Below, one piece after another: positions 1 through 64,000 of a stretch of DNA of 64,000 nt. The notes under the pieces are model-generated. The model was not told the DNA's origin. It did not search any database and worked only from the letters and a program-made list of their open reading frames with translations. Within the stretch, counting starts at the first letter, position 1, and each line of letters begins with the position of its first letter. Source of the stretch: a virus (taxonomy: Duplodnaviria; Heunggongvirae; Uroviricota; Caudoviricetes); the IMG/VR virus record IMGVR_UViG_3300030029_000205. One strand, given 5' to 3'. Both the position numbers and the translations under genes were made by a program.

Positions 1-81
1 ATACTATTTTAAGCAGGTTAAAACAAGGTATCAGCTTAGAGAACTTCATATCAAGTTTACAAAAATAAGGAGGGTATTAAA

Positions 82-792
82 ATGATAAATGTAGATACTA
101 TTATAGAAGAAGATTTCTACTCTACTTATATAGGTTCTATAAAAAAGAGTCTTGCGGATAAAAAGAGATTAGAGAAAAGAAAAGACAGTTTACAGAAGGA
201 ACTGTTAGAATCTCAGAATCTGTATGTAAATATGTTAGACGCACAGAAGTTGTTAAGTACAATTTCTGATGATAATACCTCTAAAACTCTTGATTTTATC
301 ACAGGAATGGTAAATAAGGTTCTTTTAGAGATGTTTACTACAGATACTCCTCACATAGTTCTTACTAAGAAGTTGTATGCAGGGTGTAAGCCTCATATCA
401 ATGTAGAATTGATTGACAGTAGCGGAAATACTCTTGATATGGCTTTACAGAGTGGTACAGGTATTTCTCAGGTAGTAAGTTTTATGTTTGCTATCTGTTT
501 AATTGAAATTCGCAAGGGTAGAAGACTTCTTGTTATGGATGAGAGGTTGAATGGCTTACATAAGGAAGCTAAGCGTATTCTTAGTAAGGTTATTGAAATT
601 TTTGCTGAGGGTGGTTTTCAGTTTATCTTTGTTGAGTATGGTTTGAACAATATCGGTAAGATTTATAATGTTGAAAAACGAGGAGATGAATCTCATATCG
701 TAAGCCTTGAGAAAGGTCAGGAGTACACAGACGATATGGTATATATCGACGATGTTGATTTATCTTTACTCTCTGAGGGTGAGGAAGAATAA
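82..792 (+). CDS. coiled-coil protein with ABC/SMC-ATPase C-terminal-like motifs; possible C-terminal half of a split SbcC/Rad50-like ATPase
   Basis: RBS AAGGAGGG 8 nt upstream of the ATG. N-terminal KE-rich coiled coil. Signature-like QSGTGISQ, Walker B-like RRLLVMDE, then FIFVEYG. No Walker A in this ORF, so the N-terminal half may lie upstream of the window. Confidence 0.5.
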   Translation: MINVDTIIEEDFYSTYIGSIKKSLADKKRLEKRKDSLQKELLESQNLYVNMLDAQKLLSTISDDNTSKTLDFITGMVNKVLLEMFTTDTPHIVLTKKLYAGCKPHINVELIDSSGNTLDMALQSGTGISQVVSFMFAICLIEIRKGRRLLVMDERLNGLHKEAKRILSKVIEIFAEGGFQFIFVEYGLNNIGKIYNVEKRGDESHIVSLEKGQEYTDDMVYIDDVDLSLLSEGEEE

Positions 793-803
793 ATAGGAAT
801 ACA

Positions 804-832
804 TTGCAATTCTCGTAAAAATATGCTATCAT
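804..832 (+). promoter_or_regulatory. sigma-A-type promoter TTGCAA-N17-TATCAT preceded by AGGAATACA
   Basis: Exact spacing and hexamers. The shared upstream motif AGGAATACATTGcAA also occurs at 1601 and 51129. Confidence 0.55.
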
Positions 833-858
833 AGTAATATAAAAAGGAGGTATTACTT

Positions 859-1233
859 ATGGTAGTAAATTTTATTAAAGAGAATGCATTGCTTAAGATC
901 ATCAAAGAGTCAGATACTAAAAAGGATTTAGTAACAAGTCTAAATTCTAAGGGTATTACTTATATATGGGAAGGTAAAAACCACATTGGTGTATTCGTAG
1001 AAAGTAAAGGGTACAGCATTTATAAATTGGGGTACAAATCCTTATTTGATAGCTTTTGGTCAGGTTTGAATGTAAAATTTACTGAGTTGTCGAAAGGGTT
1101 TTACTCCTATTTGAAAAGTATATATGATATATGTGATTATGAGTTATCTGAGGACGAGGTGGGTATAGTAGCCGACTGTTATACAAGAGAGTTACCTACA
1201 AACCTTGTTGTAAACAGGCTTGTGTATTGTTAA
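859..1233 (+). CDS. hypothetical protein
   Basis: ORF with RBS AAAAGGAGG upstream, downstream of a consensus promoter at 804-832. Confidence 0.6.
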   Translation: MVVNFIKENALLKIIKESDTKKDLVTSLNSKGITYIWEGKNHIGVFVESKGYSIYKLGYKSLFDSFWSGLNVKFTELSKGFYSYLKSIYDICDYELSEDEVGIVADCYTRELPTNLVVNRLVYC

Positions 1234-1291
1234 AGAAAGGTAGTCTACATTGAGAATTGTAGGCTACCTTTATCTTGTGAGGTGTTTGAAG

Positions 1292-1540
1292 GTGAGTTAT
1301 AAATGTAGTAAATGCCGTAATGATAGGCTAAAGAAGCTGTATAATGAGACCAAAACTTGCTATGGTTGTGGTGTTTATTATGATAAAAGAAAAGGTAGAT
1401 TAGTAAGATGCTATATATCTAAAAGAGGTGCCAAAAGGTATTATAAACATACTTCTAATAGAATGATTAGAAGAAAGAGAGCAATGGGTAATAACGGTTA
1501 TTTTAAAAAAGTTTATGATGTATGGTGGAATTTATATTAA
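1292..1540 (+). CDS. small basic zinc-ribbon-like protein (CxxC...CxxC)
   Basis: ORF 1250-1540. Best start is GTG 1292, 7 nt after GAGGTG. CSKC...CYGC cysteine pairs and K/R-rich sequence. Followed by a terminator. Start is uncertain. Confidence 0.45.
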   Translation: MSYKCSKCRNDRLKKLYNETKTCYGCGVYYDKRKGRLVRCYISKRGAKRYYKHTSNRMIRRKRAMGNNGYFKKVYDVWWNLY

Positions 1541-1545
1541 AGAGA

Positions 1546-1577
1546 CAGGTTAGGTTAATTACCTAACCTGTTTTTTT
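1546..1577 (+). terminator. intrinsic terminator (AGGTTAGGT-taatt-ACCTAACCT + T7)
   Basis: 9-bp GC-containing stem followed by TTTTTTT. Near-identical to the terminator at 6628. Confidence 0.7.
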
Positions 1578-1608
1578 AGGAATACATTATAAAATTTTTA
1601 GGAATACA

Positions 1609-1637
1609 TTGTAAAAATTTATGAAGTATGTTAAAAT
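1609..1637 (+). promoter_or_regulatory. promoter TTGTAA-N17-TAAAAT (with duplicated AGGAATACATT upstream)
   Basis: Hexamers and spacing. Located immediately after the terminator at 1546-1577. Confidence 0.55.
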
Positions 1638-1667
1638 AAAAATACAAAATTAGAAAGGGTGATTTAT

Positions 1668-2024
1668 ATGAGTATAACTCGTGTAGGCGAAAAATCAAAA
1701 GCAAATAATGGTATGGAGATGAAGATTATAGGGTATCGTAGTAGTTCGGATATTGATGTCCAGTTCGAAGACGGTACTATAGTTAAGGGTAAGAGATACC
1801 AGCAGTTTAAAAGAGGTGAAATTGCAAACCCTAATGTAAAGAAGAAAACCTTAAGAGCAGACAGATTGGGTAATGAAGTAACTGCAAAAAACGGTCAGAA
1901 AATGAAAATTGTTGCTTACCGTAGTGCATACGATGTTGATGTGCAGTTTGAAGATGGCACAAAGGTTAATAATCGTTCTTATGCAAACTTTGAAAAAGGC
2001 AGCATAAGAAATCCAAATAAGTAA
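1668..2024 (+). CDS. DIDVQFEDG-repeat protein (2 repeats)
   Basis: ATG 1668, 7 nt after AAAGGGTG. Two ~50-aa repeats of NGMxMKIIxYRSxxDIDVQFEDGxxVxxKxYxxFxxGxIxNP. Paralog of 3721, 4820 and 7874. Confidence 0.75.
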   Translation: MSITRVGEKSKANNGMEMKIIGYRSSSDIDVQFEDGTIVKGKRYQQFKRGEIANPNVKKKTLRADRLGNEVTAKNGQKMKIVAYRSAYDVDVQFEDGTKVNNRSYANFEKGSIRNPNK

Positions 2025-2047
2025 GGTGTTGAAAGGAAGTAAAAAGT

Positions 2048-2452
2048 ATGGCTTTGATTGATGATTTAAGAGATAAAACCTACAAAGAAGCTGTAGATCT
2101 TTTGGAGAAATACGGCAAGGGTTGTATCGTTAGACCAACAGGATTCGGAAAGACAGGTATTCTTACAAGGTTAATCAATGATTATACCGCAGGTATCAAA
2201 GGCAAAGAACCAAGGGTATTATATTTGTACCCTAATGAGCCGATTAAGAATGCAGTGTTAAATTTCTACTACAAAAGCAAGGGTATGCGGATACCTACTA
2301 CCAGAGAAATTCCAGGAGTACAGTTTATAACTTATACTAAGTTGGCAAGAATGGATAAACCTGAGGATATAGAGGGTTTTGATATTCTGTTAAGTTGTTT
2401 ATGTCTGATGAATGTCATAAACTTGGAGGTACAAAGATTTCCAATAATATGA
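2048..2452 (+). CDS. SF2 helicase, N-terminal segment (Walker A TGFGKTG), ends just after start of motif II
   Basis: RPTGFGKTGI P-loop. Terminates ...EGFDILLSCLCLMNV. The -1 frame continues with SDECHKLGG. Confidence 0.7.
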   Translation: MALIDDLRDKTYKEAVDLLEKYGKGCIVRPTGFGKTGILTRLINDYTAGIKGKEPRVLYLYPNEPIKNAVLNFYYKSKGMRIPTTREIPGVQFITYTKLARMDKPEDIEGFDILLSCLCLMNVINLEVQRFPII

Positions 2453-3708
2453 ACAAGTTCAGGAATAAATATAAAGATGTAAAGTATGTAGGAGCTACAG
2501 CTACTCCAGATAGAATGGATTTATTTGATGAAGTATATGAGTTTTTTGATGATAAGGTTGTATCTTCTTATACTCTACACGATGCTTTTGTAGATGGGGT
2601 ATTGCAGAGACCATATTACTGCTTTTGCTCTTATAGTCTTGAAGATGACTCTAAGTATCTCGAGAAAAGGGTAAAAGAAGAGTTTAAGTATGTAGAGGGT
2701 AACTGCGTAAGTGAATATAGAGAACTTATGGAAGCTACTGCAATTCAGATGGCAGAACTGCATAATATGCCTAAAATTATTAGAGATGTATGTTCTAAGT
2801 GTATTGAGCCAGATTCTTATATGAGAGGGGTAGTTTTCTTTGCAGACTATAACCATATTAATGCAAAAGAGAAGGTTGTGGTAAATTGGTTCAAAGAAGC
2901 TTTTCCTGATTACAGGGTAAATGTTATAAGAGTAACTGGTCAGAACAGGAAAACAAGAGAAAATGCTCAAATACTTGATTATCTTGTACCTAAAGATAAA
3001 ACTATTGACATTATTACCAGTGTAGATATGCTGAATATGGGGTATCATGTAGATAACCTTAAGTTTGTAGGAATGTACAGAGGTACTCAGTCAGGGGTAG
3101 TATATGCTCAGCAGTTAGGTAGAATTCTGAATTCGGGTAGTATGGAGCAAGGGGTAGTTTTCGATTGGGTAGATAATATCCATAGGGAATCTATGTATGA
3201 TGTTCTTGGTAGAGAAAGTAAAAAGGTTACTAAGGCTAAAGAGAAGTATGCTGAGCTAAAAGGAAAGTTGTCAGAAGCTAAGGGTAATGTAAAAGTTTTT
3301 TCTCCTGAAGAGCTTAAAGAGTACAAAATATTAGAGGGTAGATTTGAAAGACCCAATAAAGATTGGTGGGACGATAGTCCTAATAAATTGTTACCTGAGG
3401 ATTTGATTGCCACTTCTCACGAGGCTACTTACAGAGAGTTAATAGCTAAGACAGTAGCTGAACCTATTGCAATGCGTGCAAGACAGGCTTGGAAGAATTG
3501 GTTAGATGCAGGTGGTGATATAGCAGACGGAACAGCTCAGGGTATTCTTGATAATGCTTTGCTACCTAATTTGCCTTTAGGACCTTATTGTGCAAGTAAA
3601 AGACTTACTATTGAAAAGGTGTTAAGCATTATTCTCGGTGAAGGAGATTATACAGGTATGGTAAAGAATTACACAGAGAAGTGTAAAAAGCAGGGTATAG
3701 TTTGGTAA
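2395..3708 (+). CDS. SF2 helicase, C-terminal segment (DECH box, TATP motif III, QQLGRILN motif VI)
   Basis: Frame is open from 2383 (stop TGA at 2380). MSDECH, VGATATPDR and AQQLGRILNSG motifs. No convincing RBS of its own, so it is probably joined to 2048-2452 by a frameshift or sequencing indel. Confidence 0.7.
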   Translation: MFMSDECHKLGGTKISNNMNKFRNKYKDVKYVGATATPDRMDLFDEVYEFFDDKVVSSYTLHDAFVDGVLQRPYYCFCSYSLEDDSKYLEKRVKEEFKYVEGNCVSEYRELMEATAIQMAELHNMPKIIRDVCSKCIEPDSYMRGVVFFADYNHINAKEKVVVNWFKEAFPDYRVNVIRVTGQNRKTRENAQILDYLVPKDKTIDIITSVDMLNMGYHVDNLKFVGMYRGTQSGVVYAQQLGRILNSGSMEQGVVFDWVDNIHRESMYDVLGRESKKVTKAKEKYAELKGKLSEAKGNVKVFSPEELKEYKILEGRFERPNKDWWDDSPNKLLPEDLIATSHEATYRELIAKTVAEPIAMRARQAWKNWLDAGGDIADGTAQGILDNALLPNLPLGPYCASKRLTIEKVLSIILGEGDYTGMVKNYTEKCKKQGIVW

Positions 3709-3720
3709 GGATGTGAAAAA

Positions 3721-4803
3721 ATGAGTGTTTTAAGGGACGATAGAGTGGGAGAAGTACGAAGGGCGAATAACGGTATGCTAATGAAAATATTAGCATACCG
3801 TTCCGTAAAAGATATTGATGTACAGTTTGAAGATGGTGTAATTGTATGCAATAAAAGATATAGTGCCTTTGACAAGGGTAATATAGGTCATCCTAAAGTT
3901 AAACTTTCTAAGGTATCTGACGAAGATATTAAAAGATATTTGGGTATGGAGAAAGTTATGAGTTGTGGTATGAAGGCAAAAATCATAGCTTATCGAAATA
4001 CTTTGGATATAGATATACAGTTTGAAGATGGTACTGTGGTTGAACATAAAACAATACACTCTTTTAAAACAGGTTATATTAAGAATCCTAACATAGCTAA
4101 TTATATGTCTAAGACAGGTAGGGTGGGCGATAGGGCAATAGCTAACAATGGTATGGGTATGACTATTATTAAATACATAAGTCGAGATAATATGACAGTA
4201 AGATTTGATGATGGTTTTATTAAAGAGGGTGTAAGTTATTCAAACTTTATTAATGGTAGAGTGGCTCATGATGGTATGTCAACGATGAATAAAATCTATT
4301 CTTCAAAGCATCTGCATGAGAGGAATAAGATGTTAAATGGTTTATGGGCAGAGATTATAGCTTATCGTTCTACAAAAGATATAGATGTGAGATTTGATAA
4401 CGGTGTAGTAGTTAAGAATAGGTCTTATAACAGATTTAATAAAGGTTTGATAGCCTTGCCTTTAAATAGGTTAGGTCAAGTAATTGTAACATCTTGCGGT
4501 TTAAAGGCAGAGATAGTAGGGTATCGTTCAGTTGATGATTTGGATATATTGTATGAAGATGGGTGTAAAAGAGAGCATACCTCAATAAGAATATTTAATA
4601 GTGGTAATCATCCTTTGTTTGTAACCTCAGGTAGGGGTTTACATATAAGAAAAGGGCATTCGTTTTGTGGCTTTACTAATTTGTTGAAGTCTTTTGAGTA
4701 CAATGGTGACAGCTATTTTATGTGTAAAGATGCTGATGGTAAAGGTCAGGTGCGTTCTCTCCATGATATGATGAAAGAAGCTGGGGTACATTCTAAATTT
4801 TAA
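3721..4803 (+). CDS. DIDVQFEDG-repeat protein (about 5 repeats) with conserved C-terminal FEYNG...CKDxxGKGQV domain
   Basis: Repeats RVGEVRRANNGMLMKILAYRSVKDIDVQFEDG... C-terminal tail is shared with the 4820-6016 protein. Confidence 0.8.
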   Translation: MSVLRDDRVGEVRRANNGMLMKILAYRSVKDIDVQFEDGVIVCNKRYSAFDKGNIGHPKVKLSKVSDEDIKRYLGMEKVMSCGMKAKIIAYRNTLDIDIQFEDGTVVEHKTIHSFKTGYIKNPNIANYMSKTGRVGDRAIANNGMGMTIIKYISRDNMTVRFDDGFIKEGVSYSNFINGRVAHDGMSTMNKIYSSKHLHERNKMLNGLWAEIIAYRSTKDIDVRFDNGVVVKNRSYNRFNKGLIALPLNRLGQVIVTSCGLKAEIVGYRSVDDLDILYEDGCKREHTSIRIFNSGNHPLFVTSGRGLHIRKGHSFCGFTNLLKSFEYNGDSYFMCKDADGKGQVRSLHDMMKEAGVHSKF

Positions 4804-4819
4804 AAAGGGGTTGAGAGTT

Positions 4820-6016
4820 ATGAAAATAGACAGAGTAGGTGAAGTAAATAAAGCCAATAACGGTATGTTAATGAAGATAGTAGCCTATCGTTCATATGAC
4901 AGTATAGATGTTCAGTTTGAGAATGGTATTGTAGTTAATAATAAATCCTACGGTGATTTTAAAAAAGGGAAAATAAATTTGCCTAAGGCTTTAGAGAGGG
5001 TAGGTGAAGTGAATAAAGCTAAAAATGGTATGTTAATGAAGATAATAGAATATAGAAATGCCAAGGATATAGATGTCCAATTTGAAGATGGTGTAGTAGT
5101 TAAGAGTAAGTCCTATAAGGATTTTAAAGGAGGGTGCATACCTCACCCAAAATTTTCAACAAAGGTGTGTAAAAATAGAGTGGGGGAAGTCCGAAGATCT
5201 AATAATGGTATGTTGATGAAAATAATAGCCTATCGAAGTGCTAATGATATAGATGTTCAGTTTGAAGATGGTAAAGTAGTTAAAAATAAAAGTTATGGTA
5301 ATTTTAAAGCAGGTTATATATCTTGTTCTCAAACATTACCAAAGGATAGGGTAGGTGAGGTTAATAAAGCTACAAACGGGATGATGATGAGGATAATAGA
5401 TTATAGAAGTGCTAATGATATAGATGTTCAGTTTGAAGATGGTAAAGTAGTTAAAAATAGTAGTTATGGTAATTTTAAAACGGGGCATATATCTCCTTAT
5501 CGTCAAACTTTAATAAAGGGAAGAGTAGGTGAAGTTAATAAAGCCACAAATGGAATGTCGATGAAAATATTAGCTTATAGAAATACGGATGATATAGATG
5601 TTCAGTTTGAAGATGGTATGGTAGCAAGAAATAAAACATACTATAATTTTTTATCGGGAAAAATAGGTCATCCTCTTGGAAATACAGTAAAGAGAGTAGG
5701 TGATGTTAAAGTTGCAAATAATGGTTTGCGTATGAGGGTAATTTCTCATGAAACTGATAAGAATACAGATGTGCAATTTGAGGATGGAATTATAGTTACT
5801 AATAAAAGCTACCATAGTTTTACAAAAGGTCAAATAGCTCACCCAATGATAAGTAAATGGGGTACAAGTAAGAGTTTTTATGGTTTTACTGATATAAAAA
5901 AGTCTTTCGAATATAATGGTATGGTGTACTACTTGTGTAAGGACTTGCAAGGTAAGGGGCAGGTGTACACTCTACAGCAAATGATGGAATTAGCAGGTGT
6001 AGAACCTGTATTTTAA
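4820..6016 (+). CDS. DIDVQFEDG-repeat protein (7 repeats) with the same C-terminal domain
   Basis: ATG 4820 after AAAGGGG. Seven ~57-aa RVGEVNKAxNGMLMKIIxYRSxxDIDVQFEDGxVVxNKSYxxFKxGxI repeats. Directly tandem to its paralog. Confidence 0.8.
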   Translation: MKIDRVGEVNKANNGMLMKIVAYRSYDSIDVQFENGIVVNNKSYGDFKKGKINLPKALERVGEVNKAKNGMLMKIIEYRNAKDIDVQFEDGVVVKSKSYKDFKGGCIPHPKFSTKVCKNRVGEVRRSNNGMLMKIIAYRSANDIDVQFEDGKVVKNKSYGNFKAGYISCSQTLPKDRVGEVNKATNGMMMRIIDYRSANDIDVQFEDGKVVKNSSYGNFKTGHISPYRQTLIKGRVGEVNKATNGMSMKILAYRNTDDIDVQFEDGMVARNKTYYNFLSGKIGHPLGNTVKRVGDVKVANNGLRMRVISHETDKNTDVQFEDGIIVTNKSYHSFTKGQIAHPMISKWGTSKSFYGFTDIKKSFEYNGMVYYLCKDLQGKGQVYTLQQMMELAGVEPVF

Positions 6017-6075
6017 AAGTTAATGATTTATGGTAGAATTTGTATTAATTTTTTAAAAAAAGTTTTATGAAATTC

Positions 6076-6104
6076 TTGCAATTTATGTAGAGGTGTGGTA
6101 AAAT
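6076..6104 (+). promoter_or_regulatory. promoter TTGCAA-N17(…GTGTGG)-TAAAAT with TGn extended -10
   Basis: Hexamers and spacing. A TTGCAATTTATG motif recurs at 6676. Confidence 0.55.
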
Positions 6105-6137
6105 ATAGTTTAGATTTTAAATTTAGGAGATGATATA

Positions 6138-6635
6138 GTGCCAAGATTGTATTTAGGTGTTGAAGATATAAGAGCTTTGTTGACAGCTTACAATAAGTTA
6201 AATGATAGAGCATTGTCTTGTATTGGATTACCAGTTAAAGAGATTTATTACCAGTTAGGTTGTAAAAGGTATGAAGAGAGTGAATATGTTGCTGATATGA
6301 GTAACATTAAGTTAGGTTTTGATATGGGTGACGGTCATATTTCACTTGCTAATTTTTATGACTACGGTAATAAGTGTGTAAGGTTTGCTACTCATTACAG
6401 TAAAGATTTAAAAGAACATATGACTCATAGAAAGGGTATTTTAAAAGAGAGATACAGAAGGATGTATATGAATGCAATGAGTAGTGAGGTAGTTGAACTA
6501 TCTAAGGTTATCAAGGGTATTTGTAAAAAATATGATATTACTCCAGTAGGTTTAACTTTTCTGTTTGAAAAGTTAGAACCTTATGGGTTAGAGAGTATAC
6601 AGTATAATCAAGGTGTGTTCAGAGTAGCAGGTTAG
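6138..6635 (+). CDS. hypothetical protein
   Basis: GTG start after AGGAGATGA. Promoter TTGCAA-N17-TAAAAT at 6076-6104. Stop codon lies inside the terminator stem. Confidence 0.65.
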   Translation: MPRLYLGVEDIRALLTAYNKLNDRALSCIGLPVKEIYYQLGCKRYEESEYVADMSNIKLGFDMGDGHISLANFYDYGNKCVRFATHYSKDLKEHMTHRKGILKERYRRMYMNAMSSEVVELSKVIKGICKKYDITPVGLTFLFEKLEPYGLESIQYNQGVFRVAG

Positions 6636-6661
6636 GTTTAATTACCTAACCTGTTTTTTTA
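6628..6661 (+). terminator. intrinsic terminator (CAGGTTAGGTttaattACCTAACCTG + T7)
   Basis: Same hairpin sequence as 1546-1577. The stop codon of gene 6138 lies within the stem. Confidence 0.7.
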
Positions 6662-6829
6662 TGAATTACTTGCTTTGCAATTTATGAATATATTCTAAAA
6701 TTTAAAGATTTATGTTAAAATTATTATATAGTATAGAAAAGGTAATATTATGTGTATTTTTCATGTAGGTAAAAATTTAGGGTTAATCAGGGATTAAACC
6801 CCTATTTTAATAGAGAAAGGTGATATATT

Positions 6830-7783
6830 ATGAAAGTTAAAAGATTGTTAACAAAGTTAGGTGTCATTGCTATTTGTTTAGTGATGGGTGCGTGTTCTGT
6901 TGTAGGTAGTAGTGCAGCCGAGGCAGGTAGCGAGGTTTCAAGTGTTGGCTCAGGGTATAGTGAGGGTACAGGTAGGAGAGACCTTACTTTAGAGACAACA
7001 GGTCAAAGGTTATCTTGCAAGAAAGGGTATAGATTCGAATTAACTAATGTAAAAGTAGTTAGAAATTTTACAATGCCTCAAATTAAGTTAGGCAAGGGTG
7101 AAACTTTTAAGTTTTACTTGTATAATACCTATATTAAAGATGTAGTAGGTTGTCCTGCTATGATAGGTATATATAAACCTACAGCAGTGGTAAAGAAGAA
7201 AGGCTTTGGGTACGATTATGTTTGGACTGGTGAATATAATAGAAGTAGTGTAATAACAGGTCTTTCTAATAAAACCAGAGTTGCTCCAACAGATGGGTAT
7301 GCCACGGACAGATATACAGTATCAATAAAAGGTAGTAGTAATTGTAAGTATAGACTTGTTGCTTTTGATAATTATGTAAATTATGGGGCATATGGTAAAC
7401 CTCAAGAGGCTACATTTTGGGGGTACAAGATTACTAATGCCAATACTTTATATAATCAATACCCTGTTGTAGCTGTAAGTGTTTATAATGCTCCAAAATC
7501 AGTTACGCTTAAAAGAAGTGATAATAAATCTTCCATAGCAGGTAAAACAATTACTCTCAAGAGAGGTAAAACCTTGAATGTGTATGAGAGCACACCATCA
7601 GGTACATATGCAAATGCAAAGAATGTCACTTATACTTCTTCAAATAAAGGGGTAGCTAAGGTTACCAAGGACGGTACATTCAAAAGTTCAGCAAAGATAA
7701 AAGCCATAAAGAAAGGCACAGCGACTATAACAGTAAGATTGTATAACGGTAAGACATCTTCTGTAAAAATAAGAGTAGTATAA
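6830..7783 (+). CDS. secreted/lipoprotein with C-terminal bacterial Ig-like (Big_2-type) domain
   Basis: Signal peptide MKVKRLLTKLGVIAICLVMGAC with Cys. C-terminal ...KGTATITVRLYNGKTSSVKIRVV, typical of Big_2. Confidence 0.75.
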   Translation: MKVKRLLTKLGVIAICLVMGACSVVGSSAAEAGSEVSSVGSGYSEGTGRRDLTLETTGQRLSCKKGYRFELTNVKVVRNFTMPQIKLGKGETFKFYLYNTYIKDVVGCPAMIGIYKPTAVVKKKGFGYDYVWTGEYNRSSVITGLSNKTRVAPTDGYATDRYTVSIKGSSNCKYRLVAFDNYVNYGAYGKPQEATFWGYKITNANTLYNQYPVVAVSVYNAPKSVTLKRSDNKSSIAGKTITLKRGKTLNVYESTPSGTYANAKNVTYTSSNKGVAKVTKDGTFKSSAKIKAIKKGTATITVRLYNGKTSSVKIRVV

Positions 7784-7873
7784 GATTGTTTTAATTACCC
7801 TATGTAAGTATTTCCTGTTTTATTGAAGCAGGAAATACTTAAGGGTATTTACTCTAAATAGTGAGGTGGTAGA

Positions 7874-8383
7874 GTGTCAGTTGTAGAAGAAGTATCAAAG
7901 TCAAAACAGGGGTATAAAATGACTGTAATTAGCGGTTCAAAAGATGGTTTGGTATCAGTTAGGTTTGATGATGGTACTATTGTTAGAAACAAGCCGTACA
8001 AAGATTTTTTGGAAGGTAATATAGAAAAGCCTTTATGTAAAAAGATAGGTGAGGTGTCATATTCAAATAGCGGTGAAAAAATGGAGATTGTTTGTTATAC
8101 AAATAATGAAAATATAGCTGTAAAGTTTGAAGATGGAACAGTAGTCTATGGAAGAACATACAATGCTTTCAAAAGAGGTGAAATCAAGAAGCCAAGAATA
8201 GAAAAGTATGGTAGAAACAATAAACATAATGAAAGAATAGGTATAGAATCCATAAACTTAAATGGTTTAAAAATTAAAATAGTTGAGTACCGTAATAGTA
8301 ATGATATTGATGTAAAGACCGAGGACGGTAGGGTATTAAAACATCAGACTTTTAAAAAGTTTAAAGACGGTAAAATATATTAA
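7874..8383 (+). CDS. DIDVQFEDG-repeat protein (3 diverged repeats)
   Basis: GTG start after GAGGTGG. Repeats GEKMEIVCYTNNENIAVKFEDGTVVYGRTYNAFKRGEIKKP. Confidence 0.75.
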   Translation: MSVVEEVSKSKQGYKMTVISGSKDGLVSVRFDDGTIVRNKPYKDFLEGNIEKPLCKKIGEVSYSNSGEKMEIVCYTNNENIAVKFEDGTVVYGRTYNAFKRGEIKKPRIEKYGRNNKHNERIGIESINLNGLKIKIVEYRNSNDIDVKTEDGRVLKHQTFKKFKDGKIY

Positions 8384-8395
8384 GGGGTGTTTCAA

Positions 8396-8550
8396 TTGGG
8401 TATATTAAAGGTTTTATGTTGGATTTTCTTATGTTTGATAGGCTTGGTAATTTCGATGTTTTATGTGTTCTTTGGGTATTTGTTAGTCAGATACTTAGTA
8501 GACACACATAAAGAGAAAAAATCTAAAAGGTTAAAAGAAAAGGGTGATTG
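8396..8550 (+). CDS. small hydrophobic membrane peptide (about 51 aa)
   Basis: TTG 6 nt after AAGGGGTG. Translation LGILKVLCWIFLCLIGLVISMFYVFFGYLLVRYLVDTHKEKKSKRLKEKGD. Below the ORF-track size cutoff. Confidence 0.35.
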
Positions 8551-8726
8551 ATTTGATTGGAGATTTAAGATTTAGATATAGCTATCCTACCGTAGATATT
8601 TATGATGTATCAACAGGTATATTGATAGCAGAGATTGTAGGTATTTATGGCAATGAGTATGATAGTTATATACCAGTGGATTGGGCATATATCTATGAGT
8701 ATGATTTGTTAAGGGTATATATCTAA
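8544..8726 (+). CDS. hypothetical small protein
   Basis: 60-aa ORF. Start ambiguous: GTG 8544 or TTG 8553 after AAGGGTG. Confidence 0.4.
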   Translation: MIDLIGDLRFRYSYPTVDIYDVSTGILIAEIVGIYGNEYDSYIPVDWAYIYEYDLLRVYI

Positions 8727-8750
8727 TATAGGAAGGGGGTGTGTTTATTT

Positions 8751-9455
8751 ATGGATTTAAGGGATACTCGACCGTATTATGTAGTACATACTAAAGGAGA
8801 CTGTAAAATTTATCGTTGTTCGAAAGATTTTGATTTCTTGACCAAAGACGGTATTCCTCACAGTGTATATAAGTGCTATACAATAGAGGAGGCTAAAGCC
8901 TGTAAAAGAGGTAATAATCCCTCTGATAAGGACGCTCGTTATATATTTGATGATACAAACAATTATCCTTATGCTTTTATAGATGGTTCTTTTAATCATG
9001 CTAAAAAGGTGTATGGTTGGGGTGGTTTTATAGACTATTGGGGTACGAGGTATATGATTAAGGGTAACGGTGATAATCCTGAGTATGCAAAGTATAAATC
9101 CACAATCGGGGAAGCATTAGGGGTAATGAATGTAGTGGATAAAGCCGTTGAGTTGGGTATCACTCATTTGGTAATATACTTTGATTTTGCTCCATTAGAA
9201 ACTTGGTTATTTGAAGGGTGTAAAAGTGAAAATGAAGTAAGAAAGATATATAAAGACCATATAGAAAATGCGGTATCTGATGGGTTACATCTTATATTTA
9301 AAAAGGTAGAAGCTCATACAAAAGTAAGGGGTAACTGTATAGCTGATATGATAGCTAAGGATGCAGTAGGTGCGAAAAGGAAAAAGAAGTCTTTACCCTT
9401 TAGTTTTTTCAATGTAAGAAATACTGAAAGAGAATATGCTTTTATGCGTGTTTGA
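8751..9455 (+). CDS. rnhA: ribonuclease H1 with N-terminal hybrid-binding (HBD) domain
   Basis: ATG 8751, 11 nt after GGAAGGGGG. N-terminal YYVVHTKG..IY...F....G...YK.YT.EEA..A matches the RNase H1 HBD. Catalytic core FIDGSF, GEALGV, VEAHTKVRGNCIADMIAKDA. Confidence 0.75.
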   Translation: MDLRDTRPYYVVHTKGDCKIYRCSKDFDFLTKDGIPHSVYKCYTIEEAKACKRGNNPSDKDARYIFDDTNNYPYAFIDGSFNHAKKVYGWGGFIDYWGTRYMIKGNGDNPEYAKYKSTIGEALGVMNVVDKAVELGITHLVIYFDFAPLETWLFEGCKSENEVRKIYKDHIENAVSDGLHLIFKKVEAHTKVRGNCIADMIAKDAVGAKRKKKSLPFSFFNVRNTEREYAFMRV

Positions 9456-9462
9456 TTTTATA

Positions 9463-9495
9463 AAATGTGAGTCTTTTAAAGGCTCACATTTTTTA
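9463..9495 (+). terminator. intrinsic terminator (AATGTGAG...CTCACATT + TTTTTAT)
   Basis: 8-bp stem, then a T-tract. Confidence 0.6.
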
Positions 9496-9955
9496 TGCTT
9501 AAATATGTAAAATTCGGGAATGCAGAATTTTTATCAAATTTTAAGATACTTAATTTTAGTTAAAGAACCTATCAAAAATCATATGTTAAATGTGTACAAG
9601 ATTGAATAGAATATTTTAAAATAAGCTATCAAAATTTTGGTATGGTTTTCTCGTGGTTTATTTTTCTAAAGAAGTGTAATTTTTAAAATTGTGATAGATT
9701 GGTATTGTATGTATGGAAAAGAATAAAGGTAAAGGGTATTTAGAATTATAAACTATTAGAAATAAGAAAATATAAATTTAGATTTCAGAATGATAATTTT
9801 ACATATAACATAGTAAATTTTAGAAAGGAGAAAGAAATGATTAGTAAAAGGAATTAGTTTTTAAGATTGTATTTATTTTATAATATAGTGTTAGAAGAAT
9901 GTTGATTTACTTAATATTTTTAGTTATATTTTATGTTTGAGAGGAGAAGTATTTT

Positions 9956-11170
9956 ATGAGTTACATCTATGATAAATTAAGAGATGCTTTAGGTGGTAAG
10001 ATATTTAGGTCTGGTATAGTCTTTAAAAACTGGTCACCTAATGAGATTAGAGCTATCTACATTATGAGAGATTTTATTCTTGTTGCAGATTACCTTAAGC
10101 AACCTAAGATTATAAAATTAGATACTAATGAGGTAGCTATGGATTTATCAAATCCATCCAGAAGGGGTAATCTGAATAACCTGTTAGAGAGTCGTCATCT
10201 TTCTTGTATGGAAGAGATATATGTTGATTCTTGTTACCAGGGGTATAAGGATGTTATTGATTTGAATAGCTTTGTTCAAGGCTTATACAATCAAGCATCC
10301 CGACTGAGATATTATGGGTATGTCAGTGGTTTTTCAGTTGATGCTTTGCAGACTTTCTATTCCAGTGCCTTGATTAACGGTAGTATGGATATGACAGTGG
10401 CTAAGTCACTAAACAATTTTTCATACAATGACTTAAGTAACAAGGATTGGTATAAGAAGTATAACTTAAGACCTCAGTGGTATGATATTGACTCAGAGAA
10501 GGGTAGATTGCATACCTATTTTTCTAAATGTGAAAAACTTATAGGTGATAAAGAAACTGCTAAAGATGCTCAGATTAGTGAGTTGACTAAGATGAGTACA
10601 ATTGTTGATATGTTTAACAAAGATAGGGAAAGAGCTCAAGATATTAAGCTTTTAATGTCTTTCATTACTTTTTGTAAGGGTTGTGAAGAGTTTTCTGCAT
10701 CAGTAGCAAAATGTTTACAGAATAGTATGATAGAAAAATTAAAACCTATTAAGGGTTTATCTAAAGAGTTATTTTTGAAGGCTATGCGAACAAGTAATAT
10801 AAAGATGGGGGGAGCTGAGAAGTATTTATTTGATTTATACCAAAAGGTAGAAGTTTTTGATTCAGATGATACAACTGAGGAATTGAAAAAAGGTATAGAT
10901 GGTATATACCAATTAGGGTATAGATTAGATAGAGGCTTAGCTGATGCTTTAAATAAGAATAAAAAGAAAGAGTATTACATTTTATTCCTGTTAACCTCAG
11001 CAAGGGTAGATTTCCTACCAGAAGGATTATTTACTGCTAAGTTGGAGGAGAAATCTTTGTTAAATTGCAGTATGTGTAGTCCTGAAAAAATAGATGGTTT
11101 GATTAATTATGTATATAGTCTTTGTGGATTCTCTAAAGAAGACTATAAGAATAATATTGTAGTTGCGTAA
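9956..11170 (+). CDS. hypothetical protein
   Basis: 404-aa ORF with RBS GAGAGGAGAAG upstream, after a ~500-bp AT-rich regulatory region. Confidence 0.7.
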   Translation: MSYIYDKLRDALGGKIFRSGIVFKNWSPNEIRAIYIMRDFILVADYLKQPKIIKLDTNEVAMDLSNPSRRGNLNNLLESRHLSCMEEIYVDSCYQGYKDVIDLNSFVQGLYNQASRLRYYGYVSGFSVDALQTFYSSALINGSMDMTVAKSLNNFSYNDLSNKDWYKKYNLRPQWYDIDSEKGRLHTYFSKCEKLIGDKETAKDAQISELTKMSTIVDMFNKDRERAQDIKLLMSFITFCKGCEEFSASVAKCLQNSMIEKLKPIKGLSKELFLKAMRTSNIKMGGAEKYLFDLYQKVEVFDSDDTTEELKKGIDGIYQLGYRLDRGLADALNKNKKKEYYILFLLTSARVDFLPEGLFTAKLEEKSLLNCSMCSPEKIDGLINYVYSLCGFSKEDYKNNIVVA

Positions 11171-11188
11171 TGTCAAGGAGTGTTTTAG

Positions 11189-14100
11189 ATGAAAGAGAAG
11201 GTAATCTCTTTAAGGGTAGGTAAATTGGCTGAGGGAAAGAAATCCTTATTACCTAATGTATTCTCAGCTTTATGTGGAAATAAGGCAGGTAAGATGAAAT
11301 ATGTGGGTATAGAGGGTATAAACCTTAGAGGTTTTGAGAAGAAACTCTTAGGTGCAGATACTGATTTATATTTAGATACTCTGATAGATGCTATATCCAT
11401 TGTAGAAAATATGGGTATTAAAGATGCTGATTGTGCTTTATGTAGTAATGATAGCTTTAAAGTGGCGAAACTTTTTGGGGTACATTTAGCAACAAATCTG
11501 ACTTCTGATGAGATTATTTCTAAATGGGCATCTGAAGAGATGGTAGATGACTTTGATGTATATAAAGAAGGTAATGATTCAGATACAGATTGGGATGAAG
11601 TTGACGAAGATTATAGTGATGCTGATGATATCTATGATGACGAAGAAGAGGATATGGGTGAAGAAGAGGTATATGAGGATTCAGATGAACCTGAGGTAAA
11701 TGATGATGAGGCTGTTCTTAGGGAAGAGATAAAGAAAGTATTTAATTCTACTGTTATATCTCTTGTTTCTAAGGTAAAGAAGAGATATGATTTACTTTTT
11801 GAATCTGGGTATGACCTTGAAAGACCTTATTGTATTATAAGCGATAAGGGTAGTTTATTTGTAGATAGCGATAATGTATTAAAGATGCGTGAAAACCCCT
11901 CAAAGGATATAGATTTTAGTGCTATCTTAAATATATATGAGTTATTTGAAGGTAAGATTGGTTTTAACTTGAGTGATGCCAGGTCATCCAAGGTAATTGC
12001 TCAGGATTTATTAGAGGGGTATTTAAATGGAGGTAAGTTAGATTACTTCCCCTATAAGTTGTTGGAGTATGCTTATGGTAGAAATCCCTCAAGAGAAGAG
12101 AGTACACAATACAGTTATGCTACTTATAAAGGTCAAGGAGTAAGTACCAATTGGGGCAAGTTCGGTGATAAAGTAGTTGAAGATATTAGATTGACTGTTG
12201 AAGATGCAATTACTTCTTATTGTCTTGATGTACTTAAAACAGGTACTGAGAGAGAAAATATTAGAAGTATAATTAGAGATTCTCAGACTATTAAAAATAT
12301 TCAAAATTATATTGAATATGTAGCTGATAGTTTAAGTGTTTGTATCATTGTAACAGAATATAAAAGTATAGATGGAAAGCCAGTAATGCTGAAAATGAGG
12401 GTATGTGACCCAAGAGGCAAAGTTACTAACGGTATGACTGGTGAAATTATCAATACTGCTTTTTCGGGTAATACAGGAGGTTCCTCAGGTGCTACTTTAA
12501 ACAGTGGTTTAAACGAGTCAGATAGTATGACTTATAGGGTATTTGAGTTTGGTCACGAGTTTAATCACTCTTTAAGTAATGCTATGCCATTATTTGCTTA
12601 TAAGGCTTTTGAAAAGTTAAGAGAGAAAGGTGAAAATGTTTCCTTTAAGGACTTGATTCTTGGTCAGAGTACAGATGGAACTATACTTAGAAATGGCACT
12701 CACGGCTTAGTTTTGGATAAAAAATTATTCCATTATATTAATGCAGGTAGTAGAAGTGGTAAGGGTGTTATGACTCTAAATATGATTGCAGGAGCCCTGT
12801 TAAGCGGTAAGGCTGTAATATACTTAGATAATAAGCCTGATATGGTATCTATGTTAGCTAAGTTATGTGGTGGAGAAGAAGGAGGAAATTATAGTGGACC
12901 TCCTTTCTTTGGTATTAACGGTTCTAATAATGTAGATGACAAGCAGAAACAGTTTACGCACGAAGATGCTTGGATTAGTAGAGACAATATTCCGATAGAG
13001 GCAGTAGCTTTATTTGGAGAACCTACTTGGAGCAAGTATGGTGAAATTTTTTATATGAGAGCCTATACTTTAGCGATGGGTATTATCCTTGCTCGAGGTC
13101 TTGATGGTGGTCACGGTAAGATGAATGACCCAGCATATGGTGGTAAAGAGGGTATCTTCTTAGTTTGTGATGAAACTAATGTGTTACAAGAGAAATTCAA
13201 GGTAATTGGTCAAATTATTGCTGATAAGATACCTTTACAGGCTAAGAAGTTTAAGTCTATGTCAGCGAGTTTAGAGTCTGTATATAATGAGGCTTATTCT
13301 GAAAATGCAAGAAAGGGTGCAGAGTTAAAGTTTTTCAATGCTAAGCGTGATTTTGAAGAAGCTTTCAATGCTCATAAGTTTTATGCATTAGCATACTTGA
13401 ATACTTTATCTGACAACATTGCTTACATATATGATAAAAGCCTTGCAGGATTTTTACAGAAGGAGATGGAATGTTCTGATATTGTAATTATAGGTCAGAA
13501 TTTAGAGCAGAAACCGATATCTAAAGATACTATTACTTCCGCTGTATCAAGTGGTAGATTATCGGGTGAAGGTTCAGGAGCTAACGGCTTAGGAGGTACT
13601 CAGATAGCAAAGGATGTAAAAGGTATGGCATCGATTCCTTTTGCTCACTTTGTGTTTAGTAGTTCTGATGCTTTAATAGGGTATAATTCTTTACATCCAG
13701 AATACCTTGCTCAAACTGAGCAGAATTCAAAGGCTTTTGGAAGACTTGATTTGGTAGCTAATAACTTTTGTTATATTCCTAATTTTAAGGTTAGTGCCAG
13801 TGAAGATGATGTGCCAGGAGCTCAGTTAACTAAGAATGTAGCTAATGCAAGTACAAGCGTGTATTTCAAGCCTTATCTTATTCTCAATGATGCATCTAAG
13901 GCTTATACAGACCAGATGTTTGATAGAGTAAGAAATGCAGGGTTAACTCCAGAAGATGTTGTGTATGAGTATCCTAATGCCGATGGTAGTGATATTAGTC
14001 CGTATGTAGGATTTCCAGAGTACATGAGCTTAATGGGGGTATCAGATATACCTGAGAGATTACAAAAAGGTGCTAACATAGCTAATATGGTAGTAAGAGA

Positions 14101-15583
14101 TGTATTAGGGTATCAAGACGATGGTAGCGGAAGACCTTTATGGTTACAGTTTGTAACTGATATGCGACCTGAATGGATGCTCTCTGTTAGAGATATAGCT
14201 TGTATGTGTGGTGGTTTGACTTCTGACGCTAATATGACTAAAGGCAGAGATAATCCTATTACTAAAGAGTATTATGAATATATAGATTATGTTAATAAGC
14301 ATAAAGAGCTTAACATAGATGATACTACTATGTCAAGTGAAGGAGCCTATTTTGAAGATGAGAATGGTGAAAGACAGTATGATATAAGTGGGTATGAGAG
14401 TGATGCTCGCAGAGATTTCTATGCTACTGATGATGGTAGCGATGAGGAGTTTGAAGAAGAGTCTTTTCAAGATAGAATGGCTCATAGTCTTGGTGATGAT
14501 GAGACTATAGATGACTTTGAGGAAATTGATTTGTTTGATGATTCAGATAATTTCGATGAACCAGGAGCTGAAAATATTGGAGCTTTCGATGATTTTGAGG
14601 ATGCTAATGCTGTTGGTGACACATATGGTAATCCTGTTTTAGATGAGAAAGATGCTTTAATAGCAACTCTCATTGATAGATTACAGCAGAATGGTATAGA
14701 TGTATCGGATTTGGATGGGTATTCAATACCAGAGACAGGTAAAGGTGTAGATTGTGGGTATGATTGCCCTGATTATAAAGAAGAATTCTCAAGTCAAGAT
14801 ATAGGAAATATGGATTTCAGTAGTGAGGATGATGAAATAACTGCTACAACATATGCTAATCTTGTAAAACTGGTAACCAATAAGGTAATTGGTAATTTCG
14901 GTGGTTATGATAGAATAAACACCTTTAGGGTAATTGGTGGAGCTATTGCGATTAACGGTACTATTTTTAGAAGTAAGGTAAGTAAAGACTGTTTAGGTTT
15001 ACTTCCTCTTGATATAAGAAGACAGATTTCTGCAGGAAATCTGGCAGATCTGTTTAACTATAGAGAGTTGTTTAATATGCCGAATTTGAGGGGTTTAGAT
15101 TTTGATTCTGAGAGTTTTGTATATAATAGGGTATCGCCTTTACTTGGTTTTATTGATACAATTGGGGTAGATAACTATTTTGAGGCATTTAGTTCTTTAC
15201 AGATACTCAAAATTGGAAACAGGAAGTTTACAAGACAGAATTACAAAATGGAAATTGGTGATGAAGATATCTTCAGTTATCAGAGTAAAGCTACAAAATA
15301 TGCAAGGATGTGTGACAACAACTTGTCTAATCTTACTTCTAAATCTTGGAGTTTTACTAAAAATATGTTCAATAGTAAGAACCACGGCTTAGTAGCTAAA
15401 ACTTTTGGGGTAATATTTGGTACTACAGCATCGTTAGCAACAGGTGCAGCATCTTTAGGAGCTAAAGCTGCAAAGGGTATATCCCATCAGGTAGATAGAC
15501 ACAATCAGCGTAAAACCTTTACTGAGAAAGCTAAAGATGGTTTTTCTGCTTTTAAGGGTGGTTTTAAAGATTTGTTTAATTGA
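11189..15583 (+). CDS. giant 1464-aa protein with acidic low-complexity tracts and a possible deviant P-loop NTPase core
   Basis: RBS AAGGAG. Acidic tracts DEEEDMGEEEVYEDSDEPEVNDDEA, plus C-terminal DE-rich and Gly/Ala-rich tails. INAGSRSGKGVMT (GKG instead of GKS/T) and GIFLVCDETNVL (hhhhDE). Confidence 0.8.
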   Translation: MKEKVISLRVGKLAEGKKSLLPNVFSALCGNKAGKMKYVGIEGINLRGFEKKLLGADTDLYLDTLIDAISIVENMGIKDADCALCSNDSFKVAKLFGVHLATNLTSDEIISKWASEEMVDDFDVYKEGNDSDTDWDEVDEDYSDADDIYDDEEEDMGEEEVYEDSDEPEVNDDEAVLREEIKKVFNSTVISLVSKVKKRYDLLFESGYDLERPYCIISDKGSLFVDSDNVLKMRENPSKDIDFSAILNIYELFEGKIGFNLSDARSSKVIAQDLLEGYLNGGKLDYFPYKLLEYAYGRNPSREESTQYSYATYKGQGVSTNWGKFGDKVVEDIRLTVEDAITSYCLDVLKTGTERENIRSIIRDSQTIKNIQNYIEYVADSLSVCIIVTEYKSIDGKPVMLKMRVCDPRGKVTNGMTGEIINTAFSGNTGGSSGATLNSGLNESDSMTYRVFEFGHEFNHSLSNAMPLFAYKAFEKLREKGENVSFKDLILGQSTDGTILRNGTHGLVLDKKLFHYINAGSRSGKGVMTLNMIAGALLSGKAVIYLDNKPDMVSMLAKLCGGEEGGNYSGPPFFGINGSNNVDDKQKQFTHEDAWISRDNIPIEAVALFGEPTWSKYGEIFYMRAYTLAMGIILARGLDGGHGKMNDPAYGGKEGIFLVCDETNVLQEKFKVIGQIIADKIPLQAKKFKSMSASLESVYNEAYSENARKGAELKFFNAKRDFEEAFNAHKFYALAYLNTLSDNIAYIYDKSLAGFLQKEMECSDIVIIGQNLEQKPISKDTITSAVSSGRLSGEGSGANGLGGTQIAKDVKGMASIPFAHFVFSSSDALIGYNSLHPEYLAQTEQNSKAFGRLDLVANNFCYIPNFKVSASEDDVPGAQLTKNVANASTSVYFKPYLILNDASKAYTDQMFDRVRNAGLTPEDVVYEYPNADGSDISPYVGFPEYMSLMGVSDIPERLQKGANIANMVVRDVLGYQDDGSGRPLWLQFVTDMRPEWMLSVRDIACMCGGLTSDANMTKGRDNPITKEYYEYIDYVNKHKELNIDDTTMSSEGAYFEDENGERQYDISGYESDARRDFYATDDGSDEEFEEESFQDRMAHSLGDDETIDDFEEIDLFDDSDNFDEPGAENIGAFDDFEDANAVGDTYGNPVLDEKDALIATLIDRLQQNGIDVSDLDGYSIPETGKGVDCGYDCPDYKEEFSSQDIGNMDFSSEDDEITATTYANLVKLVTNKVIGNFGGYDRINTFRVIGGAIAINGTIFRSKVSKDCLGLLPLDIRRQISAGNLADLFNYRELFNMPNLRGLDFDSESFVYNRVSPLLGFIDTIGVDNYFEAFSSLQILKIGNRKFTRQNYKMEIGDEDIFSYQSKATKYARMCDNNLSNLTSKSWSFTKNMFNSKNHGLVAKTFGVIFGTTASLATGAASLGAKAAKGISHQVDRHNQRKTFTEKAKDGFSAFKGGFKDLFN

Positions 15584-15600
15584 TGATAAAACGGCAAGAA

Positions 15601-15631
15601 AAGGTACTCTTTTAAGAGTACCTTTTTTAAT
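15601..15631 (+). terminator. intrinsic terminator (AAGGTACTC-ttttaa-GAGTACCTT + TTTTTAAT)
   Basis: 9-bp stem plus T-tract right after the stop of the giant gene. Confidence 0.7.
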
Positions 15632-15673
15632 TTATATTTTATTGGTGTGCTTTTTGCAGGGGAGGTGGTGAGA

Positions 15674-15913
15674 TTGAAAAATCCATATGAAGTTTTGGGT
15701 GTATCTTCTTTAGATACCTTATCTGAAATTAAAGATAGATATAGAAAGCTATGTAAGAAGTATCATCCAGATTTAGCAGGAGCTGAATATACAGCTAAGT
15801 TTCAAGAAATAAATGATGCTTGGGAATATATAAAAACCCATACAAAGGATGATAAACCTAAGCAGTATTGGTCACACAAATCATTATTTACAGTTGAAAG
15901 GAAGTCTTTTTGA
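15674..15913 (+). CDS. J-domain (DnaJ-like) co-chaperone
   Basis: TTG 15674, 6 nt after GGAGGTG. LKNPYEVLGVSSLDTLSEIKDRYRKLCKKYHPDLAG..FQEINDAWEYI with the HPD tripeptide. Confidence 0.75.
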   Translation: MKNPYEVLGVSSLDTLSEIKDRYRKLCKKYHPDLAGAEYTAKFQEINDAWEYIKTHTKDDKPKQYWSHKSLFTVERKSF

Positions 15914-16320
15914 TGAAGAAGTTAATTAAAAATGATATCGTAAATATGGACTGGAATGCAGATACATTTTACGAGAGCAGAGATTATGGTTTTGTAGCAG
16001 CCGTAAATGTATATGAAACCGATAAGGGTAGTGTTCCTGTTGTTTTTCAGGATAATAAAATCTTTCTTCTCTATGATGCTGATGAAGGGGATTTAGCATC
16101 TCTTGATGATATTAAAGCAGTGGTTAAAGATTGCTTTGATACAGGAGAAGATGTAGAAGACAGATATTGTGAGTCTTATATCGAGATGGGTATTGGCTCA
16201 GTGGACAACGAAGATGTAGCTTATAACTATGGTCTGACCGATGATGATATTGATGATATTAATCATCGTATTGCAGATTTAGCTCCTTATTGGGAGATTG
16301 ATGAAATTCCTATGACTTAA
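15910..16320 (+). CDS. acidic hypothetical protein
   Basis: 136-aa ORF overlapping the previous stop (ATGA). D/E-rich. Confidence 0.6.
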   Translation: MMKKLIKNDIVNMDWNADTFYESRDYGFVAAVNVYETDKGSVPVVFQDNKIFLLYDADEGDLASLDDIKAVVKDCFDTGEDVEDRYCESYIEMGIGSVDNEDVAYNYGLTDDDIDDINHRIADLAPYWEIDEIPMT

Positions 16321-16527
16321 TCTGCAAAAAGAATTAACAAGATTATATTGTATTTTGTTATGATTTGTTGTAAACTATATATTGTAGTTAAAGGTATTTA
16401 AAAATATTTTTTTCTTTCCTTTCATTTTATTGTTTTTGAATATTCTTTAGCTATTAAAAGATAGGTGTGATGTGTCTCAGTCACTTAAATAAAAGAGTTA
16501 TAAATAGCCTATTGTACAATATTTAGA

Positions 16528-16566
16528 AAGTCGGTAGATTTTTATGTAGTCTACCGACTTTCTTGT
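16528..16566 (+). terminator. stem-loop terminator (AAGTCGGTAGA...TCTACCGACTT + TTCTTGTG)
   Basis: 11-bp stem. Downstream T-rich but interrupted. Confidence 0.5.
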
Positions 16567-17222
16567 GCGTAAAAATAGAAAATTAGATTTAAGAAAATTC
16601 AATTAGAATTATAAAAAGTAATATTACATATAAAAAAGAAAAAATCAGTTCTTTAAGATATTTTTATCAGATATATAAAATACATTATTTAGTTTTTAGA
16701 AATAGTTGTTATTTGCTTGGTTTTTATTGTGTTGATAGTACATATTTCTTTTGGTGGAGAAGTATGTACTTTTATTTATAAATAAATGTACAAGACTATA
16801 TTGTGTAGTTTTTATAAAGCAGTATAGGGTATAATGATGTCAAGTGGGTATTGTTGATTGTTTATCTGTTTTGTTGATTTTTAAAAATATGTTTATATCT
16901 TTCTAATGTAAATTGGAGTACTTATAGAATTTATATGACTTTATATGAAGTTATGTTGATTTTGAGAGTACTCTTTTTTATTTTGGTAAAATGGTTAAAA
17001 TTTTTGGTTATATTAATACTCATAAAATTTAACTATAGTTTATTTTTAGAATTTTTCTTGCAGGTGCGGTTAATTTTGAATAAAAAAATTGTGGGTGGTG
17101 TTCTGGTTAGGTGCAGTGGTTAAAAAATTATGTATTTAAGTTACCCATTATTAAGAATATATTAGTTGATTTATAATTTAATTTTGTTATAGGATTAAGT
17201 TTCTATAATTTGTCAGATTACC

Positions 17223-17251
17223 TTGTATTTTTGTAAGAAAAATGGTAAAAT
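17223..17251 (+). promoter_or_regulatory. promoter TTGTAT-N17(…TGG)-TAAAAT
   Basis: Same architecture as the others. About 90 nt upstream of the 17344 gene. Confidence 0.5.
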
Positions 17252-17343
17252 AATATACATAAATAAGATGTGATTAGGTTATATTTTCACAGAATTATAA
17301 ATAAGTTATTTAGATAGGTGAATTATTGCTTAGGAGTGATGAT

Positions 17344-17946
17344 ATGAATAATTTTTTTAAAGAAATGTTAAAGTGTAAGATGTTAATATACAATAAGAAG
17401 GATAGACTCTCCGCTGATGTATTTTTAAAAGTACAGACTTTTGTAGAGAGTGGTAGCTATTCTTCTTGTAAGAAGGCACCTTATATTGCTAAGATGTCTT
17501 TGCAAGGGTTTAGTCCTGTGTATATAGCACAGCATTATGGATTGTCCTCTGAGACAATAAGAGCAGAGAAAAGAAATATATCCAAAGAATTATGGAGTAT
17601 TTTCCCTGAGGATTTTTTCGAGAAATTATCAAATTACTCTTTAAATAAAGAGTATGTTGATAGTTGTATCTACTCTATTGAAAATGCAGGTACTTCCTCT
17701 AACGAATTATTGTTGATGGGTATTTCCGCTGATATTTATTCTAAAAATACTAAGCCTTTGGGTGATTATGACATTTCTGACTTACAGGATGAGTTATATT
17801 TTCTTTTAAGGTATTCTAAATCCTTTTTTGAAAATGACTTATTGAGTGTTGATTTAAATAAACTTGCTTACATCTTATCTGTTATTGATGGAAAGGCAGG
17901 AAATCCCTCTATAAGAACCGATATACTTAAGAATTTTAAAGTTTAA
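17344..17946 (+). CDS. putative transcription regulator with sigma-70 region-4-like HTH
   Basis: ATG 17344, 7 nt after GGAG. Promoter at 17223-17251. SLQGFSPVYIAQHYGLSSETIRAEKRNISKEL resembles a sigma region 4 / LuxR-type HTH. Confidence 0.6.
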   Translation: MNNFFKEMLKCKMLIYNKKDRLSADVFLKVQTFVESGSYSSCKKAPYIAKMSLQGFSPVYIAQHYGLSSETIRAEKRNISKELWSIFPEDFFEKLSNYSLNKEYVDSCIYSIENAGTSSNELLLMGISADIYSKNTKPLGDYDISDLQDELYFLLRYSKSFFENDLLSVDLNKLAYILSVIDGKAGNPSIRTDILKNFKV

Positions 17947-17968
17947 TATCAAGAAAGGAAGTTTAAAA

Positions 17969-19201
17969 ATGATTAAATGTGAAAATCTGTTGGGTATAAA
18001 TACTATTGATACATATTATGAATTTCTTTTTTGTATGGCATTAGCAGCTGAGTGTGGTAGACGACATACAGTATTGGATATGTCAACTATGCGAATTACT
18101 GATAAAAGTATGCTGTCAGATGATGATATAGCTTATATGCACTATTTAAGAAATGAAGGCTGTATTTTCGATGGTAGTAAACACAGCAAGGAAACGGTAT
18201 TGGAATTACCTCGTTACTACTTTAATACTGAAGCCATCGCTGTTCTGGGTAGCAAGTTGTTTGAGGAGAAGGAAGATTCCTATTATTGGAGTACTTCTTA
18301 TGCCTATAAACACTACAAGGGTTTTGTAGATGATGTATTGAATAAAAAGAAGTTGGGTACTACTATTTTACATTTAACTGCGTATATGCTGATTAGTATT
18401 CTTTTAGGGGAGAAACCTAAGAAACCTGTTATTTTCTATTTTAAAGACTATGAGGTTAAAACATCTCATATCTACATTACTCTTATTGCCTGTATAAATA
18501 AGCTTAGTGTGTTGAAAAATTTGGTAAAGGTTGAGTTTGATAAGAACTATATAGATATTATGGATGACTTGGACTTTAAAATTTTGTACGATACTGCTTT
18601 ACACGCTAAGAGATTAAGAAAGTGGTCTTGTAAGGAAAAATTTGATGCTTTCAATCTTATGGGTTTTGAGAGAGGGAGTATAGCAGTAATTTATGAAAGA
18701 ACAAGGATTAGTGAAAGCAATCCTATTGGTGTAGTAGGTAGAGCTTTTATTGTTAGGATAGATGATTATTCTGACGATGTAAATTCTGGTAAGGCAGGTT
18801 GGAAAGTTACAAAATTTGCTGTAAACAAAACCAAAGAAGAGTTAGAGGATGATTACTTTGGTATTGATGAAGATTACCGTAATCTTTTTAAAGATTTGTT
18901 AGACCCGAAGTTGGGTATTACAAAATCTTTTATAAGTTTTGACACTTTGGGTATCGGAACTCATTTTTTAGATGAAGAACTTATTTTAATGCCAATTGAG
19001 AAAGATGAAGAGGTTTCTAAAAAGGTGTCTGTAAATGGTAAGCAGGTAATTATGCCGATGAATGATGTAGATATTATCTACTGGATACTTAATCAGTATA
19101 ATGTAGATTTTGATAAAGATTTATATAAAAGGTATTACAATGATGGTAAACCTCTTATGTGGGATACTTGTGATGGTAGCCAGGTACATAGCTTTGATTA
19201 G
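17969..19201 (+). CDS. hypothetical protein
   Basis: 410-aa ORF with RBS AAAGGAAG. Confidence 0.7.
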   Translation: MIKCENLLGINTIDTYYEFLFCMALAAECGRRHTVLDMSTMRITDKSMLSDDDIAYMHYLRNEGCIFDGSKHSKETVLELPRYYFNTEAIAVLGSKLFEEKEDSYYWSTSYAYKHYKGFVDDVLNKKKLGTTILHLTAYMLISILLGEKPKKPVIFYFKDYEVKTSHIYITLIACINKLSVLKNLVKVEFDKNYIDIMDDLDFKILYDTALHAKRLRKWSCKEKFDAFNLMGFERGSIAVIYERTRISESNPIGVVGRAFIVRIDDYSDDVNSGKAGWKVTKFAVNKTKEELEDDYFGIDEDYRNLFKDLLDPKLGITKSFISFDTLGIGTHFLDEELILMPIEKDEEVSKKVSVNGKQVIMPMNDVDIIYWILNQYNVDFDKDLYKRYYNDGKPLMWDTCDGSQVHSFD

Positions 19202-19553
19202 AAATAAGAAATATTTATTAGATGTACGAAAGTATGTATTACATATAGTATAGTTAATTTTAGATATATAAAATAATAAATTTACATATATCAAAAGACT
19301 AATTCAGATTTCAGAATTTGTAGGTGTTTATTTTAATGTATTAGGTGTAAATGTATCTTTGTATTAGTAGGGTATTTTCTGTTTACAGGGTTAATAAGGT
19401 TACCAAAGATGGGTATTTAGATGCCTATTAAAGTTTATAAGATGATTATGTAATTTCAGAAATAAGAAAGTTATTTTTAGTTATATAATTATTTATGTTG
19501 TAGTGTGATAGAAAATATTAGATTTATAAATTTATTGTAAGGTTGTGAGGTTT

Positions 19554-21686
19554 ATGTCAAGTTCAGAAAGTATTTTTGATAAAGTAATGAATTTTTCTGC
19601 TGAAGAAAAGGTCGGTACTGTTAAGTTAAAACCCTCTGAGAGGTTGTTAAAGGACATAAAAAGTTATGGCTTTGATTTAACTCAACTTGAGCCTGTATTA
19701 AAAACTAAAGGTCATCAGTTGATTGTATCTTGTGCAGGTAGTGGTAAAACTACTGCATTGACTTTTAAAACTATCTATGATTTGAAATCAGGTAGAAGTA
19801 CAGTGCTTAAAAATATGAATGGTAATAATATTCGTGTTCCTGATAAAATTTGGGTATCAACTTTTCTTAAATCTGGTGCAGAAGAGTTGAAAACCTCTTA
19901 TAGAAAATGGTGTAATAGATTACATTGTGCTGATATGTCTCAGGCTATACAGTTTTGTACTCTACACGCAGAGTTTAAAAGAGCTTTAAATGCTCTTGGT
20001 TTGAAGACCGATATTATTTCTGATATTGATAATAAAAATCTCTTAAAGAAGGTATTAAAAACTTACGGAATTAGAAGTGTAAGGGGTACAGCTTTAAATG
20101 ATGATGAGGTAAGTTCTTTGATTGGTGCTTTAACTCGTACACGAAATAGATTAGATGACAGTAGATATCTATCTGATATCTATGATGAGTTGGGTTTGGT
20201 GGACTCTGTTATTGATTGTATTTTAAAAGATTGGAAGTCTCAGCGTATTATAAAGGATAAGGTGGATTTTGAAGATTTACAGGAAATTCTTTATGATTAC
20301 TGCTATAATAAAGCAGATGGAGATGTTATAAAATTTTTATCAGAGAGATTCAATTACATTTATATAGATGAATTTCAGGATACATCTCAAATTCAGTATG
20401 CTGTCTTGAAGGCTTATTGCTTTCAGGCGAAGCAGGTAGTTGCGATTGGAGATGACGACCAGACGATTTATAGTTGGCGAGGTAGTGATAATAGCATTAT
20501 TACTGAAAAATTCTTAGAAGATTTTAATCCAGTGAAGAATGACCTGTCTGTCAACTTTAGATGTCCAAATATCGTGCTTTCTGCAATTAAGCCGAGTATT
20601 GAGAAGAATAAGTCCCGTTTTGAAAAGACTTTGTGTTCTGCTAATGATGGGGGTATAGTCAGATTAGTAGAGGCATCAGGGTATAAGCAGATGGCTTTAA
20701 CTCTTGGTGATTTGGTATATGAAGATGTTAAGGCTGGAAGGTCAGTAGCTATACTTACAAGGGTAAATAGTGATGGTCTTTTACCAGCTATTTTCTTTGA
20801 TAAGATGGGTATGTTTTCATATTCGGTATCGGGTAAGAATATGACATTGGATTGCTATATTGGTAAGCTTGTGATGTCATTAATTCATTTGTTTACAGAT
20901 AGTTTTTCAGATTATGTGAAAAGAGCTTTATCCTATTTAACTTGGGATTCTTATGGTATTAGTAAATTATTGGATGTATGCAGGAATAATGGTACTGATA
21001 TTTGGAATATATCAGAGGAGGATTTAAGATACTCTTGTTATGAAATTTCTGATAGGCTTATTTCTTGGAGGGAATTTCGTAAAGCTAATGGGGATATTCC
21101 AACAATGAAGTTTGTACTTCAGGACTATAGATACTCCGTTTTTACTAATGATACTCAGTTTAATGATGTAGTTAAATCTGTACTGGTAAGCATAGAAAGT
21201 CTGTTAGATTATTATTCTTATGATTCAGCTGAAGATTTTTTGTCTGAGTTAGATAGTATAAATGATAGACTGAGAGCAAGGGTAAAGTTATCTAATGCTA
21301 AGGTAAGGATAGCTACTGTACACGAATTTAAGGGTAAAGAAGCTGACAGCGTGTATATTTGGAATGACTCTGAGAATGTATTTCCCTACTTTAAATCTTG
21401 TAACAATGCAAGTGAATTAGAGGAGGAAAGAAGGATACACTATATTGCTTGTACAAGAGCAAAAAGTATTAGTACACTTCTCTATAAGAAGGGTAAGGAA
21501 GGTATGTTCGTTAAGGAGATGGATTTATCTAATGCCAAGAAAGTTGTCAAAGAAACATCTGGGGTTTTAAAGAAAACTATGGAAAAGAATATTGAAGAAG
21601 ATAGTGCTTTAAGGGATTTTGAAAACTCTGTTTCAATAGATACTGGTGAGGTTTATGATGACTTAGATGTTGAAGTTGTAGAATGA
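19554..21686 (+). CDS. UvrD/PcrA-like SF1 DNA helicase
   Basis: VSCAGSGKTTALT (motif I), YIYIDEFQDTSQ (motif II), VHEFKGKEADSVY and IACTRAKS (motifs V/VI). Confidence 0.8.
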   Translation: MSSSESIFDKVMNFSAEEKVGTVKLKPSERLLKDIKSYGFDLTQLEPVLKTKGHQLIVSCAGSGKTTALTFKTIYDLKSGRSTVLKNMNGNNIRVPDKIWVSTFLKSGAEELKTSYRKWCNRLHCADMSQAIQFCTLHAEFKRALNALGLKTDIISDIDNKNLLKKVLKTYGIRSVRGTALNDDEVSSLIGALTRTRNRLDDSRYLSDIYDELGLVDSVIDCILKDWKSQRIIKDKVDFEDLQEILYDYCYNKADGDVIKFLSERFNYIYIDEFQDTSQIQYAVLKAYCFQAKQVVAIGDDDQTIYSWRGSDNSIITEKFLEDFNPVKNDLSVNFRCPNIVLSAIKPSIEKNKSRFEKTLCSANDGGIVRLVEASGYKQMALTLGDLVYEDVKAGRSVAILTRVNSDGLLPAIFFDKMGMFSYSVSGKNMTLDCYIGKLVMSLIHLFTDSFSDYVKRALSYLTWDSYGISKLLDVCRNNGTDIWNISEEDLRYSCYEISDRLISWREFRKANGDIPTMKFVLQDYRYSVFTNDTQFNDVVKSVLVSIESLLDYYSYDSAEDFLSELDSINDRLRARVKLSNAKVRIATVHEFKGKEADSVYIWNDSENVFPYFKSCNNASELEEERRIHYIACTRAKSISTLLYKKGKEGMFVKEMDLSNAKKVVKETSGVLKKTMEKNIEEDSALRDFENSVSIDTGEVYDDLDVEVVE

Positions 21687-21723
21687 AATTAATACAATAA
21701 ACTAAGATTTTTAAGAAAGGTAA

Positions 21724-21921
21724 ATGGTGAATACTATGAGAGCTTTTGGAACAAAAGAATATGGAAATGCAGATGGTTTTAAAATTATTTGTAATAGATG
21801 TGGAAGAGAAGCACGAATTGTTCCAACGCATCATTACAAGGAGCTTGGAAAGCTTGAAAAGATAACCCTTGAATTTAGATGTATTTGTGGAAACAAATAT
21901 GGGGCAACCATTCATGATTAA
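21724..21921 (+). CDS. small zinc-ribbon protein
   Basis: CNRCG...CICGNKYG, four cysteines. Confidence 0.5.
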   Translation: MVNTMRAFGTKEYGNADGFKIICNRCGREARIVPTHHYKELGKLEKITLEFRCICGNKYGATIHD

Positions 21922-21959
21922 ATGTATGTTTTCTTAGATTGGAAAGGGAAGTAATAAGG

Positions 21960-22352
21960 ATGAAGTTAGTAGATATAACCTGCCCATCTTGCGGTGCAAG
22001 CTTATCTTGTGATGAACATAGTTTAATAGTAGAGTGCAGTTATTGTGGTAAGGTGTTTTACCTTGATGATGAAGTACAGAGAGTTGAGCACTCCGTTAAA
22101 GATGCGGAGAAATTAGGGTACGATTTGGAAAAAGGCAAGTTAAAAGCTCAAAGAGAGGAAAAAGAATATCAAAATAAACAGCTTATAAAGAATAAATTTA
22201 TAAAGATTTTATTGTGGGTTGTTTTCTTTCCAATAATGGTGGGATATAAGGTTATTTCTTCTAAAAAGTTAGATACTGAAACTAAAGTAATAATTATAGT
22301 TTTGCTGATAGGTTTAGTAAGTTATATAATGACAGGAGGTTTATGGCATTGA
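21960..22352 (+). CDS. zinc-ribbon protein with C-terminal transmembrane helices
   Basis: ATG 21960 after AAAGGGAAG. CPSCG...CSYCG, then hydrophobic ILLWVVFFPIMVGY / IIIVLLIGLVSYIM. Confidence 0.6.
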   Translation: MKLVDITCPSCGASLSCDEHSLIVECSYCGKVFYLDDEVQRVEHSVKDAEKLGYDLEKGKLKAQREEKEYQNKQLIKNKFIKILLWVVFFPIMVGYKVISSKKLDTETKVIIIVLLIGLVSYIMTGGLWH

Positions 22353-23236
22353 ATTTCAAAGGTACAAACCTGATTTTGGATAATTTCAGAACAGTTTTAA
22401 GGGATTATTCTATTGATGTCCAAGATGTTGTCAGAAGTGCTATCCTTGATGATGTTGATGTTGCTGATTACATTGAAATCTGTAAAAGTAACCCCTACAG
22501 GTTAGACCAGATTAGGTTATGTAAAAAGGAAGGAGTAAATGATGAGGCTGTTTACTCTATTAAAAATGGTGATAGTATTTATAAATTAAGGCAGTTAATA
22601 CAAAAAGGTACTGATATAGATGCTATATTACAGCAATTACACCAGGGTACTTTGAATGATTATAGCATTCATAAAATGATATCTTGGGTATTATCAGGGT
22701 ATGACCTCAAGGGTATTAATCTTTCCATTATTCCAAACAGTTTATTTGAAGTGTTTGAACAAGGTTTTCAAAAAGGTTTTGATATGAGGGTTTATAATAA
22801 TGGTAAAAATTACAACCCAGAATACTTAAGGTATTGTATGATAATCCAGTTTAATAAGAAAGATGTAAAGCCATTTGTAGATAAGATTTGGAAAGTTGAT
22901 TGTATAAAACAGCTTGCAGTTTTATCAAAGGGTATTTCCACTGATAAGTGGGATACTTTCATCTCTAAGTTAAATTGTTCAATTTCTTCTGAGAAGTTGT
23001 CAGTACTTATTTCTTGCGTGAAGAATGGTATTGACATAGATAAATTAGTTTCAGATGATTGGTCTTGTGATGCAATAAGGGTGATTTTATTAGCTTTTAA
23101 AGATAATATGAATTATACTAAATTAGTTAATGTAGGACCTGATGTAGATACAGTGACTGCTTTGTATAATGAAATGAAGTTGTCAAAAATGAAAAAACTG
23201 GGTGGAAGATTAAGTGGCAGGTTAGATAGAAAATAA
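22343..23236 (+). CDS. hypothetical protein
   Basis: 297-aa ORF overlapping the upstream stop. Confidence 0.65.
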   Translation: MALNFKGTNLILDNFRTVLRDYSIDVQDVVRSAILDDVDVADYIEICKSNPYRLDQIRLCKKEGVNDEAVYSIKNGDSIYKLRQLIQKGTDIDAILQQLHQGTLNDYSIHKMISWVLSGYDLKGINLSIIPNSLFEVFEQGFQKGFDMRVYNNGKNYNPEYLRYCMIIQFNKKDVKPFVDKIWKVDCIKQLAVLSKGISTDKWDTFISKLNCSISSEKLSVLISCVKNGIDIDKLVSDDWSCDAIRVILLAFKDNMNYTKLVNVGPDVDTVTALYNEMKLSKMKKLGGRLSGRLDRK

Positions 23237-23273
23237 TTTTGATTAAGATTGTATTTAAATTATATAAGAAATA

Positions 23274-23282
23274 TGGTATAAT
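23274..23282 (+). promoter_or_regulatory. extended -10 element TGGTATAAT
   Basis: Perfect TGnTATAAT about 40 nt upstream of gene 23320. No well-spaced -35. Confidence 0.4.
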
Positions 23283-23319
23283 ATAAGTACAATAAAAGAT
23301 ACTTAGGAGGAAGTTTAAA

Positions 23320-24237
23320 ATGATTTTCGTTAATATGTTAGATGAGCTGAAAGGCTCTTATGAAAGAAACAAGGGTAATTCTTTACCCTTGATGATAAAT
23401 GTTGATACCAGTGAATCAAAAGTTTGTACATTAAGGAAAAATAATAATGTTTTGGAAGTATCAGAAGGTACTTCTGAAGATAATATTTTTGCTTTAATGG
23501 GGGATGACAAAGATTCACCTATCAAGGTAAAAGGAGCACCATCTCTTACATATAAGGATTTAAGAGATACAGCTGAGAATCCTCTTATCATGGTAGCAAC
23601 AGACGGTATCAGGTTTTTTAACGATGTACCTACTTTTGTTAAGGTACTGTTTGTAAACGATGATTTCTTTCTTGTAATGCTTGTATATGGTGCTTGTGAG
23701 ATGAAACTTGGTACATCATATGTTCCTCTACAGAGATGTAATTCAGATGACATCGAAAGAAAGGGTATTCATTCGGCTTATAGTACATCAGCATTTAAAG
23801 AAATGGTATATAACCGCACCAAGGGTAATTGGGATAAGTCATATGAGATGGTTTGTCCTGTTTATGTAAAGGTTAAGGGTGGTGATTCAACCTTTAGATG
23901 TTTACAGAATGACCCTAATTCTTATGGGGTATTTAATGCAAGTGCCATTGAGGAAAGATTGAAGTACGAAGAAGACCTTGCTGAACAAAAGAAAAAACAG
24001 CGTGAAGATGCTGAACTTGAGAGGGTAGAGAGGAAAAAGCGTTACGAAGAAAGCAAAAGGAGAAGAGAAGAGGAAGAAAGACTGAGTCGTATTGAAGAGA
24101 ATAAGAGAAAAGCTGAAGAAGCTAAGGCAAAAAGAGGTTCAGCTAAGGCAAGAAAATTGAATGTACCTACTACTGATGAAAAGGGTAGAAATACAGCAGC
24201 TGAGGCTTTTCTTGCTTTTGTAAATGGAGGTAAGTAA
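23320..24237 (+). CDS. hypothetical protein with C-terminal K/E/R-rich coiled coil
   Basis: RBS TAGGAGGAAG. Extended -10 TGGTATAAT at 23274-23282. C-terminus EQKKKQREDAELERVERKKRYEESKRRREEEERL. Confidence 0.7.
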   Translation: MIFVNMLDELKGSYERNKGNSLPLMINVDTSESKVCTLRKNNNVLEVSEGTSEDNIFALMGDDKDSPIKVKGAPSLTYKDLRDTAENPLIMVATDGIRFFNDVPTFVKVLFVNDDFFLVMLVYGACEMKLGTSYVPLQRCNSDDIERKGIHSAYSTSAFKEMVYNRTKGNWDKSYEMVCPVYVKVKGGDSTFRCLQNDPNSYGVFNASAIEERLKYEEDLAEQKKKQREDAELERVERKKRYEESKRRREEEERLSRIEENKRKAEEAKAKRGSAKARKLNVPTTDEKGRNTAAEAFLAFVNGGK

Positions 24238-24238
24238 T

Positions 24239-24508
24239 ATGAATGCAACTCAACTTGTAAAGGCAGTAGCCGTAGAAACAGGGGTATCTGAAGACCAAGT
24301 TTCTGTTGTTTTTAATTCGGTAATTAAAAATATCTTAAATGGTGTAGCTAATGACGGTAAAGTTTCAATATCAAGGTTTGGAACATTTAAGAGGGTAGTA
24401 ACCAATGAGAGGCAGTGTTACAATCCTGTATTAAAGAAAAAGGTGGATGTACCATCCAGGGTTAAGATTAGGTTTATTCCTTCGGAATATACAAGGGGCA
24501 ATATATAA
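24239..24508 (+). CDS. hup: HU/IHF-family histone-like DNA-binding protein
   Basis: ATG 24239, 8 nt after GGAGGT. MNATQLVKAVAVETGVS..VSISRFGTFKRVVTNER..NPVLKKKVDVPSRVKIRFIPS matches the HU fold signature (RFGTF arm). Confidence 0.75.
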   Translation: MNATQLVKAVAVETGVSEDQVSVVFNSVIKNILNGVANDGKVSISRFGTFKRVVTNERQCYNPVLKKKVDVPSRVKIRFIPSEYTRGNI

Positions 24509-24716
24509 TTTACATATTTTATATGTTGTTTTCTCACCTCCAAGATTTTATAGGGTTTTGTGGGGAAGATTAAATTCTTCCCTACAAAATAATAAAATTA
24601 TTTTAAGAAAGCATTTAAGTTTTGTTAGGTATATGTTAAAATGTAAATACAATATTCAAGTTATTGTATTTACATTTTAGTATATAGAATATTTTAAAAA
24701 TGTTTTAAGAATGACT

Positions 24717-24745
24717 TGTAGCTATACTTGAAATATGGTAAAATA
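24717..24745 (+). promoter_or_regulatory. promoter TTGTAG-N17(…TGG)-TAAAAT, copy 1 of tandem duplicated promoter
   Basis: Lies inside the first 115-bp repeat unit. Confidence 0.55.
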
Positions 24746-24830
24746 TGTATATACTTAGAAAGATACAATATTTAAACTATTGTATTGCATTTCAGTATAT
24801 GAGATATTTTAAAAATGTTTTAAGAATGAC

Positions 24831-24859
24831 TTGTAGTTAGTTTTAAAATATGGTAAAAT
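24831..24859 (+). promoter_or_regulatory. promoter TTGTAG-N17(…TGG)-TAAAAT, copy 2 of tandem duplicated promoter
   Basis: Lies inside the second repeat unit, about 40 nt upstream of the ORF-free RNA region. Confidence 0.55.
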
Positions 24860-24899
24860 ATGTATATACTTAGAACCTTGACAATTATAAATATTATAA

Positions 24900-25640
24900 G
24901 TGGCAGTAATACCTCAGTGAAGAGCGACTAATCATCGTGCTGAGAATATACTGAATGGAGTAACGGTATGTTGGGATACTTACATACTAAGACTTTACTA
25001 TACATCGAGAGGTGTAAGGTAGGAGTTTCAAAGCGAAACAACCAAGGGTATATGTGCTGTAAGTAATTTTTTCATAAGGTACTTTTAAGATGACGTAGAC
25101 ATAATAGACAGCCCAGTGGGTGTTGAATCAAGGTAGCTGACAAGTGTGAGAGCTTGGGTAGCGATGTGAAAACTCAAATAAGTCTAAATTTTGCAGTTGA
25201 AGCTCAGAAATGAGTGTATAAGTCATTGATAAAGGTATGAGTAGCCCAAATCTGCAAAGAACTGTAAAAGAAAAAAGGTTTAGTTAACCTAAGAACAATT
25301 TCTGAATGATGGGTGAAAATGAAGGGTATCAATCCCTTGTACTCAGTGTACCCTAAAGGGTAGGTGTAAGAAGTTTATATGTGACGATGTATAGGCTCAG
25401 ACTTACATCAGTACTGACTGATTAATGAACTGATTATATTATGGTATGCTGAATAAAAGGCAATTGCTGTTACTTATAATATTTATAATGGAGAGGGTAA
25501 TTCCAATGGGCAATCTAAGGGTGAGTTTTTGATAGTCTTATCTCGCCCCAGAAAGACTATCCGAATTGATTTCTAATACCTGTAATATAGCTATTAGAAT
25601 AGTTCGTTTTGTAAGCTCGGCTTATCCATAAGTCGAGCAG
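24900..25640 (+). ncRNA. candidate large structured non-coding RNA (ORF-free ~740 nt between tandem promoters and the tRNA array)
   Basis: No ORF of 60 aa or more on either strand from 24680 to 26028. Numerous local hairpins, e.g. a 10-bp stem at 25612-25636 and AAGGGTATCAATCCCTT. Lies directly downstream of duplicated strong promoters and upstream of tRNAs. Confidence 0.3.
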
Positions 25641-25642
25641 AT

Positions 25643-25748
25643 ATGTGTCGATAGTTCAATTGGTAGAAACTTACGCTTGAGCTAAGGGGTATTGGTTAAA
25701 ATATTTCTTAGTAAGTATGGGATATAGGTTCGAGTCCTATGAGACACA
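25643..25748 (+). tRNA. atypical tRNA-like element (D-arm AGTTCAATTGGTAGAA, T-arm ATAGGTTCGAGTCCTAT, ~106 nt; possible intron or long insertion)
   Basis: Canonical D-loop and GGTTCGAGTCC T-loop motifs. Acceptor GTGTC/GACAC pairs. About 30 extra nt between anticodon region and T-arm. Anticodon not resolved. Confidence 0.3.
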
Positions 25749-26057
25749 ATAGAAAAATAAGCTTGCAATATGCCGTTTACAAGCGTGGAGGTTTTGAGAC
25801 AAAGCCAAAAGCGGTGGGTAGATTTATTCTTTAAATTTGTCTTAAACCTCTAAATCTATTAAGCCTTTTAAGATAAGTATTTAAAAGATTATCAAACACA
25901 CACTTTGAATACCTTATTTTAATAAAAACTTATGAATATTGGCTGTATTCATTCTTACAACGAAGGAGTTTATGGTAGTAATTTGTAATATAATTCGAAC
26001 CACTGGTGTAAATGTAAAAACACACCTTTGTTGTTTAAGAGAAAAGGAGAGTATATT

Positions 26058-26231
26058 ATGTTAAATGTAAACAATGTACCTAAATATGCAAAATCAAGAA
26101 GATTTTGGGTAATTCGTGAAGTAGGTGAAGAGCATTGGTTTTACGGAGCTTTTGATGATGTTACAAGAGCTTTTAAAAGTGCCAAGGAAGTTGAAAATGC
26201 TTTGCTTATAGAAAATACAGAGTTAATTTAA
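26058..26231 (+). CDS. small hypothetical protein (57 aa) embedded in the tRNA region
   Basis: ATG 26058, 8 nt after AAAAGGAGAG. Translation MLNVNNVPKYAKSRRFWVIREVGEEHWFYGAFDDVTRAFKSAKEVENALLIENTELI. Confidence 0.5.
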   Translation: MLNVNNVPKYAKSRRFWVIREVGEEHWFYGAFDDVTRAFKSAKEVENALLIENTELI

Positions 26232-26284
26232 AGAACCCATTGTATTTTGATAAGATTTGTAGTAAACTACAAGTAGTTAAATAA

Positions 26285-26372
26285 GCTGGTATGGTGGAAT
26301 AGGCAGACACAAGGGACTTAAAATCCCTCGGTCATTGCGACCGTATCGGTTCAAGTCCGATTACCAGCACCA
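26285..26372 (+). tRNA. tRNA-Leu (anticodon TAA), type II with long variable arm, CCA encoded
   Basis: Acceptor GCTGGTA/TACCAGC. Anticodon stem AGGGA/TCCCT with loop CTTAAAA. Variable arm CGGTC...GACCG. T-arm TCGGTTCAAGTCCGA. Discriminator A plus CCA. Confidence 0.85.
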
Positions 26373-26517
26373 TGAGGTGGGTATTAGAGTTACCCATCTT
26401 TACATCCAAAGGTAGTCCTCCAACTACATAAAGCATTTAAATGGGTGTGTTAGGTTTTCATAAAAAAACTCTCCTAAAAGAAGTCCTTGCAATTAGTGAG
26501 TGTTGCAAGGACAACCT

Positions 26518-26591
26518 GTAGATGTAGTTTAATGGTAAAATGTCAGTTTCCCATACTGAGGTTGTGGGTTCGATTCCCATCATCTGCTCCA
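26518..26591 (+). tRNA. tRNA-Gly (anticodon CCC), CCA encoded
   Basis: Acceptor GTAGATG/CATCTGC (one G-U). D-arm GTTTAATGGTAAAAT. Anticodon stem TCAGT/ACTGA with loop TTCCCAT. T-arm GTGGGTTCGATTCCCAT. Discriminator T plus CCA. Confidence 0.6.
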
Positions 26592-26890
26592 CTGGTGATT
26601 CACCAGTTTATTATAAGAAAACCAGCTTATATGTTGCAGGTAAATTTCTTATAAAAACCTACAGAAAGCAAGTCCTTGAATAAAGGTTGAGTAGGGTAAG
26701 ATGCTTTAAAGTTATGCACCTTTAGCTTAAAGATAGCAACCGTGTAAAAACGGTAAAGACGGTAGGGTATCCATTATAGAAGGGGTTAATGGTACTCTTT
26801 ATGGTGCTAATTATTCGAGTAAAGTTTCTTCAGTAATCTTGCTCGAATACAAACTGAAGTGACCAACCCCTATATAGGGGTTGGGTATAT

Positions 26891-26958
26891 GGAGATGTAG
26901 TATAAGTAGTATCTTAGCTATGTTAAGGGTATGAGTGCAAGTCTCATCATCTTCACCA
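26891..26958 (+). tRNA. short tRNA-like element (good acceptor and T-arm, reduced D region; anticodon unresolved)
   Basis: Acceptor GGAGATG/CATCTTC. T-arm ATGAGTGCAAGTCTCAT. ACCA at the 3' end. Only 65 nt before CCA, so possibly a degenerate tRNA. Followed by a terminator at 26958-26981. Confidence 0.3.
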
Positions 26959-26981
26959 CCCATCCAGAATGGGTTATTTTT
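26958..26981 (+). terminator. small terminator hairpin (ACCCAT-ccaga-ATGGGT + TATTTTT) after tRNA-like 26891
   Basis: 6-bp stem plus T-tract. Confidence 0.45.
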
Positions 26982-27078
26982 AAAGAGTGCTTACTTTCGC
27001 TGTTTCTTTCTTTTTTGTACAAATTGATTACATAACATAACCGTTCAAATCTTTATAAAGTAAGCACTCAATTGAATA

Positions 27079-27152
27079 TGCAGAAAGTAGTTTAATGGTA
27101 GAATACCCGCCTAAGAGGAGGAAGATGCAGGTTCGACTCCTGTGTTCTGCAG
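27079..27152 (+). tRNA. tRNA-like gene, type and anticodon unresolved
   Basis: Acceptor TGCAGAA/TTCTGCA, 7 bp perfect. D-arm TAGTTTAATGGTAGAAT. T-arm GCAGGTTCGACTCCTGT. Anticodon stem pairs poorly in every register. Loop region contains CCTAAGAGG. Confidence 0.45.
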
Positions 27153-27341
27153 TGTAATGATAGGTAGCAAGTGTTATATACAAGCAATAAAGAGCTCGAT
27201 TGTGGAGTATGACACTGTCATAGGTAACTAAGGTAGACTTGTGAGCAAGGTCAAGTACATCTGTTATCGAATGGTGTTAAATCCTGTGATGATATAGAAC
27301 CTGCGAAACTATATGTTATCTGTCATTCGAGTGTATATTAT

Positions 27342-27370
27342 AAGGCTACTGTTTAAGTAGCCTTTTTATT
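27342..27370 (+). terminator. intrinsic terminator closing the tRNA/ncRNA operon (AAGGCTAC-tgtttaa-GTAGCCTT + TTTATT)
   Basis: 8-bp stem plus T-tract, immediately before the DHH gene. Confidence 0.65.
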
Positions 27371-27403
27371 ATGTATTAAACAAAATAGGAAGTGAAGTAA
27401 GTC

Positions 27404-28852
27404 ATGCAAAGGTATAATTTTAGGGGTACAGCTATATGTGAAAGGTTGTTAAAGAGTTTTATAACATCTAATAGGAAGATTGTAGTATATTTTGACCCAG
27501 ATGTAGATGGGATGATAGCAGGGTATTTTGTATGTAAGTATTTAGCTATGTATGGTAAGCCTTTTAGTTGGTATGTAAATACCAATAGAAGTCATAATTG
27601 GGACTTAGATTTAGAAAAGGTAAAGGATTGTAATATTGTAGCTGTAGATTTTATGATACCTAAACAGGTAATGCAGGATATTGTAGATAATGGTGTAAAT
27701 ATTGTAAGTATGGACCATCATGTGAATGGTGATTCTTTTATACATATTATGTCTAAAGGTGAAGGGGTTATTATAAATAATCAGTATCCTTTTGAAGATA
27801 GAGAAAGAGCTTACTTATCAGGAGCAGGTGTAGTTTTTGAAACATTGTCTAATTTAGATGGTAATTTTTATACTGATGAGAATAAAGCTTTAGTAGGTTT
27901 AACCTTATTATCTGATGTCTGTAATATAGAAAACGCTTTAGCTAAAGAATATTTAACTACTCTGTACTATCATAAATACAAAGGGTACATAAGGTATTTA
28001 ATTGATGGTACTATGGGTGATAAGGATTGGGGTTTTGGTGTTCCAAGACTTGATAGAAAGTATGTTGAGTTTAAATTTTCCCCAGCTGTAAATGCTTGTT
28101 TACGCTTTAATAAAGAAACAGATGTTGTCAAGTTTTTTCTTTGTACTGCTAAGTTAGATTTAACTTACCGAGAAGAACAGAAAAAGCTTATAAAGAAGAT
28201 GCTTAAGATAGTAGAAGTACGAGAGTTTGAAAAGCTAAGGGTAGTTTTTCTTAATGATTGGGATAAGAGTGTTTCTTATTATAGTGATGTGCTGTCAAAT
28301 TTTATAGGTTTGATAGCATCTCGGTATCTTGATGGGAAAAAATCTGTATTAGCTTATTTAATAAGTAAAGATGTCTATGGCAAGAGGTATGTAAAAAGGG
28401 CAAGTTTTAGAGGTCATATAAACGGAGCAGATTACCTTAAGGAATCTAAGGGTATTATTGATGGCATAGGGCATCAATCTGCATTTGGTATATTAAATTT
28501 AAAACCAAGCAAGCAGTTATTTGAGAAAGTAAATATTGCGTGTAAAAAGGCTGAAGAAGGGTATATTAACGGCAATACGATAATACCTGTTACTAATTTG
28601 GCAATTTTTGCAGACAGAAAAGGTAGACGATGTGCTGAACATAATATGTACTGTTTGGCTCAGAATAATACATATGTAAGGTATATTGGTAGCAATGTAA
28701 AAGTAATATCAAATACTTCATCTTTTCAAAAGTATAAAGTAGATGGTATAGAAGTTAAATGCTTTGATTCTTCAATAGATTTTACTAATGGGGTAATATA
28801 TCCTATTCTGGAGAGAGGTTTTATTTATTATTACTTACAAAAAGAAAATTGA
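27404..28852 (+). CDS. DHH-family phosphoesterase (RecJ-like exonuclease / NrnA-like)
   Basis: DHH motifs: YFDPDVDGM (I), VAVDFMIP, VSMDHHVNGD (III). DHHA1-type GIGHQSAFG near the C-terminus. Confidence 0.8.
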   Translation: MQRYNFRGTAICERLLKSFITSNRKIVVYFDPDVDGMIAGYFVCKYLAMYGKPFSWYVNTNRSHNWDLDLEKVKDCNIVAVDFMIPKQVMQDIVDNGVNIVSMDHHVNGDSFIHIMSKGEGVIINNQYPFEDRERAYLSGAGVVFETLSNLDGNFYTDENKALVGLTLLSDVCNIENALAKEYLTTLYYHKYKGYIRYLIDGTMGDKDWGFGVPRLDRKYVEFKFSPAVNACLRFNKETDVVKFFLCTAKLDLTYREEQKKLIKKMLKIVEVREFEKLRVVFLNDWDKSVSYYSDVLSNFIGLIASRYLDGKKSVLAYLISKDVYGKRYVKRASFRGHINGADYLKESKGIIDGIGHQSAFGILNLKPSKQLFEKVNIACKKAEEGYINGNTIIPVTNLAIFADRKGRRCAEHNMYCLAQNNTYVRYIGSNVKVISNTSSFQKYKVDGIEVKCFDSSIDFTNGVIYPILERGFIYYYLQKEN

Positions 28853-28864
28853 TTTAAGAATAAC

Positions 28865-28893
28865 TTGAATAGATTTTTGATTTGTGGTAAAAT
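28865..28893 (+). promoter_or_regulatory. promoter TTGAAT-N17(…TGG)-TAAAAT
   Basis: Hexamers and spacing. Upstream of gene 28923. Confidence 0.5.
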
Positions 28894-28922
28894 AATATCA
28901 ATAAAATATAGGAGGTCTTACA

Positions 28923-29414
28923 ATGACTTTGGTAGATATTATTAAATCTTATAAGGATTCTAATGATTTCGGTAGTAAAAAAATGTTGCGTGAGTTAGAG
29001 GACTCTGTAAATAACTTAGGTTTTAATGCAAGTAATTGCGGTGAGGCTTTATACAATCAGTTCGGTGCAGATGAGGAAATAATTTGCTTTATCGATGGTT
29101 GGTGTAAGCTGTTGAAGAACAGACTTGGTGATGGCGATGATAGGTATCAGGACTCAGCCAGAAGATGTAAACTTTACTGCTATGTATCAGGGGGAAGTTC
29201 AAATCCCTATGCAGGGGGTGGAGATAACAAGGCAGGCAACATAAGAATGTTGCACCATACTCTGATTCAGAGATTATCTTCTGTATGGTTTAAGTACCTT
29301 GATATGTGTGGTAAAGATGCTAATCTACCTGAAAGATACTCTTACTTAAAAGGGGTAAGGGATGCTATGGTTGCTACTTTCGGTAGAGATTGGTATGATA
29401 TGTTTTATATTTAA
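28923..29414 (+). CDS. hypothetical protein
   Basis: RBS TAGGAGG. Promoter TTGAAT-N17-TAAAAT at 28865-28893. Confidence 0.7.
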   Translation: MTLVDIIKSYKDSNDFGSKKMLRELEDSVNNLGFNASNCGEALYNQFGADEEIICFIDGWCKLLKNRLGDGDDRYQDSARRCKLYCYVSGGSSNPYAGGGDNKAGNIRMLHHTLIQRLSSVWFKYLDMCGKDANLPERYSYLKGVRDAMVATFGRDWYDMFYI

Positions 29415-29446
29415 TTTAGGTTGTAATAAATTAGGAGGTTAAGAAA

Positions 29447-30598
29447 ATGATTACAGGAACAGCAAAACTGGTAGTTGACTTGGGTAATTCTGAAACCCGT
29501 GTTAAGACTATCTACGGAAAGACAGCAAAGGGTAATGTAAGAGAAAGGTTGAGTATTATTGATAACAGGTATAGTATTGTACCTGATGAAAAACTTGACC
29601 TTTACTTGAAAGGTGATACCTATTCAAGCGAAAGCTCTTATGTTTTTGAAAGAAATGGTATTTACTATTGCAATGGAGATGTTTGTAATATTGAGATGGC
29701 TCAGACTTCTTTCAGACCTACAGCTCTTGAAAAGAAGTATGAGTCTAAGGTTACTCTGTTTACGCTTATCAATGCATTCAGACAGGGTATTGAAGATGTT
29801 GCAATATTCTCAAATTGCGACAGTGATAATGTAGATGTAGATTGGGAGGTATATCTTCTTTTGCCACCAGAAGACCTTGAGGCAGGCTCTCAGGCTATTG
29901 CAAGTATGGTTAAGAGTATTGAAGATATTAACTTCTTAATGCCTGAGCTTTATAAGAAAATCAGCATCTCAAAGGTAAAGGTATTTCCAGAGGGTATGTG
30001 TGCTTTCTTCGGAGTTCTGTTCTCTTCAAAGGGTATTGTAAGAAAGGGATATGACTATCTTATGAATCCTGTAGAATCCACGGTAATATTTGATATCGGT
30101 GCAGGTACTACTGACATTGTTATGATTAGGGGTAGTCAGATTGTACAGAGTTCAAGATTTACTAAGGAAATCGGTGGTAACAATGTACATAGATTGGTAC
30201 AGAGAAGCCTCAGAAGCAAGGGTATTTCACTTCCAGATGAAGTAGTTCGTGAAGGAGTAAATACAGGTTATGTTAAGAGTGGTTCTCGTTCTATTGATAT
30301 CGCTGAAGAGATTGCATCTGCTAAGCAGGCGGTATCTAATCAGCTTGTAGACGCTGTACAGGAATTCTTTGAAAGTTCTATGATTAGTATTAGAACTATT
30401 TCAAATATTCTTGTATGCGGTGGCGGTGCTGAAGTATCTTCTAATAAGGAGATTAAGCCTATTTCTGATTATATTGTAAACTATATGAAGAGATTGTCGC
30501 CAGATATTAAGCTTGTAAAAATTCCAGAGGACGAAGAGGGTAATCCTGTTTCATCAAGATTGTTAAATATCAATGGAGCAGGTATTCTCGCAGAATAA
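29447..30598 (+). CDS. actin-like ATPase (ParM/StbA/Alp-family)
   Basis: Actin-fold motifs: LVVDLGNSETRVK (phosphate 1), IFDIGAGTTDIV (phosphate 2), ILVCGGGAEV (adenosine). RBS TAGGAGG. Confidence 0.8.
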   Translation: MITGTAKLVVDLGNSETRVKTIYGKTAKGNVRERLSIIDNRYSIVPDEKLDLYLKGDTYSSESSYVFERNGIYYCNGDVCNIEMAQTSFRPTALEKKYESKVTLFTLINAFRQGIEDVAIFSNCDSDNVDVDWEVYLLLPPEDLEAGSQAIASMVKSIEDINFLMPELYKKISISKVKVFPEGMCAFFGVLFSSKGIVRKGYDYLMNPVESTVIFDIGAGTTDIVMIRGSQIVQSSRFTKEIGGNNVHRLVQRSLRSKGISLPDEVVREGVNTGYVKSGSRSIDIAEEIASAKQAVSNQLVDAVQEFFESSMISIRTISNILVCGGGAEVSSNKEIKPISDYIVNYMKRLSPDIKLVKIPEDEEGNPVSSRLLNINGAGILAE

Positions 30599-30768
30599 GA
30601 GGAAAAGCTATTGATAAAGATGGGGATGACTCTTTCCTTACGGAAAACAGCATTGAGTTTTATCTTCCACGAAGCTCGTATTCAGATGTAGATGGTATTT
30701 CTCCTGATACTGTTGATGTAGCTTTTACAGGGTATAAGGATAAAACAAAAACGAAAGTAGAAGGTGTT

Positions 30769-31548
30769 GTGTCTGCGGTAAACAAGGATACAGGCACCTC
30801 CAAAGACTTTATAGTATCTTGTAGTATGAATAAGAATAACCAGTGGGTAGTCGACGGAGAGGAGTTCTACCATACAGATTTTTCTTTTATTACTGCGAGT
30901 GGTGTGACTATTGTTGCTAATGGTAAAGAAGTACCAGATAGTATGTTAGTTAGTAAAACAGGTGTAAACGATACTGAAAATGTATGCACTTTACCTTGTG
31001 TGGGTAAGGATGATATACATATTAAATTGTCTTGTGACAACTATACTTATGAAACTGATATTTCTCCAGCAATGAGCAATGGAGCAGAAAATGCTGATAT
31101 TGTACTAAGTCCATTATCTGATGAGGATAGAAAGGCTTGTGAGAATTTTATTAAGACTTCTTTCAATGCCATGTATTCTGATTACCTTGATGGTGCAAAA
31201 GCATCAGATTTTAACAAGTATATTTCATCAGATGCTGACCCTGATATCTGTAATCAAATTTTAGATGGTTTTAAATCTATGTCAAATAAGGGTTCATCTG
31301 GCAATTCTAATTTTAAGCTGTCCAAATGTATTGTTTCAGATAAAACAAATTGGGTATCTGGTGATTCAGTATATGTAGACTTTAAGTATCAGCTGGATTG
31401 GGTATATAATCTCGCTAAATGGAATCAGAATACTAAAAGATTAAGTAATATTCTTCTTAAAAAGGAAGATGGCGAGTTTAAGATTTATGGTTTAACTGAT
31501 TCAGGGTTATTTACTGAATGCAATAATTTCACACAGGAGTGGGAGTAA
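30769..31548 (+). CDS. hypothetical protein; reading frame is open and protein-like from 30544, so the true start is probably upstream and non-canonical
   Basis: First canonical start is GTG 30769 with a weak RBS. The same frame has no stop back to 30541 and encodes a plausible peptide (GKAIDKDGDDSFLTENSIEFYLPRSSYSDVDG...). Confidence 0.6.
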   Translation: MSAVNKDTGTSKDFIVSCSMNKNNQWVVDGEEFYHTDFSFITASGVTIVANGKEVPDSMLVSKTGVNDTENVCTLPCVGKDDIHIKLSCDNYTYETDISPAMSNGAENADIVLSPLSDEDRKACENFIKTSFNAMYSDYLDGAKASDFNKYISSDADPDICNQILDGFKSMSNKGSSGNSNFKLSKCIVSDKTNWVSGDSVYVDFKYQLDWVYNLAKWNQNTKRLSNILLKKEDGEFKIYGLTDSGLFTECNNFTQEWE

Positions 31549-31553
31549 GTTAA

Positions 31554-32450
31554 ATGAATTTGATATTGTTGATTATAGGAATTATTCTTGTTATATGTGC
31601 AGGTGCATTTTCCATAATTTCTTATAAAGAGGAAAGTGCGAAGCGTATTATCGGAGGTTTGCTGTTGATAGTTGGATTGGCTTTTGCAGTGGTATCTCAG
31701 AGTTTTGCAATTATTCCGACAGGGTACACAGGTGTAAAGACTACTTTTGGTCAGATAGATAATACTACTCTACAGAACGGTTTTAACTGGAAGACTCCTT
31801 TTATTCAGAGTATTGAGATGGTTGACAACAAACAGCAGGATATCTCATTTAACGATGATGAAATATGGAGTGAAACCAAAGAGAGAACAGCTATTTACTA
31901 TAAAGGGGTAACTGTTACATATCAAATTAATCCTGAAAAGTCCTCTTGGATTTATGCCAATATTTCTAATTATAAAGATAGTTTGGTAACAAAGCCTTTA
32001 GTTAGTTCTGCTATTAAGGCATCGAGTAAAGATTTATCCGATGTAGATGCTACTAATCGTTCTATTATTGAACCTAAAGCTTTAAAGAATATACAGGATA
32101 GTCTTAACGATAAGTATGGTAAAGATGTTATCTATGTAAATAAAGTAACCATTAATAATGCCGACTTTGAAGAGTCTTATAATAAGGCTATTGCTGATAA
32201 ACAAAAGGCTCAGCTTGCAGCAGAACAGCAGGAAATTGAGAATAACAAAGCTATTGCTAAGGCAAAGGCTGATGCTGAGGTAGCTGTAAAAGAGGCTCAG
32301 GGTAAAGCAGATGCCAATGAGATTTTGAGGAAATCTTTATCAGATGAGGTTCTTAGGGATAAGTACATTGAGAAATGGAATGGTCAGATGCCAAATGTAG
32401 TATCTGATGATAGTTCTGTTATGTATGGTATAGATTCATCAAGTAAATAA
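31554..32450 (+). CDS. SPFH/band-7 (prohibitin/HflK-like) membrane protein
   Basis: N-terminal TM IIGIILVICAGAFSII and a second hydrophobic segment. PTGYTGVKTTFGQ....LQNGFNWKTPFIQSIEMVD matches the SPFH core. C-terminal coiled coil AQLAAEQQEIENNKAIAKAKADAE. Confidence 0.8.
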   Translation: MNLILLIIGIILVICAGAFSIISYKEESAKRIIGGLLLIVGLAFAVVSQSFAIIPTGYTGVKTTFGQIDNTTLQNGFNWKTPFIQSIEMVDNKQQDISFNDDEIWSETKERTAIYYKGVTVTYQINPEKSSWIYANISNYKDSLVTKPLVSSAIKASSKDLSDVDATNRSIIEPKALKNIQDSLNDKYGKDVIYVNKVTINNADFEESYNKAIADKQKAQLAAEQQEIENNKAIAKAKADAEVAVKEAQGKADANEILRKSLSDEVLRDKYIEKWNGQMPNVVSDDSSVMYGIDSSSK

Positions 32451-32571
32451 TTTGGGTGAGGACTCACTGTAAATATGGTGAGTCCTCATACCCTATAAGG
32501 TATAATTATTAAAAGATTTATTAAGATGATTTAATAGGTGTTTTAATAATTATAGGTGGGAGGTTTTTCAT

Positions 32572-34524
32572 ATGCCTGTATTATCTGTATTATGTGCAGG
32601 GGTATCAACAACGGGTATAGAGTATATTACAGAGGCTGTAAATCAGGCTTTTGGTGAATGTTCTGTACAAGAGTTGCATAGAGATGATTTACGATTTAAA
32701 GTAAGATTGGGTACTAAAGATACATCTGTTGTATTGATTATATTAGATACTACTTCAATGGATGAGTGCAAGGATATTGAAAATGGTCTTTTTAGCTCAG
32801 ATAAGTTTTATAAATATGTGGGTGATGGGCAGTTAGTATCTTATCTCAATGAGAAATATGATTTAAATATGGATTTTGTTGTGGAAGATCTAACTTCCGT
32901 TACACCAGATGGTGTGTCAGCCTCAAATTGTGATGAAGAGGTTATTGAGAGGTATAGAAGTCAAATAGCTGATAAAGATGGTATTATTAAAAACTTAACT
33001 TGTACCGTTAAGGAATTAGAGGGTATTATCTCAGAAGGTGGCTATTCTGTAGATACTTCAAAGGTTGAAGGAGTAGAAGCTGAAAATCTTGAATTAAGAG
33101 GAAAAGTATTAGACTTACAAAAAGTTGTGGATACTGTTAATCAAGAGGTAGAAAACTATAAGAAAAATGACTCTGCTTTAAAAGATGAGAATGCTAAGCT
33201 CACAGATAAAATAGGTGTTCTACAGGTTAAGAATGAAGATGTTATTAAAACGCTTGCTACTGAGAGAGAGCTATCTTCTCAAAAGTCAGCTGTTATTCGT
33301 GATAAAGAAAAAGATATCTTAAAGCTACAAGAAGAATTAAAGGGTATCAGAGTTACAGAGATAAACATAAACAATTTTAAATCGGAAATCTCAGATTTAA
33401 AAAGTAGATGTAAGAATCTTCAATTAGAAAATAAAAATCTTATTATAGATTTAGATTCTAAAGATTCAGAAATTAAAAGATTAGGTTTAGACTTAGAAAA
33501 GCGTGGAGAGTATGATGAAAAGGTATCAGAATACAAAAAGATGTTAAGCACGCTTGAAAAAGAAAAGTCTGATTTAGCTAAAGAACTGAATGATGTTAAA
33601 AGTGATTATAATTCTTTAGTAACTCAGAATAACGAGTTGAACGAAGATTTAGATACATATTCAGATAAACTTACTGCTTTAGAAGAAAAATGTGCTGAAA
33701 CAGAAGGGTATTTATCTCAGGCAAATGTTGAAAAGATTAAATTGGAAGATAAACTCAAGGTTCTTGAGACTTCTACAAACAGAGATGCTGATGTAGAAGC
33801 AACCATAACCGAATTAAGTGAGTTAAAGAAAAAATATGCTGAGTTACAAACTAATATCTTTACTATCATAGGTACTAAGTCTTTACCTAAGTGTGGTATT
33901 AAAGCTCCGTTGATTAAGGGTATTCCATCTCATTATAGTAATGTGAAGTTTATATTTTCGGGTAGTTCTGAGAGTAGAAAAGGTACTTACAAATGCTTAT
34001 ATAATGAGTTAACAGGCTCTAAAGACAAGTATTTGATTTTAGATGTAACCTCTGAGACAGCTATTGATTATGTTTTCCAGATGAAGAAAATAGCTGATGG
34101 TATGAATTGGTTTACCTCAGGAGGGGGAGTACAGCAATATTTATCTTCTACTTGTTTACCTAATGTCAAGGTACTGATGCCAAAGATAGGGTATGTAAAT
34201 GATAGTTTTTTCTTAATGGTAAATTGGGAAAAACGCTTGAAAGAATTAGAAGAATCAGGTTATAAAGTAATAGTTTACTGCGGTGATATTTCTAATTTAG
34301 TTGGCAGGGTTTTATTAGAATCCTTTTCTGAATTAGGTGATACTCTTGTATATGTACATGGAAATGCACTTGGTTCAAGAACTATCATAGCAAATGCTTT
34401 TGGTTTAACAGGTATTAAATTGTGTACAGTGTTATATTATGATTTTGATAAGAGTATATTTAAATTTTACAAAATGATGGAAAGTAAAGCTAATTGTAAA
34501 ATTGTTTCTTATGCAAGGTCTTAA
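32572..34524 (+). CDS. 650-aa protein with ~300-aa central coiled coil and globular N- and C-terminal domains
   Basis: Heptad-rich region with repeated LK/LE/DL segments. RBS GGTGGGAGG. Confidence 0.75.
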   Translation: MPVLSVLCAGVSTTGIEYITEAVNQAFGECSVQELHRDDLRFKVRLGTKDTSVVLIILDTTSMDECKDIENGLFSSDKFYKYVGDGQLVSYLNEKYDLNMDFVVEDLTSVTPDGVSASNCDEEVIERYRSQIADKDGIIKNLTCTVKELEGIISEGGYSVDTSKVEGVEAENLELRGKVLDLQKVVDTVNQEVENYKKNDSALKDENAKLTDKIGVLQVKNEDVIKTLATERELSSQKSAVIRDKEKDILKLQEELKGIRVTEININNFKSEISDLKSRCKNLQLENKNLIIDLDSKDSEIKRLGLDLEKRGEYDEKVSEYKKMLSTLEKEKSDLAKELNDVKSDYNSLVTQNNELNEDLDTYSDKLTALEEKCAETEGYLSQANVEKIKLEDKLKVLETSTNRDADVEATITELSELKKKYAELQTNIFTIIGTKSLPKCGIKAPLIKGIPSHYSNVKFIFSGSSESRKGTYKCLYNELTGSKDKYLILDVTSETAIDYVFQMKKIADGMNWFTSGGGVQQYLSSTCLPNVKVLMPKIGYVNDSFFLMVNWEKRLKELEESGYKVIVYCGDISNLVGRVLLESFSELGDTLVYVHGNALGSRTIIANAFGLTGIKLCTVLYYDFDKSIFKFYKMMESKANCKIVSYARS

Positions 34525-34538
34525 ATAGGAGGTTGTGT

Positions 34539-35186
34539 ATGCGTAGAACAAGTATAATGTTAGAGTTCTCAGATGATATTTATGATTCTTTAGTAGAGCC
34601 TTTAAAAAAGAATAGAACATTTTCTAAATTAGTAGTATCTTTAATCAATGGGTACATAGAGGACGGGTATATTCATGCATATGTAGATGATACTTTAAGT
34701 AATCTTAAAAAGGCAGCTGTTGACTCTTTTAATAGTTCTATTGATTCTATGTCAGAGTCTTTAAGCAATATGGGATTGTTTACAGATGAACTAAATTCCG
34801 TATCTTCAAGTGCAAAAACTAAGTTTACTGAGAAGTATAACGAAGCATCAAAAGGGGTAAAGCCTGAAAGTAGAGTTGATAGCAAGGGTGATATTGATAA
34901 AATCAACAAGCGTATTGATGATATGCAAGAGGATGTTAATGCCAAGTTAAGCACTCTTATTGATTTAATTAGTTCTTTGTCAACGGGTGGTGTTCCTGTT
35001 AAGAAAAATGTGGAAAATGTTATTCCAGATGTTTCCAATGTTAAGAGAGATGTGGAAAATGTTATTCCAGATGTTTCCAATGTTAAGAGAGATGTGGAAA
35101 ATGTGGAAACCACTGATACCGAAGAGGAAAAAGAGGCTCTTGATTTTATGTCTAACCTGTTAAATGGTAACTCTTTTGAATTTTAA
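34539..35186 (+). CDS. coiled-coil protein with perfect 14-aa tandem repeats (VENVIPDVSNVKRD x2.3)
   Basis: ATG 34539, 7 nt after AGGAGG. DNA tandem repeat 35010-35105. Confidence 0.7.
   Translation: MRRTSIMLEFSDDIYDSLVEPLKKNRTFSKLVVSLINGYIEDGYIHAYVDDTLSNLKKAAVDSFNSSIDSMSESLSNMGLFTDELNSVSSSAKTKFTEKYNEASKGVKPESRVDSKGDIDKINKRIDDMQEDVNAKLSTLIDLISSLSTGGVPVKKNVENVIPDVSNVKRDVENVIPDVSNVKRDVENVETTDTEEEKEALDFMSNLLNGNSFEF
35010..35105 (+). repeat. in-frame 42-bp tandem repeat (2.3 copies) within CDS 34539-35186
   Basis: GTGGAAAATGTTATTCCAGATGTTTCCAATGTTAAGAGAGAT repeated exactly. Confidence 0.85.
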
Positions 35187-35207
35187 GGTACAAGGAGGGT
35201 ATAAACT

Positions 35208-36791
35208 ATGGAAGATTTTAACTTAGAAGAGGTATTAAATTCTTCTGAAGATAGTAAAGAAGTAGTAAATACTAAAGAGCCCAAATCAAAAGGTAAAATA
35301 TCAGGTGGTAAGATTACTGCTTGCGTGTTCGTTGGTTTAGGGGTATGTTTTTTGATATTCTTGTTAGTTGGGGTATTATATACTAATTTTATAAGATTTC
35401 CTGCTCAAGAAGAAATAATCAAGGAGCAGACAGGTATTTATGCTTTAGAGAACTATGAGAAAAATGTACACGACCAGAAAAGTGTTTTTGATGGTAAAGA
35501 TTATTTAACAAAAGAGATTACTTATGCTAATTCAAATAAGCATAAGTTATCTTTTATATCTAAGATTGTTAATACAGTACATTATGAGTCCAAATCAGTT
35601 AGTGCTAAAAATATATTTGGTAATGATATGATTGATAGCAAAACATTGGAAGTAGTTGATATGACTTCCCCTGTTGAAGAAGGTGAAGAGGTTTTCTTTA
35701 CATATGTAAATTATAATGCTATTAATTTTGATGAGGAAACTTTAAAAAAGTTAATTAAGGATTATGATTTAACCGCAGACAATGTTGATTATGCTAACAT
35801 AGCTGTAGATATGTTTTGTGATTATATATCAGGTATGAAAACAATTCCTAAGATACAGGTATCAAGAGCTCCAAATATAAAAAAGACTGGTAATGCCTAT
35901 ACAGTATTACAAGATGAGGATACCTATTTAGACAGATTACTTTTTTCAAGCGATGCTTTTAAAAACTGTGAAATGCGATTTACTGTAGCATTAGGTAAGC
36001 TGTTATCTGATAAGGGTAGTTTTAAACCAACAGAAGAGTGGACTAAATGGGATAAGCTTGCAAAGATTGAAAAAGAGGAAACTCCTGAACCTGCAAAATA
36101 TGGTAAAATGACAATGGCATCCACTTGGGTGGGAGCTTACTATTTGCAAAATGAGTATTATACAACTGACGAGGATGGTAATAAGGCAAAAGATAAAGTA
36201 TCACCTCAGCTGGGCGATGGTAGTTTTGATAGTCCAGCAAGTATAGGTACACCAGTTATATCATATGTACTGTCAAAGGATAAGAAGGGTAATTTAATAA
36301 AGGACCCCATAAGGGTAGAAATGACAGAATATGGTTGCTCTGAAGATGCAATAACTTGGTTTCAAAGTAAAGATGTTCAAAACAGAGGTTTTACTCTTGA
36401 TTCTGAAGTGCAGTATTGTTACTATGTCTTTAAGGTGACTAACCTATCTAATAAGACTTTAGTGGTTAAAGATAATGCAAGTTTGTGTGATAAGAATGGT
36501 AATATTTCTACAAAAACAGGTAAAATTTTCGGTTTGGCTGAAAGTGTAGAATTAAAACCCGACGAGACAGGTATCATAGAATCTTGGGGTAGGTCAACAG
36601 AATTAAACTTAAAATATGTAATATGGGGTAAGGACTTTGAAAAACAGCAAGACCCAGTGTGGTTTAGGGTACTTGCAGGCAACAAAGAGGATAAGTCAGA
36701 AGATAAGGGTGTATATATCATTAACAGGAGACAGAAAGAAACTTCAGCTCCTAAAACAACGGTAGTTAATAGTACATCTTCTACGGAATAA
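35208..36791 (+). CDS. membrane-anchored (signal-anchor) protein, large extracytoplasmic domain
   Basis: RBS AAGGAGGG. TM ITACVFVGLGVCFLIFLLVGVLY after a K/E-rich N-terminus. Confidence 0.75.
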   Translation: MEDFNLEEVLNSSEDSKEVVNTKEPKSKGKISGGKITACVFVGLGVCFLIFLLVGVLYTNFIRFPAQEEIIKEQTGIYALENYEKNVHDQKSVFDGKDYLTKEITYANSNKHKLSFISKIVNTVHYESKSVSAKNIFGNDMIDSKTLEVVDMTSPVEEGEEVFFTYVNYNAINFDEETLKKLIKDYDLTADNVDYANIAVDMFCDYISGMKTIPKIQVSRAPNIKKTGNAYTVLQDEDTYLDRLLFSSDAFKNCEMRFTVALGKLLSDKGSFKPTEEWTKWDKLAKIEKEETPEPAKYGKMTMASTWVGAYYLQNEYYTTDEDGNKAKDKVSPQLGDGSFDSPASIGTPVISYVLSKDKKGNLIKDPIRVEMTEYGCSEDAITWFQSKDVQNRGFTLDSEVQYCYYVFKVTNLSNKTLVVKDNASLCDKNGNISTKTGKIFGLAESVELKPDETGIIESWGRSTELNLKYVIWGKDFEKQQDPVWFRVLAGNKEDKSEDKGVYIINRRQKETSAPKTTVVNSTSSTE

Positions 36792-36919
36792 GATTTATTT
36801 AATTATTTTTATGATAGTGATAGACATTTCATGGATTTTATGGTATAATAATACCATAGAATAAGGTTACCAAATTCAGACACCATTATCCATGTATCAG
36901 TTCTCCTATTCTATAAATT

Positions 36920-36957
36920 AACCGTTCTATCGAAAGATAGGACGGTTTTCTTTTTAT
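36920..36957 (+). terminator. intrinsic terminator (AACCGTTCTATC-gaaa-GATAGGACGGTT + TTCTTTTTAT)
   Basis: 12-bp stem with one G-U pair, GAAA tetraloop and T-tract. Confidence 0.75.
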
Positions 36958-36964
36958 GAAAATA

Positions 36965-36993
36965 TTGCAATTATGTATAAATTATGGTAAGAT
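36965..36993 (+). promoter_or_regulatory. promoter TTGCAA-N17(…TGG)-TAAGAT
   Basis: Follows the terminator at 36920-36957. Upstream of gene 37028. Confidence 0.5.
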
Positions 36994-37027
36994 ATAAACA
37001 TAGAAATTGAAAGGAGAGATATTTATT

Positions 37028-37651
37028 ATGAAAGATATCTATTATCATTTTTACAAAAATTTTCTTATTGAGAGGTTTAAAACTAATGAAGAGAGGTATG
37101 ATTTTGTTAAGTCCTCTTTGTTAGGTACTGCTTTGGATGAATTTAGGTATGCTTGTAACTTCCTAACAATGTTTGATGAAGACACAAGTGAGGGTTTATT
37201 TCAGGAAGATACATACGGGGTAGCAGATTTAAAGAGAATAGCTAATGAGAGGGTAGAGGCTATTTTAGGACCTATAAACTTTGTATTCATCGGGGTAATT
37301 CTAAAGTACGGTTATCCAAATAGTTTTGAGAATATATACAAACTTTTCTCATTTAAATATACTGCGATAGATGAAGTTATTCCTGAAGATATTAAAAGAT
37401 TGGTTATTTGCTTATTTATTTCATTAGCTATTTACACTGATGCACAAGAAGGTGTAATTAAATCTACAGAAGACTATAAGAAAGCAATACTTGATTCAGA
37501 GGATATAATTTATGCCTTTTCTGAGAGAATAAAAAACTTGAGAAGTATGAATACTTTTCTTGAAAATTTTTGGAACAGGGATTATAATAAGGCTAATGAT
37601 TATGTTATGTTTATATTAAGCATTGTTCAGAGGTATCTGGAAACAGAGTAA
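37028..37651 (+). CDS. hypothetical protein (ACNFL-motif family, paralog of 37873-38463)
   Basis: ATG after AAAGGAGAG. Promoter TTGCAA-N17-TAAGAT at 36965-36993. Confidence 0.7.
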   Translation: MKDIYYHFYKNFLIERFKTNEERYDFVKSSLLGTALDEFRYACNFLTMFDEDTSEGLFQEDTYGVADLKRIANERVEAILGPINFVFIGVILKYGYPNSFENIYKLFSFKYTAIDEVIPEDIKRLVICLFISLAIYTDAQEGVIKSTEDYKKAILDSEDIIYAFSERIKNLRSMNTFLENFWNRDYNKANDYVMFILSIVQRYLETE

Positions 37652-37737
37652 ATTATGTGTTTTGATTATATTGTAAAACATTGCATTTTGTGTTAAAATA
37701 TAAACATATAATATAAGAGGTATAAGATACGAGCAAT

Positions 37738-37869
37738 AATTGGTTTTCTGATAAAATGTCAGAAGAAGTTCCATTTGAAGAAATTGAAGAGAAAGCTGAC
37801 AAAGGAGATTTTCAATGGAATTCATTAGATGTATGTATTTTAAGCAGTATAGTGAAATAAGGGGGTATT
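37738..37869 (+). pseudogene. duplicated 5' fragment of methyltransferase gene 38617 (about 80 nt, ~90% identical) forming a 37-codon remnant ORF
   Basis: AATTGGTTTTCTGATAAAATGTCAGAAGAAGTTCCATTTGAAGAAATT is shared with 38623-38670. The remnant reads MSEEVPFEEIEEKADKGDFQWNSLD... and then diverges. Confidence 0.6.
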
Positions 37870-37872
37870 TAT

Positions 37873-38463
37873 GTGTATAAGTGCAGTAATGTTGTAAAAA
37901 ACAAAAGTGAAGAAATGTTCTATAAATACTGTTATGAATTGCCTGATAATGCTGAAGATGTGTGTAAATCTGTAAGTAAAGCATTAAAAACAGGTGATTT
38001 TGAAGATTTTTCAATGGCTTGTAATTTCTTGGAAATGCTTGATTATAAGAGTAACGATATTCCGTATGAAAAGAAGAGTCTGTTAAAAAGAGAAGCAAAT
38101 GCAAGAGTTCGTGAAATTCTTGGTGTTGACTTATCAGGTTTGTATGACAGGATTGTGAAGGTTTCAAAGCAGGAATTGTATTGTGGAGATGAATTATATA
38201 AGTTGTTTGGTTATGAAGTAGTTCCTGATTATGTTCAGGATTGTATTGTAAGTACAATAGTTGTATATCATATGTTACAGGGAAGTGTTAATCTTGTAAA
38301 TGTATTTACTTTGGCAGATATGATATACCATCCTTTTGTATTTTGGGAAAATAAGGATGTTAAGTTTGTATGTTCAGTGTTTAGAAATATTGCTTATGCT
38401 CTTTATGAAAAAGATATTGATAAAGCATATGATATATACAAAGAAAACATTAAAAAGGAGTAA
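37873..38463 (+). CDS. hypothetical protein (ACNFL-motif family paralog)
   Basis: GTG 9 nt after AAGGGGG. Shares the FSMACNFLEMLD / ...ARVREILG block with 37028-37651. Confidence 0.65.
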   Translation: MYKCSNVVKNKSEEMFYKYCYELPDNAEDVCKSVSKALKTGDFEDFSMACNFLEMLDYKSNDIPYEKKSLLKREANARVREILGVDLSGLYDRIVKVSKQELYCGDELYKLFGYEVVPDYVQDCIVSTIVVYHMLQGSVNLVNVFTLADMIYHPFVFWENKDVKFVCSVFRNIAYALYEKDIDKAYDIYKENIKKE

Positions 38464-38616
38464 AAAATGTTTAATATTATCATCTCAGTAGATTGCTATT
38501 AACGGCTTGTTCACATTAAAATACTATTTCAAAGCATATTTTTAACAATAATATAAAAAGTGTGTATAAAGAGTATTTGTTAAATAATAATAATACTTAA
38601 ACAGGAGGTTATAAAT

Positions 38617-40608
38617 ATGGAAAATTGGTTTTCTGATAAAATGTCAGAAGAAGTTCCATTTGAAGAAATTCAAGAGAAAGCTGACAATGGTGATTTTCAT
38701 CAGTGGAACTTTGAACCTTTTGAATTTCAGGAGAATGGCTATGAAGATGTACTTGATGAGATTAAGAAGTACACTGCTGTAGATTATCTTAAGCTTGACG
38801 AGGAAAGAAAAAAAGCTGAAAGTAGTGGAAATTCCGAAAAGGCAAAAGAGTACAAGGCTAAGATGGATAAAATGGTAGACGATGTGCTTGCAATTTACAG
38901 ACAGAAGAACATCTTTCCCATTCAGTATTTTTCAGAATTCGGTATTTTTGATGAGATTGAAAAATGCGTGGCATACAAAGCCTTTTGGAATGGAAATGTA
39001 GTAAGTTGTGGAGCAGGAGTGGGTACTACTCTTTGTAACTATCTTTTTCCTAATTTGTTTGATACTCCATCTCAGCACGATTTGGATAAAACAAATGCTC
39101 GTTCTCTTTATGAGAAATTCAACAATGATGATTTTCTCCGTAGAGCTATAAAGTTCTGTTTTAGTTATAAGAATGGTTGTCCAGTACCTACATCAGTTAT
39201 GGGTGGTTTAAGATTGGTAGGTAGTGCACCTACAAACTTTCGACCTATGAATGCTAAGGCAGTGTTTGAAAGGTTTTGTCCAGAGGGCGGAGTGATTTAT
39301 GATTTCTGTTGTGTATCTGGGGATACTGAGTTCTTTTGTGGCGATGGTTGGAAACCTATTAGTGAATATATGAAAGGCGACAAGGTTTTGCAGTATAATG
39401 AAGACGGAACTGCTAAAATGGTAGAACCAGAGGAGTACATTCATTATAAGAATAACGAGCCTTTTTATGAATACGAAAATGAAGAGTTTGCATCTTGTCT
39501 GACGGGTAATCATGATGTGGTTTATACACGATATGATGGCATACATAAAATCAAGCAGAGTGAGATATTAGACGGCTTTGATGGCGGGATTCCCATCACT
39601 TGTGAGTTTGGTTCAAAAGGGAGTGTTTATAGCTATGAAGATATGATTAGTATGGTTACTCACTTTGTAGCTATGTCTGAGAAAGATTCATCTCTTTACA
39701 AACAGTTTTGTAATGCTCTTTATTCTATGTCTTATGACGACAAGTGTTTTTTTATTGAGAAAGTTTTTCAGGGTAAAAATATATGGTTTACTGTAAATAA
39801 AAAGGCAGCTGATATTGTAAATACTCTTTGCAGAATGGTAGGGTGTTATTCTGTTATGAATAATGACCGTATTGCTGATGATATTTATTATGTAGAAAGG
39901 GATACTACTGGTTATAAGAATACTTCAAAGTATGAAGTAAATGAAAAGTACAGCTTTAAAAAGGTAGAACAGGAAGATAAATATTGTTTTGTTGTACCCA
40001 GTCATATGCTTGTGCTACGCTATAAGGGTAAAGTATTTATAACTGGTAATTGCGGTTTTGGTGGAAGAATGCTTGGAGCTCTTTCTTCTAAGAAGAATTT
40101 TAAGTATGTAGGAACTGACCCTTGTACTGAGACAATGTATCATCTGCATCAGCTTGGTGACTATATTGAGATGGTCACTGGTAGAGATGATTCATATGAA
40201 CTTCATTGTTGCGGTAGTGAGGTCTTTAAAGGACCAGAGAATAGCATTGACTTTGCTTTTAGTTCCCCACCGTACTTCAACCTTGAGGTGTATTCTGATG
40301 AAGAAACCCAGTGCTATAATAAGTTCCCAGAGCTTAATCAGTGGTTAGAGGGATATGTAAGAGAGACGATTAAAAATATTAAGCATATGCTGAAGAAGGG
40401 CAGATGTTATGCAGTAAATATTGCAGACTTTAAAGTTGGTGGAGGTAGTGAAGTAGCTTATGTAGATGAGTGGATTCGCATATCAACAGAAGAGGGTATG
40501 CCTTTATTTGATACAGTATATCTTGGTGTAACTGCAAGAGCAGGTAGTAAAGAGCAGGCAGCTGGAGAACTTAAGAAAGAAAATATTCTTATCTTTAAGA
40601 AAGTGTAA
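38617..40608 (+). CDS. DNA amino-methyltransferase (motif I DFCCGFGG, motif IV SPPY) interrupted by an intein
   Basis: Extein: ...VIYDFC | CGFGGRMLGA...FSSPPYFNLEV. Inserted Hint domain CVSGDTEF...GDKVL (block A), LTGNHDVV (block B), YCFVVPSHMLVL...FITGN followed by +1 Cys. Confidence 0.8.
   Translation: MENWFSDKMSEEVPFEEIQEKADNGDFHQWNFEPFEFQENGYEDVLDEIKKYTAVDYLKLDEERKKAESSGNSEKAKEYKAKMDKMVDDVLAIYRQKNIFPIQYFSEFGIFDEIEKCVAYKAFWNGNVVSCGAGVGTTLCNYLFPNLFDTPSQHDLDKTNARSLYEKFNNDDFLRRAIKFCFSYKNGCPVPTSVMGGLRLVGSAPTNFRPMNAKAVFERFCPEGGVIYDFCCVSGDTEFFCGDGWKPISEYMKGDKVLQYNEDGTAKMVEPEEYIHYKNNEPFYEYENEEFASCLTGNHDVVYTRYDGIHKIKQSEILDGFDGGIPITCEFGSKGSVYSYEDMISMVTHFVAMSEKDSSLYKQFCNALYSMSYDDKCFFIEKVFQGKNIWFTVNKKAADIVNTLCRMVGCYSVMNNDRIADDIYYVERDTTGYKNTSKYEVNEKYSFKKVEQEDKYCFVVPSHMLVLRYKGKVFITGNCGFGGRMLGALSSKKNFKYVGTDPCTETMYHLHQLGDYIEMVTGRDDSYELHCCGSEVFKGPENSIDFAFSSPPYFNLEVYSDEETQCYNKFPELNQWLEGYVRETIKNIKHMLKKGRCYAVNIADFKVGGGSEVAYVDEWIRISTEEGMPLFDTVYLGVTARAGSKEQAAGELKKENILIFKKV
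39310..40050 (+). mobile_element. intein (247 aa) inserted within methyltransferase motif I (FxGxG loop)
   Basis: Begins Cys (CVSGDTEFFCGDGW) and ends ..KVFITGN followed by Cys+1. The central ~140 aa may be a degenerate homing-endonuclease or linker domain. Penultimate residue is Gly, not His. Confidence 0.6.
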
Positions 40609-40621
40609 TAAGGTGGTAATT

Positions 40622-41080
40622 ATGAAAAAGGTACTTGCAGTATTTGTTTCGTTGGCTTGTATTATGGTAGTGTTGGTAGGATGTCAACAGCTTTCAGAGG
40701 AAGATTTCTATACTAAAACAGGAGATGCAGGTATGGCTACTTCTGATATGGCAGTTTCAGGAGAAACTGCAGAGCTGGGTATTGTAAAATATGGTACAGC
40801 CTCAAAAGATAATGCTTATTCTATAGAGTATTTCGAGTTTTCTAATGGAAGTAAGGCTGAATCCTACTATAACAATATTGTAAAAAGGTATAACGAGTTA
40901 TTTGATAAAAAAGATAGTAACGATGTCTTTGTTAAAGACCACAATGAGTACACTCTTGATACTGATATGTTTTATATGAAGGTATACAGGAAAGATACCA
41001 AATTGGTGGTGCTTTCTGTAAGGGATTTATCTTATAAAAACACTGCTTTGAAAGTATTTAACAATGTTGTTGCGAAGTAA
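40622..41080 (+). CDS. lipoprotein
   Basis: ATG 5 nt after AAGGTGG. MKKVLAVFVSLACIMVVLVGC with lipobox LVGC. Confidence 0.75.
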   Translation: MKKVLAVFVSLACIMVVLVGCQQLSEEDFYTKTGDAGMATSDMAVSGETAELGIVKYGTASKDNAYSIEYFEFSNGSKAESYYNNIVKRYNELFDKKDSNDVFVKDHNEYTLDTDMFYMKVYRKDTKLVVLSVRDLSYKNTALKVFNNVVAK

Positions 41081-41115
41081 GTAATATTGTGTTAAATATA
41101 TTAAATGAATATTAT

Positions 41116-41147
41116 AACCCTCTGTATTTATAGAGGGTTATTTTCAT
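41116..41147 (+). terminator. intrinsic terminator (AACCCTCT...AGAGGGTT + ATTTTCAT)
   Basis: 8-bp stem, T-rich tail. Confidence 0.55.
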
Positions 41148-41189
41148 ATTATAGAATGTTTTAATAACTGTATATAGGAGGTATTGTTT

Positions 41190-41900
41190 ATGGGTAATAC
41201 AGTAGTAAAAATTAGTAAGTATGATTACAATAACAAATACAAAGATGTACCAGAATTGAGCAGTTTAAACTCAAGAGAAGATGTGGCTACATTCTTAGAT
41301 ACTTTTGAAGAGTCAGGTTTAAAAGGGTACAATATTGAAAAGATACTGACAAAAAATTCAAAGTATATTTTTGTGTACAGTGATAAGATAACTGGTTGGG
41401 ACTTTTTCAAAGAGATTAATAAGTTATCTTCTATTGATATTGATATAACTCCTCAGAATATAAAAATTTTGTTTGATAAAACAAAATCGAGGGGATATTT
41501 CACTGAAGAAGATTATACTCCAGCTACTAATACGAGTGATATGTCTATGAGTGTAGACGAAGATGCTCCTACAGGTTTTATGGGGGACGATTCACCTATA
41601 TTGGATAGTGTTGATAGAAGATTACTCCATGTAAGAAGGGGTGTAAGACTACCTATAAATGACGCTCACGGTATTATCATAGGTAGAAGTACCTCTCAGT
41701 CGGAGTACACAGTGAATAATACAAAGGTTTCTCGTAAGCATGCACAAGTGTATAAAGAAGGTAATAAATGTATGGTACACGATTTTGATTCTGCTAATGG
41801 TACTTTTATTGATGGTTTAAGAGTTAGGTCTGATTTAGACAGAGAATTACTGGTAGGTAGTTCTTTAATGTTGGCAGACGAAGAGTTTAAACTTGTGTAA
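41190..41900 (+). CDS. FHA-domain protein
   Basis: ATG 8 nt after AGGAGG. C-terminus IIGRSTSQSEYTVNNTKVSRKHAQV....DFDSANGTFIDGLRV is a classic FHA (GR...SR.HA...D..S.NGT). Confidence 0.8.
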   Translation: MGNTVVKISKYDYNNKYKDVPELSSLNSREDVATFLDTFEESGLKGYNIEKILTKNSKYIFVYSDKITGWDFFKEINKLSSIDIDITPQNIKILFDKTKSRGYFTEEDYTPATNTSDMSMSVDEDAPTGFMGDDSPILDSVDRRLLHVRRGVRLPINDAHGIIIGRSTSQSEYTVNNTKVSRKHAQVYKEGNKCMVHDFDSANGTFIDGLRVRSDLDRELLVGSSLMLADEEFKLV

Positions 41901-41918
41901 TCAAGAGGTAGGTATCTT

Positions 41919-42608
41919 ATGAGAATAGATTCTTTATCTGATGTAGGTATAAAAAGAAAAGAGAACCAGGATAATTTCTGGTCATCAGTGCTTTTGGTAG
42001 ATGGCAAGGAAGCAGGGGTAATCTGTATTTGCGATGGTATGGGTGGTTTAGATAACGGTAAGTTGGCAAGTAAAATGGTGGTAGAAGGGGTAAGAGACTC
42101 AATACTTAGTAAATTTGATTTCAATGATTTATCTAATGTCTTAGCATCTGTTAATGATAGTATAAGGTCATTGTATGGTGGAGATAGGTCTAAGGCTATG
42201 GGTACAACCTGTACTGTATTGGTTTGCTATGATAATAAATACAAGATAATACATATAGGTGACTCACGAGCATATAAAATTTCTAATGGTACTTGTACTT
42301 TACTTACAGAAGACCATTCCGCTGTAAAGCAGTTCAATATATCTAAGAAAGATAATCCTGTTTTGTGGAACAAGTATAAAAGCAAGTTAACAAGGTGTAT
42401 TGGGGTAGAACCAAGTATTAAACCGTATATATCAGAGGGTACTTATAGTATTGGAGATATATTTGTACTTTGTTCCGATGGCTGTTGGCACTATTTTGAA
42501 GATTTCAATCTAAGTAAAGGTACTATAAATGATTTAAATTCTTTGGTTAGAAGTTGTATATCTAATGGTGAAACTGACAACATAACAGTTAGTGTTTTAT
42601 ACATTTAG
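41919..42608 (+). CDS. PP2C-family Ser/Thr protein phosphatase
   Basis: DVGIKRKENQDNF, ICDGMGG, VLCSDGCW motifs. Confidence 0.85.
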   Translation: MRIDSLSDVGIKRKENQDNFWSSVLLVDGKEAGVICICDGMGGLDNGKLASKMVVEGVRDSILSKFDFNDLSNVLASVNDSIRSLYGGDRSKAMGTTCTVLVCYDNKYKIIHIGDSRAYKISNGTCTLLTEDHSAVKQFNISKKDNPVLWNKYKSKLTRCIGVEPSIKPYISEGTYSIGDIFVLCSDGCWHYFEDFNLSKGTINDLNSLVRSCISNGETDNITVSVLYI

Positions 42609-42784
42609 GAATTTTTAAAATTTTTAAGATATGGTAAAAATAGGGAGTTATGAATTATTATTTATGTATTAAAATATTGTGAGATATGTATCTGATTTTT
42701 CGTTAATATTTGCCTATTTTTTGTGGTTGAGTTTCTGTTGAGCTTTAATTTCGTAAATAGCGTAATGAAAGGAGTTGGAATCTG

Positions 42785-44458
42785 ATGGCAAATAGAAGGG
42801 AACATTTGAACAATGGTGACCTTGTATTAAACGGTAGGTATGAAATACTTAAATGTATTCATTCTAAAGGAATGGCTAATGTTTATCTTGTAAGAGATAC
42901 TCAATTAGGTAAACAATGGTGCTTAAAAGAGATTAGGTTATCTCAAGCAGGTAGGGAAAATATTGAGTATATAAGTCTTATGCAAGAGGCAAACATACTG
43001 CGTTCCTTAAATAATGAGAAGATACCAAGAATTACTACCATTGATAATGATGGTGACTCTTTGTTTGTGGTAATGGATTTCTTAGACGGTGTTACTCTAA
43101 AGGATTTTGTACAGGAGAAAGGCAGAATACCTGAAGAGCTGGCTGTTAAATGGATGATTCAGATAGTACAAGCCGTTGGGTATTTGCATAGTGAGAGGTC
43201 AAATAAGAAGCCTATCTTTTACAGGGATATGAAACCAGATAACTTAATGATTAGGTCAAATGGTGTAATAAATATATTCGATTTCGGTATTAGTGTTAGG
43301 ATAGAGAATCCTAATCAATTACCAGAATACACTCTGGGTACTCCAGGTTATGTTGCTCCAGAGCAGAAAAAGAAAAATTTACCTATGGATTTAAGGTCAG
43401 ATATCTATTCAATGGGAAGAACTTTTTATTTTATGTTGACAGGGGTAGACCCAAGGGGTTTCATAGGGGAGAAGTTAAAACCGATTAGTGATTGGAGTCC
43501 AGATGTTTCGCCAGTATTGATATCTATTGTCAATAAATGTATGGAAGAGAATCCTAACGATAGATATCAGAATTGTGAAGAGTTACAGTATGCTTTAGAG
43601 AATTACAAGTATTCTGATGAAAAACATCGTTCTTCCGCAAAGAGGAAGGTTAAGGTAGTAATTGGATTAGCCGTAGCAGGCATTACAATGGGTATCTTCA
43701 GTATAATTCCTTTTGGTATAAACGGAGCTCAGTCTAAAGATGCTTACAATAAAGCTTTAGTAGTTGCTCAGCAAAGTGGTAGATTAGAAGATTATGATAA
43801 GGTGCTTTCTATGAATCCACTAAGCATACCACCATATGAAGGGTATATAGATGCTATTAAGGAAGATGGTGTTTTTTCTTTAGATGAAGAAAAAGGTCTA
43901 TTAAATCATATAAATCCTAATTTAATAGACTTAAAAAATGATAAGGATTATGGTAAAATTGCTTTTGATATAGGTAAGCTATATTGGTTTTACTATCCAT
44001 CTGAAGATGGAAAAACCTTGTCTATAAAATGGTTTGATGATGCAATAAGCAGTGGTTTTAATAAGGAAGAGTCAACCGCTTATTACAAGTTAGGAGTGTT
44101 TAATAGAGATATTTCTAAATCTGTTAAAGAAGCAAGTGATAGCGGTATGTACAAGGATTATTGGGACAATCTGTTATCTATACAGAATATGGATACAAGT
44201 GATATAATTACTTTACAGACAAATATTTCTATTGCTGAGTGTATTTCAACATATGCATATAACTTAAAGAAAGATGGGGTATCTTATGAAGATATTTCAA
44301 AAGAATTGAAGTTATTAAATGGTTTTGTTAGCAGTTATAAGGTAGATAGTTCTACTTTAGATACTATTAAGTCCTTGTATGCTGAATTAAAATCTGATTT
44401 GGAGGGGTTAAGTGATAGGGTTGATGTGATTTATGGTAAAAGTGGAGGTGGTAATTGA
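42785..44458 (+). CDS. Hanks-type Ser/Thr protein kinase with transmembrane segment and extracytoplasmic C-terminal domain
   Basis: YEILKCIHSKGMANVY (G-loop), WCLKEI (Lys), YRDMKPDNLMI (catalytic loop), DFGIS, GTPGYVAPE. TM VVIGLAVAGITMGIFSIIPF, then ~270-aa domain. Confidence 0.85.
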   Translation: MANRREHLNNGDLVLNGRYEILKCIHSKGMANVYLVRDTQLGKQWCLKEIRLSQAGRENIEYISLMQEANILRSLNNEKIPRITTIDNDGDSLFVVMDFLDGVTLKDFVQEKGRIPEELAVKWMIQIVQAVGYLHSERSNKKPIFYRDMKPDNLMIRSNGVINIFDFGISVRIENPNQLPEYTLGTPGYVAPEQKKKNLPMDLRSDIYSMGRTFYFMLTGVDPRGFIGEKLKPISDWSPDVSPVLISIVNKCMEENPNDRYQNCEELQYALENYKYSDEKHRSSAKRKVKVVIGLAVAGITMGIFSIIPFGINGAQSKDAYNKALVVAQQSGRLEDYDKVLSMNPLSIPPYEGYIDAIKEDGVFSLDEEKGLLNHINPNLIDLKNDKDYGKIAFDIGKLYWFYYPSEDGKTLSIKWFDDAISSGFNKEESTAYYKLGVFNRDISKSVKEASDSGMYKDYWDNLLSIQNMDTSDIITLQTNISIAECISTYAYNLKKDGVSYEDISKELKLLNGFVSSYKVDSSTLDTIKSLYAELKSDLEGLSDRVDVIYGKSGGGN

Positions 44459-44859
44459 TGCTATTAACAATAGGATTCATTATGTTGTTAGTAGGAGTAT
44501 TACTGATATTACTATCTTTAATATTAATGGTGGTATGGAAAGTACCATCGTTGATTGATGAGTTATCAGGTAGAAAAGCTAAAAGACAAATAGAACGAAT
44601 GAGAAAACTTAATGTTGCAACAAGTGGTTTAACTAATATGGATACTAATGAGTTTTACAGGTCTATGGTAGATGCATCATATTCAAGTAATACAGTAGGT
44701 TCTATGTTAGACAATCCATATAATGCAATGTCTGAGAAGGTTGTAAGTTCTTCAATTGGTAATTCATCTTCAGATGATATTGCTACAGATTTATTTGATA
44801 ATTCTGAACAAAAAGGTCATAGTATTAAGGTTCTTATAGAGCAAACAAGTTTAAATTAG
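44455..44859 (+). CDS. small membrane protein
   Basis: Overlaps the kinase stop (ATGA). N-terminal TM LLTIGFIMLLVGVLLILLSLILMVVW. Confidence 0.65.
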   Translation: MMLLTIGFIMLLVGVLLILLSLILMVVWKVPSLIDELSGRKAKRQIERMRKLNVATSGLTNMDTNEFYRSMVDASYSSNTVGSMLDNPYNAMSEKVVSSSIGNSSSDDIATDLFDNSEQKGHSIKVLIEQTSLN

Positions 44860-44870
44860 GAGGTTACAAA

Positions 44871-47800
44871 ATGGTGAATTTAAATTCAACAAAATGTAAG
44901 TTAATAGCATTTTTGTTAGCTGTTATGACTGTAATATCTATGTGCACTAATGCCATAGCAGTATGGGGTAACGATAGCAAATATGGTATTAAGGTACTTG
45001 ACGAGTCTGTAATAGGCAGAATCGATGAAGAAATCGATACTGGTTATATTATAAATGGTAAGACTCTTCAGTTAGATTGTAGTGATTGTGATTGGGAAAA
45101 TATCTCAAAAATTGAAGTTATCAATGAGAAAAATCACAAGAGCAAGTTAACTGAAAAAGGTATCTTAGATGTGCCTAAAGAAAATGGTACATATACTGTT
45201 GTAATTACATACAAAGATGGTGTAAGTACAAAAGATGAAGCAGTAAAAACTAAAAGCACTGCAGATGAGGCTGTAAAAGAGGTTTCTTTCCCGTTAAAGG
45301 ATATTACTTCTTTCTCAACAGTAAAATATGACAAATATGGTACAAAAATCTACTCGGTGTATATAGGTAGAAACCTGATGTCAGAGGGTAGTTGGTTAAC
45401 GGATAAAGTTGCCACAATTTCAATAAATACAAATTTACCTAAAGATGAAATGGTAAAAACTAAAGTGTTGTTAAATGGTAATGAGGCAATTACAGAATTA
45501 AAAGATAAGAAAATTTATGTACAAAGAAAAAATGTATCTTTGCAGAGAGAAAATAAATTAGAGGTTTACATTACTAATTTATATGGTACAGAGTTCAGTT
45601 ACACTTTGAATTTTAAATTTGATAATACAAATGTAAAAGTATCTGATGCTGAGATAAGTGGTAAGACAGCATATCTTGAAGATACTTTACTTGCTGAAAA
45701 AGGTGCTACTGTTAATGTACCAGTAGATTCTGGTGATTTATCAATTTCTTCTGTAGAAGTGTTAAAAGAAGACGAATTGTACGCTAATAGTAATACCTTT
45801 AAATTAAATGATGAGGGGTATTATTCAATAAGGGTAACTAAGGAGTCAGGAAAAGTATCAGTCTTTAACCTTTTTGATGGTAAAAAGGTTGTTTTTGATA
45901 CTGAGAGTCCTAAGTTAGTATCTTCAAAGTATAATGATGCTGATTTTGATACTGATTCTTGGTATAATAAGGAAGGTGTTCTGTCATTTATTGCAAAAGA
46001 TAATATAGCTTTATCAAAAAACTATACTTTAGTAGTAAATGGCAAGGATTATACTTGTGATATCAAAGAACTTGAAGATGATACTTACAGCTATAATATA
46101 GATACAACTTTATGGGATAAAAATGAAGAAGGTATTTATAAAATTGCTCTTACAGCGGAAGATTTAATGGGTAATGAGTTAAATATTTCTACTGTACTGA
46201 AACTTGATACTATTAAACCGAGTTATCATGGGGTTACTGTTGAGAGTGACAGTCAAATTGATAATGTATATTACTTTAAAGATGAAATTACCTTAAAAGG
46301 TCAATTCTCGGACAAAGGCTCAGGGGTAAAAACAGTAAGCTATAAAGATACTGATGATGAAGATTTTAAAGAAATCTCATTACCGTTCAAGACAAAAGGT
46401 CAGGGTACTTTCAAGGTAGAAGATGTTGCAGGTAATATATCTACTTATACTACTGGAGAATTATTAACTCTGTTGGGGGTATCACCCTATGTGGTAGATG
46501 ATGACAATCCTGTAATTGTCAGAAACAGTTTAGATGTACCTTATACAAAAGATGGTGAAGATTATCTTTCAAAAAAGCCAATCTTAACATACAAAGTTAC
46601 TGATAGTAATATGAAATCAGTAGATTTTTACATTAATGGTGTATTACAGGATAGTACATATAATGTAAATGATTTATATCAGTTTAGTACAAACGGTATT
46701 TCTGATGGAAAAAATACCGTAAAGGTAGTTGCTACCGATAAAGCAAACCATGTTTCAGAAGATGTGTACTCTTTTGTTTTAGATAAATCAGCTCCTAAAA
46801 ACATACAGGTGAAGGCTGATAAACCTACAAATGAAAAACAGGGTAATGTTTATTATCAGGAAGATTTAAATGTAAATATTTCTGCGGAAGATAAAACATC
46901 AGGCATTAAATATTATAGTCTTAATGGTAATAACACAGACAAAGGTAATTTTACTATTACTGAAGATGGTTCTTACAAGTTTAATGTATATGATAATTTA
47001 GGTAATAATATAGGTAATACTCCATTATCTGATTACACAGGTTGGGATGGCAATAACATTGTTATTGATAGAAATAATCCTGTTATTGAGGCAAAAAGAC
47101 CTGAGGGTAGTAAGGATGATTGGTTTGATAAGAATGTAGTATATAATGTGTCAATATCAGATGACAAAGGTATTAATTCAGCATATATTACTATTAACGG
47201 AATCAAGGTAGCTACTTTTGAAACAGATAAAACTGATGTAAAGACAGCAACTTTATCTGCTGATACCTCTTTAGTAAAGCCAAACTATGATGGTAGTTAT
47301 GATATTAAGGTCTATACAGAAGATAATAGTAAACGAAATGCATCTTGGTCAGATAAGGTATATATTGATACCGACGCTCCTACTGATATAGTTGTTGATT
47401 GCGAAACCCCATCTAATGAAAAAGGTGGTAATGTTTATTTTAAAAACAGTTTTTACATTCAGGTTTCTGCAAGTGATGATTATGCAGGTATTAGTAAATA
47501 CTATTTAAATGATACAGAAGTCAATGATTCTGGTAGATTTCTTATTGAGGCTAATGGTTCATATACTGTAAGTGTAGAAGACAAAATGGGTAATAAATCA
47601 AAACCCATAACCTTACAAGAGTTGCTTGGTTGGCAGGGGAATAACATTGTTATAGACGGCAATAAACCTGTATTTGATGCAAGCAGACCTAACGGGGAAG
47701 ATACCGAAAACAAGAATTGGTATAAGAAAGATGTAGTATATTCTGTAAAAATTACAGATGATGAGGGTATTAACTTTGCTTATATGAAAGTTAATGGTTT

Positions 47801-50800
47801 AACAGTTTCAGAGTTTACCACTGATGATACTAATGTAAAATCTAATACCTTATCTTTAGATACCTCTAAGGTAGCACCAGATAGTAAAGGTGCTTATGCT
47901 ATTGATGTATACACAGAAGATAATTGTAAAAACGAAAACAGCTGGTCAGATACTATATATGTAGATTACAAGCCCCCTTATAACTTATCTGCTACATCCA
48001 CCACACCAAAGAAAGAAAAGGGTGGAAATGTTTATTTTAACGAGGATGTTGCTTTATCTGTAAAGGCTGTAGACGATTATGTTGGTTTAAAGGGTTTTAA
48101 ACTTAATGGAAAAGAATCAACAACGGGTAAATATACTTTAACTACTGATGGGGAATACTCAATTACTGCTTATGATAAATTATATAATGAGTCAGGTAAG
48201 TATTCTTTACAGTCTTTATTAGGTTGGAGTGGAAATAATGTAGTCATTGATGATAGTAAACCTGTAATTTCAGCTCCAAGACCCTCAGGTGAGAGTTCTA
48301 TAAAGAAAAATTGGTATGGCAAAGATGTAGTTTATAATATCTCAGTATCCGACAACAAGGGTATAGATAATGCTTATGTTACTATCAATGGCGAAAAGGT
48401 TGATAGTTATTATACAGCTGAAACTAATGTTAAAAATATCAGTTTAAAGGCAGATACTTCTAAGGTTGGTGCTAACTCAGATGGTAGTTACAATATTAAA
48501 GTGTATGCTGAAGATAACGGTACTTTAAGTGCTGTATTTGAAGATACAATTTATATAGACACTACTAATCCTGTAGTTGCGAATTTTGGTATATTTGGAG
48601 ATATAAGTAGAACAGGAAAGACTGTCAATGGCGGTGGAAACTATGGTTTTTACTTTGATGGTAAAGGCTCTGTTCAGGTACAGGTAAAAGATGAGGGTAT
48701 CTCATCAGGTATTTACTCTATTTGGACAAAGTTAAATGGTCAAGATTGGGTAGAGCATAAGACAAATGGTGATACCGTTTGTTATGTTGATGTACCTGCT
48801 AATTATAAAGGTTTTGTTGAAGCTTATGTAGTTGATAATGTAGGTCATAAGAGTGGTGTAAATAAACCAGATGGTTTAGTATCAGAGACATCAACCGCCC
48901 ATAAGGGTAGTTCTAAGGTAGCAATTACCTTACCTAAGGAAGTAAGTTTCGATGAAAACAATGTGCCATTGTATAGTGGTAGTCTTACGACAGATGTATA
49001 TGTATCTTGTGATTGGTCTGGTTTAAAGAAGTTAGACTGGGGTATCAACAATACTACATATGGTACAATTACAGACTTCAGTAATGCATCTTCGTGGGAT
49101 AAAAACTTACCTTTAAGCTTTAATAGTAAGTTTAATTTAGATGGTAATGAAAGTTCTATGAAGTTTTGGGTAAGAATAACTGATAGAACTAACCATACTA
49201 CTGAGAATGATAGATTATTTAGTATAGACAAGGTAAAGCCTGTTATCTCAGTATCTTATAATACCACAGAGAGTAATAGTTATTACAATAAAGATAGAGT
49301 TGCAAACATTACGGTAACTGAGAGAAATTTTGATTCTTCTAAATTTGAAGTATCAGGAACAGCAGGAGTTCTTGGTAGTTGGTCAAGAAATGGAGATACT
49401 TGGTCAAATACTATGACATTTAGTGGTAATACTGATTACAAGTACACTTTGAGATGTACTGATAGAGCTAATAATGTTTCAGATGCTTATACAAGTGAGT
49501 CATTTACAGTAGATAAGGTAAATCCAACATTGTCTGTATCTTGGGATAATAACAGTGTTTTAAATGGTAATTATTACAAGTCTGCAAGAACTGCAACATT
49601 AACAGTAGTAGAGCATAATTTTGATGCATCTTTAATTAATGTTGCTAATGCTACTGTAAGTGGTTGGAGTAATAATGGTGATGTGCATACTGCTAATATT
49701 ACTTTCAATTCTGATGGGGAGTATGACTTTACTGTAAGTGGTAAAGATAAAGCAGGTAATAGCTTTGATTCTAATTATAAAAGTGGTACTTTTATAATTG
49801 ATACGGTAAAGCCTAATATAGAGATACTTGGTGTATCAAATGGTGTGTCTTATAAGAAGGATGTATCCATTAGGGTATCTTTAAGTGATAAGTATTTAAA
49901 TAGTGATAACATTTCTGTAAGATTGTACGGTAAGAACCATAAAGAAAAGTATTTAATCGGTGTAAGTGCAGGAAATACTATTACTTATTCATATGATGCT
50001 TTTCCAAAGGATAAGGATACTGACGATGTATATACATTGGAGGTAGTTGGAAGCGACCTTGCAGGAAACATCATGAAAGAGGAAAGGGTATTCTCTGTAA
50101 ATAGATTTGGTTCGGAATACAAATTTATAGAGGAAGGGTATCTCGGTAATTACTTAAATACTTCTAAAGATATTTCAATCTCAGAGTTAAATGTAGATAA
50201 GATTGATACATCTAAGGTTAAGTTTGTTGTAACTTTAAATGGTAAAAATATTGATATAGATTCCAAATATATTACTATTTCCGAAGAAGAGAAAGATGGT
50301 AGGTATTTATATACTTATACAATTAGTAAAGATGCCTTTACTGAGGACGGTAAATATGTTATTCAGGTATATTCAGAGTCTGATGATGGTACAGAATATA
50401 CAAGTGTAGCGGAAGAATATAATTTTGTAATAGATACTCAAAAACCAGTAATTCTTGTATCAGGTGTAGAAAGTAATAACATTTATCAGGATTATAATAG
50501 AAAAGTAACTGTGGATGTAAGAGACTTTTCTGGTGTAAAGAGTATTTCAGTAATTCTTAACGGTAAAGCTATTGAGTACACTGTTGAAGGTGATATGTAT
50601 GTATTTACAATACCTGAGAGTACTGATAGACAAAGTTTGGTAGTAAAAGTTACAGACCTTGCAGGAAATTCTAACGAAATAAAGGTGGATAATTTCCTTA
50701 TTTCTTCAAATACTTGGGTATATCTGATTAATCAGATTTGGTTTAAGGTATTAATAGTGTTAGTTGCTCTTGCAATTATAGGTTTGATAGTATTACTTAT

Positions 50801-51005
50801 TGTAAGAAAGCGTAAAGATATTAAAAATGAAGAGATGCTTGCTAAAGAGAATGAAAAGTATTACAAGAGTTCAGGTGCAAGTTCTTCAGGCAATTCTTTA
50901 GGTGATAAGGATGAAACAGAGTTAATGTCAAATGCTGATACCAATAAGGGTACTGATGTTGTAAACAATGATGATAATGATTCCAATACAGATATGCTTG
51001 AATAA
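44871..51005 (+). CDS. 2044-aa surface protein: signal peptide, many Ig-like/adhesin-type repeat modules, C-terminal TM anchor and acidic cytoplasmic tail
   Basis: RBS TTAGGAGG. Signal peptide MVNLNSTKCKLIAFLLAVMTVISMCTNAIA. Repeated ~290-aa modules (…DTDAPTDIVVD..PSNEKGGNVYF..., IDxNKPVIxAxRP...). TM VLIVLVALAIIGLIVLLIV followed by RKRKD and a D/N-rich tail. Confidence 0.85.
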   Translation: MVNLNSTKCKLIAFLLAVMTVISMCTNAIAVWGNDSKYGIKVLDESVIGRIDEEIDTGYIINGKTLQLDCSDCDWENISKIEVINEKNHKSKLTEKGILDVPKENGTYTVVITYKDGVSTKDEAVKTKSTADEAVKEVSFPLKDITSFSTVKYDKYGTKIYSVYIGRNLMSEGSWLTDKVATISINTNLPKDEMVKTKVLLNGNEAITELKDKKIYVQRKNVSLQRENKLEVYITNLYGTEFSYTLNFKFDNTNVKVSDAEISGKTAYLEDTLLAEKGATVNVPVDSGDLSISSVEVLKEDELYANSNTFKLNDEGYYSIRVTKESGKVSVFNLFDGKKVVFDTESPKLVSSKYNDADFDTDSWYNKEGVLSFIAKDNIALSKNYTLVVNGKDYTCDIKELEDDTYSYNIDTTLWDKNEEGIYKIALTAEDLMGNELNISTVLKLDTIKPSYHGVTVESDSQIDNVYYFKDEITLKGQFSDKGSGVKTVSYKDTDDEDFKEISLPFKTKGQGTFKVEDVAGNISTYTTGELLTLLGVSPYVVDDDNPVIVRNSLDVPYTKDGEDYLSKKPILTYKVTDSNMKSVDFYINGVLQDSTYNVNDLYQFSTNGISDGKNTVKVVATDKANHVSEDVYSFVLDKSAPKNIQVKADKPTNEKQGNVYYQEDLNVNISAEDKTSGIKYYSLNGNNTDKGNFTITEDGSYKFNVYDNLGNNIGNTPLSDYTGWDGNNIVIDRNNPVIEAKRPEGSKDDWFDKNVVYNVSISDDKGINSAYITINGIKVATFETDKTDVKTATLSADTSLVKPNYDGSYDIKVYTEDNSKRNASWSDKVYIDTDAPTDIVVDCETPSNEKGGNVYFKNSFYIQVSASDDYAGISKYYLNDTEVNDSGRFLIEANGSYTVSVEDKMGNKSKPITLQELLGWQGNNIVIDGNKPVFDASRPNGEDTENKNWYKKDVVYSVKITDDEGINFAYMKVNGLTVSEFTTDDTNVKSNTLSLDTSKVAPDSKGAYAIDVYTEDNCKNENSWSDTIYVDYKPPYNLSATSTTPKKEKGGNVYFNEDVALSVKAVDDYVGLKGFKLNGKESTTGKYTLTTDGEYSITAYDKLYNESGKYSLQSLLGWSGNNVVIDDSKPVISAPRPSGESSIKKNWYGKDVVYNISVSDNKGIDNAYVTINGEKVDSYYTAETNVKNISLKADTSKVGANSDGSYNIKVYAEDNGTLSAVFEDTIYIDTTNPVVANFGIFGDISRTGKTVNGGGNYGFYFDGKGSVQVQVKDEGISSGIYSIWTKLNGQDWVEHKTNGDTVCYVDVPANYKGFVEAYVVDNVGHKSGVNKPDGLVSETSTAHKGSSKVAITLPKEVSFDENNVPLYSGSLTTDVYVSCDWSGLKKLDWGINNTTYGTITDFSNASSWDKNLPLSFNSKFNLDGNESSMKFWVRITDRTNHTTENDRLFSIDKVKPVISVSYNTTESNSYYNKDRVANITVTERNFDSSKFEVSGTAGVLGSWSRNGDTWSNTMTFSGNTDYKYTLRCTDRANNVSDAYTSESFTVDKVNPTLSVSWDNNSVLNGNYYKSARTATLTVVEHNFDASLINVANATVSGWSNNGDVHTANITFNSDGEYDFTVSGKDKAGNSFDSNYKSGTFIIDTVKPNIEILGVSNGVSYKKDVSIRVSLSDKYLNSDNISVRLYGKNHKEKYLIGVSAGNTITYSYDAFPKDKDTDDVYTLEVVGSDLAGNIMKEERVFSVNRFGSEYKFIEEGYLGNYLNTSKDISISELNVDKIDTSKVKFVVTLNGKNIDIDSKYITISEEEKDGRYLYTYTISKDAFTEDGKYVIQVYSESDDGTEYTSVAEEYNFVIDTQKPVILVSGVESNNIYQDYNRKVTVDVRDFSGVKSISVILNGKAIEYTVEGDMYVFTIPESTDRQSLVVKVTDLAGNSNEIKVDNFLISSNTWVYLINQIWFKVLIVLVALAIIGLIVLLIVRKRKDIKNEEMLAKENEKYYKSSGASSSGNSLGDKDETELMSNADTNKGTDVVNNDDNDSNTDMLE

Positions 51006-51021
51006 GTCATAAGGTATTAGA

Positions 51022-51061
51022 AAGGGTAAAGCTTATTAAGGCTTTACCCTTTTATTTTTTG
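51022..51061 (+). terminator. intrinsic terminator (AAGGGTAAAGC-ttattaag-GCTTTACCCTT + TTATTTTTT)
   Basis: 11-bp stem plus long T-tract after the giant surface-protein gene. Confidence 0.75.
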
Positions 51062-51137
51062 ATATTTTATTAAGAAAATTATTTTGGTAATAGTTTTATA
51101 TGAGGGAAAGATTAAGCTTTTATTTAATAGGAAATAC

Positions 51138-51166
51138 TTGCAAAATATTAAGAAATATTGTAAAAT
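51138..51166 (+). promoter_or_regulatory. promoter (GGAAATAC)TTGCAA-N17-TAAAAT upstream of sigma factor gene
   Basis: Hexamers and spacing, plus the shared GGAAtACaTTGCAA upstream motif. Confidence 0.55.
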
Positions 51167-51200
51167 AGTATCATAAAATAAAAGTTGGAGGTAAATTACA

Positions 51201-51770
51201 ATGAAAGCAGGTTTATATACAAGAGAAATTAGAAGGTATTTAGAAAACAGAACTGATGAGGGTAGAAACAGATTACTGTTAGTTTTTATTCCCTTTATTG
51301 ATAATATAGCAGAGTCTTACATATCGGATAATAAGGGTATCATTACTGAAGTTGAAGACTTTAAGCAGACTTTATATGTATGTACTATGGAGTTTATTGA
51401 AAATTATAACTACTTGGCAACTAACAGTGTATCTACATTTAAACAACGCTTGGAAAAGCATTTAAATGCTGACATTAACAGGTATGTTAAGAGTTTAAAT
51501 AGAAATTTAGAAGTAGCAGTATGGTTTGATACTGATAAAAATGACTTTGATTTTATTAAAGCTTATGAAGATGAGTTTGCTTTTAAGGAGTTAGTAAAAG
51601 CATTAGAGTATTTGACTCCCAGAGAGAAGCAGATTATAATGTGGAGGTATTTTGATTGTTTTACTCTTGACAAGATAGCAGATTATTATAATATCTCAAG
51701 AAATAGAGTTAAAATGATTATAGATAAAGCAATTTTTAAATTACAAAAATATACAAAGGTGCTTGTATAA
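51201..51770 (+). CDS. sigma-70-family (ECF-like/phage) sigma factor
   Basis: Region 4: EYLTPREKQIIMWRYFDCFTLDKIADYYNISRNRVKMIIDKAIFKLQK. Promoter AGGAAATACTTGCAA-N17-TAAAAT at 51138-51166. Confidence 0.75.
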   Translation: MKAGLYTREIRRYLENRTDEGRNRLLLVFIPFIDNIAESYISDNKGIITEVEDFKQTLYVCTMEFIENYNYLATNSVSTFKQRLEKHLNADINRYVKSLNRNLEVAVWFDTDKNDFDFIKAYEDEFAFKELVKALEYLTPREKQIIMWRYFDCFTLDKIADYYNISRNRVKMIIDKAIFKLQKYTKVLV

Positions 51771-51783
51771 AAAGGAGGAAGTT

Positions 51784-52104
51784 ATGAAAGGGTATTATCT
51801 AAATTTACATAATAGAGATTGTTTTCTCATTACAAACCAGCAGAGAAAGACTGATAAATTGGTTTTAAAGTTTTTAAATGCTTTGAAGTGTATTACCAAT
51901 GATGATAGATTTACACCCTATTATGAGGTGTTGTATAAGGCTAAAAGTTGTATGCAACCAGCAACTATAGAAGAGCGTGTTATTGTTAATGGTAGATTTG
52001 CGGGTTTAAAATACTTGGTAGTCAGTGGTAATGATTTCGGTTGTACTTCATCACCAAGTTTAAATCCCTATGCAGAATTTATTGTAGTAAAGGATGAAGA
52101 TTAA
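51784..52104 (+). CDS. hypothetical protein
   Basis: ATG after AAAAGGAGGAAG. Confidence 0.6.
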   Translation: MKGYYLNLHNRDCFLITNQQRKTDKLVLKFLNALKCITNDDRFTPYYEVLYKAKSCMQPATIEERVIVNGRFAGLKYLVVSGNDFGCTSSPSLNPYAEFIVVKDED

Positions 52105-52106
52105 TA

Positions 52107-53165
52107 ATGGAAAAGAAGAAAACAGCAGCAGATATTTTAATTGAGGCTTTTTTAAAGGATGTTGACGAAAGAGGTACAATGCCTTGGCAGAGACCATATG
52201 AGAGATATAATGCTTTTAATTGGTATACAAAGAAAGCTTACAGAGGATTTAATAGACTTCTCTTACCATTTGGAGAGTATCTTACAAAAAACCAAATAAC
52301 TAAGTATAATGCTGAGAAAGGGTATATTGAATTATACGAAAATGGTAGGTTGAAAAATATAACTCCTCAGGCTTACTATATGCAGAAGGGTATTAAGTGG
52401 TTACCAGTAGTATTTTTTAAGGTGGATAAGAAATCAAGTAGCAGGGAAGAAATAGCTGAAAACTTTCCTGACTTTGATAAGTTTAATTCAGATGAAATTG
52501 CTTATGCAGGAAGAAAGAACGGATACTTATATTATGTTGAAAAGGGTAAATGTATTAAATCCCGAAACATTTTAAGATATTATGATGTAGCTGACAGGAA
52601 GCATTTCAGAAATGCTAATGGTGACTATCTACCATCCAGAATTGAAACAGGTGAGGTAGAGATAACTAAATCTGATGCTAAAGAAGTAATGGATAATTAC
52701 ATAAACCTTTCAGGTGTAAAGGTAGATTATAAGAATTATGGCACTCCTTGTTATGTACCAGAGTGGGATTTGGTTAGATTAAATCCTCTTACTAAATCTG
52801 AAGATGCTTGGTTTTCCACTGCATTTCACGAATTGGCTCATAGTACAGGGGCAGCATCAAGGTTGAACAGAAAGGGTGTTGTCTCACCAAGTGTAATGAG
52901 AGAATCTACATATGCTGTAGAAGAGTGTATTGCTGAAATCACAGCTTGTCTATGTTGTGCAGAGACAGGTATTTCAGATTTTGAGACCTCTTGTTCTGAG
53001 GAGTATGATAACAGTGTATCATATGTTCAGGCTTGGAAGAAAAGAGTAAAAGACTGGGGTAAAAATTTTATTTACATTGTATCTCAGGCTGATAAGGCTT
53101 TCAATATGATATGTGGTGCACCTGACAGTGTTGCACTTGATGAGGATGGTCAGGAAATAGAATAA
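52107..53165 (+). CDS. ardC: ArdC-like antirestriction protein (ssDNA-binding N-domain plus zincin-like metalloprotease C-domain)
   Basis: N-terminal MPWQRPY...KAYRGFNRLLL (ArdC-N). C-terminal FHELAHSTGAASRLNR (HExxH followed by a RLNR-type motif). Confidence 0.7.
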   Translation: MEKKKTAADILIEAFLKDVDERGTMPWQRPYERYNAFNWYTKKAYRGFNRLLLPFGEYLTKNQITKYNAEKGYIELYENGRLKNITPQAYYMQKGIKWLPVVFFKVDKKSSSREEIAENFPDFDKFNSDEIAYAGRKNGYLYYVEKGKCIKSRNILRYYDVADRKHFRNANGDYLPSRIETGEVEITKSDAKEVMDNYINLSGVKVDYKNYGTPCYVPEWDLVRLNPLTKSEDAWFSTAFHELAHSTGAASRLNRKGVVSPSVMRESTYAVEECIAEITACLCCAETGISDFETSCSEEYDNSVSYVQAWKKRVKDWGKNFIYIVSQADKAFNMICGAPDSVALDEDGQEIE

Positions 53166-53222
53166 AAGGTTGATTTTAAGAATAGTAAGTATAGGGTACT
53201 ATATTAATTCAAGGAGTTTATT

Positions 53223-53612
53223 ATGACAATATTTCAGTATTTAAAATGTATGGGTAAAATTGAGGACTTTGTTAAAAGGGTTTATGAGAAGTCACAGTCA
53301 AGGAACTGGTGGGTATTTGAAACACCTGAGTGGTCTTTTGTAGACGGGAAAGAAAAGGTTCTGATAAAAGGTAAGAAGTACAATTTATCCAACATCTTGT
53401 GTAACGATGTGACTTCTGCGGAGTTAAAAAGTATGACGGATAAAGTGTTGGATTTGATAGCGACTAAGAAGGGTTTAAATAAGAGTACCATCGCTAAAAT
53501 AAAGGTAACAGGTGTATCTGTTTATATATATATTTTGAAGGTGAAGATGAAAACGATTGGAGAAGTGGAAAATATTATACTCTTAGTGACATATATGATA
53601 TGTGTGAACTAA
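53223..53612 (+). CDS. hypothetical protein
   Basis: RBS AAGGAG. Confidence 0.6.
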   Translation: MTIFQYLKCMGKIEDFVKRVYEKSQSRNWWVFETPEWSFVDGKEKVLIKGKKYNLSNILCNDVTSAELKSMTDKVLDLIATKKGLNKSTIAKIKVTGVSVYIYILKVKMKTIGEVENIILLVTYMICVN

Positions 53613-54379
53613 AAAAGCCAGTGAAATCAGATAACCCTTTCAAAGAGTATCAGATTGTTGATAAAGGTACTGGTATGGTGATAAATCCAGAATGGGTAGC
53701 ACTAAATGCTACCTCAATACTTTCTGAGTTAAAATATCAGGGTTTTGAGTTGTTATTAAAACAACATATAATTTCGAGGGAAGGTAAGGAAGAGTATTAT
53801 TACCTTTTGGTGCATAAAGCAGGGGTAATAGTGACTTTAAATGACATAAAAGGGTTCTATCCTAAACTAAAAGGTAGTATGTTCATTATATGTAACGGTA
53901 ACTCTAAAAATCTTCACTCTATCCTCAAAGAATGGGATGGAGGCGGAAACTGTTTTAGAAAGAACATATATTTAGGTATTACAAATGAACTAAGAAAAGC
54001 GTATGATTTGTCAGACGTAAAGTGGGTATGTGAACTTTCAGATAGTAGTGTATTATCCTCTTTTTGTATATACAGTGGAGCGGATTGTTTAGAGTATTTA
54101 GGAGGTTCTATAAGAGAGGAAAAAGGTGGTGACAATAAATGCTATATGTTAGACGACGCTTTTAGTAGTGTTGAGTTAAGTATGTTTTGTAGCTATTATG
54201 AAAATATGGTTATTTTTAATAAAATCTCTCAAAACAAGTTAAAAGTACCAGTAAGAGAATTTAACAAGTGTTATAACGATAGAATAGCAGCCTTTAAAGA
54301 AAAGTACCCCTCTGAGTGTTATCTTATGTCAGAGTGTGCTAAAAGAATAGACGAGGCTTATGGGGTAACTAATAAATAA
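53600..54379 (+). CDS. hypothetical protein
   Basis: 259-aa ORF overlapping the previous gene. Confidence 0.65.
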   Translation: MCELKKPVKSDNPFKEYQIVDKGTGMVINPEWVALNATSILSELKYQGFELLLKQHIISREGKEEYYYLLVHKAGVIVTLNDIKGFYPKLKGSMFIICNGNSKNLHSILKEWDGGGNCFRKNIYLGITNELRKAYDLSDVKWVCELSDSSVLSSFCIYSGADCLEYLGGSIREEKGGDNKCYMLDDAFSSVELSMFCSYYENMVIFNKISQNKLKVPVREFNKCYNDRIAAFKEKYPSECYLMSECAKRIDEAYGVTNK

Positions 54380-54433
54380 TTCTATTTTAAGATTTGTAAA
54401 AAACTTGTCTAAAAAAATATTTGTATTTGAGTT

Positions 54434-54461
54434 TCAATGTATATTAAAATATATACATTGA
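54434..54461. promoter_or_regulatory. perfect 11-bp inverted repeat TCAATGTATAT-taaaat-ATATACATTGA (candidate operator) in promoter region
   Basis: Palindrome centred on a TAAAAT -10-like hexamer. Preceded by TTGTAT about 18 nt upstream. Confidence 0.4.
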
Positions 54462-54647
54462 AAATTTGAGGTAGTTTGTATAAATAAAAAGGAGAATAGT
54501 ATGGATATTTTACTTTATTTAGATAGAATGTGTAAAATTGAGGAATACCTTACAAGAGAATTAGGGTATTCTAAGTCAAGAGATTGAGAATTTTCAAACC
54601 TGAATAGAATAAAGGTTGGAAAGAAGTATTATAAGGTTCCAAGTATC

Positions 54648-55979
54648 TTGCAGGAGAATGTTTCTGATAGGGAATTGCGTAAGCAGTCGAGTTATGTAAT
54701 TTCAAAGATTGCAAAATTAAGAAAGATTCCTACATCCAATATTATAAGTATGGAAGTAACCAGAAATGGTATTAAACTAAAAGTAAAGGGTAAAGGAACT
54801 GTATTTGTAAACCTAAACAGTTTGATGGTTACATTTAATAAGGATATTCCGTATGCTTTACCTTTTCCAGGTCAGTCTTTTATAGATGATACAGATGAGA
54901 ATAATCTTTTTGCAACTCTGAATTATTTGAAGGCTTATGGCTTTGAACAAATCTTTACAAAAACTATAGATTACAGTGGAATGCTTAATGATTATTATAT
55001 GTATGCTAACAAGATTGGTGTTATTATTGTAGTCAATAAGGTTAAGTACAAAGATTCAAATATAAGTAATATCAAAGGGTATGCTTTTCTGTTTGGAAAA
55101 AAGAAGTATAACTTTGAAGCTAAAGATTTAATTGATGATTACGGAACTGTTATTGAAGATAGAGATGGTTGTCTTGTTATAAATCTTGGTGCTATGTTTA
55201 CTAATGATATGAATGATTTTTGCAGAGGTACTAACTTTGAGTTTTATGGGTTAAGAGACTTAAGTAATGAGCAGATAGCAATCTTTAGTAGATACGCTCA
55301 TTTCAGTAGTATGAGTAATATACCTGCCGAGTTAATAAGAATTAAAACTATTGTAGAAGAGTCTGTACCGACTGAAAATATAACACAGATATGTTGTGAC
55401 CCCTATTTAATGGATTATAGTAAAGTATTGCAACTCAACAAGGTATTTAATGATGTTACAAATAGTACAAAGGATGATGATTATAGAAATCTGCTTAATT
55501 GTATCTATGTGTATAGTAGATATCTTTATACTAAGTATAAATTAAAGCATCCTAATAATTTTTATATCTTGGGAGAATGTTCAGGTTTAATTGATAATAT
55601 TTATTACGATGGCAAGGTAAAGATAGATGTTTCTAATCTTATTCCAAGTAAATTAAAGTATGTTTTGAGGCACGATGATTTTGATTGTTATTATTTGTTG
55701 TTTAATAAGGATGTAGGAACAAAGTTAGTGGATAGGGTACTTCTTGAATTTAAATCCTTTACTCAACGAGATAGAATTGATTGTAAGGTAGTTGTTAATG
55801 AGGACAATTTGTATGATATGTTTTCCGAGTTATGTCCTTATGGTTTAAGAGGTCTTATTCTTTATATTAATAGTAGTGGTTCTGTTGTAGCATACAAGTG
55901 TCAGTTTGGTTATATTAATGTTTTTGATGCTAATATGTTTAGTTGGGAGGTAGTTAAAAATGACAGCATCTACCGTTGA
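54648..55979 (+). CDS. hypothetical protein; same frame as upstream 28-codon ORF 54501-54587, separated only by an in-frame TGA
   Basis: No RBS of its own. Strong RBS AAAAGGAG sits in front of ATG 54501, whose frame runs MDILLYLDRMCKIEEYLTRELGYSKSRD-TGA-EFSNLNRIKVGKKYYKVPSILQENVSDREL... Confidence 0.65.
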   Translation: MQENVSDRELRKQSSYVISKIAKLRKIPTSNIISMEVTRNGIKLKVKGKGTVFVNLNSLMVTFNKDIPYALPFPGQSFIDDTDENNLFATLNYLKAYGFEQIFTKTIDYSGMLNDYYMYANKIGVIIVVNKVKYKDSNISNIKGYAFLFGKKKYNFEAKDLIDDYGTVIEDRDGCLVINLGAMFTNDMNDFCRGTNFEFYGLRDLSNEQIAIFSRYAHFSSMSNIPAELIRIKTIVEESVPTENITQICCDPYLMDYSKVLQLNKVFNDVTNSTKDDDYRNLLNCIYVYSRYLYTKYKLKHPNNFYILGECSGLIDNIYYDGKVKIDVSNLIPSKLKYVLRHDDFDCYYLLFNKDVGTKLVDRVLLEFKSFTQRDRIDCKVVVNEDNLYDMFSELCPYGLRGLILYINSSGSVVAYKCQFGYINVFDANMFSWEVVKNDSIYR

Positions 55980-56628
55980 GAGATATCACAAAGGTGCTTT
56001 ATTTCTTACAGGTAAAGGAAAGATTGTACTTTATTGTGGTAATTCTCCTAAGACTGGTGAAAAGACCTATCTTTGGGTAGATAATGCAATCTATTCTGAA
56101 GAGAATGGTAATTACAATATTGTAAATTGGGATATTATTCGCTCAAGGTTATTTGAAAACATAGACTTGTTGATATCAAGGGGTACTACAATTATGTTAA
56201 AGGAGACTCCATATTCTTTAAAGCTGTTTTTAGGTTACATACAGCAACAGAGTCCTACTTTAGTAAATTTTCTTAGCGGTTTTAAAGATGTTAAGACTTC
56301 TACAAATACAATCGAAGGTTTCAAACCAGGGTATTTGTACAAGAAGATAAAAACTGGAGAAACCTATGTATATTTGGGGAATTTAGTTGTATCGATAAAT
56401 AGTAGGTATAGAGTTAAAGGCGGAGTTCGTAAGGTACATTTGTTTATGTACTATACTAAGGGTGATGCATATTATTACGATTTTGAAGATGTCCTCAATT
56501 CAAGATTGGGTTTTGGGTATGACGGTAACTTTTCAATTAACTTCAAAAAGAGTGATGTTGAAGAAGTAGGTAAGGTTATTGATGAAAAATTCATACCTAT
56601 TGATAAAGAAAAGGTACTACATCTTTAA
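55960..56628 (+). CDS. hypothetical protein
   Basis: Overlaps the upstream gene. RBS GGGAGG. Confidence 0.7.
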   Translation: MTASTVERYHKGALFLTGKGKIVLYCGNSPKTGEKTYLWVDNAIYSEENGNYNIVNWDIIRSRLFENIDLLISRGTTIMLKETPYSLKLFLGYIQQQSPTLVNFLSGFKDVKTSTNTIEGFKPGYLYKKIKTGETYVYLGNLVVSINSRYRVKGGVRKVHLFMYYTKGDAYYYDFEDVLNSRLGFGYDGNFSINFKKSDVEEVGKVIDEKFIPIDKEKVLHL

Positions 56629-56634
56629 ATGAAG

Positions 56635-56668
56635 GAGGGTAATCTTAGTATTACCCTCTTATATTTTG
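56635..56668 (+). terminator. intrinsic terminator (GAGGGTAAT-cttag-ATTACCCTC + TTATATTTTG)
   Basis: 9-bp stem plus T-rich tail. Confidence 0.65.
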
Positions 56669-56682
56669 TATGTAAGAATATA

Positions 56683-56711
56683 TTGTAGTTTATTGTAATA
56701 TATGGTAAAAT
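56683..56711 (+). promoter_or_regulatory. promoter TTGTAG-N17(…TGG)-TAAAAT
   Basis: Hexamers and spacing. After the terminator at 56635-56668. Confidence 0.5.
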
Positions 56712-56741
56712 ATTAATATAAAACAAAAGGGGGTAAATAGT

Positions 56742-56921
56742 ATGTATGAGGTTGGCAGTTGGGTAATTGATACCAATATAAAAGAAGGAGTAACTATTGA
56801 AAAGGTTATAGATGATTGTTCCTCAGGTAATATTTATTTAGTATCTAAGGATGATGGCGATTGCTATCTTGTAAAAGAGGACAGGTTAATTAAATATGAT
56901 AAATATTATTTTGATAAATAA
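56742..56921 (+). CDS. small hypothetical protein (59 aa)
   Basis: ATG after AAAGGGGGTAAA. Promoter TTGTAG-N17-TAAAAT at 56683-56711. Translation MYEVGSWVIDTNIKEGVTIEKVIDDCSSGNIYLVSKDDGDCYLVKEDRLIKYDKYYFDK. Confidence 0.45.
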   Translation: MYEVGSWVIDTNIKEGVTIEKVIDDCSSGNIYLVSKDDGDCYLVKEDRLIKYDKYYFDK

Positions 56922-56933
56922 GGAGGTAATATA

Positions 56934-58082
56934 GTGGAAAAGAGAGTAGTAATTGTAGATTTTAACCATCAGTTATTTACTTATTTTCATTCAAATCACA
57001 GACTTTCATGTAAAGTGGTGATAAATGGAGAGGTAGTTGAAAAAGATACTACTATTCAGAATGCTTGTATAAAGAACATACATAGATGGTCAAACGGAGG
57101 GGTATATCCTACAGCGGTATGTTTTGATAGGGGTGTTCCTGCAAGAAAGGCTTACTGGCAGAAAGAATTTCCTGAAATGTCAATAGGTTCAGGAAAAGAA
57201 TATAAGGGTAACAGGGAGAAAATGCCTGAAGCTATGTTTGAGGCAGGCTCAGATTGTGAGTCCTTGTTGAGAAGTGCAGGGGTATCTTGTTTTGCTCATA
57301 AAAATTATGAGGCTGATGATTTGATTTATGCTTGTGTTCAGCGAGCTAAAGAGAAATACCCAGGAATGCCTATTGATGTTGTAACAAATGATGCTGACTT
57401 GCTTGCTTTAGTAGATGATACTGTTTCAGTATTCATTAGAAGTAGAAAGTTAACTTGGGCAGAGAATGACGCTATTAAGAAGACTCATTATGTTCAAGTT
57501 ACTCCTCAAAACTTCCAGGAAGTTGTTGAAGATTTGTCAGCTTATAAAGGTTTTATGATTCCATATAATACCCTTTTACTTCATAAACTGTTAAGAGGTG
57601 ATAGTTCTGATAATTTCTTGAGGAAAGAAATCAGCAGAATGTACCCTAAGTCAAAGTATAATAATATGATTTTGGCTATGGAAGCGGATGAGATTAACTT
57701 TGAAGAGGTATTCAGGTACAGTCCACCAAGGTATGAAATCTTTAATAAAGTAACTGGGAAGGTCTTTGACGGTACTCTTGAAGATGCCTTAAAATCTCCA
57801 GATAGAGCTAATCTGAAGAAAAGAATGAAGGATTCTGAAGAACTTGAGGCTATTTTATGGTGTCTCAAGAAGTATTCACCTATTTCTGATGAACAGCTTG
57901 AGGTAGTAAGAAAGGTATATATAGGTATGAACCTTAATCAGCCTTATCTGAACAGGGATACTAATTTGAACAGGTTGGAATACAAGGTGGGTAAGACAGA
58001 AAGTATTGATATCAATTCCTTTGATGAAATAGAATTACAGAAAGTTATTTCACCTTTAAAGATTATGTTAAATATTAAATAA
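56934..58082 (+). CDS. 5'-3' exonuclease / flap endonuclease (T4 RNase H / FEN family)
   Basis: GTG after AAGGAGGT. YEADDLIYACVQ and DVVTNDADLLALVDD are PIN/FEN catalytic motifs. N-terminal VVIVDFNHQLF. Confidence 0.8.
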   Translation: MEKRVVIVDFNHQLFTYFHSNHRLSCKVVINGEVVEKDTTIQNACIKNIHRWSNGGVYPTAVCFDRGVPARKAYWQKEFPEMSIGSGKEYKGNREKMPEAMFEAGSDCESLLRSAGVSCFAHKNYEADDLIYACVQRAKEKYPGMPIDVVTNDADLLALVDDTVSVFIRSRKLTWAENDAIKKTHYVQVTPQNFQEVVEDLSAYKGFMIPYNTLLLHKLLRGDSSDNFLRKEISRMYPKSKYNNMILAMEADEINFEEVFRYSPPRYEIFNKVTGKVFDGTLEDALKSPDRANLKKRMKDSEELEAILWCLKKYSPISDEQLEVVRKVYIGMNLNQPYLNRDTNLNRLEYKVGKTESIDINSFDEIELQKVISPLKIMLNIK

Positions 58083-58142
58083 AATGATTATACCCTATCT
58101 ACGATATAGATAGGGTACTTATATTTATAAGGAGTGTTTGTA

Positions 58143-59330
58143 GTGAGAACTAACTATAATGGTATCAATCAAAACGGTGATTACGATGTTAATTGGTTTA
58201 ATGATGAAGTTAAAGAGAACATAGAAGTTTCTAAAGAAAATGAAGATATTGTGGATGTAGAAAAGGCATTTATTCATGAGGGTTTAGTTAATGCTTATGT
58301 TGCTATGGATGAAGCTATGTTGGTAAAATCTGCTGAGGAAGAGAGTCTTAAAGAGGAAGTTGATAGTAAAAGTAACTACCAGGAAGGCTCACCTTTTGAG
58401 GGTGGTGAGGAGAGTAATTTCCAGGCAGAAGGTAGTAAAAAGAAAAAGATGTCAAAAGGGGCAATTATAGGTATTATTGTAGGAAGTGTAGCTTTAGTAG
58501 GTATAATAGTTACCTTAGTTATAATGTTTGTAATACTCCCTATGAGTAAGGGTAGTGGTAATTCTCAAGAAACTACTATTTCAGCAGGTGTTTTAGATGA
58601 CTTGCAGAGTAGAATAAATATGCTTTATACTGATAATTTAAAATCAGATATCAAAGATGGATACGCTGTAAGTGACTTAGATGCTTTTAGAAAGGAATTA
58701 AAGACCTTAAGTAATTCTACAGATGTATCTGATGTAGAAAAAGAATTGAATACTATTGAAGCCTATATGACTGATAGTAAAAAGATTAAAACTTATGCTA
58801 ATTTGTCTTTTAATATTGAGCCATCGTATGTAAGTGAAGATTGCACAAGTGTAATTCAGGGTTGTGAGACTTACACAGTAGCAGGTCTAAAGGCTACTAT
58901 ATCTAATCTTGCCCAAGGGATATTATCAGATAGAAATAGCTATATAGATATAAAGAAATCCTTATCTGCCGTATCTGATGCAAGTACCTTTAATGAAGGA
59001 AACTACCAGGAAAAGATTAACAGTATTAAACATGAAGTTAATAAAAAAGAATTACAGTCAATGTATGATAAGTTAATATCTGATAAAAATACTGCCTTAG
59101 CTAAGAAAAAGTTAAAAGATGCTAAAGATGAGGCTGAAAAGAAGTTAGCTCAAAGTGCTTTGACAGAGGCTCAAAATAAACAAAAGCAGGCAGAAGAAGA
59201 ATTAAGTAGTGTTAAAAAGCAGTTAGAAGACGCCTTAAAAACTCCTACTGAAGAACCTACTAAGGAAGTTAGTGTAGTTCCTACAGATAGTGTACCTACA
59301 GTAGAAGAAAATACAGAAGGAGGTAATTGA
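58143..59330 (+). CDS. single-pass membrane protein with acidic N-terminus and C-terminal coiled coil
   Basis: GTG 58143, 8 nt after GGAG. TM IIGIIVGSVALVGIIVTLVIMFVILP. C-terminus KKLKDAKDEAEKKLAQSALTEAQNKQKQAEEEL. Confidence 0.7.
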   Translation: MRTNYNGINQNGDYDVNWFNDEVKENIEVSKENEDIVDVEKAFIHEGLVNAYVAMDEAMLVKSAEEESLKEEVDSKSNYQEGSPFEGGEESNFQAEGSKKKKMSKGAIIGIIVGSVALVGIIVTLVIMFVILPMSKGSGNSQETTISAGVLDDLQSRINMLYTDNLKSDIKDGYAVSDLDAFRKELKTLSNSTDVSDVEKELNTIEAYMTDSKKIKTYANLSFNIEPSYVSEDCTSVIQGCETYTVAGLKATISNLAQGILSDRNSYIDIKKSLSAVSDASTFNEGNYQEKINSIKHEVNKKELQSMYDKLISDKNTALAKKKLKDAKDEAEKKLAQSALTEAQNKQKQAEEELSSVKKQLEDALKTPTEEPTKEVSVVPTDSVPTVEENTEGGN

Positions 59331-59331
59331 T

Positions 59332-60147
59332 ATGCATAGTTTAGAAGACTTATTCATTCGAGAATTTCGTGACGAAGTATCAAATAAGGTGGGGTATAAG
59401 GATGTTTATAAAATGCCTTTACCTGAAGAATGTTCCTCTTGGAAAATAAGTGGTACAGATTTGTTTGCCGTAAAGAATGTTGATAAAGAGTATTACAATT
59501 CTTTAGAAAAAACAATAGTAAGAAAAGTACCATCTGGTTACGAAGTTAAAAGAAGAGTTATCGATAAGGTTACTCGAGGTTTTAAAAAGGATGAAGATGG
59601 TTCATATGTATATGAAAACTATTCAATACCTAATGGCAGTATGGCAGTGATATCAGATAAAAAGATTGATTTGCCTTATAAAGAGTATAAATACCCATCA
59701 AAAGATGGTTACGGGTATGTTGATTTTATTGATAAGAATGGTAGTGTTGAGTACATATATGTACTTCCAAAAACGGTACTGTATAAGATAAATCAAACAG
59801 CATTAGTTTTATCTGTAAAGAATATGAAAAACTATTGGGGCAGAGGAATAATGACTTGGGTAATGGGTACAGTATTTTTACATATAGTACCTTATAAACC
59901 TAATAGTCAGTATATTGGTTCTAAGATACTTAAAACAGGCTATACTTTAGATTATAGTACAGAAATAGGTAAATTACTGACTTACTGGCAGGAAATAGGT
60001 GTAATACCTAATATAACTTTAACCACTTTAAGTGATGGTACTAATTTGGCTTTAAAAGATACTGTAGTAGGTTATGAAAGTTATATACCTGTAGATAGTA
60101 TGGCTTATGGCGATAAAGAAGTTTATGGTGGTGATATAGTAGAATGA
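59332..60147 (+). CDS. hypothetical protein
   Basis: ATG overlapping the previous stop (TGATATG). Confidence 0.7.
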   Translation: MHSLEDLFIREFRDEVSNKVGYKDVYKMPLPEECSSWKISGTDLFAVKNVDKEYYNSLEKTIVRKVPSGYEVKRRVIDKVTRGFKKDEDGSYVYENYSIPNGSMAVISDKKIDLPYKEYKYPSKDGYGYVDFIDKNGSVEYIYVLPKTVLYKINQTALVLSVKNMKNYWGRGIMTWVMGTVFLHIVPYKPNSQYIGSKILKTGYTLDYSTEIGKLLTYWQEIGVIPNITLTTLSDGTNLALKDTVVGYESYIPVDSMAYGDKEVYGGDIVE

Positions 60148-60539
60148 GTAATACTTATTTTATTTGTAAAGGGAATTACTACTATATAGCAGATAGAATA
60201 TCAGGGGAAGGGTTCTCATTCTCTAATTTCGGTAGAAGTATAGAGAAGATACCAGCTGATTATGCTTTATCTTTAGGGGGTAATGTTGAAAAGGCTGATG
60301 TTATCAGTATTTTATATGATGTTAACAGTGATATATGTGAGTTGTACTTAAATGGCAGTAAAAAACTGATAAAAAAGAAAGGTATATCAGCTTTTGCAAC
60401 ATTGAAGAATCATGTTAAGTTGTTAACATATATACCATTTAGGGTAATAAGGGATGATTGTCAGGGACTAAATCAGTTATTACTGCCTGTAGAAGAAGGC
60501 AGTATAAATTTTAATGAAGTTTTACAATTAATAAATTAG
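60144..60539 (+). CDS. hypothetical protein
   Basis: Overlapping ATGA junction. Confidence 0.65.
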   Translation: MSNTYFICKGNYYYIADRISGEGFSFSNFGRSIEKIPADYALSLGGNVEKADVISILYDVNSDICELYLNGSKKLIKKKGISAFATLKNHVKLLTYIPFRVIRDDCQGLNQLLLPVEEGSINFNEVLQLIN

Positions 60540-60573
60540 ATTTAAGAATGTTTTTTAGTTTTGGTAGAAACTG

Positions 60574-60602
60574 TTGCATTTTTTCCTATTTTATGGTATA
60601 AT
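60574..60602 (+). promoter_or_regulatory. promoter TTGCAT-N17(…TGG)-TATAAT
   Basis: Hexamers and spacing. Upstream of gene 60634. Confidence 0.55.
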
Positions 60603-60633
60603 ATAAACAAATAAATCAATAGGGGGTAATTAA

Positions 60634-61914
60634 GTGTTATCCGAAGTTATATCTATGAATAGGAAAGCAAAGGTAAAATTAAAGCGTTTAATGGAGGTTA
60701 AGAAGTACTATCTTTCCCTGTATCGTTGCTATATGATGATGTTATATGATAAGGGTTATATAGATGATCCTACTGTTCTTAATAAAAACAAGTTACTTAA
60801 ACTTATTATTGAGATGAATGTAAATGATTTATATACATATTCGGGTAAGGTAGAGTTAGATTCAAGTCATTTCTTATTCGCTATAGCAAAGAATAGGGGT
60901 GATAAGGAGATTTTTGAACTTCTTTCTTTGTTATACAATGTATTTAAATATAGGGAATACTGTAAGACAATAGATAATATCTTTGAAGAATATTCCTTTA
61001 GAGAAAGAGACATCAATTTAGTTAAAACTTTGATGGTAGCTAAAGGAGCAAGGGTAGTACAGAGGTCAGGTATTCCCTTTAATACTGCTGTTGGTAGATG
61101 TATTTCTGAATTTATGACAGAAACAAAATCTATCAATATAAACGAATGTATTTGGTGCTTGGCTTTGAAAACACTTGGAGTACCTGAAGAAGATTGGTAT
61201 AAAGATGGTATTTTTGATGCTGAGTTATCTCATAAGGATGAGGTAGAGAATGCAAGGGGTATTTTAAACGGGTTTTATGTTGTAAGTGGCGGTAAGTATT
61301 TACCTTTACTGAAAGAGTGGCTTTTTAAACACAGATGGAATTATGAGTCTAAGTTTAAAATGGAATTATTAGGTTTGTATGATTATGTATTTAGTTCAGA
61401 TGTGTCTGAAATCTCTAAACACATAGATACGAAACTTGAAGGTTTAAAAGAGTATGATATTTTAGCTATCCAAGATGCTAAAATTTATTACAATGTACCA
61501 AGAAATACTTTTGATATGCCATTTGGCTGTTTTAGTGTAGTATGCAGTGGGTATGGAGAAGTATTATCAGATGAAAAAGAAAATATATACGGTTATACGG
61601 GAGAAGCTTACTCAGAAGATTACCTCATAGATGAAGATATTGATTTTGTAGGATGTCCAATAGAGGTACAGGGAAGGATTTGCTATGACCTTGAGCAAAC
61701 AAATATCACATATGATACTTGGTTTAAGTCTGAGGGTGCAAATTTCGAATTTGTGGGTAATGCTGATGGAAAGTATTTTAATGAAGTATATAAAAAATAT
61801 AAAGAGTCTCAATGTGATGCTAATAAGCTGGTAGCAACAATTGAAATTAAAGATGAAATTGATTTTAGCAAAGTCATTAAAGAGGCTCAAAGGTGTATAA
61901 TTACAGGGGGATGA
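60634..61914 (+). CDS. hypothetical protein
   Basis: GTG 6 nt after AGGGGGT. Promoter TTGCAT-N17-TATAAT at 60574-60602. Confidence 0.7.
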   Translation: MLSEVISMNRKAKVKLKRLMEVKKYYLSLYRCYMMMLYDKGYIDDPTVLNKNKLLKLIIEMNVNDLYTYSGKVELDSSHFLFAIAKNRGDKEIFELLSLLYNVFKYREYCKTIDNIFEEYSFRERDINLVKTLMVAKGARVVQRSGIPFNTAVGRCISEFMTETKSININECIWCLALKTLGVPEEDWYKDGIFDAELSHKDEVENARGILNGFYVVSGGKYLPLLKEWLFKHRWNYESKFKMELLGLYDYVFSSDVSEISKHIDTKLEGLKEYDILAIQDAKIYYNVPRNTFDMPFGCFSVVCSGYGEVLSDEKENIYGYTGEAYSEDYLIDEDIDFVGCPIEVQGRICYDLEQTNITYDTWFKSEGANFEFVGNADGKYFNEVYKKYKESQCDANKLVATIEIKDEIDFSKVIKEAQRCIITGG

Positions 61915-61918
61915 CATT

Positions 61919-62416
61919 ATGTTTATTGATTTAAAAGCAGATGACCAGGGTAATTTTGCTTTTGTTGAAAAATACAAACCATACAGATATACTCACGGTA
62001 GTATTAAACTGTTGATGCTTGTAGACGCAGGAGTAGGTATGGTAGAACCTGTTGTATTCAGGGGTAATAGTTTTATTCCAATTAGTCAAATAGAAGACGA
62101 AATGGGTATTGATAAGTATATAAAGGCAAAGAAGCCATTCTATTCTATGTTGGGTAATGGAAATCTTATTGTTAATATGAATGTAGCCTTTGATTTATCA
62201 ACAGGTGAGTTTCTTAAAGATAAAACCTATTATCAGGCTTATACTATTGTTAAAGATAGTTTAAGATTCAATAAGGGCAAGGATGTTTGGTCAGTGAATA
62301 CTCGAATGTTAAGGTCAAGTTCTCCAGAGCTTGATTCTTGGTTTGAGAAATTATCAGAAGGTATAGCAAAAACAGGTTTTGATAGGGAGAAGTTCTTAAA
62401 ATCAAGGATTAAATAA
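61919..62416 (+). CDS. hypothetical protein
   Basis: 165-aa ORF tightly coupled to the upstream gene. Confidence 0.65.
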   Translation: MFIDLKADDQGNFAFVEKYKPYRYTHGSIKLLMLVDAGVGMVEPVVFRGNSFIPISQIEDEMGIDKYIKAKKPFYSMLGNGNLIVNMNVAFDLSTGEFLKDKTYYQAYTIVKDSLRFNKGKDVWSVNTRMLRSSSPELDSWFEKLSEGIAKTGFDREKFLKSRIK

Positions 62417-62434
62417 GTAAGGTAGGTTGAAAAA

Positions 62435-63664
62435 ATGGGTAAAAGTTTAGTAGAACATATTGGGAAGTATGATTTACTTGGTGAGCAAACTCCATTCAGG
62501 TCAATTGTAGAACAGTTGGTAGTAAATATAGTAAAGAGTGGTAAGTGGTTTGGTTTCTGTACAAGGGTAGATGATAGTCAGGTTAATATTTTCGATTTGG
62601 TAGGAAATAAAGAAAAACTTGGTTCAATGCTTTATAAAGAAGTGATGTGCGATGACGGTTATCGTACATCATTATACAGATACTTACTTCAGGATTACTT
62701 ATGTTATTATGAGGCTCCAACTGTAATTAAGCAGAAGAATTACTCAGGATTTAAAGATTCTTATAATAAATATTTGATTACTTCAAATATTTGTGTAGTT
62801 GCAGAGTGGTTGGGTATCTCTGTAGAAGAGGCTGTACAAAAGTATGGTTCTCGCTTAGAGGGTAATTACTATGAGGATATGATGTGTCCTTATGTAAAGC
62901 TGACAGTAGCCAAGGACGGTACTAAAAAGGTTGTAAAACCAAGGTCAGATTTAAATCTTTCCTTAAAGGGTACTCGAATAATTCCTTTATTTGCTATTAA
63001 GAAGGGAATTGAGGTACTGTATGATATTTGTTCTAATGATTTTCACAATATCACCTTTGTAAAAGACTCAGGTCAGAAAAGAACGATTTGTGTATGTTTT
63101 GATTATGACAAGTTGGCATCAATATATAAAGATGCAGGTTTGCTATTATCAGCATATGAAGACCAGTTTAAAGGTGATATCTTAAATGCCAAAACTCTTA
63201 CCAGAGGGTATATAAGAGTTATTGAGGTCGGTACAAATATTAAAAATGAAGCTTTAAGAAGTATTAATCTTGCGAGAATTCTTTCAATAGAAAAGACGGA
63301 ACCCGATTTAACCTTTATAAATGTTAATTTAGATACTGTAAAGAATACTTTCTTATCTAAATTATCATCAAAAAAGGTAAATTATGCTGAACTCGTTGAT
63401 ATGCTTAACTTATTTGGTGTAGGAACAACAAGAATGCATAATGGGAAGGTAATTTCCTCTTATCCAGAGTTAGAAAGCTGGGTAGATTCTCAGGAAGTTC
63501 TTTTAAGTACCCCCTTTATAAAGCAACTTGCATTATTTATGATGGGTAATCCCCAGTGGTTTGATGGTTATACAGGTGAAGAGGTGGTTGCACCAGTTGT
63601 TGAAGAAACTACTGATGATACTTCTGATTTAGATGACCTTGAATTAGATTGGGATTTTGATTAA
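62435..63664 (+). CDS. hypothetical protein with acidic C-terminal tail
   Basis: RBS AAGGTAGG. C-terminus TDDTSDLDDLELDWDFD. Confidence 0.7.
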   Translation: MGKSLVEHIGKYDLLGEQTPFRSIVEQLVVNIVKSGKWFGFCTRVDDSQVNIFDLVGNKEKLGSMLYKEVMCDDGYRTSLYRYLLQDYLCYYEAPTVIKQKNYSGFKDSYNKYLITSNICVVAEWLGISVEEAVQKYGSRLEGNYYEDMMCPYVKLTVAKDGTKKVVKPRSDLNLSLKGTRIIPLFAIKKGIEVLYDICSNDFHNITFVKDSGQKRTICVCFDYDKLASIYKDAGLLLSAYEDQFKGDILNAKTLTRGYIRVIEVGTNIKNEALRSINLARILSIEKTEPDLTFINVNLDTVKNTFLSKLSSKKVNYAELVDMLNLFGVGTTRMHNGKVISSYPELESWVDSQEVLLSTPFIKQLALFMMGNPQWFDGYTGEEVVAPVVEETTDDTSDLDDLELDWDFD

Positions 63665-63682
63665 AGAAGGAGATAAATTAGT

Positions 63683-64000
63683 ATGGCTAAGGCAAAAACT
63701 CTTAGGGAGTTAAAGGACAACATTTCGGTTGTAAAAGCTACTCAGCTTGAGTTAAGAATGAATACAACTATTATTAATGGGTATTCAGAAGCAATTAAGA
63801 ATTATGTAATGAGTCAGGTTACCAGTAGATATGGTCATATTGGTATGCCTACATTACATTTTTTCCTTGATGCTTTTCCTGATGCAAAATCAAAGTATGA
63901 GAAACTGTATGTTTCTAAAATGGAAGGTCAGAAAGGGTATGAGCAGGTAGATGTAGATACTATGATTGCTCAGGGTTTTCTTTTTGACAGTCTTTGTTTT
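63683..64000 (+). CDS. hypothetical protein, 3'-truncated by window end
   Basis: ATG after AAGGAGATAAA. Open to the end of the window. Confidence 0.6.
   Translation, partial: MAKAKTLRELKDNISVVKATQLELRMNTTIINGYSEAIKNYVMSQVTSRYGHIGMPTLHFFLDAFPDAKSKYEKLYVSKMEGQKGYEQVDVDTMIAQGFLFDSLCF

What the first reader, a model, noticed from the sequence alone, without database searches (positions are those of the whole stretch)
1659..8383. Tandem expansion of a novel ~55-aa repeat ('NGMxMKIIxYRSxxDIDVQFEDGxVVxNKSYxxFKxGxI') across four paralogous genes
Four genes (1668-2024, 3721-4803, 4820-6016, 7874-8383) carry 2, ~5, 7 and 3 copies of the same highly conserved repeat. The two largest also share a C-terminal FEYNG..Y..CKD..GKGQV..L..MME.AGV domain and sit directly in tandem. 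I do not recognise the repeat as any named domain. It lacks Cys/His ligands and looks like a small beta-rich module. A family whose copy number varies by whole repeats, clustered beside the replication helicase, could be a modular nucleic-acid- or protein-binding array. Its variability would suit involvement in host-range or anti-defence arms races.
Basis: seen in the sequence. Interest (0 to 1): 0.65.

Follow-up and report, generated by a model that had tools for sequence, protein, structure and literature searches.

The report
Nuclease-free arrays of homing-endonuclease DNA-binding modules
Four neighbouring phage genes are built from 16 copies of a small beta-barrel module that elsewhere guides DNA-cutting "homing" enzymes, but here no cutting domain is present, so they most likely bind DNA without cutting it.

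Summary
The repeat is real. A profile finds 16 copies, all inside the four genes: A has 2, B has 5, C has 6 (not 7) and D has 3. AlphaFold2 (pLDDT 93) gives each copy an SH3-like small barrel resembling KOW and Tudor domains.

It is not entirely unnamed. Protein C passes the Pfam cut-offs of Phage_T4_Gp30_7, DUF6763 and DUF5780, though only by partial matches.

Relatives show what it is used for. About a third of the best homologues carry a Vsr/DUF559-like nuclease inside or beside the array. Bacillus phage HNH/AP2 proteins start with one copy. The zinc-binding repeats of Campylobacter phage Hef homing endonucleases align in register (hhalign 85%). One viral protein mixes it with DUF4379 zinc fingers and a Vsr nuclease.

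The window proteins have no nuclease, are basic, and are under purifying selection. B and C end in a about 49-residue cap that is found almost only after such arrays and never together with the nuclease.

Best reading: these are nuclease-free DNA-binding arrays, apparently in one operon with an SF2 helicase. No evidence for a host-range, virion or anti-defence role was found. This is a new variant of a known kind, of moderate interest.

The parts
1538..1658 (+). Terminator-like hairpin (1538-1578) followed by a promoter-like site (TTGTAA-17-TAAAAT with TG, 1609-1637). It probably marks the start of a transcription unit A-helicase-B-C.
   Evidence: (I10, D8, D19, D15). The same cassette recurs at 6626-6742. 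These are consensus matches only.
1659..2024 (+). Gene A, 121 aa (118 aa from the ATG at 1668), pI 9.9. It has two SH3-like repeats (1683-1832, 1866-2015) and no other domain.
   Evidence: AF2 model pLDDT 93.2. 82% identical to its counterpart in L087 over 119 aligned codons, dN/dS 0.23.
2048..3708 (+). SF2 helicase gene (ResIII/DEAD/SWI2_SNF2 plus Helicase_C). In this window it is split into two frames (2048-2452, 2395-3708) by a 2-nt insertion at about 2382-2383. It lies in the same apparent transcription unit as A, B and C.
   Evidence: It is intact (552 aa) in the 95% identical locus L003. Helicase homologues of 37-38% identity also abut array-plus-cap genes in L088 and L014.
3721..4803 (+). 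Gene B, 360 aa, pI 9.4. It has five repeats (3745-3894, 3940-4089, 4123-4272, 4312-4461, 4471-4614) and a C-terminal cap domain (4654-4800).
   Evidence: 91% identical to its L087 counterpart, dN/dS 0.16.
4811..6016 (+). Gene C, 401 aa from TTG 4811 (398 aa from ATG 4820), pI 9.5. It has six repeats (4835-4984, 5000-5149, 5180-5329, 5351-5500, 5525-5674, 5696-5845) and a C-terminal cap domain (5867-6013).
   Evidence: Pfam PF06919 at 52.4 bits. AF2 of residues 290-401: pLDDT 92.6, pTM 0.84. Only 54-58% identical to its L087 counterpart, which has 5 repeats; dN/dS 0.30.
7874..8383 (+). Gene D, 169 aa, pI 9.4. It has three more divergent repeats (7883-8032, 8045-8194, 8237-8383) and no cap.
   Evidence: 59% identical to its L087 counterpart, dN/dS 0.21.

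Best explanation
Genes A-D encode basic proteins made almost entirely of a ~50-residue, zinc-free, SH3-like beta-barrel module.

In related proteins this module is the DNA-targeting part of homing-endonuclease-like enzymes. These include Hef/EDxHD (Vsr-like) nucleases and HNH-like/AP2 proteins.

The window proteins keep the arrays but have no nuclease. B and C carry instead a ~49-residue cap, a zinc-finger-like domain that has lost its ligands here.

The most likely mechanism is that each module contacts a short stretch of double-stranded DNA through its variable surface: strand 1, the exposed side of strands 2 and 4, and the short helix. An array of 2-6 modules would then read a long site and occupy it without cutting. 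A, B and C appear to be transcribed together with an SF2 helicase. A plausible role is therefore to mark or protect particular sites, or to bring the helicase to them, during phage DNA metabolism.

**Shown:** the repeats, their fold class, the domain architectures of relatives, the absence of a nuclease, purifying selection, and the linkage to the helicase.

**Inferred:** DNA binding, modular read-out, and the biological role.
For: **Module and fold.**
- 16 copies, found only in these four genes.
- AF2 pLDDT 93; each copy has four strands plus a short helix.

**Link to nucleases.**
- 38 of the 120 best homologues carry a 145-170 aa domain inside, before or after the array. It matches DUF559, MTES_1575 or DUF2726, which are Vsr-like families.
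- A profile of that domain also hits Campylobacter phage Hef168.
- L017 encodes 8 repeats + nuclease + 5 repeats. L027 encodes 5 DUF4379 + nuclease + 3 DUF4379 + 1 window-type repeat.
- The Bacillus phage pW2 'HNH endonuclease/AP2' protein begins with one copy (51.5 bits). Viral proteins with 2-4 N-terminal copies continue into the same HNH-like region; AP2 itself was confirmed only in the L019 protein with 3 copies, while the 2-copy L021 and 4-copy L064 proteins gave no Pfam AP2 hit.
- hhalign of window repeats against the Hef168 zinc repeats gives probability 84.6%, E 6.8e-6, 39 columns in register. Phe28 and Thr32 stand where Hef has Cys and His.
- Foldseek against viral models returns a Campylobacter phage homing endonuclease and DUF559, DUF2726, CapR and zinc-ribbon proteins.

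**Literature.**
- Hef cuts DNA (PMC3322345) and belongs to the EDxHD/Vsr homing endonucleases (PMC3239194).
- Tandem ~60-aa CapR/DUF4379/DUF723-like modules before an EDxHD nuclease have been proposed as DNA-binding specificity domains (PMC12350094).

**Window proteins.**
- pI 9.4-9.9 and no Vsr-like domain anywhere in the window.
- dN/dS is 0.16-0.30 against 0.06-0.15 for flanking genes.
- The scaffold residues are near-invariant while surface positions 5, 6, 12, 21, 22, 35, 38, 40, 41, 44, 46 and 48 are highly variable across 793 repeats.
- A helicase abuts array-plus-cap genes in three lineages.
Against: - No DNA-binding experiment or solved structure exists for this module.
- The SH3-like fold is a generalist that also binds proteins and RNA.
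- Each repeat has a strongly conserved acidic patch (D23, D25, E29, D30). That is unusual for a DNA-contacting module and is unexplained.
- The match to the Hef repeats is weak in sequence (12 bits to the repeat HMM). No similarity to DUF4379 was detected.
- Array genes in other viral contigs sit beside varied genes, so the helicase link may reflect a shared insertion site rather than a shared function.
- The helicase is frameshifted in this window.
Confidence: 0.55

Rival explanations
1. The proteins are still working homing endonucleases. Cutting would be provided by the C-terminal cap of B and C, or by a separately encoded nuclease that the arrays recruit.
For: - The cap and the Vsr-like nuclease are mutually exclusive. 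None of 140 newly retrieved cap-bearing proteins has the nuclease. Nuclease-bearing homologues have 18 or fewer non-repeat residues at the C-terminus unless the nuclease itself sits there. The cap could therefore be a functional alternative.
- The same helicase family sits next to array-plus-cap genes at 37-38% helicase identity. This resembles a homing element that stays beside its target gene.
- Array genes elsewhere lie next to PD-(D/E)XK and non-specific endonuclease genes.
Against: - The cap is only ~49 residues: three strands and a helix.
- Its only invariant residue is one Cys, and there are no conserved His, Asp or Asn catalytic candidates.
- The window version has lost three of the four zinc ligands.
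- No Pfam or PDB match to any nuclease.
- No Vsr-like domain anywhere in the window. HNH and GIY-YIG domains were not searched for window-wide.
Confidence: 0.12
2. The arrays bind protein or RNA rather than DNA. For example, they could be accessory subunits that tether the SF2 helicase to RNA polymerase or to another host machine, as KOW and Tudor domains do.
For: - Best structural matches are KOW (Spt5/NusG) and the RNA-polymerase-binding Tudor domains of UvrD/PcrA.
- There is a conserved acidic patch on every repeat.
- The genes appear to be co-transcribed with, and repeatedly adjacent to, an SF2 helicase.
Against: - The repeated fusion of the same module with three kinds of nuclease or DNA-binding partner (Vsr-like, HNH-like/AP2, DUF4379) argues for DNA targeting.
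- The proteins are basic overall.
Confidence: 0.15
3. They are decaying remnants of homing endonuclease genes that lost the nuclease and now have no function.
For: - There is no catalytic domain.
- C and D diverge much faster than their neighbours: 54-59% against 81-95% identity.
- Whole-repeat gain or loss occurs.
- The adjacent helicase is frameshifted in this window.
Against: - All four reading frames are intact in three related genomes, in the same order.
- dN/dS is 0.16-0.30.
- Scaffold residues are near-invariant across 793 repeats.
- Cap-bearing, nuclease-free arrays form 404 clusters at 50% identity.
Confidence: 0.08
4. One reading: a variable binding array involved in host range (virion-associated) or in countering host defence.
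For: - C and D evolve faster than flanking genes.
- The window also encodes an anti-restriction-like protein and a Ser/Thr kinase, so it is rich in host-takeover genes.
Against: - The only head or tail family match in PHROGs is a weak one for B (phrog_16614 'head protein', E 3.6e-4, no stretch passing on its own), and there is no PADLOC match for A-D.
- The genes lie among DNA-metabolism genes.
- Relatives are nuclease fusions, not receptor-binding proteins.
Confidence: 0.05

Closest known systems
Hef / EDxHD (Vsr-like) homing endonucleases. This includes the Hef-like proteins of Campylobacter phages and the 'CapR-like domains + EDxHD/Vsr' homing endonuclease genes described in phage group II introns (PMC3239194, PMC12350094).
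   Same: - Tandem ~50-60-aa modules of the same register. Window repeats align with the Hef168 zinc repeats (hhalign 84.6%).
- Many direct homologues of protein C carry the Vsr-like nuclease.
- Foldseek finds a Campylobacter phage homing endonuclease and DUF559 and DUF2726 proteins.
   Different: - The window proteins have no nuclease domain.
- Their modules have no zinc ligands; Phe and Thr stand in place of Cys and His.
- Arrays are longer, and B and C end in a cap domain that never co-occurs with the nuclease.
Pfam PF06919 (Phage_T4_Gp30_7), PF19092 (DUF5780), PF20549 (DUF6763)
   Same: Protein C scores above the gathering threshold of all three: 52.4, 29.1 and 30.5 bits. Many homologues carry the same precomputed marks.
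   Different: - Each match covers only the ~30-50 profile positions that correspond to one repeat: positions 3-53 of 118, 75-106 of 109, and 15-42 of 97.
- The scores come from summing repeats.
- A, B and D do not reach the thresholds.
- All three families have unknown function.
HNH-like / AP2-domain putative homing endonucleases of Bacillus phages (pW2 gp145, PBC2) and many viral contigs
   Same: The N-terminus of the pW2 protein is one clear copy of the window repeat (51.5 bits; 44% identity by tblastn). Viral contigs encode versions with 1, 2 and 3-4 copies.
   Different: Those proteins continue into a 'YGGRG..VC.EW ... LDKD..YSPETC' region; an AP2 domain was confirmed for pW2 and for the L019 protein, whereas representatives of the other viral-contig classes (L036, L021, L064, L075) gave no Pfam AP2 hit. 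The window proteins do not.
[quoted passage not shown]
   Same: It is a small module, found in variable numbers and orders next to different nuclease types.
   Different: No NUMOD family appears among the Pfam matches at E up to 1. The fold is a beta-barrel rather than a helix-turn-helix. Here the module stands without any nuclease.
SH3-like small barrels: KOW (NusG/Spt5) and Tudor (SMN, UvrD/PcrA C-terminal domain). From my own knowledge, also the DNA-binding Sso7d/Cren7 type.
   Different: There is no sequence relationship (7-20% identity). No known example forms arrays of 5-13 copies fused to nucleases.
Tandem DNA-reading arrays such as C2H2 zinc fingers and TALE repeats (analogy only, from my own knowledge)
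   Same: - A conserved scaffold with a few highly variable surface positions.
- Whole-repeat copy-number change.
- Fusion to a nuclease in relatives.
   Different: No recognition code, target or DNA contact is known. The repeats are far more divergent than TALE repeats.

Membership tests
EDxHD / Vsr-like (Hef-type) homing endonucleases | Vsr-like PD-(D/E)xK catalytic domain with the E-D-x-H-D residues | tested here: not met
   A profile of the nuclease domain from 38 array-bearing homologues gives no significant hit in any frame of the window. Pfam finds no DUF559, MTES_1575 or DUF2726 in A-D. The same profile does hit Hef168 and the array-plus-nuclease proteins.
EDxHD / Vsr-like (Hef-type) homing endonucleases | Tandem ~50-60-aa auxiliary modules (CapR/DUF4379/DUF723-like) next to the nuclease | tested here: met
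   - Window repeats against Hef168 repeats: hhalign 84.6%, E 6.8e-6, in register.
- One module-bearing viral protein hits DUF723.
- Foldseek finds CapR and zinc-ribbon viral proteins.
- No similarity to DUF4379 itself was detected.
EDxHD / Vsr-like (Hef-type) homing endonucleases | Site-specific DNA cleavage and homing (presence/absence polymorphism next to the target gene) | not testable with these tools
   All three close relatives carry all four genes. Distant helicase homologues sometimes have an adjacent array gene and sometimes do not.
Pfam PF06919 Phage_T4_Gp30_7 | Score above the gathering threshold over the family's domain (118 positions) | tested here: inconclusive
   C scores 52.4 bits against a cut-off of 27, but through four stretches that each match only positions ~3-53. 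A scores 18.2 and D 16.6, both below the cut-off. B has no hit.
Pfam PF19092 DUF5780 and PF20549 DUF6763 | Score above the gathering threshold | tested here: inconclusive
   C scores 29.1 (cut-off 28.2) and 30.5 (cut-off 27), with no single stretch passing on its own. The other three proteins are below the cut-off.
SH3-like small beta-barrel fold (KOW/Tudor class) | Four to five strands forming a small barrel, superposable on known members | tested here: met
Zinc-binding treble-clef/ribbon repeats (DUF4379, Hef-type) | Four Cys/His zinc ligands per module | tested here: not met
   Window repeats have no conserved Cys or His at the ligand columns. Phe28 is 98% conserved where Hef has Cys.
C-terminal cap family (unnamed; 'FYCxCxxCG...HxC') | A ~49-aa domain at the extreme C-terminus after an array, with C-x-C-x2-C ... 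H-x-C ligands | tested here: inconclusive
   B and C match the cap profile (46.6 and 72.7 bits) and are at the right position. They keep only the first Cys. The family has 404 clusters at 50% identity.
Known anti-phage defence or anti-defence systems (PADLOC) | Match to a defence-system protein model | tested here: not met
   No significant match for A-D or for the array proteins P0106 and P0017. The helicase matches only the generic SF2 motor regions of restriction enzymes.

The most novel reading that the evidence does not exclude
The arrays are a new kind of modular DNA reader. Each zinc-free SH3-like module would recognise a few base pairs through its hypervariable surface positions. Arrays of 2-13 modules would then spell out long targets, with or without a nuclease attached. 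This would be a natural counterpart of zinc-finger or TALE arrays. The nuclease-free, cap-bearing forms next to an SF2 helicase would be a domesticated use, for example site marking, protection from a cognate endonuclease, or helicase loading.
Probability: 0.2. Interest if true: 0.8.

Novelty: new variant of a known kind. Interest (0 to 1): 0.48.

Why it matters
Homing endonucleases are known to gain specificity from small add-on DNA-binding modules. A 2025 study noted a large, unrecognised group that combines tandem ~60-residue modules with a Vsr-type nuclease.

This locus adds three things:
- A zinc-free, SH3-like version of such a module, which folds confidently in prediction.
- Long arrays of it that have dispensed with the nuclease, are under purifying selection, and form hundreds of families in gut and rumen Firmicute phages and bacteria.
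- A recurring partnership with an SF2 helicase.

If the modules read DNA one by one, they would be a new scaffold for programmable DNA binding. The nuclease-bearing relatives would offer natural pairs of array and target from which to work out the rules. If not, the locus is still a clear case of a selfish-element DNA-binding domain put to another use.

Tried and rejected
- **Megablast against phage records.** The first 12 kb gave no match.
- **PDB sequence searches.** Protein C and the two-repeat profile gave nothing. The cap profile gave only non-significant resemblance to C2H2 zinc fingers (E 0.1-8). I treat that as a lead, not a result.
- **NCBIfam.** Only sub-threshold noise.
- **Nuclease in the window.** A Vsr-like domain scan of all six frames found none.
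- **Is the cap a divergent copy of the repeat?** hhalign found no similarity. I therefore dropped the idea, even though the strand-strand-strand-helix order is similar.
- **Is the repeat related to DUF4379?** hhalign found no similarity. The two are separate modules that co-occur.
- **Fold search of the last repeat plus cap.** It was dominated by the SH3-like part and said nothing about the cap.
- **Word-indexed protein search with the cap alignment.** It returned one 31-aa fragment and was wasted. The exhaustive representative search worked.
- **Genome scan with the alignment.** The single-protein scan gave only three loci.
- **PADLOC.** Nothing for A-D.
- **DNA iterons.** A search for DNA repeats that could be binding sites near the genes found only the coding repeats and a duplicated terminator/promoter cassette.
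- **Sandegren 2005 (Hef).** The paper is not held. Whether U5 Hef itself has the repeats was not checked.
- **Model coordinates.** They were not available, so surface mapping rests on the strand pattern only.

Full report
**1. What is in the sequence**

The window has about 32% G+C, a strong positive GC skew, and nearly all long ORFs on the + strand.
- A: 1659/1668-2024.
- B: 3721-4803.
- C: 4811/4820-6016.
- D: 7874-8383.

I built a profile from the repeats and searched all six reading frames of the whole window. It finds 16 copies, all inside these four genes, at 53-87 bits each. The copy numbers are 2, 5, 6 and 3.

Copies are 16-76% identical in protein and 36-81% in DNA. Those inside C are the most alike (DNA families). 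B and C share a ~49-residue C-terminal domain, and a profile of that domain hits nothing else in the window. All four proteins are basic, with pI 9.4-9.9.

**2. Fold**

AlphaFold2 was run on protein A with an alignment of 64 two-repeat segments from homologues. It gave mean pLDDT 93.2. Each repeat is a short helix, four strands and a short helix.

The last repeat of C plus the C-terminal domain also models well (pLDDT 92.6, pTM 0.84). The cap is three strands and a helix packed on the last repeat. The fold search of that model was dominated by the barrel and did not identify the cap. No solved structure matches either module by sequence.

**3. Is it unnamed?**

Not quite. Protein C passes the Pfam gathering scores of three families:
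- Phage_T4_Gp30_7: 52.4 bits against 27.
- DUF6763: 30.5 against 27.
- DUF5780: 29.1 against 28.2.

Each match covers only the part of the model that corresponds to one repeat, and the scores are sums over repeats. A, B and D stay below threshold. All three families have unknown function, and a literature search on them found nothing useful.

**4. Relatives and what the module is attached to**

A search with C found 607 proteins, mostly from metagenomes. A few are named as Bacilli or Lachnospiraceae MAGs. A genome scan adds Clostridium sp. CAG:307, Lachnoclostridium and a rumen Lachnospiraceae.

The best 120 proteins have 3-11 repeats. They fall into three architectures:
- Pure arrays.
- Arrays ending in the cap (about 64 proteins).
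- Arrays with a 145-170-residue extra domain placed inside, before or after the array (38 proteins).

The extra domain matches DUF559, MTES_1575 or DUF2726, which are Vsr-like PD-(D/E)xK nuclease families.

A tblastn search against annotated phages hits two groups:
- 37 Campylobacter phages, at genes annotated Hef or homing endonuclease.
- Four Bacillus phage records (pW2 and PBC2 among those listed), at 'HNH endonuclease / AP2 domain' genes.

The pW2 protein begins with one clear copy of the repeat (51.5 bits) followed by an AP2 domain.

Campylobacter Hef168 has four ~50-residue zinc-type repeats, a Vsr-like nuclease and a C-terminal region. Its repeats match my profile only weakly. A profile-profile comparison, however, aligns 39 columns in register with 84.6% probability. 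Phe28 and Thr32 of the window repeat stand where Hef has Cys and His. I read the window repeat as a zinc-free relative of the Hef repeats. This is likely but not proven.

In IMG/VR the module occurs in 77 loci. The forms are:
- About 250-residue proteins with one copy.
- About 317-residue proteins with two copies.
- 425-441-residue proteins with three or four copies, continuing into an HNH-like 'YGGRG..VC.EW ... LDKD..YSPETC' region. Pfam confirmed AP2 only in a separate 371-residue, three-copy protein (L019); the L064 and L075 representatives gave no AP2 hit.
- Arrays.
- A 928-residue protein with 8 repeats + nuclease + 5 repeats.
- A 784-residue protein with 5 DUF4379 zinc fingers + nuclease + 3 DUF4379 + 1 window-type repeat.

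Foldseek against viral models returns a Campylobacter phage homing endonuclease and DUF559, DUF2726, CapR and zinc-ribbon proteins.

**5. Literature**

- Hef ('homing endonuclease-like function', phage U5) has endonuclease activity and cuts near its own gene (PMC3322345; PMC2988022).
- Hef-type enzymes were placed in the EDxHD family, whose catalytic domain has the Vsr fold (PMC3239194).
- A 2025 paper describes homing endonuclease genes with three to five ~60-aa domains distantly related to CapR, DUF4379 and DUF723, followed by an EDxHD/Vsr domain. It proposes that these domains confer DNA specificity, as NUMODs do, and calls the group a large unrecognised outgroup (PMC12350094).

That is the closest published description. 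I found none of the zinc-free SH3-like version or of nuclease-free arrays.

**6. The window proteins lack a nuclease**

A profile of the Vsr-like domain finds nothing in any frame of the window. Pfam, PHROGs, NCBIfam and PADLOC give no catalytic domain for A-D.

I searched the cap exhaustively against 1.84 billion representative proteins. This gave 404 hits, nearly always at the extreme C-terminus. Of 140 newly retrieved proteins:
- 131 have at least one SH3-like repeat.
- None has the Vsr-like domain.

The exceptions put the cap after other repeated modules typical of homing-endonuclease-like proteins: helix-turn-helix-type repeats, 'FGKLTV..YxCxCxCGN..SCGC' units, and zinc-ribbon arrays.

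Most caps carry C-x-C-x2-C ... H-x-C. The window type keeps only the first Cys. Cap and nuclease are therefore alternatives. The cap has no conserved catalytic-type residues.

**7. Are the genes functional?**

Two relatives keep the same four genes in the same order:
- A 107 kb metagenome contig, L003, 95% identical in helicase DNA.
- A 140 kb IMG/VR contig, L010/L087.

Identity of window proteins to L087:

| Gene | Protein identity |
|---|---|
| Flanking genes | 81-95% |
| Helicase | 93% |
| B | 91% |
| A | 81% |
| C | 54-58% (one repeat fewer) |
| D | 59% |

The cap of C stays about 80% identical.

dN/dS is 0.16-0.30 for the arrays against 0.06-0.15 for the flanking genes. dS varies widely (0.29-1.47), which suggests mosaic recombination. 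The arrays therefore evolve faster but remain under purifying selection.

Across 793 repeats the scaffold is nearly invariant: G2, G10, Y18, D23, D25, F28, E29, D30, G31, Y39, F42, G45, I47 and P50. Positions 5, 6, 12, 21, 22, 35, 38, 40, 41, 44, 46 and 48 are highly variable. Judged from the strand pattern of the model, the variable positions lie on strand 1, the exposed side of strands 2 and 4, and the short helix. The conserved acidic residues lie on strand 3 and the following turn. The acidic patch is unexplained.

**8. Context**

A terminator-like hairpin and a promoter-like site precede A. A, the helicase, B and C follow head to tail, and the next promoter-like site is at about 6076.

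The helicase is an SF2 enzyme (ResIII/DEAD/SWI2_SNF2 plus Helicase_C). It is split in this window by a 2-nt insertion relative to L003.

Helicase homologues of 37-38% identity are also directly next to array-plus-cap genes in two other viral contigs. The array gene is downstream in one and upstream in the other. Two further helicase homologues have no adjacent array gene.

Array genes elsewhere sit beside DnaD-like, PD-(D/E)XK, non-specific endonuclease, C5-methyltransferase, DnaB and LPD1/DUF5688 genes. These are DNA-metabolism neighbourhoods, as is usual for free-standing homing endonuclease genes.

The rest of the window encodes another helicase, a RecJ-like exonuclease, a partition-like protein, a Ser/Thr kinase, an anti-restriction-like protein, three tRNAs and a ROOL RNA. 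This fits a large phage of gut or rumen Firmicutes.

**9. Interpretation**

The best reading is that A-D are nuclease-free arrays of a DNA-targeting module borrowed from, or shared with, Hef/EDxHD and HNH/AP2-type homing-endonuclease-like proteins. They probably bind long DNA sites without cutting, and they are expressed with an SF2 helicase.

What is shown and what is inferred:
- DNA binding itself is inferred from the fusion partners, the basic charge and the published proposal for the related modules.
- The biological role (site marking, protection from a cognate endonuclease, or helicase recruitment) is speculation.

Rivals that remain open:
- A cryptic or trans-acting nuclease.
- Protein or RNA binding.
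- Decay of former endonuclease genes. This is the least likely, given the selection data.

**10. Verdict**

This is a real feature, correctly spotted, with one miscount. It is a new variant of a known kind: modular DNA-binding arrays of homing endonucleases, here zinc-free, capped and without a nuclease. It is moderately interesting as it stands. It would be much more so if the modules prove to read DNA in a modular way.

Noticed in passing
window 24889-25481 (+): A full-length ROOL RNA (Rfam RF03087, 252 bits against a gathering score of 99, model positions 1-574). It lies in a 3 kb stretch with no ORF of 100 aa or more. Three tRNA genes follow: Leu-taa 26285-26372, Gly-ccc 26518-26591 and Leu-aag 27079-27152.
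   Followed up: partly
window 24647-24875: A 115-nt tandem duplication (2 copies, 88% matches) immediately upstream of the ROOL RNA. It could be a duplicated promoter or leader.
   Followed up: no
window 2048-3708, indel at about 2382-2383: The SF2 helicase gene is split into two overlapping frames by a 2-nt insertion (AT), relative to the 95% identical intact gene in L003 (552 aa). It could be a pseudogene, an assembly error or a programmed frameshift.
   Followed up: partly
window 1538-1658 and 6626-6742; also 794-809, 1577-1592, 1599-1614: A terminator hairpin plus promoter-like cassette occurs twice: a near-identical 29-nt core, then 62 nt at 73% identity. The motif TAGGAATACATT recurs three times upstream of genes. 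It is probably a phage-specific promoter or operator element.
   Followed up: partly
window 6138-6635 and 6830-7783; L087 6998-7504: The 165-aa gene after C has its counterpart (44% identity) upstream of A in the related contig L087. The 317-aa secreted Big_2 protein gene between C and D is absent there. The block around the arrays is therefore a rearrangement hot spot. The 165-aa protein has no family match.
   Followed up: partly
window 11189-15583 and 44871-51005: Two very large ORFs. One is 1464 aa with long acidic stretches and a GSRSGKGV Walker-A-like motif. The other is 2044 aa with a Big_13 Ig-like domain. Neither has any other family assignment.
   Followed up: partly
window 42785-44458, 52107-53165, 29447-30598, 38617-40608: Host-takeover or plasmid-like genes: a Ser/Thr kinase (phrog_2361), an anti-restriction-like protein (phrog_7245), a partition-like protein (phrog_691), and a PhoH-like/methyltransferase-like protein.
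   Followed up: no
window 34997-35104: A 42-nt tandem repeat (2.6 copies, 96% matches) inside ORF 34533-35186.
   Followed up: no
whole window: GC skew is about +0.3 throughout and nearly all long ORFs are on the + strand. There is no skew switch within 64 kb.
   Followed up: no
repeat columns 7, 9 and 13 (all array proteins): The repeats seem to come in two flavours, '..ANNGxxM..' and '..MNCGMxA..', judged from column frequencies (A51/M25, N62/C21, M61/A27) and from individual sequences. If real, this would be a compensating swap in the barrel core. Covariation was not tested.
   Followed up: no

Follow-up and report, generated by a model that had tools for sequence, protein, structure and literature searches.

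A two-base duplication splits, and probably inactivates, an SF2 helicase gene in an uncultivated human-gut phage

The helicase locus and its surroundings

Two overlapping open reading frames on the plus strand of the window (the whole 64,000-nt stretch of phage DNA analyzed here) carry the motifs of an SF2 helicase. The upstream frame, ORF A (2048–2452, 134 aa), is preceded by the Shine-Dalgarno-like sequence AAGGA. It encodes a TGFGKTG P-loop at 2138–2158, as an earlier note on this DNA had described, and its C-terminus, ...EGFDILLSCLCLMNVINLEVQRFPII, is followed by a TGA stop at 2450–2452. The second frame, ORF B, is offset by -1. It is shut by a TGA at 2380–2382, stays open from 2383 to 3708 and reads YSVKLFMSDECHKLGG. 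DECH (2407–2418), TATP (2497–2508) and QQLGR (3109–3123) are all found in ORF B, so the earlier report of a -1 frame open from 2383 with these three motifs holds.

Pfam assigns ORF A to positions 21–73 of the ResIII model, in the first third of the model, and ORF B to ResIII positions 127–164 plus Helicase_C. The Helicase_C match has an E value of 5e-5 and a score of 23.9 against a cut-off of 23.5. A conceptual fusion of A and B covers ResIII 21–164 of 164 with an E value of 9e-11. The matches of the pieces and of the joined protein identify ORF A and ORF B as halves of one SF2 helicase and exclude a chance resemblance. Motif I (Walker A, GxGKT) and motif II (DExH) are both present, though in different frames, and a second RecA-like domain with motifs III–VI (TAT, QxxGR) follows. 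In relatives all of these motifs lie on a single polypeptide; in the window the polypeptide breaks after codon 112.

We mapped the gene by tblastn with the intact homolog P0123. Codons 1–112, including the Walker A motif, occupy 2048..2383 on the plus strand (99% identity to residues 1–112), and codons 113–552 occupy 2386..3708 on the same strand in the -1 frame (99.8% identity to residues 113–552). At 2382..2385 (+), DNA alignment against contigs L001–L003 and against an intact twin, L072, places a 2-nt insertion, a tandem AT duplication that turns GAT into GATAT and whose exact placement is ambiguous. ORF A then runs out of frame from 2384 to 2452 (+), adding 22 non-native residues (ILLSCLCLMNVINLEVQRFPII) before its stop.

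The protein is a generic phage SF2 DNA helicase of the ResIII/DExH type. It matches phrog_16 (PHROG 16, "DNA helicase") at 3.5e-31. Sequence matches to solved structures are weak, with hits to the putative helicase 7clg and, over motifs V–VI, to T4 UvsW (2oca, E = 1.6e-4). An AlphaFold model of the intact protein, built on 55 homologs (pLDDT 81.7), has two alpha/beta domains. Foldseek searches with this model gave E. coli RadD as the closest structure (E ~1e-12), followed by DEAH, XPB and Hef helicases, and matched phage proteins named "SSL2 superfamily II helicases" at E ~1e-13. The intact protein resembles RadD, XPB, Hef and the phage SSL2 helicases in having motifs I, II (DECH), III (TAT) and VI (QxxGR) and two RecA-like domains. 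It differs from them in that no solved or cultured-phage protein exceeds 25% identity with it and in that the gene in the window is interrupted. A blastn search with positions 1600–4200 had no matches among 50,697 phage records, and tblastn of the intact protein against phage records returned only matches of 25% identity or less, with no close homolog from a cultured phage. The helical C-terminal domain of about 170 residues matches no assigned family. One relative, P0137 (561 aa, on ENA contigs of up to 182 kb), is chimeric: about 165 N-terminal residues follow the window type, and the remainder a second, ~60%-identical type (P0004-like), which points to recombination between two helicase lineages.

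The genes flanking the helicase gene (1659–2024, 3721–4803, 4811–6016 and 7874–8383) encode arrays of a repeat of about 45–55 aa, NGMxMKIIAYRSxxDIDVQFEDG...KxYxxFKxGxI. Pfam detects only Phage_T4_Gp30_7 in them, with 5e-14 as the sum over the repeats, and both copy number and in-frame indels differ among strains. The gene at 3721–4803 contains a perfect hairpin at 3772–3799, GGTATGCTAAT-GAAAAT-ATTAGCATACC. In ERZ27256553 (L004) the loop, 3783–3788, reads ATTTTC, the reverse complement, so that the encoded protein has IFS instead of MKI; this looks like a template-switch inversion of the loop, or is possibly an assembly quirk. Farther along, at about 35,040 (gene 34533–35186), two genomes that carry the frameshift differ by one 42-nt tandem repeat unit, in frame. 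The window also encodes a signaling-type set that is unexpected in a phage, with an FHA-domain protein, a PP2C phosphatase and a Ser/Thr protein kinase in a row. After them come a 2044-aa Big_13-like protein, a sigma-70 region 4 protein and an MPTase-PolyVal protein; Pfam matches to the set and the genes that follow lie at 41184–44458, 51201–51770 and 52107–53165. Three tRNA genes, Leu(taa), Gly(ccc) and Leu(aag), occupy 26285–27152, and none is a suppressor.

The two-base lesion and its intact relatives

Three contigs encoding the homolog P0001 (L001–L003) read GGTTTTG--ATTCTG where the window has GGTTTTGATATTCTG, and the AT is the sole indel near the junction. The duplication converts GATTCTG to GATATTCTG. 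In a pattern check, GATATTCTG was found in L004–L007, L018 and L019, and GATTCTG in L001–L003. Because the insertion is a +2 change, a single protein appears to need a -1 shift. The earlier note had placed that shift around 2393–2403; the lesion itself lies at 2382–2385, about 10 nt upstream. A tandem duplication of this type suggests replication slippage as its origin.

A search of 5.8 billion proteins yielded more than 500 homologs, and the 120 listed are single ORFs of about 500–640 aa. The best of them, P0001 (552 aa, 97% identical), crosses the junction uninterrupted as ...EGFDSVKLFMSDECH. All of the 55 homologs that we aligned are likewise single ORFs. Residues G32, G34, K35, T36, D120, E121 and H123 are invariant in this alignment, as are T150, A151, Q354, Q355, G357 and R358. 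The earlier note had proposed to look in orthologs for a single continuous ORF, and this is what they have; the two-ORF layout is not common to them. Its option of a genuinely split helicase, as a conserved arrangement, is not supported by this comparison.

Removing the AT restores a 1659-nt ORF. Its product is identical to P0146, which is encoded on a Logan contig from ERR11478283 (L072). Over ~2.3 kb, beginning some 2 kb before the site and ending roughly 370 nt past it, the DNA of this intact twin equals that of the window except for the AT; within the gene there are seven further differences, all synonymous. The window allele is thus set apart by a discrete lesion from an otherwise identical intact one.

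Among the listed cluster members, the ORF A tail is confined to the exact 134-aa protein. There are two 90% clusters, and this covers 15 of the 40 members read out of 175 in the first and all 10 in the second. Members P0136, P0138, P0140 and P0142 are shortened without an abnormal tail; we took them to be partial proteins at contig ends and left them out of the count of disruptions. Protein-seeded scans returned only more distant relatives, all of them intact single ORFs, the best being 94% identical in the same JGI dataset and 83% identical in a human gut assembly.

The substitution pattern indicates that strong purifying selection acted on the helicase gene up to a very recent time. With P0001-type alleles as the outgroup, the branch specific to the window carries 13 synonymous changes and one conservative K to R change, an excess with a probability of 1e-8 under a neutral expectation in which about 80% of random changes are non-synonymous. 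Between the window and P0123-type alleles there are 35 synonymous and two non-synonymous differences. The genomes that carry the frameshift are near-clonal, at about 1e-4 differences per site, which indicates that the frameshift is young. They are too alike for substitutions to be counted, so dN/dS after the frameshift is uninformative.

Error, recoding and residual function

Since one 2-nt indel is the sole defect, we considered whether the true genome has an intact helicase gene and the frameshift is a sequencing or assembly artifact, as one option in the earlier note held. However, the exact 134-aa ORF A, nonsense tail included, occurs on eight contigs, six of which are 50–200 kb long, from at least four accessions and three assembly sources. 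Carriers include ENA ERZ27256553 (185,375 bp, MEGAHIT k119), ENA ERZ27307808 (k141), JGI 3300045988 (184,950 bp) and Logan ERR912140. The insertion site is not a homopolymer, and GATATTCTG is present in every copy that we fetched. Public records may share read sets, and JGI 3300045988, judging by its very high contig and UViG numbers, may be a catalog drawn from public gut metagenomes; the loci from JGI, ERR912140 and ERZ27307808 all match the window at 100% identity. The ERZ27256553 contig, in contrast, has differences of its own: over 12.4 kb it departs by the inverted 6-nt loop, and over another 26 kb by two SNPs and the gain or loss of a single 42-nt repeat unit. From these differences, at least two distinct populations or read sets, assembled with different programs, carry the insertion, although the accessions may be re-assemblies or come from one cohort. 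Searching IMG/VR for exact copies of the mutant junction gave no matches, and neither did a variable-gap pattern for both alleles run on JGI metagenome contigs; the contig is apparently absent from both collections. We conclude that a simple error behind the AT insertion is very unlikely.

The overlap of the two frames in a -1 relationship is typical of programmed frameshift sites, and a regulated full-length helicase might be made by a programmed -1 (or +2) frameshift or by transcriptional slippage. Programmed -1 frameshifts, such as those of the lambda G/GT tail chaperone and dnaX, use a slippery heptamer, usually with a stimulatory structure or an internal Shine-Dalgarno sequence, and are conserved across relatives. 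The helicase locus resembles these two systems in having two overlapping frames offset by -1, the downstream one without a ribosome-binding site of its own, and it departs from them in the slippery site and in conservation. No slippery heptamer of the form X XXY YYZ is present on reading 2375–2400 in frame A (GGT TTT GAT ATT CTG TTA AGT TGT), the stretch 2383–2400 included, and the interval has no codon pair able to re-pair in the -1 frame. If ribosomes slipped on the run of four T at 2377–2380, they would land on the TGA at 2380–2382. This run is also the longest near the site and falls short of the six or more A or T that transcriptional slippage would need. The RNA fold of 2375–2480 (106 nt) has a minimum free energy of -20.6 kcal/mol, which is not significant (z = -1.75; 12 of 200 shuffles were as good) under a model that covers structures other than pseudoknots. 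Apart from the AT, the sequence around the site is base for base that of the strains with an intact gene, which argues that no dedicated recoding signal has evolved, and the 120 listed homologs and the intact twin are all single ORFs, so the two-frame arrangement is absent from relatives. We therefore give programmed recoding, another option of the earlier note, next to no credence. Two other forms of recoding were considered and rejected. Reading TGA or TAG as sense is contradicted by the use of TAA, TGA and TAG to end 30, 9 and 3 of 42 long open frames and by the lack of a suppressor tRNA in the window; nor would any reassignment of stops bring the P-loop and DECH into one frame. A ribosome that hopped between GAT 2381 and GAT 2407 would leave the protein without its motif II strand.

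It is also conceivable that the helicase still works, either because ORF A associates with an ORF B product that starts at 2395 or 2401 by coupled or leaky initiation, or because rare spontaneous frameshifting suffices. The mutant sequence is the consensus in several near-complete assemblies of about 185 kb, so the phage replicates well, and an ATG at 2401 stands directly before SDECH. Ribosomes traverse the start of ORF B, which lies inside ORF A, and the ATGA stop/start overlap at 2449–2452 could permit some coupled re-initiation. Intact relatives have that overlap too, and DECH would be missing from a protein begun at 2449. This genome depends on Shine-Dalgarno sites for initiation: a core of at least 4 nt precedes 43 of the 48 ORF starts in the window, many with 6–7 nt of AGGAGG. 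None of the three candidate plus-strand restarts of the second part (TTG 2395, ATG 2401 and ATG 2449) has even a 4-nt core upstream, in agreement with the earlier note, which had seen no ordinary ribosome-binding site before the MSDECH start. The locus therefore has neither of the marks of a naturally split helicase, a second start with its own ribosome-binding site and a split conserved in orthologs; no relative is split at the same place.

The structural model also argues against a two-piece enzyme. In the model, the break at residue 113 falls in a loop before strand 116–120, which leads into DECH, so the cut would cross the core sheet of RecA domain 1, and initiation at M118 (ATG 2401) would leave out most of this strand. 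With the chain broken just before the core beta-strand of motif II, reassembly of the two pieces into an ATPase is unlikely, and ORF A moreover bears a 22-residue hydrophobic nonsense tail. The absence of non-synonymous changes relative to the intact twin might be read as a sign of continued function; however, the clone is too young for this to be informative. Nonsense mutations and deletions of the same gene in other strains (described below) argue for dispensability rather than rescue. As nothing favors complementation by the pieces, we regard residual function as improbable.

This leaves the recent inactivating mutation, the one of the four options in the earlier note that stands. We think it likely, on the sequence comparisons above, that the split gene is a real and recent loss-of-function mutation of one SF2 helicase gene in an uncultivated human-gut phage of about 185 kb. 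The allele is neither programmed nor conserved. The 2-bp tandem duplication at 2382–2385 hit a single helicase gene, and under this explanation translation from the normal start would yield the 112 native residues with the P-loop followed by the nonsense tail. The downstream 440 codons (motifs II–VI) would be translated poorly or not at all, since no candidate start has a Shine-Dalgarno sequence in a genome that otherwise relies on strong ones. The helicase is most likely inactive in the carrier clone.

Other disruptions of the gene and what they may mean

While reading cluster members, we found four further independent disruptions of the same gene in sister strains. One is a nonsense mutation, CAG to TAG at codon 233 (equivalent to about 2746–2748 in the window), present in L074 (4001–5659), L075 and L076 and on six contigs from several runs in all. 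The others are a 10-nt deletion of gene nt 553–562 (L073), an extra G in a GGGG run at gene nt 546 (L077), and a 6.3-kb deletion that joins helicase nt 540 to about window position 8855 at a TT microhomology (L078). This last deletion takes the 3' two-thirds of the helicase gene and five neighboring genes. The L073, L077 and L078 lesions are each known from a single Logan contig and call for caution, whereas the TAG allele is present in multiple samples. The L073 and L077 lesions and the left breakpoint of the L078 deletion fall within 22 nt around the GGGG run (gene nt 540–562; window ~2589–2611), a region that may be a mutational or an assembly hot spot.

Together, the window allele and the four sister-strain disruptions suggest that the phage can do without this helicase, at least in some conditions. 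The phage remains viable, probably because this helicase is accessory: a replication module upstream encodes another large helicase-like ATPase (AAA_30/UvrD_C_2, 1122 aa), a Toprim primase and an SbcCD-like pair. Some 3 kb downstream of the TAG nonsense allele, that strain also encodes a 559-aa helicase of the P0002–P0004 type, with the same Pfam families, which could compensate. Within the 64-kb window, out of a genome of about 185 kb, tblastn revealed no paralog that might compensate.

Loss of the gene could also be adaptive and not just tolerated, if it allowed escape from defense systems that sense phage helicases. There are at least five independent disruptions of a strongly conserved gene, two of the alleles recurrent across samples, and a precedent exists in phage T4. 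All T4 escape mutants of Retron-Eco11 had frameshifting uvsW deletions that truncate the N-terminal RecA domain (PMC12746101), and these mutants show that such SF2 helicases are dispensable and open to counter-selection (PMC12746101). As in the T4 UvsW escape alleles, a frameshift ahead of motif II truncates an accessory phage SF2 helicase within its N-terminal RecA-like domain, with viability retained. The T4 alleles, however, are deletions selected in the laboratory against a known defense, whereas the window carries a natural 2-bp duplication in a metagenomic clone, and its helicase has marginal similarity to UvsW. Escape by analogy with T4 is therefore a speculative reading that we would not expect to hold, although, if true, the split gene would be a natural case of a gut phage discarding a sensed protein.

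For annotation, the two ORFs should be treated as one disrupted helicase gene and not as two genes or a recoding event. The case also illustrates that public assemblies can settle the choice between error, programmed shift and mutation without recourse to raw reads, once exactly the truncated product is found in separate assemblies and a sister strain is found to encode exactly the repaired one. A frameshift knockout is a known kind of event and matters little on its own. Recurrent knockouts in natural gut populations, on the other hand, suggest that this helicase is conditionally dispensable and possibly under selection by host defenses.

Follow-up and report, generated by a model that had tools for sequence, protein, structure and literature searches.

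A probable ROOL RNA gene next to tRNA genes in an uncultivated low-G+C phage

Positions 24884-25489 (+) of the window, as we call the whole 64,000-nucleotide stretch of phage DNA analysed here (IMG/VR record IMGVR_UViG_3300030029_000205), very probably encode the ROOL RNA of an uncultivated low-G+C phage; this is, in our judgement, the best explanation of the region taken whole, including the parts of it that are inferred. ROOL stands for Rumen-Originating, Ornate, Large (RF03087; Weinberg et al. 2017, PMC5737381), and the lncRNA of L. salivarius of Cousin et al. 2017 (PMC5643018) is a ROOL. In a covariance-model scan of the whole window against Rfam 15, ROOL was the single large match, at 24889-25481 (+), scoring 252 bits (E 3e-56) where the gathering score is 99.1; the match spans model positions 1-574 of 574 and is not truncated. 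The closing helix P1, read from the sequence, pairs 24884-24910 with 25463-25489 and, together with the Rfam match, gives a gene of 606 nt. An earlier, sequence-only reading of this DNA had proposed a large ncRNA at 24900-25640, a member or a new relative of the GOLLD and ROOL classes. The full-length match makes it a member of ROOL; it is an ordinary, somewhat divergent one and not a new relative class. The proposed extent has to be revised, as the RNA is 24884-25489 and the final 150 nt form a conserved trailer distinct from it.

The same reading had called for a scan with covariance models of several named classes, which returned the full-length ROOL match, far above threshold, and none for the others. 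GOLLD, HEARO, RNase P RNA and group I/II introns gave no match, up to E 10, in 24500-27500, and the tmRNA families stayed at chance level there (beta_tmRNA 10.8 bits and tmRNA_permuted 13.9 bits; thresholds 84 and 47), one of these two sub-threshold matches lying on the minus strand, inside ROOL. We therefore see a practically negligible chance that the region holds one of these other classes (GOLLD, group I/II intron, RNase P RNA, tmRNA, HEARO), a decayed coding gene or an untranscribed spacer. The one point in favour of such an explanation is the absence of ORFs: the longest, on either strand, between 24680 and 26028 has 42 aa, and it had rightly been remarked that none reaches 60 aa. Against it, other families are absent or score far below threshold, the match to ROOL extends through the whole region, and substitutions track base-pairing, not codons, with no reading frame conserved.

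The same ROOL gene is present in six related uncultivated phage contigs, one of them labelled human gut metagenome. A conserved ROOL 19-mer retrieved 94 IMG/VR loci, among them L051, a 140-kb contig syntenic with the window, and a clade-specific 23-mer led to five closer relatives in metagenome assemblies (L099, L097, L095, L096 and L098), on contigs of up to 190 kb that are 86-98% identical over the operon. The 139-190-kb relatives include OBXI01000052.1 and ERZ773194 NODE-24. The ROOL copy of L098 is cut by the contig end and was left out of the complete-ROOL comparisons. A clade-specific 23-mer gave 0 matches in species-representative genomes, so that no host prophage was found there, and a search of IMG/VR with the RecJ-like protein returned no relatives. 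When 3 kb were compared with annotated phage records by blastn, matches fell at the tRNAs alone, and for this reason we recognize no close isolate. All window genes lie on the + strand, with 32% G+C and a strong GC skew; they include UvrD-like helicase, HU-like, RecJ-like DHH, actin-like partition and SbcC-like proteins, and the RNA unit described below is flanked by phage replication genes (UvrD-like helicase, HU-like, RecJ-like DHH and actin-like partition proteins). The helicase shares only about 25% identity with its counterparts in Herelleviridae-like phages; the phage itself is not placeable because its large ORFs are mostly without a family in PHROGs and Pfam.

Of the five relatives whose ROOL is complete, four have it better conserved than the protein genes on either side: 99.7% identity vs 97-99% in L099, 97.2% vs about 90% in L095, 96.7% vs 88-92% in L096 and 92.5% vs 72-83% in L051. 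The exception is L097, with a ROOL identity of 93.2%; several of its variants, in an alignment read by eye, also occur in the L051 allele, a sign that lineages may have exchanged sequence. The window ROOL is under purifying selection with compensatory changes. Its score is the lowest among the ROOLs scanned (252 bits vs 285-350), and since relatives with a complete ROOL score 246-257 bits on the same model (L096 not scanned), the clade as a whole is a divergent ROOL sub-clade. A low score and a diverged apical loop in the 3′ hairpin would speak for an inactive relic hitch-hiking in a tRNA region. We consider such a relic very improbable: it does not fit conservation above that of neighbouring protein genes in four of five relatives, nor stem changes that are compensatory or wobble, a kissing pair kept through double changes and a conserved promoter-like module of the gene's own.

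In the window ROOL, all helices of the family consensus can pair. The Rfam consensus structure was projected onto an alignment of six full-length homologs, and before register correction 81.7% of pairs were standard. Four helices paired poorly and then paired well after their 3′ partner was moved by one column; with this shift 89.8% of cells pair, as opposed to 34-46% in controls whose partners were slid by 1-3 columns, a figure that is favoured by the correction having come from the same six sequences. In the corrected register all 24 helices are at least 73% paired among the six homologs. In three pairs both sides changed, and in about 13 the change was of wobble type; the double changes were reached in 32 of 500 shuffles. 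Relative to L051, 12 pairs changed, of which 9 are still paired (3 by double compensatory and 6 through one-sided change), 1 is broken and 2 are non-canonical in both. With a mean column identity of 96%, the six homologs leave little room for covariation within the clade, and what there is of it is supportive rather than decisive; covariation at the level of the ROOL family is already in the literature. The comparison of homologs that the sequence-only reading had also advised comes out in its favour, with conserved structure and compensatory changes.

In the alignment to the Rfam model, conserved motifs are found along the RNA: CAGUGAAGA, GGGAUAC, AAUAGAC, UUGAAG..GAAA..GUAUAA and GUAGCCCAAA, as well as UUCUGAAUGAUGGGUGAAA, GGUAUCAAUCC, AAGAAGU and GCUCAGACUUA. 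The loop consensus GUGGCAA is replaced in the window, as part of the covarying kissing pair discussed below. The unstructured linker between GUAGCCCAAA and UUCUGAAUG is also present; we place it at 25251-25300 (+), between GUAGCCCAAA and UUCUGAAUGAUGGGUGAAA (unstructured model positions about 343-398), and indels among relatives cluster there. In a solved structure of the family the variable linker is disordered and faces the cage interior (PMC12286853), and the 50-nt linker of the window ROOL would, by extension from the solved structures, face the interior as well. Two of the hairpins to which attention had been drawn earlier, AAGGGTATCAATCCCTT (25322-25338) and TACCCTAAAGGGTA (25349-25362), are consensus ROOL hairpins. 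A third, GCTCGGCTTA-tcca-TAAGTCGAGC, exists too, at 25615-25638, about 3 nt from where it had been put. This third hairpin falls outside ROOL.

Cryo-EM has shown ROOL to be a protein-free cage (PMC12286853): that of the env-120 and E. faecalis ROOLs is an octamer with D4 symmetry, and that of L. salivarius a hexamer. A conserved inter-subunit bridge, B4, is a kissing pair of loop L8 with junction J6/8 (PMC12286853). In the window, the two halves of B4 are UGAG at 25147-25150 (+), at the tip of the long stem, in the apical loop that PMC12286853 numbers L8, and CUCA at 25173-25176 (+), in the junction directly 5′ of AAAUAAG (J6/8). Where the family consensus is UGGCA:UGCCA, the window has UGAG:CUCA, that is, two double compensatory changes, and since complementarity was kept through such changes we take the cage-assembly contact to be preserved. 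The two sites covary across the family: the other ROOLs that we fetched have at least 12 different complementary pairs, with UGCCA, CACCA, GUCAA, UUCCA, UGCUA, UACCA, GCACA or AUCA in the register of CUCA. The possibility that two ROOL copies on one contig carry different kissing sequences was considered for a 402-kb contig and discarded, both copies having UGGU:ACCA. In the solved ROOL structures a self-complementary apical loop, L18, joins the two half-shells (bridge B6). The apical loop of the 3′ hairpin, to which this palindromic inter-shell contact probably corresponds, is GACG in the window as against a consensus of UCGCU, the CG core alone being shared.

By analogy with the solved structures of the family, we propose that the window ROOL folds into a flat monomer and assembles, protein-free, into a closed homo-oligomeric cage that could have eight subunits or six. 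The literature documents that ROOL assembles into cages, is highly abundant and is non-essential (PMC12286853, PMC12990946, PMC5643018); the L. salivarius ROOL is more abundant than 16S rRNA, very stable and deletable without clear phenotype. Those who solved the structures have suggested that the cage encapsulates tRNAs, ribosomal particles or other molecules. Most likely, in our view, the window ROOL is an abundant, non-essential helper in phage infection that acts on tRNA or on the translation apparatus.

Expression of the gene may start from its own promoters. Upstream of ROOL lies a 115-nt tandem direct repeat, 24647-24760 and 24763-24875 (both +), whose copies are 89% identical and each carry a palindrome with 7-bp arms (ATACAAT-N9-ATTGTAT at 24647-24669 in copy 1). 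Each also has, as read from the sequence, TTGTAG, a 17-nt spacer and an extended -10, TGgTAAAAT (24716-24721 and 24736-24744 in copy 1; 24831-24836 and 24851-24859 in copy 2), and copy 1 has an alternative pair, TTGAAA-16-TATACT. The ROOL-proximal copy is present in every relative, and in L099 it has a perfect TATAAT; positions 24840-24879 are 98% conserved among relatives. The number of modules varies, with one in L051 and L095 and two in the window, L099, L097 and L096. We infer from these features that the module is the promoter for ROOL, with transcription probably starting near 24866, about 18 nt 5′ of P1; a tandem duplication of the promoter would raise ROOL output. Strong tandem promoters had been claimed at this place before. 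The tandem repeat is there, whereas “strong” goes beyond the observation: a generic promoter scan gave 20 sites vs 15.7 +/- 4.5 expected in such AT-rich DNA, which is no enrichment.

From this start, ROOL would be the first product of a roughly 2.5-kb, mostly non-coding RNA unit that ends at an intrinsic terminator at 27342-27364 (+), followed by a T run (27342-27370 as a whole). The terminator has a 9-bp stem with 4 G-C pairs and is invariant in relatives; the region has 6 terminator-like sites vs 1.5 expected, but this one, which had been identified earlier as closing the interval, is the sole good intrinsic terminator on the + strand, with weaker ones after two tRNA genes. The order within the unit would be ROOL, trailer, tRNA-shaped element, small structured RNA, 57-aa ORF, further tRNA genes and a terminal structured RNA, its tRNA genes being three tRNAs plus one more tRNA-like gene.

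The trailer is the 154 nt at 25490-25643 (+), outside the ROOL model. Five close relatives have it in almost unchanged form, whereas L051 lacks it and has 27 nt between ROOL and the tRNA-shaped gene. One helix joins GGGUGAG (25519-25525) to CUCGCCC (25542-25548), and a second, overlapping it, joins GAUAGUCUU (25531-25539) to AAGACUAUC (25553-25561); these helices could form an H-type pseudoknot or be two alternative states, that is, a switch. Further hairpins lie at 25562-25606 and 25615-25638. The loop of the latter is variable and its stem has one G.U to A-U change, as expected if this terminal hairpin is purely structural. The trailer gave no Rfam match above chance, no match in annotated phage records and, as a sequence pattern, 0 matches in IMG/VR; its profile, run with nhmmer against 100 loci, gave one weak match (E 0.03), to the T-arm/acceptor half of a tRNA-Gly. 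A decayed tRNA was rejected as its origin, given how little the trailer varies and the absence of a match to the tRNA model. As regards known classes, a self-cleaving ribozyme was also set aside for the pseudoknot, since Rfam has no match to it and its helices do not come in the order of an HDV-like fold.

It is reasonable to ask whether ROOL and the trailer together make up a single mature RNA, about 760 nt long, in which the trailer would be a clade-specific 3′ domain, for instance a module displayed on the cage. We regard this as a tentative reading, though one to be taken seriously. The trailer hardly varies in five relatives that differ by 2-14% elsewhere, it abuts P1 with neither terminator nor tRNA between, shuffled sequence folds less well than it does (z -2.69), and an RNase P cut at 25644 would leave it attached. 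Yet the ROOL of L051 is 92.5% identical and does without a trailer, the Rfam model stops at P1, and nothing trailer-like was found beside the other ROOLs searched (nhmmer vs 100 loci; IMG/VR pattern). We keep to a 606-nt ROOL gene followed by a separate trailer, which may be a small RNA of its own or an element for processing and stability or, more speculatively, an undescribed module of a system made up of ROOL and a tRNA-shaped partner.

The candidate for such a partner is a tRNA-shaped gene with an expanded anticodon arm at 25644-25749 (+), which scores 27.1 bits on the Rfam tRNA model vs a threshold of 29; homologs reach 29.3 and 31.9 bits (RF00005). It has a 6-bp acceptor stem with tandem G.A/A.G and normal D and T arms, and its anticodon stem, CUUAC/GUAAG, encloses about 36 nt instead of a 7-nt loop. 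Among homologs the acceptor and anticodon stems covary, as do the D and T arms, and acceptor, D and T arms are tRNA-like. ARAGORN calls the anticodon Ser-UGA in the window element and Glu-UUC or Ser-AGA in its L051 homolog, and because the calls differ between close homologs the element is unlikely to decode. A short intron was considered and rejected; the “introns” given by ARAGORN vary in length and position in close homologs, which speaks for an expanded arm.

The arrangement recurs. In about 24 of 85 ROOL loci a tRNA begins right at the 3′ end of ROOL or no more than about 60 nt beyond it. In roughly 100 loci with 249 ordinary same-strand tRNAs, ARAGORN in intron mode gave 13 tRNA-shaped genes whose expansions measure roughly 10-50 nt, and 11 of these lie 0-260 nt after a ROOL, in at least 5 lineages. 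With the Rfam tRNA model, in 11 loci, all six matches longer than 100 nt sit just downstream of ROOL. A tRNA-shaped RNA with an anticodon arm enlarged by 30-55 nt is found immediately 3′ of ROOL in at least 5 unrelated phage lineages and almost nowhere else in tRNA arrays. The insertions of L017/L036 and L029/L048, and more loosely that of L010, have a common hairpin and a TAACAGCAA-like motif.

Bacterial RNase P requires the acceptor and T arms alone, and for this reason a tRNA shape maintained just for cleavage would be able to do without an anticodon loop. We give about even chances to a cut by RNase P at 25643/25644 making the 3′ end of the ROOL-containing RNA, with the stable hairpin 25615-25638 left as a 3′ cap. 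Since the 154-nt trailer intervenes, RNase P would release ROOL plus trailer, not ROOL alone. A further conjecture, which we think rather unlikely, is that the tRNA-shaped RNA is more than a leftover RNase P handle and constitutes a dedicated partner of ROOL, a cargo or cofactor of the cage that is tethered or released. If true, this would give the family its first concrete clue to function.

The earlier reading had placed the ORF-free region next to a tRNA array, and three ordinary tRNA genes plus two tRNA-like genes are indeed found downstream, within 1.7 kb. A three-way-junction RNA element at 25957-26040 (+), just upstream of a small ORF, has 28 pairs, 6 of them with compensatory changes, across 7 genomes; Rfam has no match to it, and its 16-mer has 12 matches in IMG/VR, mostly chance, with L104 alone resembling the element. 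The ORF, 26028-26231, is the only one of at least 60 aa wholly inside 24680-27403, which agrees with its earlier description as the lone ORF of this interval; counted from a TTG start it has 67 aa, and counted from the ATG at 26058, which AAAGGAG precedes, 57 aa. The resulting protein gene of 57 aa (26058-26231, +) has no family match. The gene is genuine: all 7 genomes carry it intact, and its changes are biased to third codon positions. The tRNA scan and Rfam agree on tRNA-Leu (UAA) at 26285-26372 (+) and tRNA-Gly (CCC) at 26518-26591 (+). These are followed by a tRNA-like gene at 26891-26958 (+), conserved in relatives, with 37.1 bits, a 3-nt anticodon loop and an encoded CCA end, and by a weak tRNA at 27079-27152 (+; 30.2 bits), called Leu (AAG) by ARAGORN and without the long variable arm. 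Between the latter and the terminator, a structured segment of ~190 nt (27153-27341, +) is nearly invariant (94-100% identity; z-score -3.16); of its 14 variable columns, those in base pairs broke none (0 of 7 variable pairs), which makes it a candidate for a further non-coding RNA.

One more ROOL member by itself changes little. What we find useful here is a compact promoter-like module of ROOL whose copy number varies between close relatives, and a set of six close homologs that amount to natural compensatory variants, including a private kissing-loop sequence, and that suit tests of assembly specificity. The gene order is one more instance of a tRNA-shaped gene with no usable anticodon loop coming after ROOL, a recurrent arrangement that points to maturation by RNase P. 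The recurrent expanded tRNA-shaped gene, the near-invariant trailer and two further conserved structured segments of the same operon are leads to follow. To our knowledge, ROOL is among the few natural RNAs that build a protein-free cage larger than a ribosome, and eight years after its discovery we know of no function for the family as a whole.

Compared with the ROOL family at large, the window RNA is alike in its full model match, consensus helices, conserved motifs, variable linker and L8:J6/8 pair, and in being carried by a phage next to tRNA genes. It differs in having its own kissing sequence, UGAG:CUCA, and another apical loop in the 3′ hairpin. Moreover, it comes first, behind its own promoter-like module, whereas many other ROOLs lie inside a tRNA array, and most of its clade has the conserved 154-nt trailer. 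GOLLD (RF02032) resembles ROOL in several respects: it too is large and ornate, is carried by phages beside tRNAs and forms a cage without protein, and no function is known for it. Its sequence and fold are unrelated, however, and it has no match in the window region; in locus L045 GOLLD and ROOL stand side by side, and the same covariance-model tool finds GOLLD there.

The closest parallels in mechanism lie elsewhere. mascRNA acts as a tRNA-shaped RNase P handle for the 3′ end of MALAT1, and tRNAs punctuate mitochondrial transcripts in a similar way. The likeness would be one of mechanism alone, a downstream tRNA shape that recruits RNase P, and it would extend to a working anticodon loop being unneeded, which fits the expanded arms after ROOL; there is no homology, and cleavage in the window is our proposal. 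The prohead RNA of phi29, for its part, is a small RNA that sits as a ring on the portal and functions in DNA packaging, and it is unrelated to ROOL in sequence and fold, but like ROOL it is a phage-encoded RNA that makes a homo-oligomer through covarying intermolecular loop-loop pairs.

Expanded tRNA-shaped genes are nearly confined to the position directly 3′ of ROOL, where 11 of the 13 ARAGORN calls with an enlarged anticodon arm lie; the expansions amount to approximately 10-50 nt across the 13 calls. The window carries such a gene at 25644-25749 and its relative L051 at 471-571 (-). Among the other loci with ROOL, the expanded gene is located at 4840-4957 in L010, at 4435-4570 in L017 (the same gene as L050 6104-6239), at 5340-5458 in L029 (the same as L048 2068-2187), just 3′ of ROOL in L036 and about 175 nt past the ROOL motif in L015/L031. 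The insertions of L017/L036 and L029/L048 have in common a GGTCT..AGACC-type hairpin and the motif TAACAGCAA; that of L010 contains the same type of hairpin, with the motif only in a looser form. In L017, a CGGAC direct repeat is present on both sides of the insertion, and the host gene is an otherwise normal tRNA-Leu (UAA).

Two further tRNA genes of the ROOL unit are unusual. The tRNA-like gene at 26891-26958 scores 37 bits, has a 5-nt D loop and an encoded CCA end, and its anticodon stem is closed by a loop of only 3 nt (UAU); it is kept in the relatives and is incapable of normal decoding. The 74-nt gene at 27079-27152, called tRNA-Leu (AAG) by ARAGORN, reaches only 30 bits and does not have the long variable arm typical of leucine tRNAs. 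In its homologs in three relatives (L095, L096 and L098), the base 5′ of the anticodon is G instead of U (CCUAAGAGG to CCGAAGAGG).

The 190-nt segment that separates the last tRNA from the terminator (27153-27341) retains 94-100% identity in relatives diverging by 10-14% elsewhere. Its predicted fold is a closed multi-branch structure (z of -3.16) in which none of the variable columns breaks a pair, and the segment belongs to no Rfam family. The three-way-junction element at 25957-26040, also with no Rfam match, has invariant junction blocks (GGAGUUUAUGGUAGU and CGAACCACUGGUGUAA) and six compensatory pairs among the seven genomes compared. In the window it sits upstream of the 57-aa ORF and its ribosome-binding site. 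A look-alike on a 268-kb phage contig (L104, approximately 3870-3960) is followed by a tRNA and not by an ORF, and the element may therefore be a free-standing small RNA rather than a leader.

The ROOL allele in L097 (1477-2088) is 93.2% identical to that of the window and has several variants in common with the distant L051 allele, despite flanks that are 94-96% identical, which suggests that related phages exchange ROOL alleles.

Upstream, a 10-bp hairpin (GUGGGGAAGA-uuaaau-UCUUCCCUAC, 24560-24585) immediately follows the HU-like gene; it is without a clean U run, and in L097 and L051 its stem seems, by eye and uncounted, to covary. This hairpin may shield the putative ROOL promoters from upstream transcription. 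The promoter core is found a second time elsewhere in the window, at 56699-56717 (UAUAUGGUAAAAUAUUAAU), and this recurrence suggests that TGgTAAAAT and its flanks represent a promoter type in repeated use by the phage.

Most large ORFs of the phage, including those of 1464 and 2044 aa, have no match in PHROG. An actin-like (ParM/Alp7A/MreB-like) protein is encoded at 29447-30598 and a serine/threonine kinase at 42785-44458. Little is known of the lineage to which the phage belongs, whose genomes measure about 140-190 kb.

Within tRNA arrays of a 402-kb phage contig, short stretches of 84-88 nt match the 3′ portion of the OLE RNA model (53 bits against a threshold of 50), at L050 507-590 (-), L017 10084-10167 and L036 2050-2137 (-); they could be false positives caused by tRNA-like sequence, or a module related to OLE. 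In L045, a 28-kb viral contig, ROOL (972-1561, 328 bits) adjoins GOLLD (1950-2417, 173 bits) on the same (-) strand within a tRNA array.

Follow-up and report, generated by a model that had tools for sequence, protein, structure and literature searches.

Our studies have shown that a 2.7-kb RNA island of a ~185-kb phage, which is common and prevalent in the human gut, encodes three conserved tRNA-shaped RNAs with non-canonical anticodon arms next to two ordinary tRNAs. The island was analyzed within a 64,000-nt stretch of phage DNA (the window), and the three RNAs, all on the + strand, are referred to here as E1 (25645-25748), E2 (26891-26958) and E3 (27080-27151). Since they retain the L-shape of a tRNA (acceptor stem, T arm and D arm) without its usual 7-nt anticodon loop, we predict that they do not decode. 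The explanation that we favor, with moderate confidence, is that E1, E2 and E3 are conserved, tRNA-derived, non-decoding RNAs of the phage island that would be matured by RNase P and RNase Z, with E3 probably engaging an additional partner.

The island is almost devoid of genes and has the order ROOL, E1, small ORF, tRNA-Leu, tRNA-Gly, E2, E3, a 170-nt structured RNA and a terminator. Its first gene, at 24889-25481 (+ strand), was identified as ROOL RNA by a full-length covariance-model match (Rfam RF03087, model positions 1-574) of 252 bits, compared with a gathering score of 99.1, and is 92.7% identical to the copy in the related phage L025. Upstream of ROOL lies a putative promoter region (24634-24875, + strand), in which a ~115-bp tandem direct repeat (24647-24760 and 24763-24875, 88.7% identical) is combined with three extended -10 motifs (TGTTAAAAT/TGGTAAAAT) at 24634, 24736 and 24851. 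These three sites presumably act as tandem promoters. The TGNTAWAAT motif also occurs between genes elsewhere in the window. E2 and E3 had no extended -10 motif upstream, and a sigma-70 promoter scan was uninformative for them. The small ORF (26058-26231, + strand) has a strong Shine-Dalgarno sequence and is a called gene in public contigs; a protein identical to its 57-aa product appears in 203 indexed blocks of the collection, and the product had no PHROG match. A terminator scan placed the intrinsic terminator that closes the island at 27342-27364 (+ strand), and in two relatives, L006 and L025, the corresponding position is occupied by a terminator whose sequence is unrelated. Pfam and PHROG scans of the neighboring proteins recognized a DHH/RecJ-like protein and no other tRNA- or RNA-processing enzyme.

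Finding relatives of the island required an alignment-based search. When 50,697 phage records were searched by BLASTN with the island, only generic similarity to tRNA-Leu and tRNA-Gly and no relative emerged, and an IMG/VR search with the RecJ-like protein alone returned nothing. The relatives compared were L005, L006, L007, L009, L012, L025, L058 and L095; those with less than about 55% RecJ identity were left out because the island is absent beside their RecJ.

The original prediction had placed five tRNA-shaped elements in this region, and all five proved to be real, on the + strand and at the predicted positions. When both strands of the whole 64 kb were searched with the Rfam tRNA model (RF00005, gathering score 29 bits) at E<=0.3, these five elements were the only matches, with scores of 63.2, 57.3, 37.1, 30.2 and 27.1 bits. 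An independent T-arm/acceptor scanner picked exactly the same five. Because two separate searches both return just these elements, the cluster is not due to chance. Two of them are canonical, as had been predicted: tRNA-Gly(CCC) at 26518-26591 (63.2 bits), directly followed by a terminator-like hairpin (26591-26607, terminator scan), and the class II tRNA-Leu(UAA) at 26285-26372 (57.3 bits), both on the + strand. ARAGORN in its default mode reported this pair and, formally, a "tRNA-Leu(aag)" at 27079-27152, which corresponds to E3. With the Rfam model, E2 (37.1 bits, 26891-26955) and E3 (30.2 bits, 27081-27150) scored above the gathering score, while E1 (27.1 bits, 25645-25748) scored below it. 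CCA is encoded after tRNA-Leu, tRNA-Gly and E2, and is absent after E1 and E3. The clear acceptor and T-arm features that had been ascribed to the three odd elements were confirmed, in that all have a T stem of 5 bp with G53-C61 and at least five Watson-Crick pairs in the acceptor helix. This agrees with the stacked acceptor and T arm, closed by a canonical T loop, that marks tRNA-like processing elements of the t-element or mascRNA type, an arrangement that RNase P and RNase Z should recognize. None of the three has a canonical anticodon arm (5-bp stem, 7-nt loop, U33 and a purine at 37), and none carries the G3.U70 pair that marks the tRNA-Ala-like domain of tmRNA. The predictors returned more than the canonical pair, and the remaining elements had conserved structure in relatives.

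In E1, the anticodon arm has been swapped for a 48-nt irregular hairpin (25669-25716). The original prediction was right that this element of ~106 nt carries about 30 extra nucleotides, but they sit inside the anticodon arm, as this hairpin, and not between the anticodon and the T arm. The acceptor consists of five Watson-Crick pairs and a tandem G.A/A.G, with U at -1 and A at 73, and the D stem is weak. The E1 homologue of L025 (4199-4302, Rfam tRNA 31.9 bits) keeps the tandem G.A, and the changes in its acceptor are compensatory (U-A to C-G and C-G to U-A). Its replacement arm, 46 nt long, has the same architecture and an unrelated sequence, and the fold z-scores of the arm are -3.4 in the window and -4.1 in L025. 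E1 has thus kept its architecture in a phage that shares 70% identity in the RecJ-like protein.

E2 consists of 65 nt plus the encoded CCA, and the reduced D region noted for it earlier is borne out. Its stems comprise a 7-bp acceptor, a D stem of 4 bp whose 5-nt loop is devoid of GG, and a 5-bp "anticodon" stem whose arm (26914-26926) closes on a loop of only 3 nt (UAU). The T loop reads UGCAAGU, and a terminator-like hairpin follows at 26958-26974. Across relatives, 99% of cells were paired and 12 of the 21 pairs were altered on both sides; none of 500 shuffles matched this, and slid controls gave 36-56% pairing. Covariation was present in all four helices and included the 31-39 pair, which shuts the loop down to 3 nt. 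Positional or structural counterparts with 3-4-nt loops occur at L009:3135-3202 (UAC) and L095:4343-4412 (GUGA). E2 has the appearance of a paralogue derived from tRNA-Gly(CCC): the E2 copy of L025 shares the acceptor stem and has U73 and CCA, and the next-best matches of the E2 model are tRNA-Gly(ccc) genes. The E2 of the window has A73, not U73.

E3 shows the highest sequence conservation in the island, its loops and the G.A within its stem included. It is 97.2-98.6% identical in L006, L025 and L058, compared with 79-96% for tRNA-Gly and 73-89% for the RecJ-like gene at the DNA level. The element most likely starts at G27080. The original prediction had described a perfect acceptor stem and an anticodon stem that does not pair; the latter is indeed defective, but the acceptor has six Watson-Crick pairs, an A7.G66 mismatch and one extra nucleotide (G8) after position 7. 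The D and T loops are canonical, position 73 is A and the variable loop is short (4 nt). In the anticodon arm (27107-27121, CCGCC-UAAGA-GGAGG), which is of normal length and holds the conserved internal G.A, three of five pairs form, with C27.A43 and G30.A40 as mismatches and a Watson-Crick C32-G38 pair. Fold of this hairpin alone is not thermodynamically significant (z -0.5 to -1.3), and its support comes from recurrence in the paralogues of E3 (E3b) in L006, L095 and L009, which have 4-5-nt loops, among them CUAAA and GAUG. The E3b of L009 carries an encoded CCA. An E3/E3b pattern gave no match in 185,579 reference genomes and was found in one IMG/VR contig, which indicates that E3 is neither a host tRNA nor an attachment site or common prophage element. 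A mini-ORF within E3 (SD-like GGAGG, then AUG; MQVRLLCSAV) was dropped since it is not conserved in the paralogues, and a 24-aa ORF downstream of E3 is not conserved in L006 or L025.

The sequences around the elements are also organized. Across seven islands, ATAT stands directly before G+1 in 14 of 17 atypical elements and in 6 of 22 canonical tRNAs or tmRNA (background frequency 0.012, p about 2e-28). A leader hairpin at 26478-26507 (+ strand; -17.7 kcal/mol, z -5.0) lies 10 nt upstream of tRNA-Gly, and another at 26860-26879 (+ strand; z -4.5) lies 11 nt upstream of E2. L025 and L006 have hairpins of other sequence at the position of the first, and at the position of the second, L006 has an unrelated GC-rich hairpin and a compensatory change (CCCC/GGGG to CCTC/GAGG) is seen among strains. 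These two inverted repeats had been predicted to be processing sites; both exist, and the fold z-scores and ATAT leader motif make the processing role plausible and lend it partial support. Just upstream of E3, a 13-bp inverted repeat (AGTGCTTACTTT ... AAAGTAAGCACT, 26983-27069, + strand) is conserved in both arms in L005, L006 and L025, with a loop that varies and has an insertion in L006. Directly 3′ of E3 is the 170-nt RNA (27159-27328, + strand), a conserved, unclassified multi-stem non-coding RNA that is 74-78% identical in L006 and L025, whereas other spacers cannot be aligned with L006. RNAalifold gave it 57 pairs, eight of which have compensatory changes; it matched no Rfam family at E<=10 and contains no conserved ORF. 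The spacer before E2 (26592-26890) was also considered as a structured RNA and was rejected because its covariation term was positive, which means no support.

ROOL loci were also surveyed. At 22 of 54 loci, the estimated 3′ end of ROOL has the start of a tRNA, tmRNA or tRNA-like element no more than 100 nt away, compared with 8 of 60 on the 5′ side, and the rule that a tRNA follows ROOL is valid in only about half of the sampled loci. Within this clade, the slot after ROOL is occupied by tmRNA (L007), tRNA-Met (L009 and L012), E1 (the window and L025) or an odd tRNA (L095). Atypical elements numbered 22 in 63 independent ROOL loci and 1 in 57 control loci, an excess that mostly follows tRNA gene density (296 versus 25 tRNAs), and tRNA-likes with truncated loops have turned up repeatedly across independent islands of ROOL and tRNAs.

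RNase P and RNase Z recognize the acceptor/T-arm domain and elbow of their substrates. In bacteria of the Bacillus type, RNase Z handles CCA-less precursors and is blocked by an encoded CCA. With this in mind, we propose that the island is probably transcribed mostly from the three tandem promoters upstream of ROOL, and that host RNase P would cleave at the conserved junction between ATAT and G that precedes each element. RNase Z would act on E1 and E3, which lack CCA, by cutting behind their discriminator, and the CCA-bearing E2 would be trimmed back from its own terminator hairpin. The predicted cleavage draws indirect support from the ATAT leader and from which of the elements encode CCA. 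Through these cuts, ROOL would acquire its 3′ end and the 170-nt RNA its 5′ end, and stable tRNA-shaped RNAs would be set free, so that the tRNA-likes would punctuate one long non-coding transcript that carries ROOL, the tRNAs and, after E3, the 170-nt RNA. The positions of two of them would be compatible with such a boundary role: no other RNase P-type structure comes between ROOL and E1, and the CCA-less E3 abuts the conserved structured RNA. In contrast, E2 adjoins a terminator and may punctuate nothing, since the spacer before it is without covariation support. The terminator-like hairpins after tRNA-Gly and E2 could also split the island into more than one transcription unit, although separate promoters were not found. 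Selection appears to differ among the elements: shape seems to be all that is selected in E1 and E2, whereas the near-invariant sequence of E3 suggests that it probably also has a sequence-specific partner. More than a role in cis is indicated, because a processing handle needs only an acceptor/T-arm minihelix, while the D and "anticodon" stems of E2 covary and E3 is conserved nearly everywhere. What the analysis establishes is that the elements exist, are conserved, covary and have non-canonical anticodon arms, along with the synteny of the island and the leader motif, whereas a single transcript, the two cleavages and any action in trans are inferred.

The original prediction had listed several readings of the odd elements, of which specialized or tRNA-derived RNAs survive; suppressors, intron-containing tRNAs and decaying pseudo-tRNAs do not. 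The suppressor reading was based on CTA/TAA triplets in the E3 loop CCTAAGAGG, which are lost in relatives that read CCGAAGAGG, and ARAGORN called no suppressor anticodon (CUA, UUA or UCA in a canonical loop) in the window. Use of the standard genetic code, as predicted, was upheld: all three stop codons end ORFs in the window (TAA 29, TGA 9 and TAG 3), and table 11 reads ORFs of up to 2044 aa. It is unlikely, too, that E3 is a real if unusual decoding tRNA, with anticodon AAG reading CUU, charged by LeuRS through A73 and tolerant of a weak anticodon stem. ARAGORN does give tRNA-Leu(aag) for E3 in the window and in all close relatives, its arm is of canonical length with AAG, A37 and A73 invariant, CUU is the second commonest Leu codon (21%), and the L009 paralogue has in the same frame UAA, which is also a Leu anticodon. 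Its Rfam score, slightly over the gathering score, also favors this reading. Yet U33 (27112) has become G in six relatives, the L009 paralogue has C there, mismatches are conserved at two of the five stem pairs, C32-G38 can shrink the loop to 5 nt, and the paralogues of L006 and L095 have a 4-nt loop incapable of decoding. The A7.G66 mismatch and extra nucleotide also argue against decoding, as does the fact that E3 evolves far more slowly than the adjoining bona fide tRNAs. Bacterial tRNA-Leu is identified by a long variable arm and A73; E3 has A73 but lacks the long arm that the neighboring tRNA-Leu(UAA) possesses. For E1, we regard it as decidedly improbable that the gene is a tRNA split by an insert, with the hairpin as an intron and the halves ligated to a functional tRNA. 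ARAGORN in its intron mode reported "tRNA-Ser(tga) i(39,11)", and other ROOL-island phages have otherwise perfect tRNA genes with 60-72-nt tRNA-like inserts in the anticodon loop, which suggests that removal of inserts may exist among such phages. However, the insert is 33-36 nt, and once the hairpin is taken out, the E1 homologues have 8-nt loops (CGCUUGAG, CGCCUGAA and GUUAGAGA) with no anticodon in common. The outer molecule is itself non-canonical, with the tandem G.A in its acceptor, the weak D stem and no CCA, and no group I intron, other intron family or ribozyme was matched by Rfam at E<=10. We know of no bulge-helix-bulge motif or bacterial splicing endonuclease for inserts of this type, which also counts against an intron. 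Least probable by far is that E1, E2 and E3 are decaying, functionless tRNA pseudogenes. Low tRNA-predictor scores and the resemblance of E2 and E3 to the neighboring tRNA-Gly(CCC) would fit decay, but every helix of E2 has compensatory substitutions, the architecture of E1 is kept despite sequence turnover, E3 is near-invariant between flanking spacers that cannot be aligned with L006, and the conserved leader before G+1 is present.

Two other readings concern what the RNAs might do rather than whether they are functional. It is possible, and we hold this tentatively, that they are trans-acting tRNA mimics that titrate a host or phage factor recognizing tRNA shape or the acceptor end, such as a tRNA-directed defense nuclease or toxin, a modification or CCA enzyme, EF-Tu or a synthetase; without an anticodon loop, such mimics would be invisible to translation. 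The near-invariance of E3 (97-99% identity) across phages with genuine tRNAs of 79-86% identity is typical of a specific macromolecular partner, the whole L-shape of E2 covaries and not the minihelix alone, truncated-loop tRNA-likes are found in independent islands, and E2 and the L009 E3b have an encoded CCA as in mature tRNAs. On the other hand, no tRNA-related enzyme, defense or anti-defense gene was recognized near the island, and the excess of atypical elements at ROOL loci mostly tracks tRNA density. Anticodon nucleases, the best-known tRNA-directed defenses, target precisely the loop that is missing here. Mimicry is compatible with maturation by RNase P and RNase Z. A still more specific version is about equally tentative: E3 and its paralogues, and perhaps E2, would be a dedicated trans-acting mimic that evolved from tRNA-Gly to engage one tRNA-binding machine, with the loop closed deliberately to bar decoding. 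That machine could be a tRNA-directed defense or toxin, a translation or tRNA-maturation factor, or the ROOL nanocage. The nanocage also features in a more general and rather improbable reading, in which the tRNA-likes are its partners or cargo, either tethered in the transcript or docked through the tRNA elbow. They share an island, and probably a transcript, with ROOL, which in this clade is closely followed by E1 or some other tRNA-type element, and the authors of a cryo-EM study of ROOL and GOLLD themselves speculate that phage tRNAs might be housed in the cages (PMC12286853). Nevertheless, this support is purely positional, the ROOL-E1 spacer ranges from 35 to 162 nt, and E3-family members (at least 78 bits) are confined to this clade whereas ROOL is widespread.

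Several known systems resemble the proposed set of non-decoding RNAs in part. The mascRNA of MALAT1 is a tRNA-like RNA with a reduced or aberrant anticodon arm that is cut by RNase P and RNase Z and does not decode. Likewise, the t-elements of plant mitochondria are acceptor/T-arm mimics whose cleavage by RNase P and RNase Z defines the ends of neighboring transcripts (PMC1920247). This is the mechanism proposed here for E1-E3; however, in those eukaryotic or organellar systems cleavage has actually been demonstrated, whereas we infer cleavage of E1-E3 from structure, leader motif and adjacency. Staphylococcus has a non-proteinogenic tRNA-Gly that serves in cell-wall synthesis and carries GUGC in place of GT-Psi-C. 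E2 is similar in being a putative tRNA-Gly paralogue, diverted from translation, with an altered T loop (G-UGC), but the staphylococcal RNA has a normal anticodon loop and is charged by GlyRS, in contrast to the 3-nt loop and, in the window, the A73 of E2. The combination of a tRNA-like acceptor/T-arm module with a non-tRNA extension recalls tmRNA and YrlA, and the slot after ROOL in L007 holds a real tmRNA; unlike in YrlA, the ends of E1 sit at the acceptor stem. ARAGORN in its tmRNA mode found no tmRNA in the window, Rfam hits of the tmRNA type reached just 10.8-13.9 bits (gathering scores 47-84), and the sole YrlA hit (RF02553; 16.9 bits, gathering score 69) overlapped tRNA-Gly and none of E1-E3. 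With such scores, E1 and E3 were rejected as tmRNA, permuted tmRNA or YrlA. Among phages, the small stable non-tRNA RNAs RNAC and RNAD arise from the tRNA cluster of T4 (PMC3014915, PMC9697503), which differs from this island in being without ROOL. Compared by description only, as given in the available text of those papers, they are not presented as cloverleaf mimics with altered anticodon arms. A further parallel is provided by other ROOL and GOLLD islands, in which a large ornate phage RNA lies by a tRNA cluster and is probably co-transcribed with it; the available text of the papers on them mentions nearby tRNAs only, and conserved non-decoding look-alikes are not described there (Weinberg et al. 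2017, PMC5737381; Kretsch et al. 2025, PMC12286853).

Taken together, these analyses bear on how ROOL islands and phage tRNA repertoires are understood. The label "tRNA-Leu(AAG)" that ARAGORN gives to E3 would inflate phage tRNA repertoires and the codon-usage arguments built on them. ROOL and GOLLD rank with the largest RNAs of bacteria and phages, and their location beside tRNA genes has been a constant clue. Here, the neighbors of ROOL exceed tRNAs and include three conserved, probably non-decoding tRNA-shaped RNAs and an unclassified 170-nt structured RNA, which provides a testable hypothesis for maturation of the ROOL transcript, namely punctuation by RNase P and RNase Z, and makes the ultraconserved E3 a candidate specific ligand for the function of the island. 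Based on the number of atypical elements in independent ROOL loci, the phenomenon may be general. If E3 and its relatives are indeed dedicated mimics, ROOL/tRNA islands would be toolkits of engineered tRNA shapes, whether truncated, expanded or nested as "tRNA-in-tRNA".

Our analyses have confirmed that the tRNA array of this phage contains five members. The original prediction of two canonical tRNAs beside three abnormal elements was borne out by both the Rfam tRNA model and an independent scanner that looks for a T arm together with a paired acceptor stem. ARAGORN, run on the 64-kb window with default settings, called tRNA-Leu(taa) (26285-26372, +; Rfam 57.3 bits), tRNA-Gly(ccc) (26518-26591, +; 63.2 bits) and a third gene, formally tRNA-Leu(aag), at 27079-27152. 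The last is the atypical element E3 (27080-27151, +), to which the Rfam model gives 30.2 bits over 27081-27150 (gathering score, 29 bits). The other two atypical elements, E1 (25645-25748, +; 27.1 bits) and E2 (26891-26958, +; 37.1 bits over 26891-26955), were, like E3, recovered with permissive filters. At E<=0.3, tRNA-model matches across the whole window were limited to these five, and the scanner returned exactly the same set. This agreement indicates that the cluster is real and not a chance grouping.

All five elements lie within a 2.7-kb stretch running from an HU-like gene to a DHH/RecJ-like gene. A full-length ROOL RNA (RF03087, 252 bits; 24889-25481, +), absent from the original prediction, opens this island directly upstream of the tRNA array and reframes the whole locus. 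The sole ORF of the stretch, situated among the RNA genes, encodes 57 aa behind a strong Shine-Dalgarno sequence (26058-26231, +). It matched no PHROG family, and 203 indexed blocks of a public assembly collection contain an identical protein. Relatives were collected via the RecJ-like protein and this small ORF. They comprise strain-level variants (L014-L023, L056, L072) and loci at 87-88% (L005, L057, L058, L097), about 70% (L006, L025) and about 60% (L007, L009, L012/L059, L095) RecJ identity. The order HU, ROOL, RNA island, RecJ is kept in all collected relatives; below about 55% RecJ identity, the island is not at this position. The source phage is ~185 kb long. Human-gut metagenomes have repeatedly yielded assemblies of it (185,375 and 184,950 bp), with ERZ27256553 and JGI 3300045988 among the samples that contain its contigs, and no relatives were found among deposited phage genomes. 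Logan short-read unitig assemblies (L003, L004, L005, L006) break inside tRNA-Leu, so ROOL, E1 and the rest of the island's upstream half would escape automated surveys of such assemblies. The proximity of ROOL and GOLLD to phage tRNA islands has already been reported (PMC5737381, PMC12286853), and the available portions of these two papers contain no description of atypical tRNA-like island members.

The fold of E2 is well supported by covariation. Across ten distinct sequences, 99% of cells in the proposed cloverleaf are paired, and sliding the partners lowers pairing to 36-56%. Both sides change in 12 of the 21 pairs, a level reached by none of 500 shuffles. In L006, at about 70% RecJ identity, three double changes fall in the T stem and one in the acceptor stem, and the D stem carries two G.U-to-G-C changes. 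Since the innermost "anticodon" pair also covaries (C-G to U-A), the loop is only 3 nt long (UAU). GG is missing from the D loop, which is 5-7 nt long; the T loop reads UGCAAGU, and the encoded CCA is followed directly by a terminator-like hairpin. E2 seems to derive from a copy of the phage's tRNA-Gly(CCC): in L025 it has the identical acceptor stem, along with U73 and CCA, and the next-best scores of a covariance model built on E2 belong to tRNA-Gly(ccc) genes (48-61 bits). Closed-loop counterparts are present in distant islands at L009:3135-3202 (CUCU-UAC-AGAG) and L095:4343-4412 (CAUA-GUGA-UAUG).

E3 is conserved to an unusual degree for this locus. Its identity in L006, L025 and L058 is 97.2-98.6%, compared with 79-96% for tRNA-Gly, 86-91% for tRNA-Leu, 93-97% for ROOL and 73-89% (DNA) for the RecJ-like gene; no alignment of the spacers is possible between the window and L006. 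At scores of 78 bits or more, the family is confined to this clade, and the next-best matches are tRNA-Gly(ccc) genes. A search of 185,579 reference genomes did not find the E3 motif, which indicates that E3 is neither a host tRNA nor an attachment site. A decoding role is still conceivable, if improbable, given the invariance of AAG, A37 and A73 and the share of CUU among Leu codons (21%). Against such a role, E3 lacks the long variable arm, and its commonest substitution turns the would-be U33 into G (position 27112). Moreover, its anticodon arm, though of canonical length, holds conserved mismatches (C27.A43 and G30.A40), and a C32-G38 pair is able to close the loop to 5 nt. The paralogues of E3 in L006, L095 and L009 are non-decoding. 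They share its CC-G-C.../...G-A-GG stem with G.A and its AAGAU variable loop, and their loops read CUAAA or GAUG, of which the GAUG form cannot be opened to 7 nt. Upstream of E3 lies a 13-bp inverted repeat, AGTGCTTACTTT (26983-26996, +) and AAAGTAAGCACT (27056-27069, +), whose sequence is conserved at 70-88% RecJ identity and which may represent a site for protein binding or one of the RNase III type. The loop between its arms is variable, at ~60 nt, and contains an insertion in L006.

In E1, variation among strains is confined to the insert and the tRNA body is invariant. A homologue in L025 (Rfam 31.9 bits) begins 35 nt downstream of ROOL; its acceptor changes are compensatory, and it has the same tandem G.A/A.G as the window. 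The two arms are built alike, with a base stem of 5 bp, an internal loop on the 5' side and a long upper stem. Their sequences are unrelated, and each folds better than its shuffles (z of -3.4 in the window and -4.1 in L025). A further expanded-arm element was found in L012/L059 and L069. We considered whether E1 might be an intron-bearing tRNA and rejected this reading, albeit not absolutely, because removal of the hairpin leaves homologues with 8-nt loops and no anticodon in common, and because E1 matched no Rfam intron family. The suggestion of a suppressor tRNA also failed. ORFs of up to 2044 aa are read under table 11 and genes of the window end in TAA, TGA and TAG, so that a suppressor is neither needed nor present. 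The earlier interpretation is partly supported: what survives of it is the option of specialised or tRNA-derived RNAs. In the phage L007 (RecJ identity about 62%), a full tmRNA (5526-5937; Rfam 90.3 bits; tag GKNVTFHPALLATLSSRKAVA) lies 22 nt after ROOL, the slot held by E1 in the window.

How might these RNAs be made and used? Upstream of ROOL, a tandem ~115-bp direct repeat (24634-24875 region, +; copies 88.7% identical) carries an extended -10 motif (TGGTAAAAT) in each copy, with a third at 24634, just upstream. The motif recurs ahead of several other genes in the window and is thus probably the phage's main promoter type; none was found upstream of E2 or E3. In seven islands (window, L006, L007, L009, L012, L025, L095), ATAT stands directly before G+1 in 14 of the 17 atypical elements versus 6 of the 22 canonical tRNA or tmRNA genes; the 4-mer background is 0.012. 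An A at -4 and a U at -1 are favourable for bacterial RNase P. Several elements are preceded, within a few bases, by a stable hairpin, in place of which relatives carry an unrelated one. CCA is not encoded after E1 or E3. Directly 3' of E3 is a conserved multi-stem non-coding RNA of 170 nt (27159-27328, +) with eight compensatory pairs, no Rfam family match and no conserved ORF; it is ended by a terminator (27342-27364, +) that relatives keep in position, not in sequence. Elsewhere in the window, a sub-threshold Rfam match to the Salmonella sRNA STnc390 (1527-1580, +; 36.2 bits, gathering score 50; E 0.0003) probably represents a hairpin resembling a terminator. Throughout the clade, ROOL is followed first by a substrate of the RNase P type, be it tmRNA, tRNA-Met, E1 or an odd tRNA. 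Such an element starts <=100 nt from the ROOL 3' end in 22 of 54 further ROOL loci; for the 5' side, the count is 8 of 60.

These sequence features point to a shared maturation of the elements by host tRNA-processing enzymes. Based on the leader ATAT and hairpins, the CCA pattern, the placement of promoters and the slot after ROOL, we favour a punctuation model for the island transcript. RNase P and RNase Z would cut one long non-coding transcript at the tRNAs and tRNA-like elements, and the cuts would free ROOL, the 170-nt RNA and the tRNA-shaped RNAs. The proposed model is similar to plant mitochondrial t-elements (PMC1920247) and to mascRNA; here, we infer it from sequence. A role as trans-acting tRNA mimics is a serious rival and one compatible with punctuation, since the base-by-base conservation of E3 and the whole-shape covariation of E2 exceed what a processing handle needs.

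Atypical elements, defined by a perfect 7-bp acceptor stem in the scanner and non-acceptance by ARAGORN as a normal tRNA, numbered 22 in 63 independent IMG/VR true-ROOL loci (528 kb, 296 tRNAs) versus 1 in 57 control loci (440 kb, 25 tRNAs). This excess largely tracks tRNA density and therefore indicates an association with tRNA islands, one not proven for ROOL itself. They are of three kinds, two of which are truncated-loop forms and expanded-arm forms directly after ROOL. The third consists of otherwise perfect, CCA-bearing tRNA genes whose anticodon loop is split by a 60-72-nt mini tRNA-like insert that itself has an acceptor stem of 7 bp, a T arm and an NCCA end (L145:4047-4180 and L145:2163-2308; L210:8286-8418, L170:1809-1944 and L170:5117-5250, minus strand). 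ARAGORN's intron mode calls these tRNAs with introns, and excision of the insert together with NCCA would leave a loop of the Lys(UUU) or Ile(UAU) type. One possibility is that they are "tRNA-in-tRNA" introns, an arrangement of which we found no description in the literature searched. In unrelated ROOL-bearing IMG/VR contigs, ARAGORN also called amber-reading tRNA(cta) genes labelled "Pyl" (L177:7284-7358(-), L201:4118-4192(-) and L195); stop codons may be recoded in those phages, but not in the window.

In conclusion, E1, E2 and E3 are, by all appearances, conserved, non-decoding, tRNA-derived RNAs of the ROOL island, with the functions proposed here being putative. As such, they extend the already known idea of tRNA-like RNAs.
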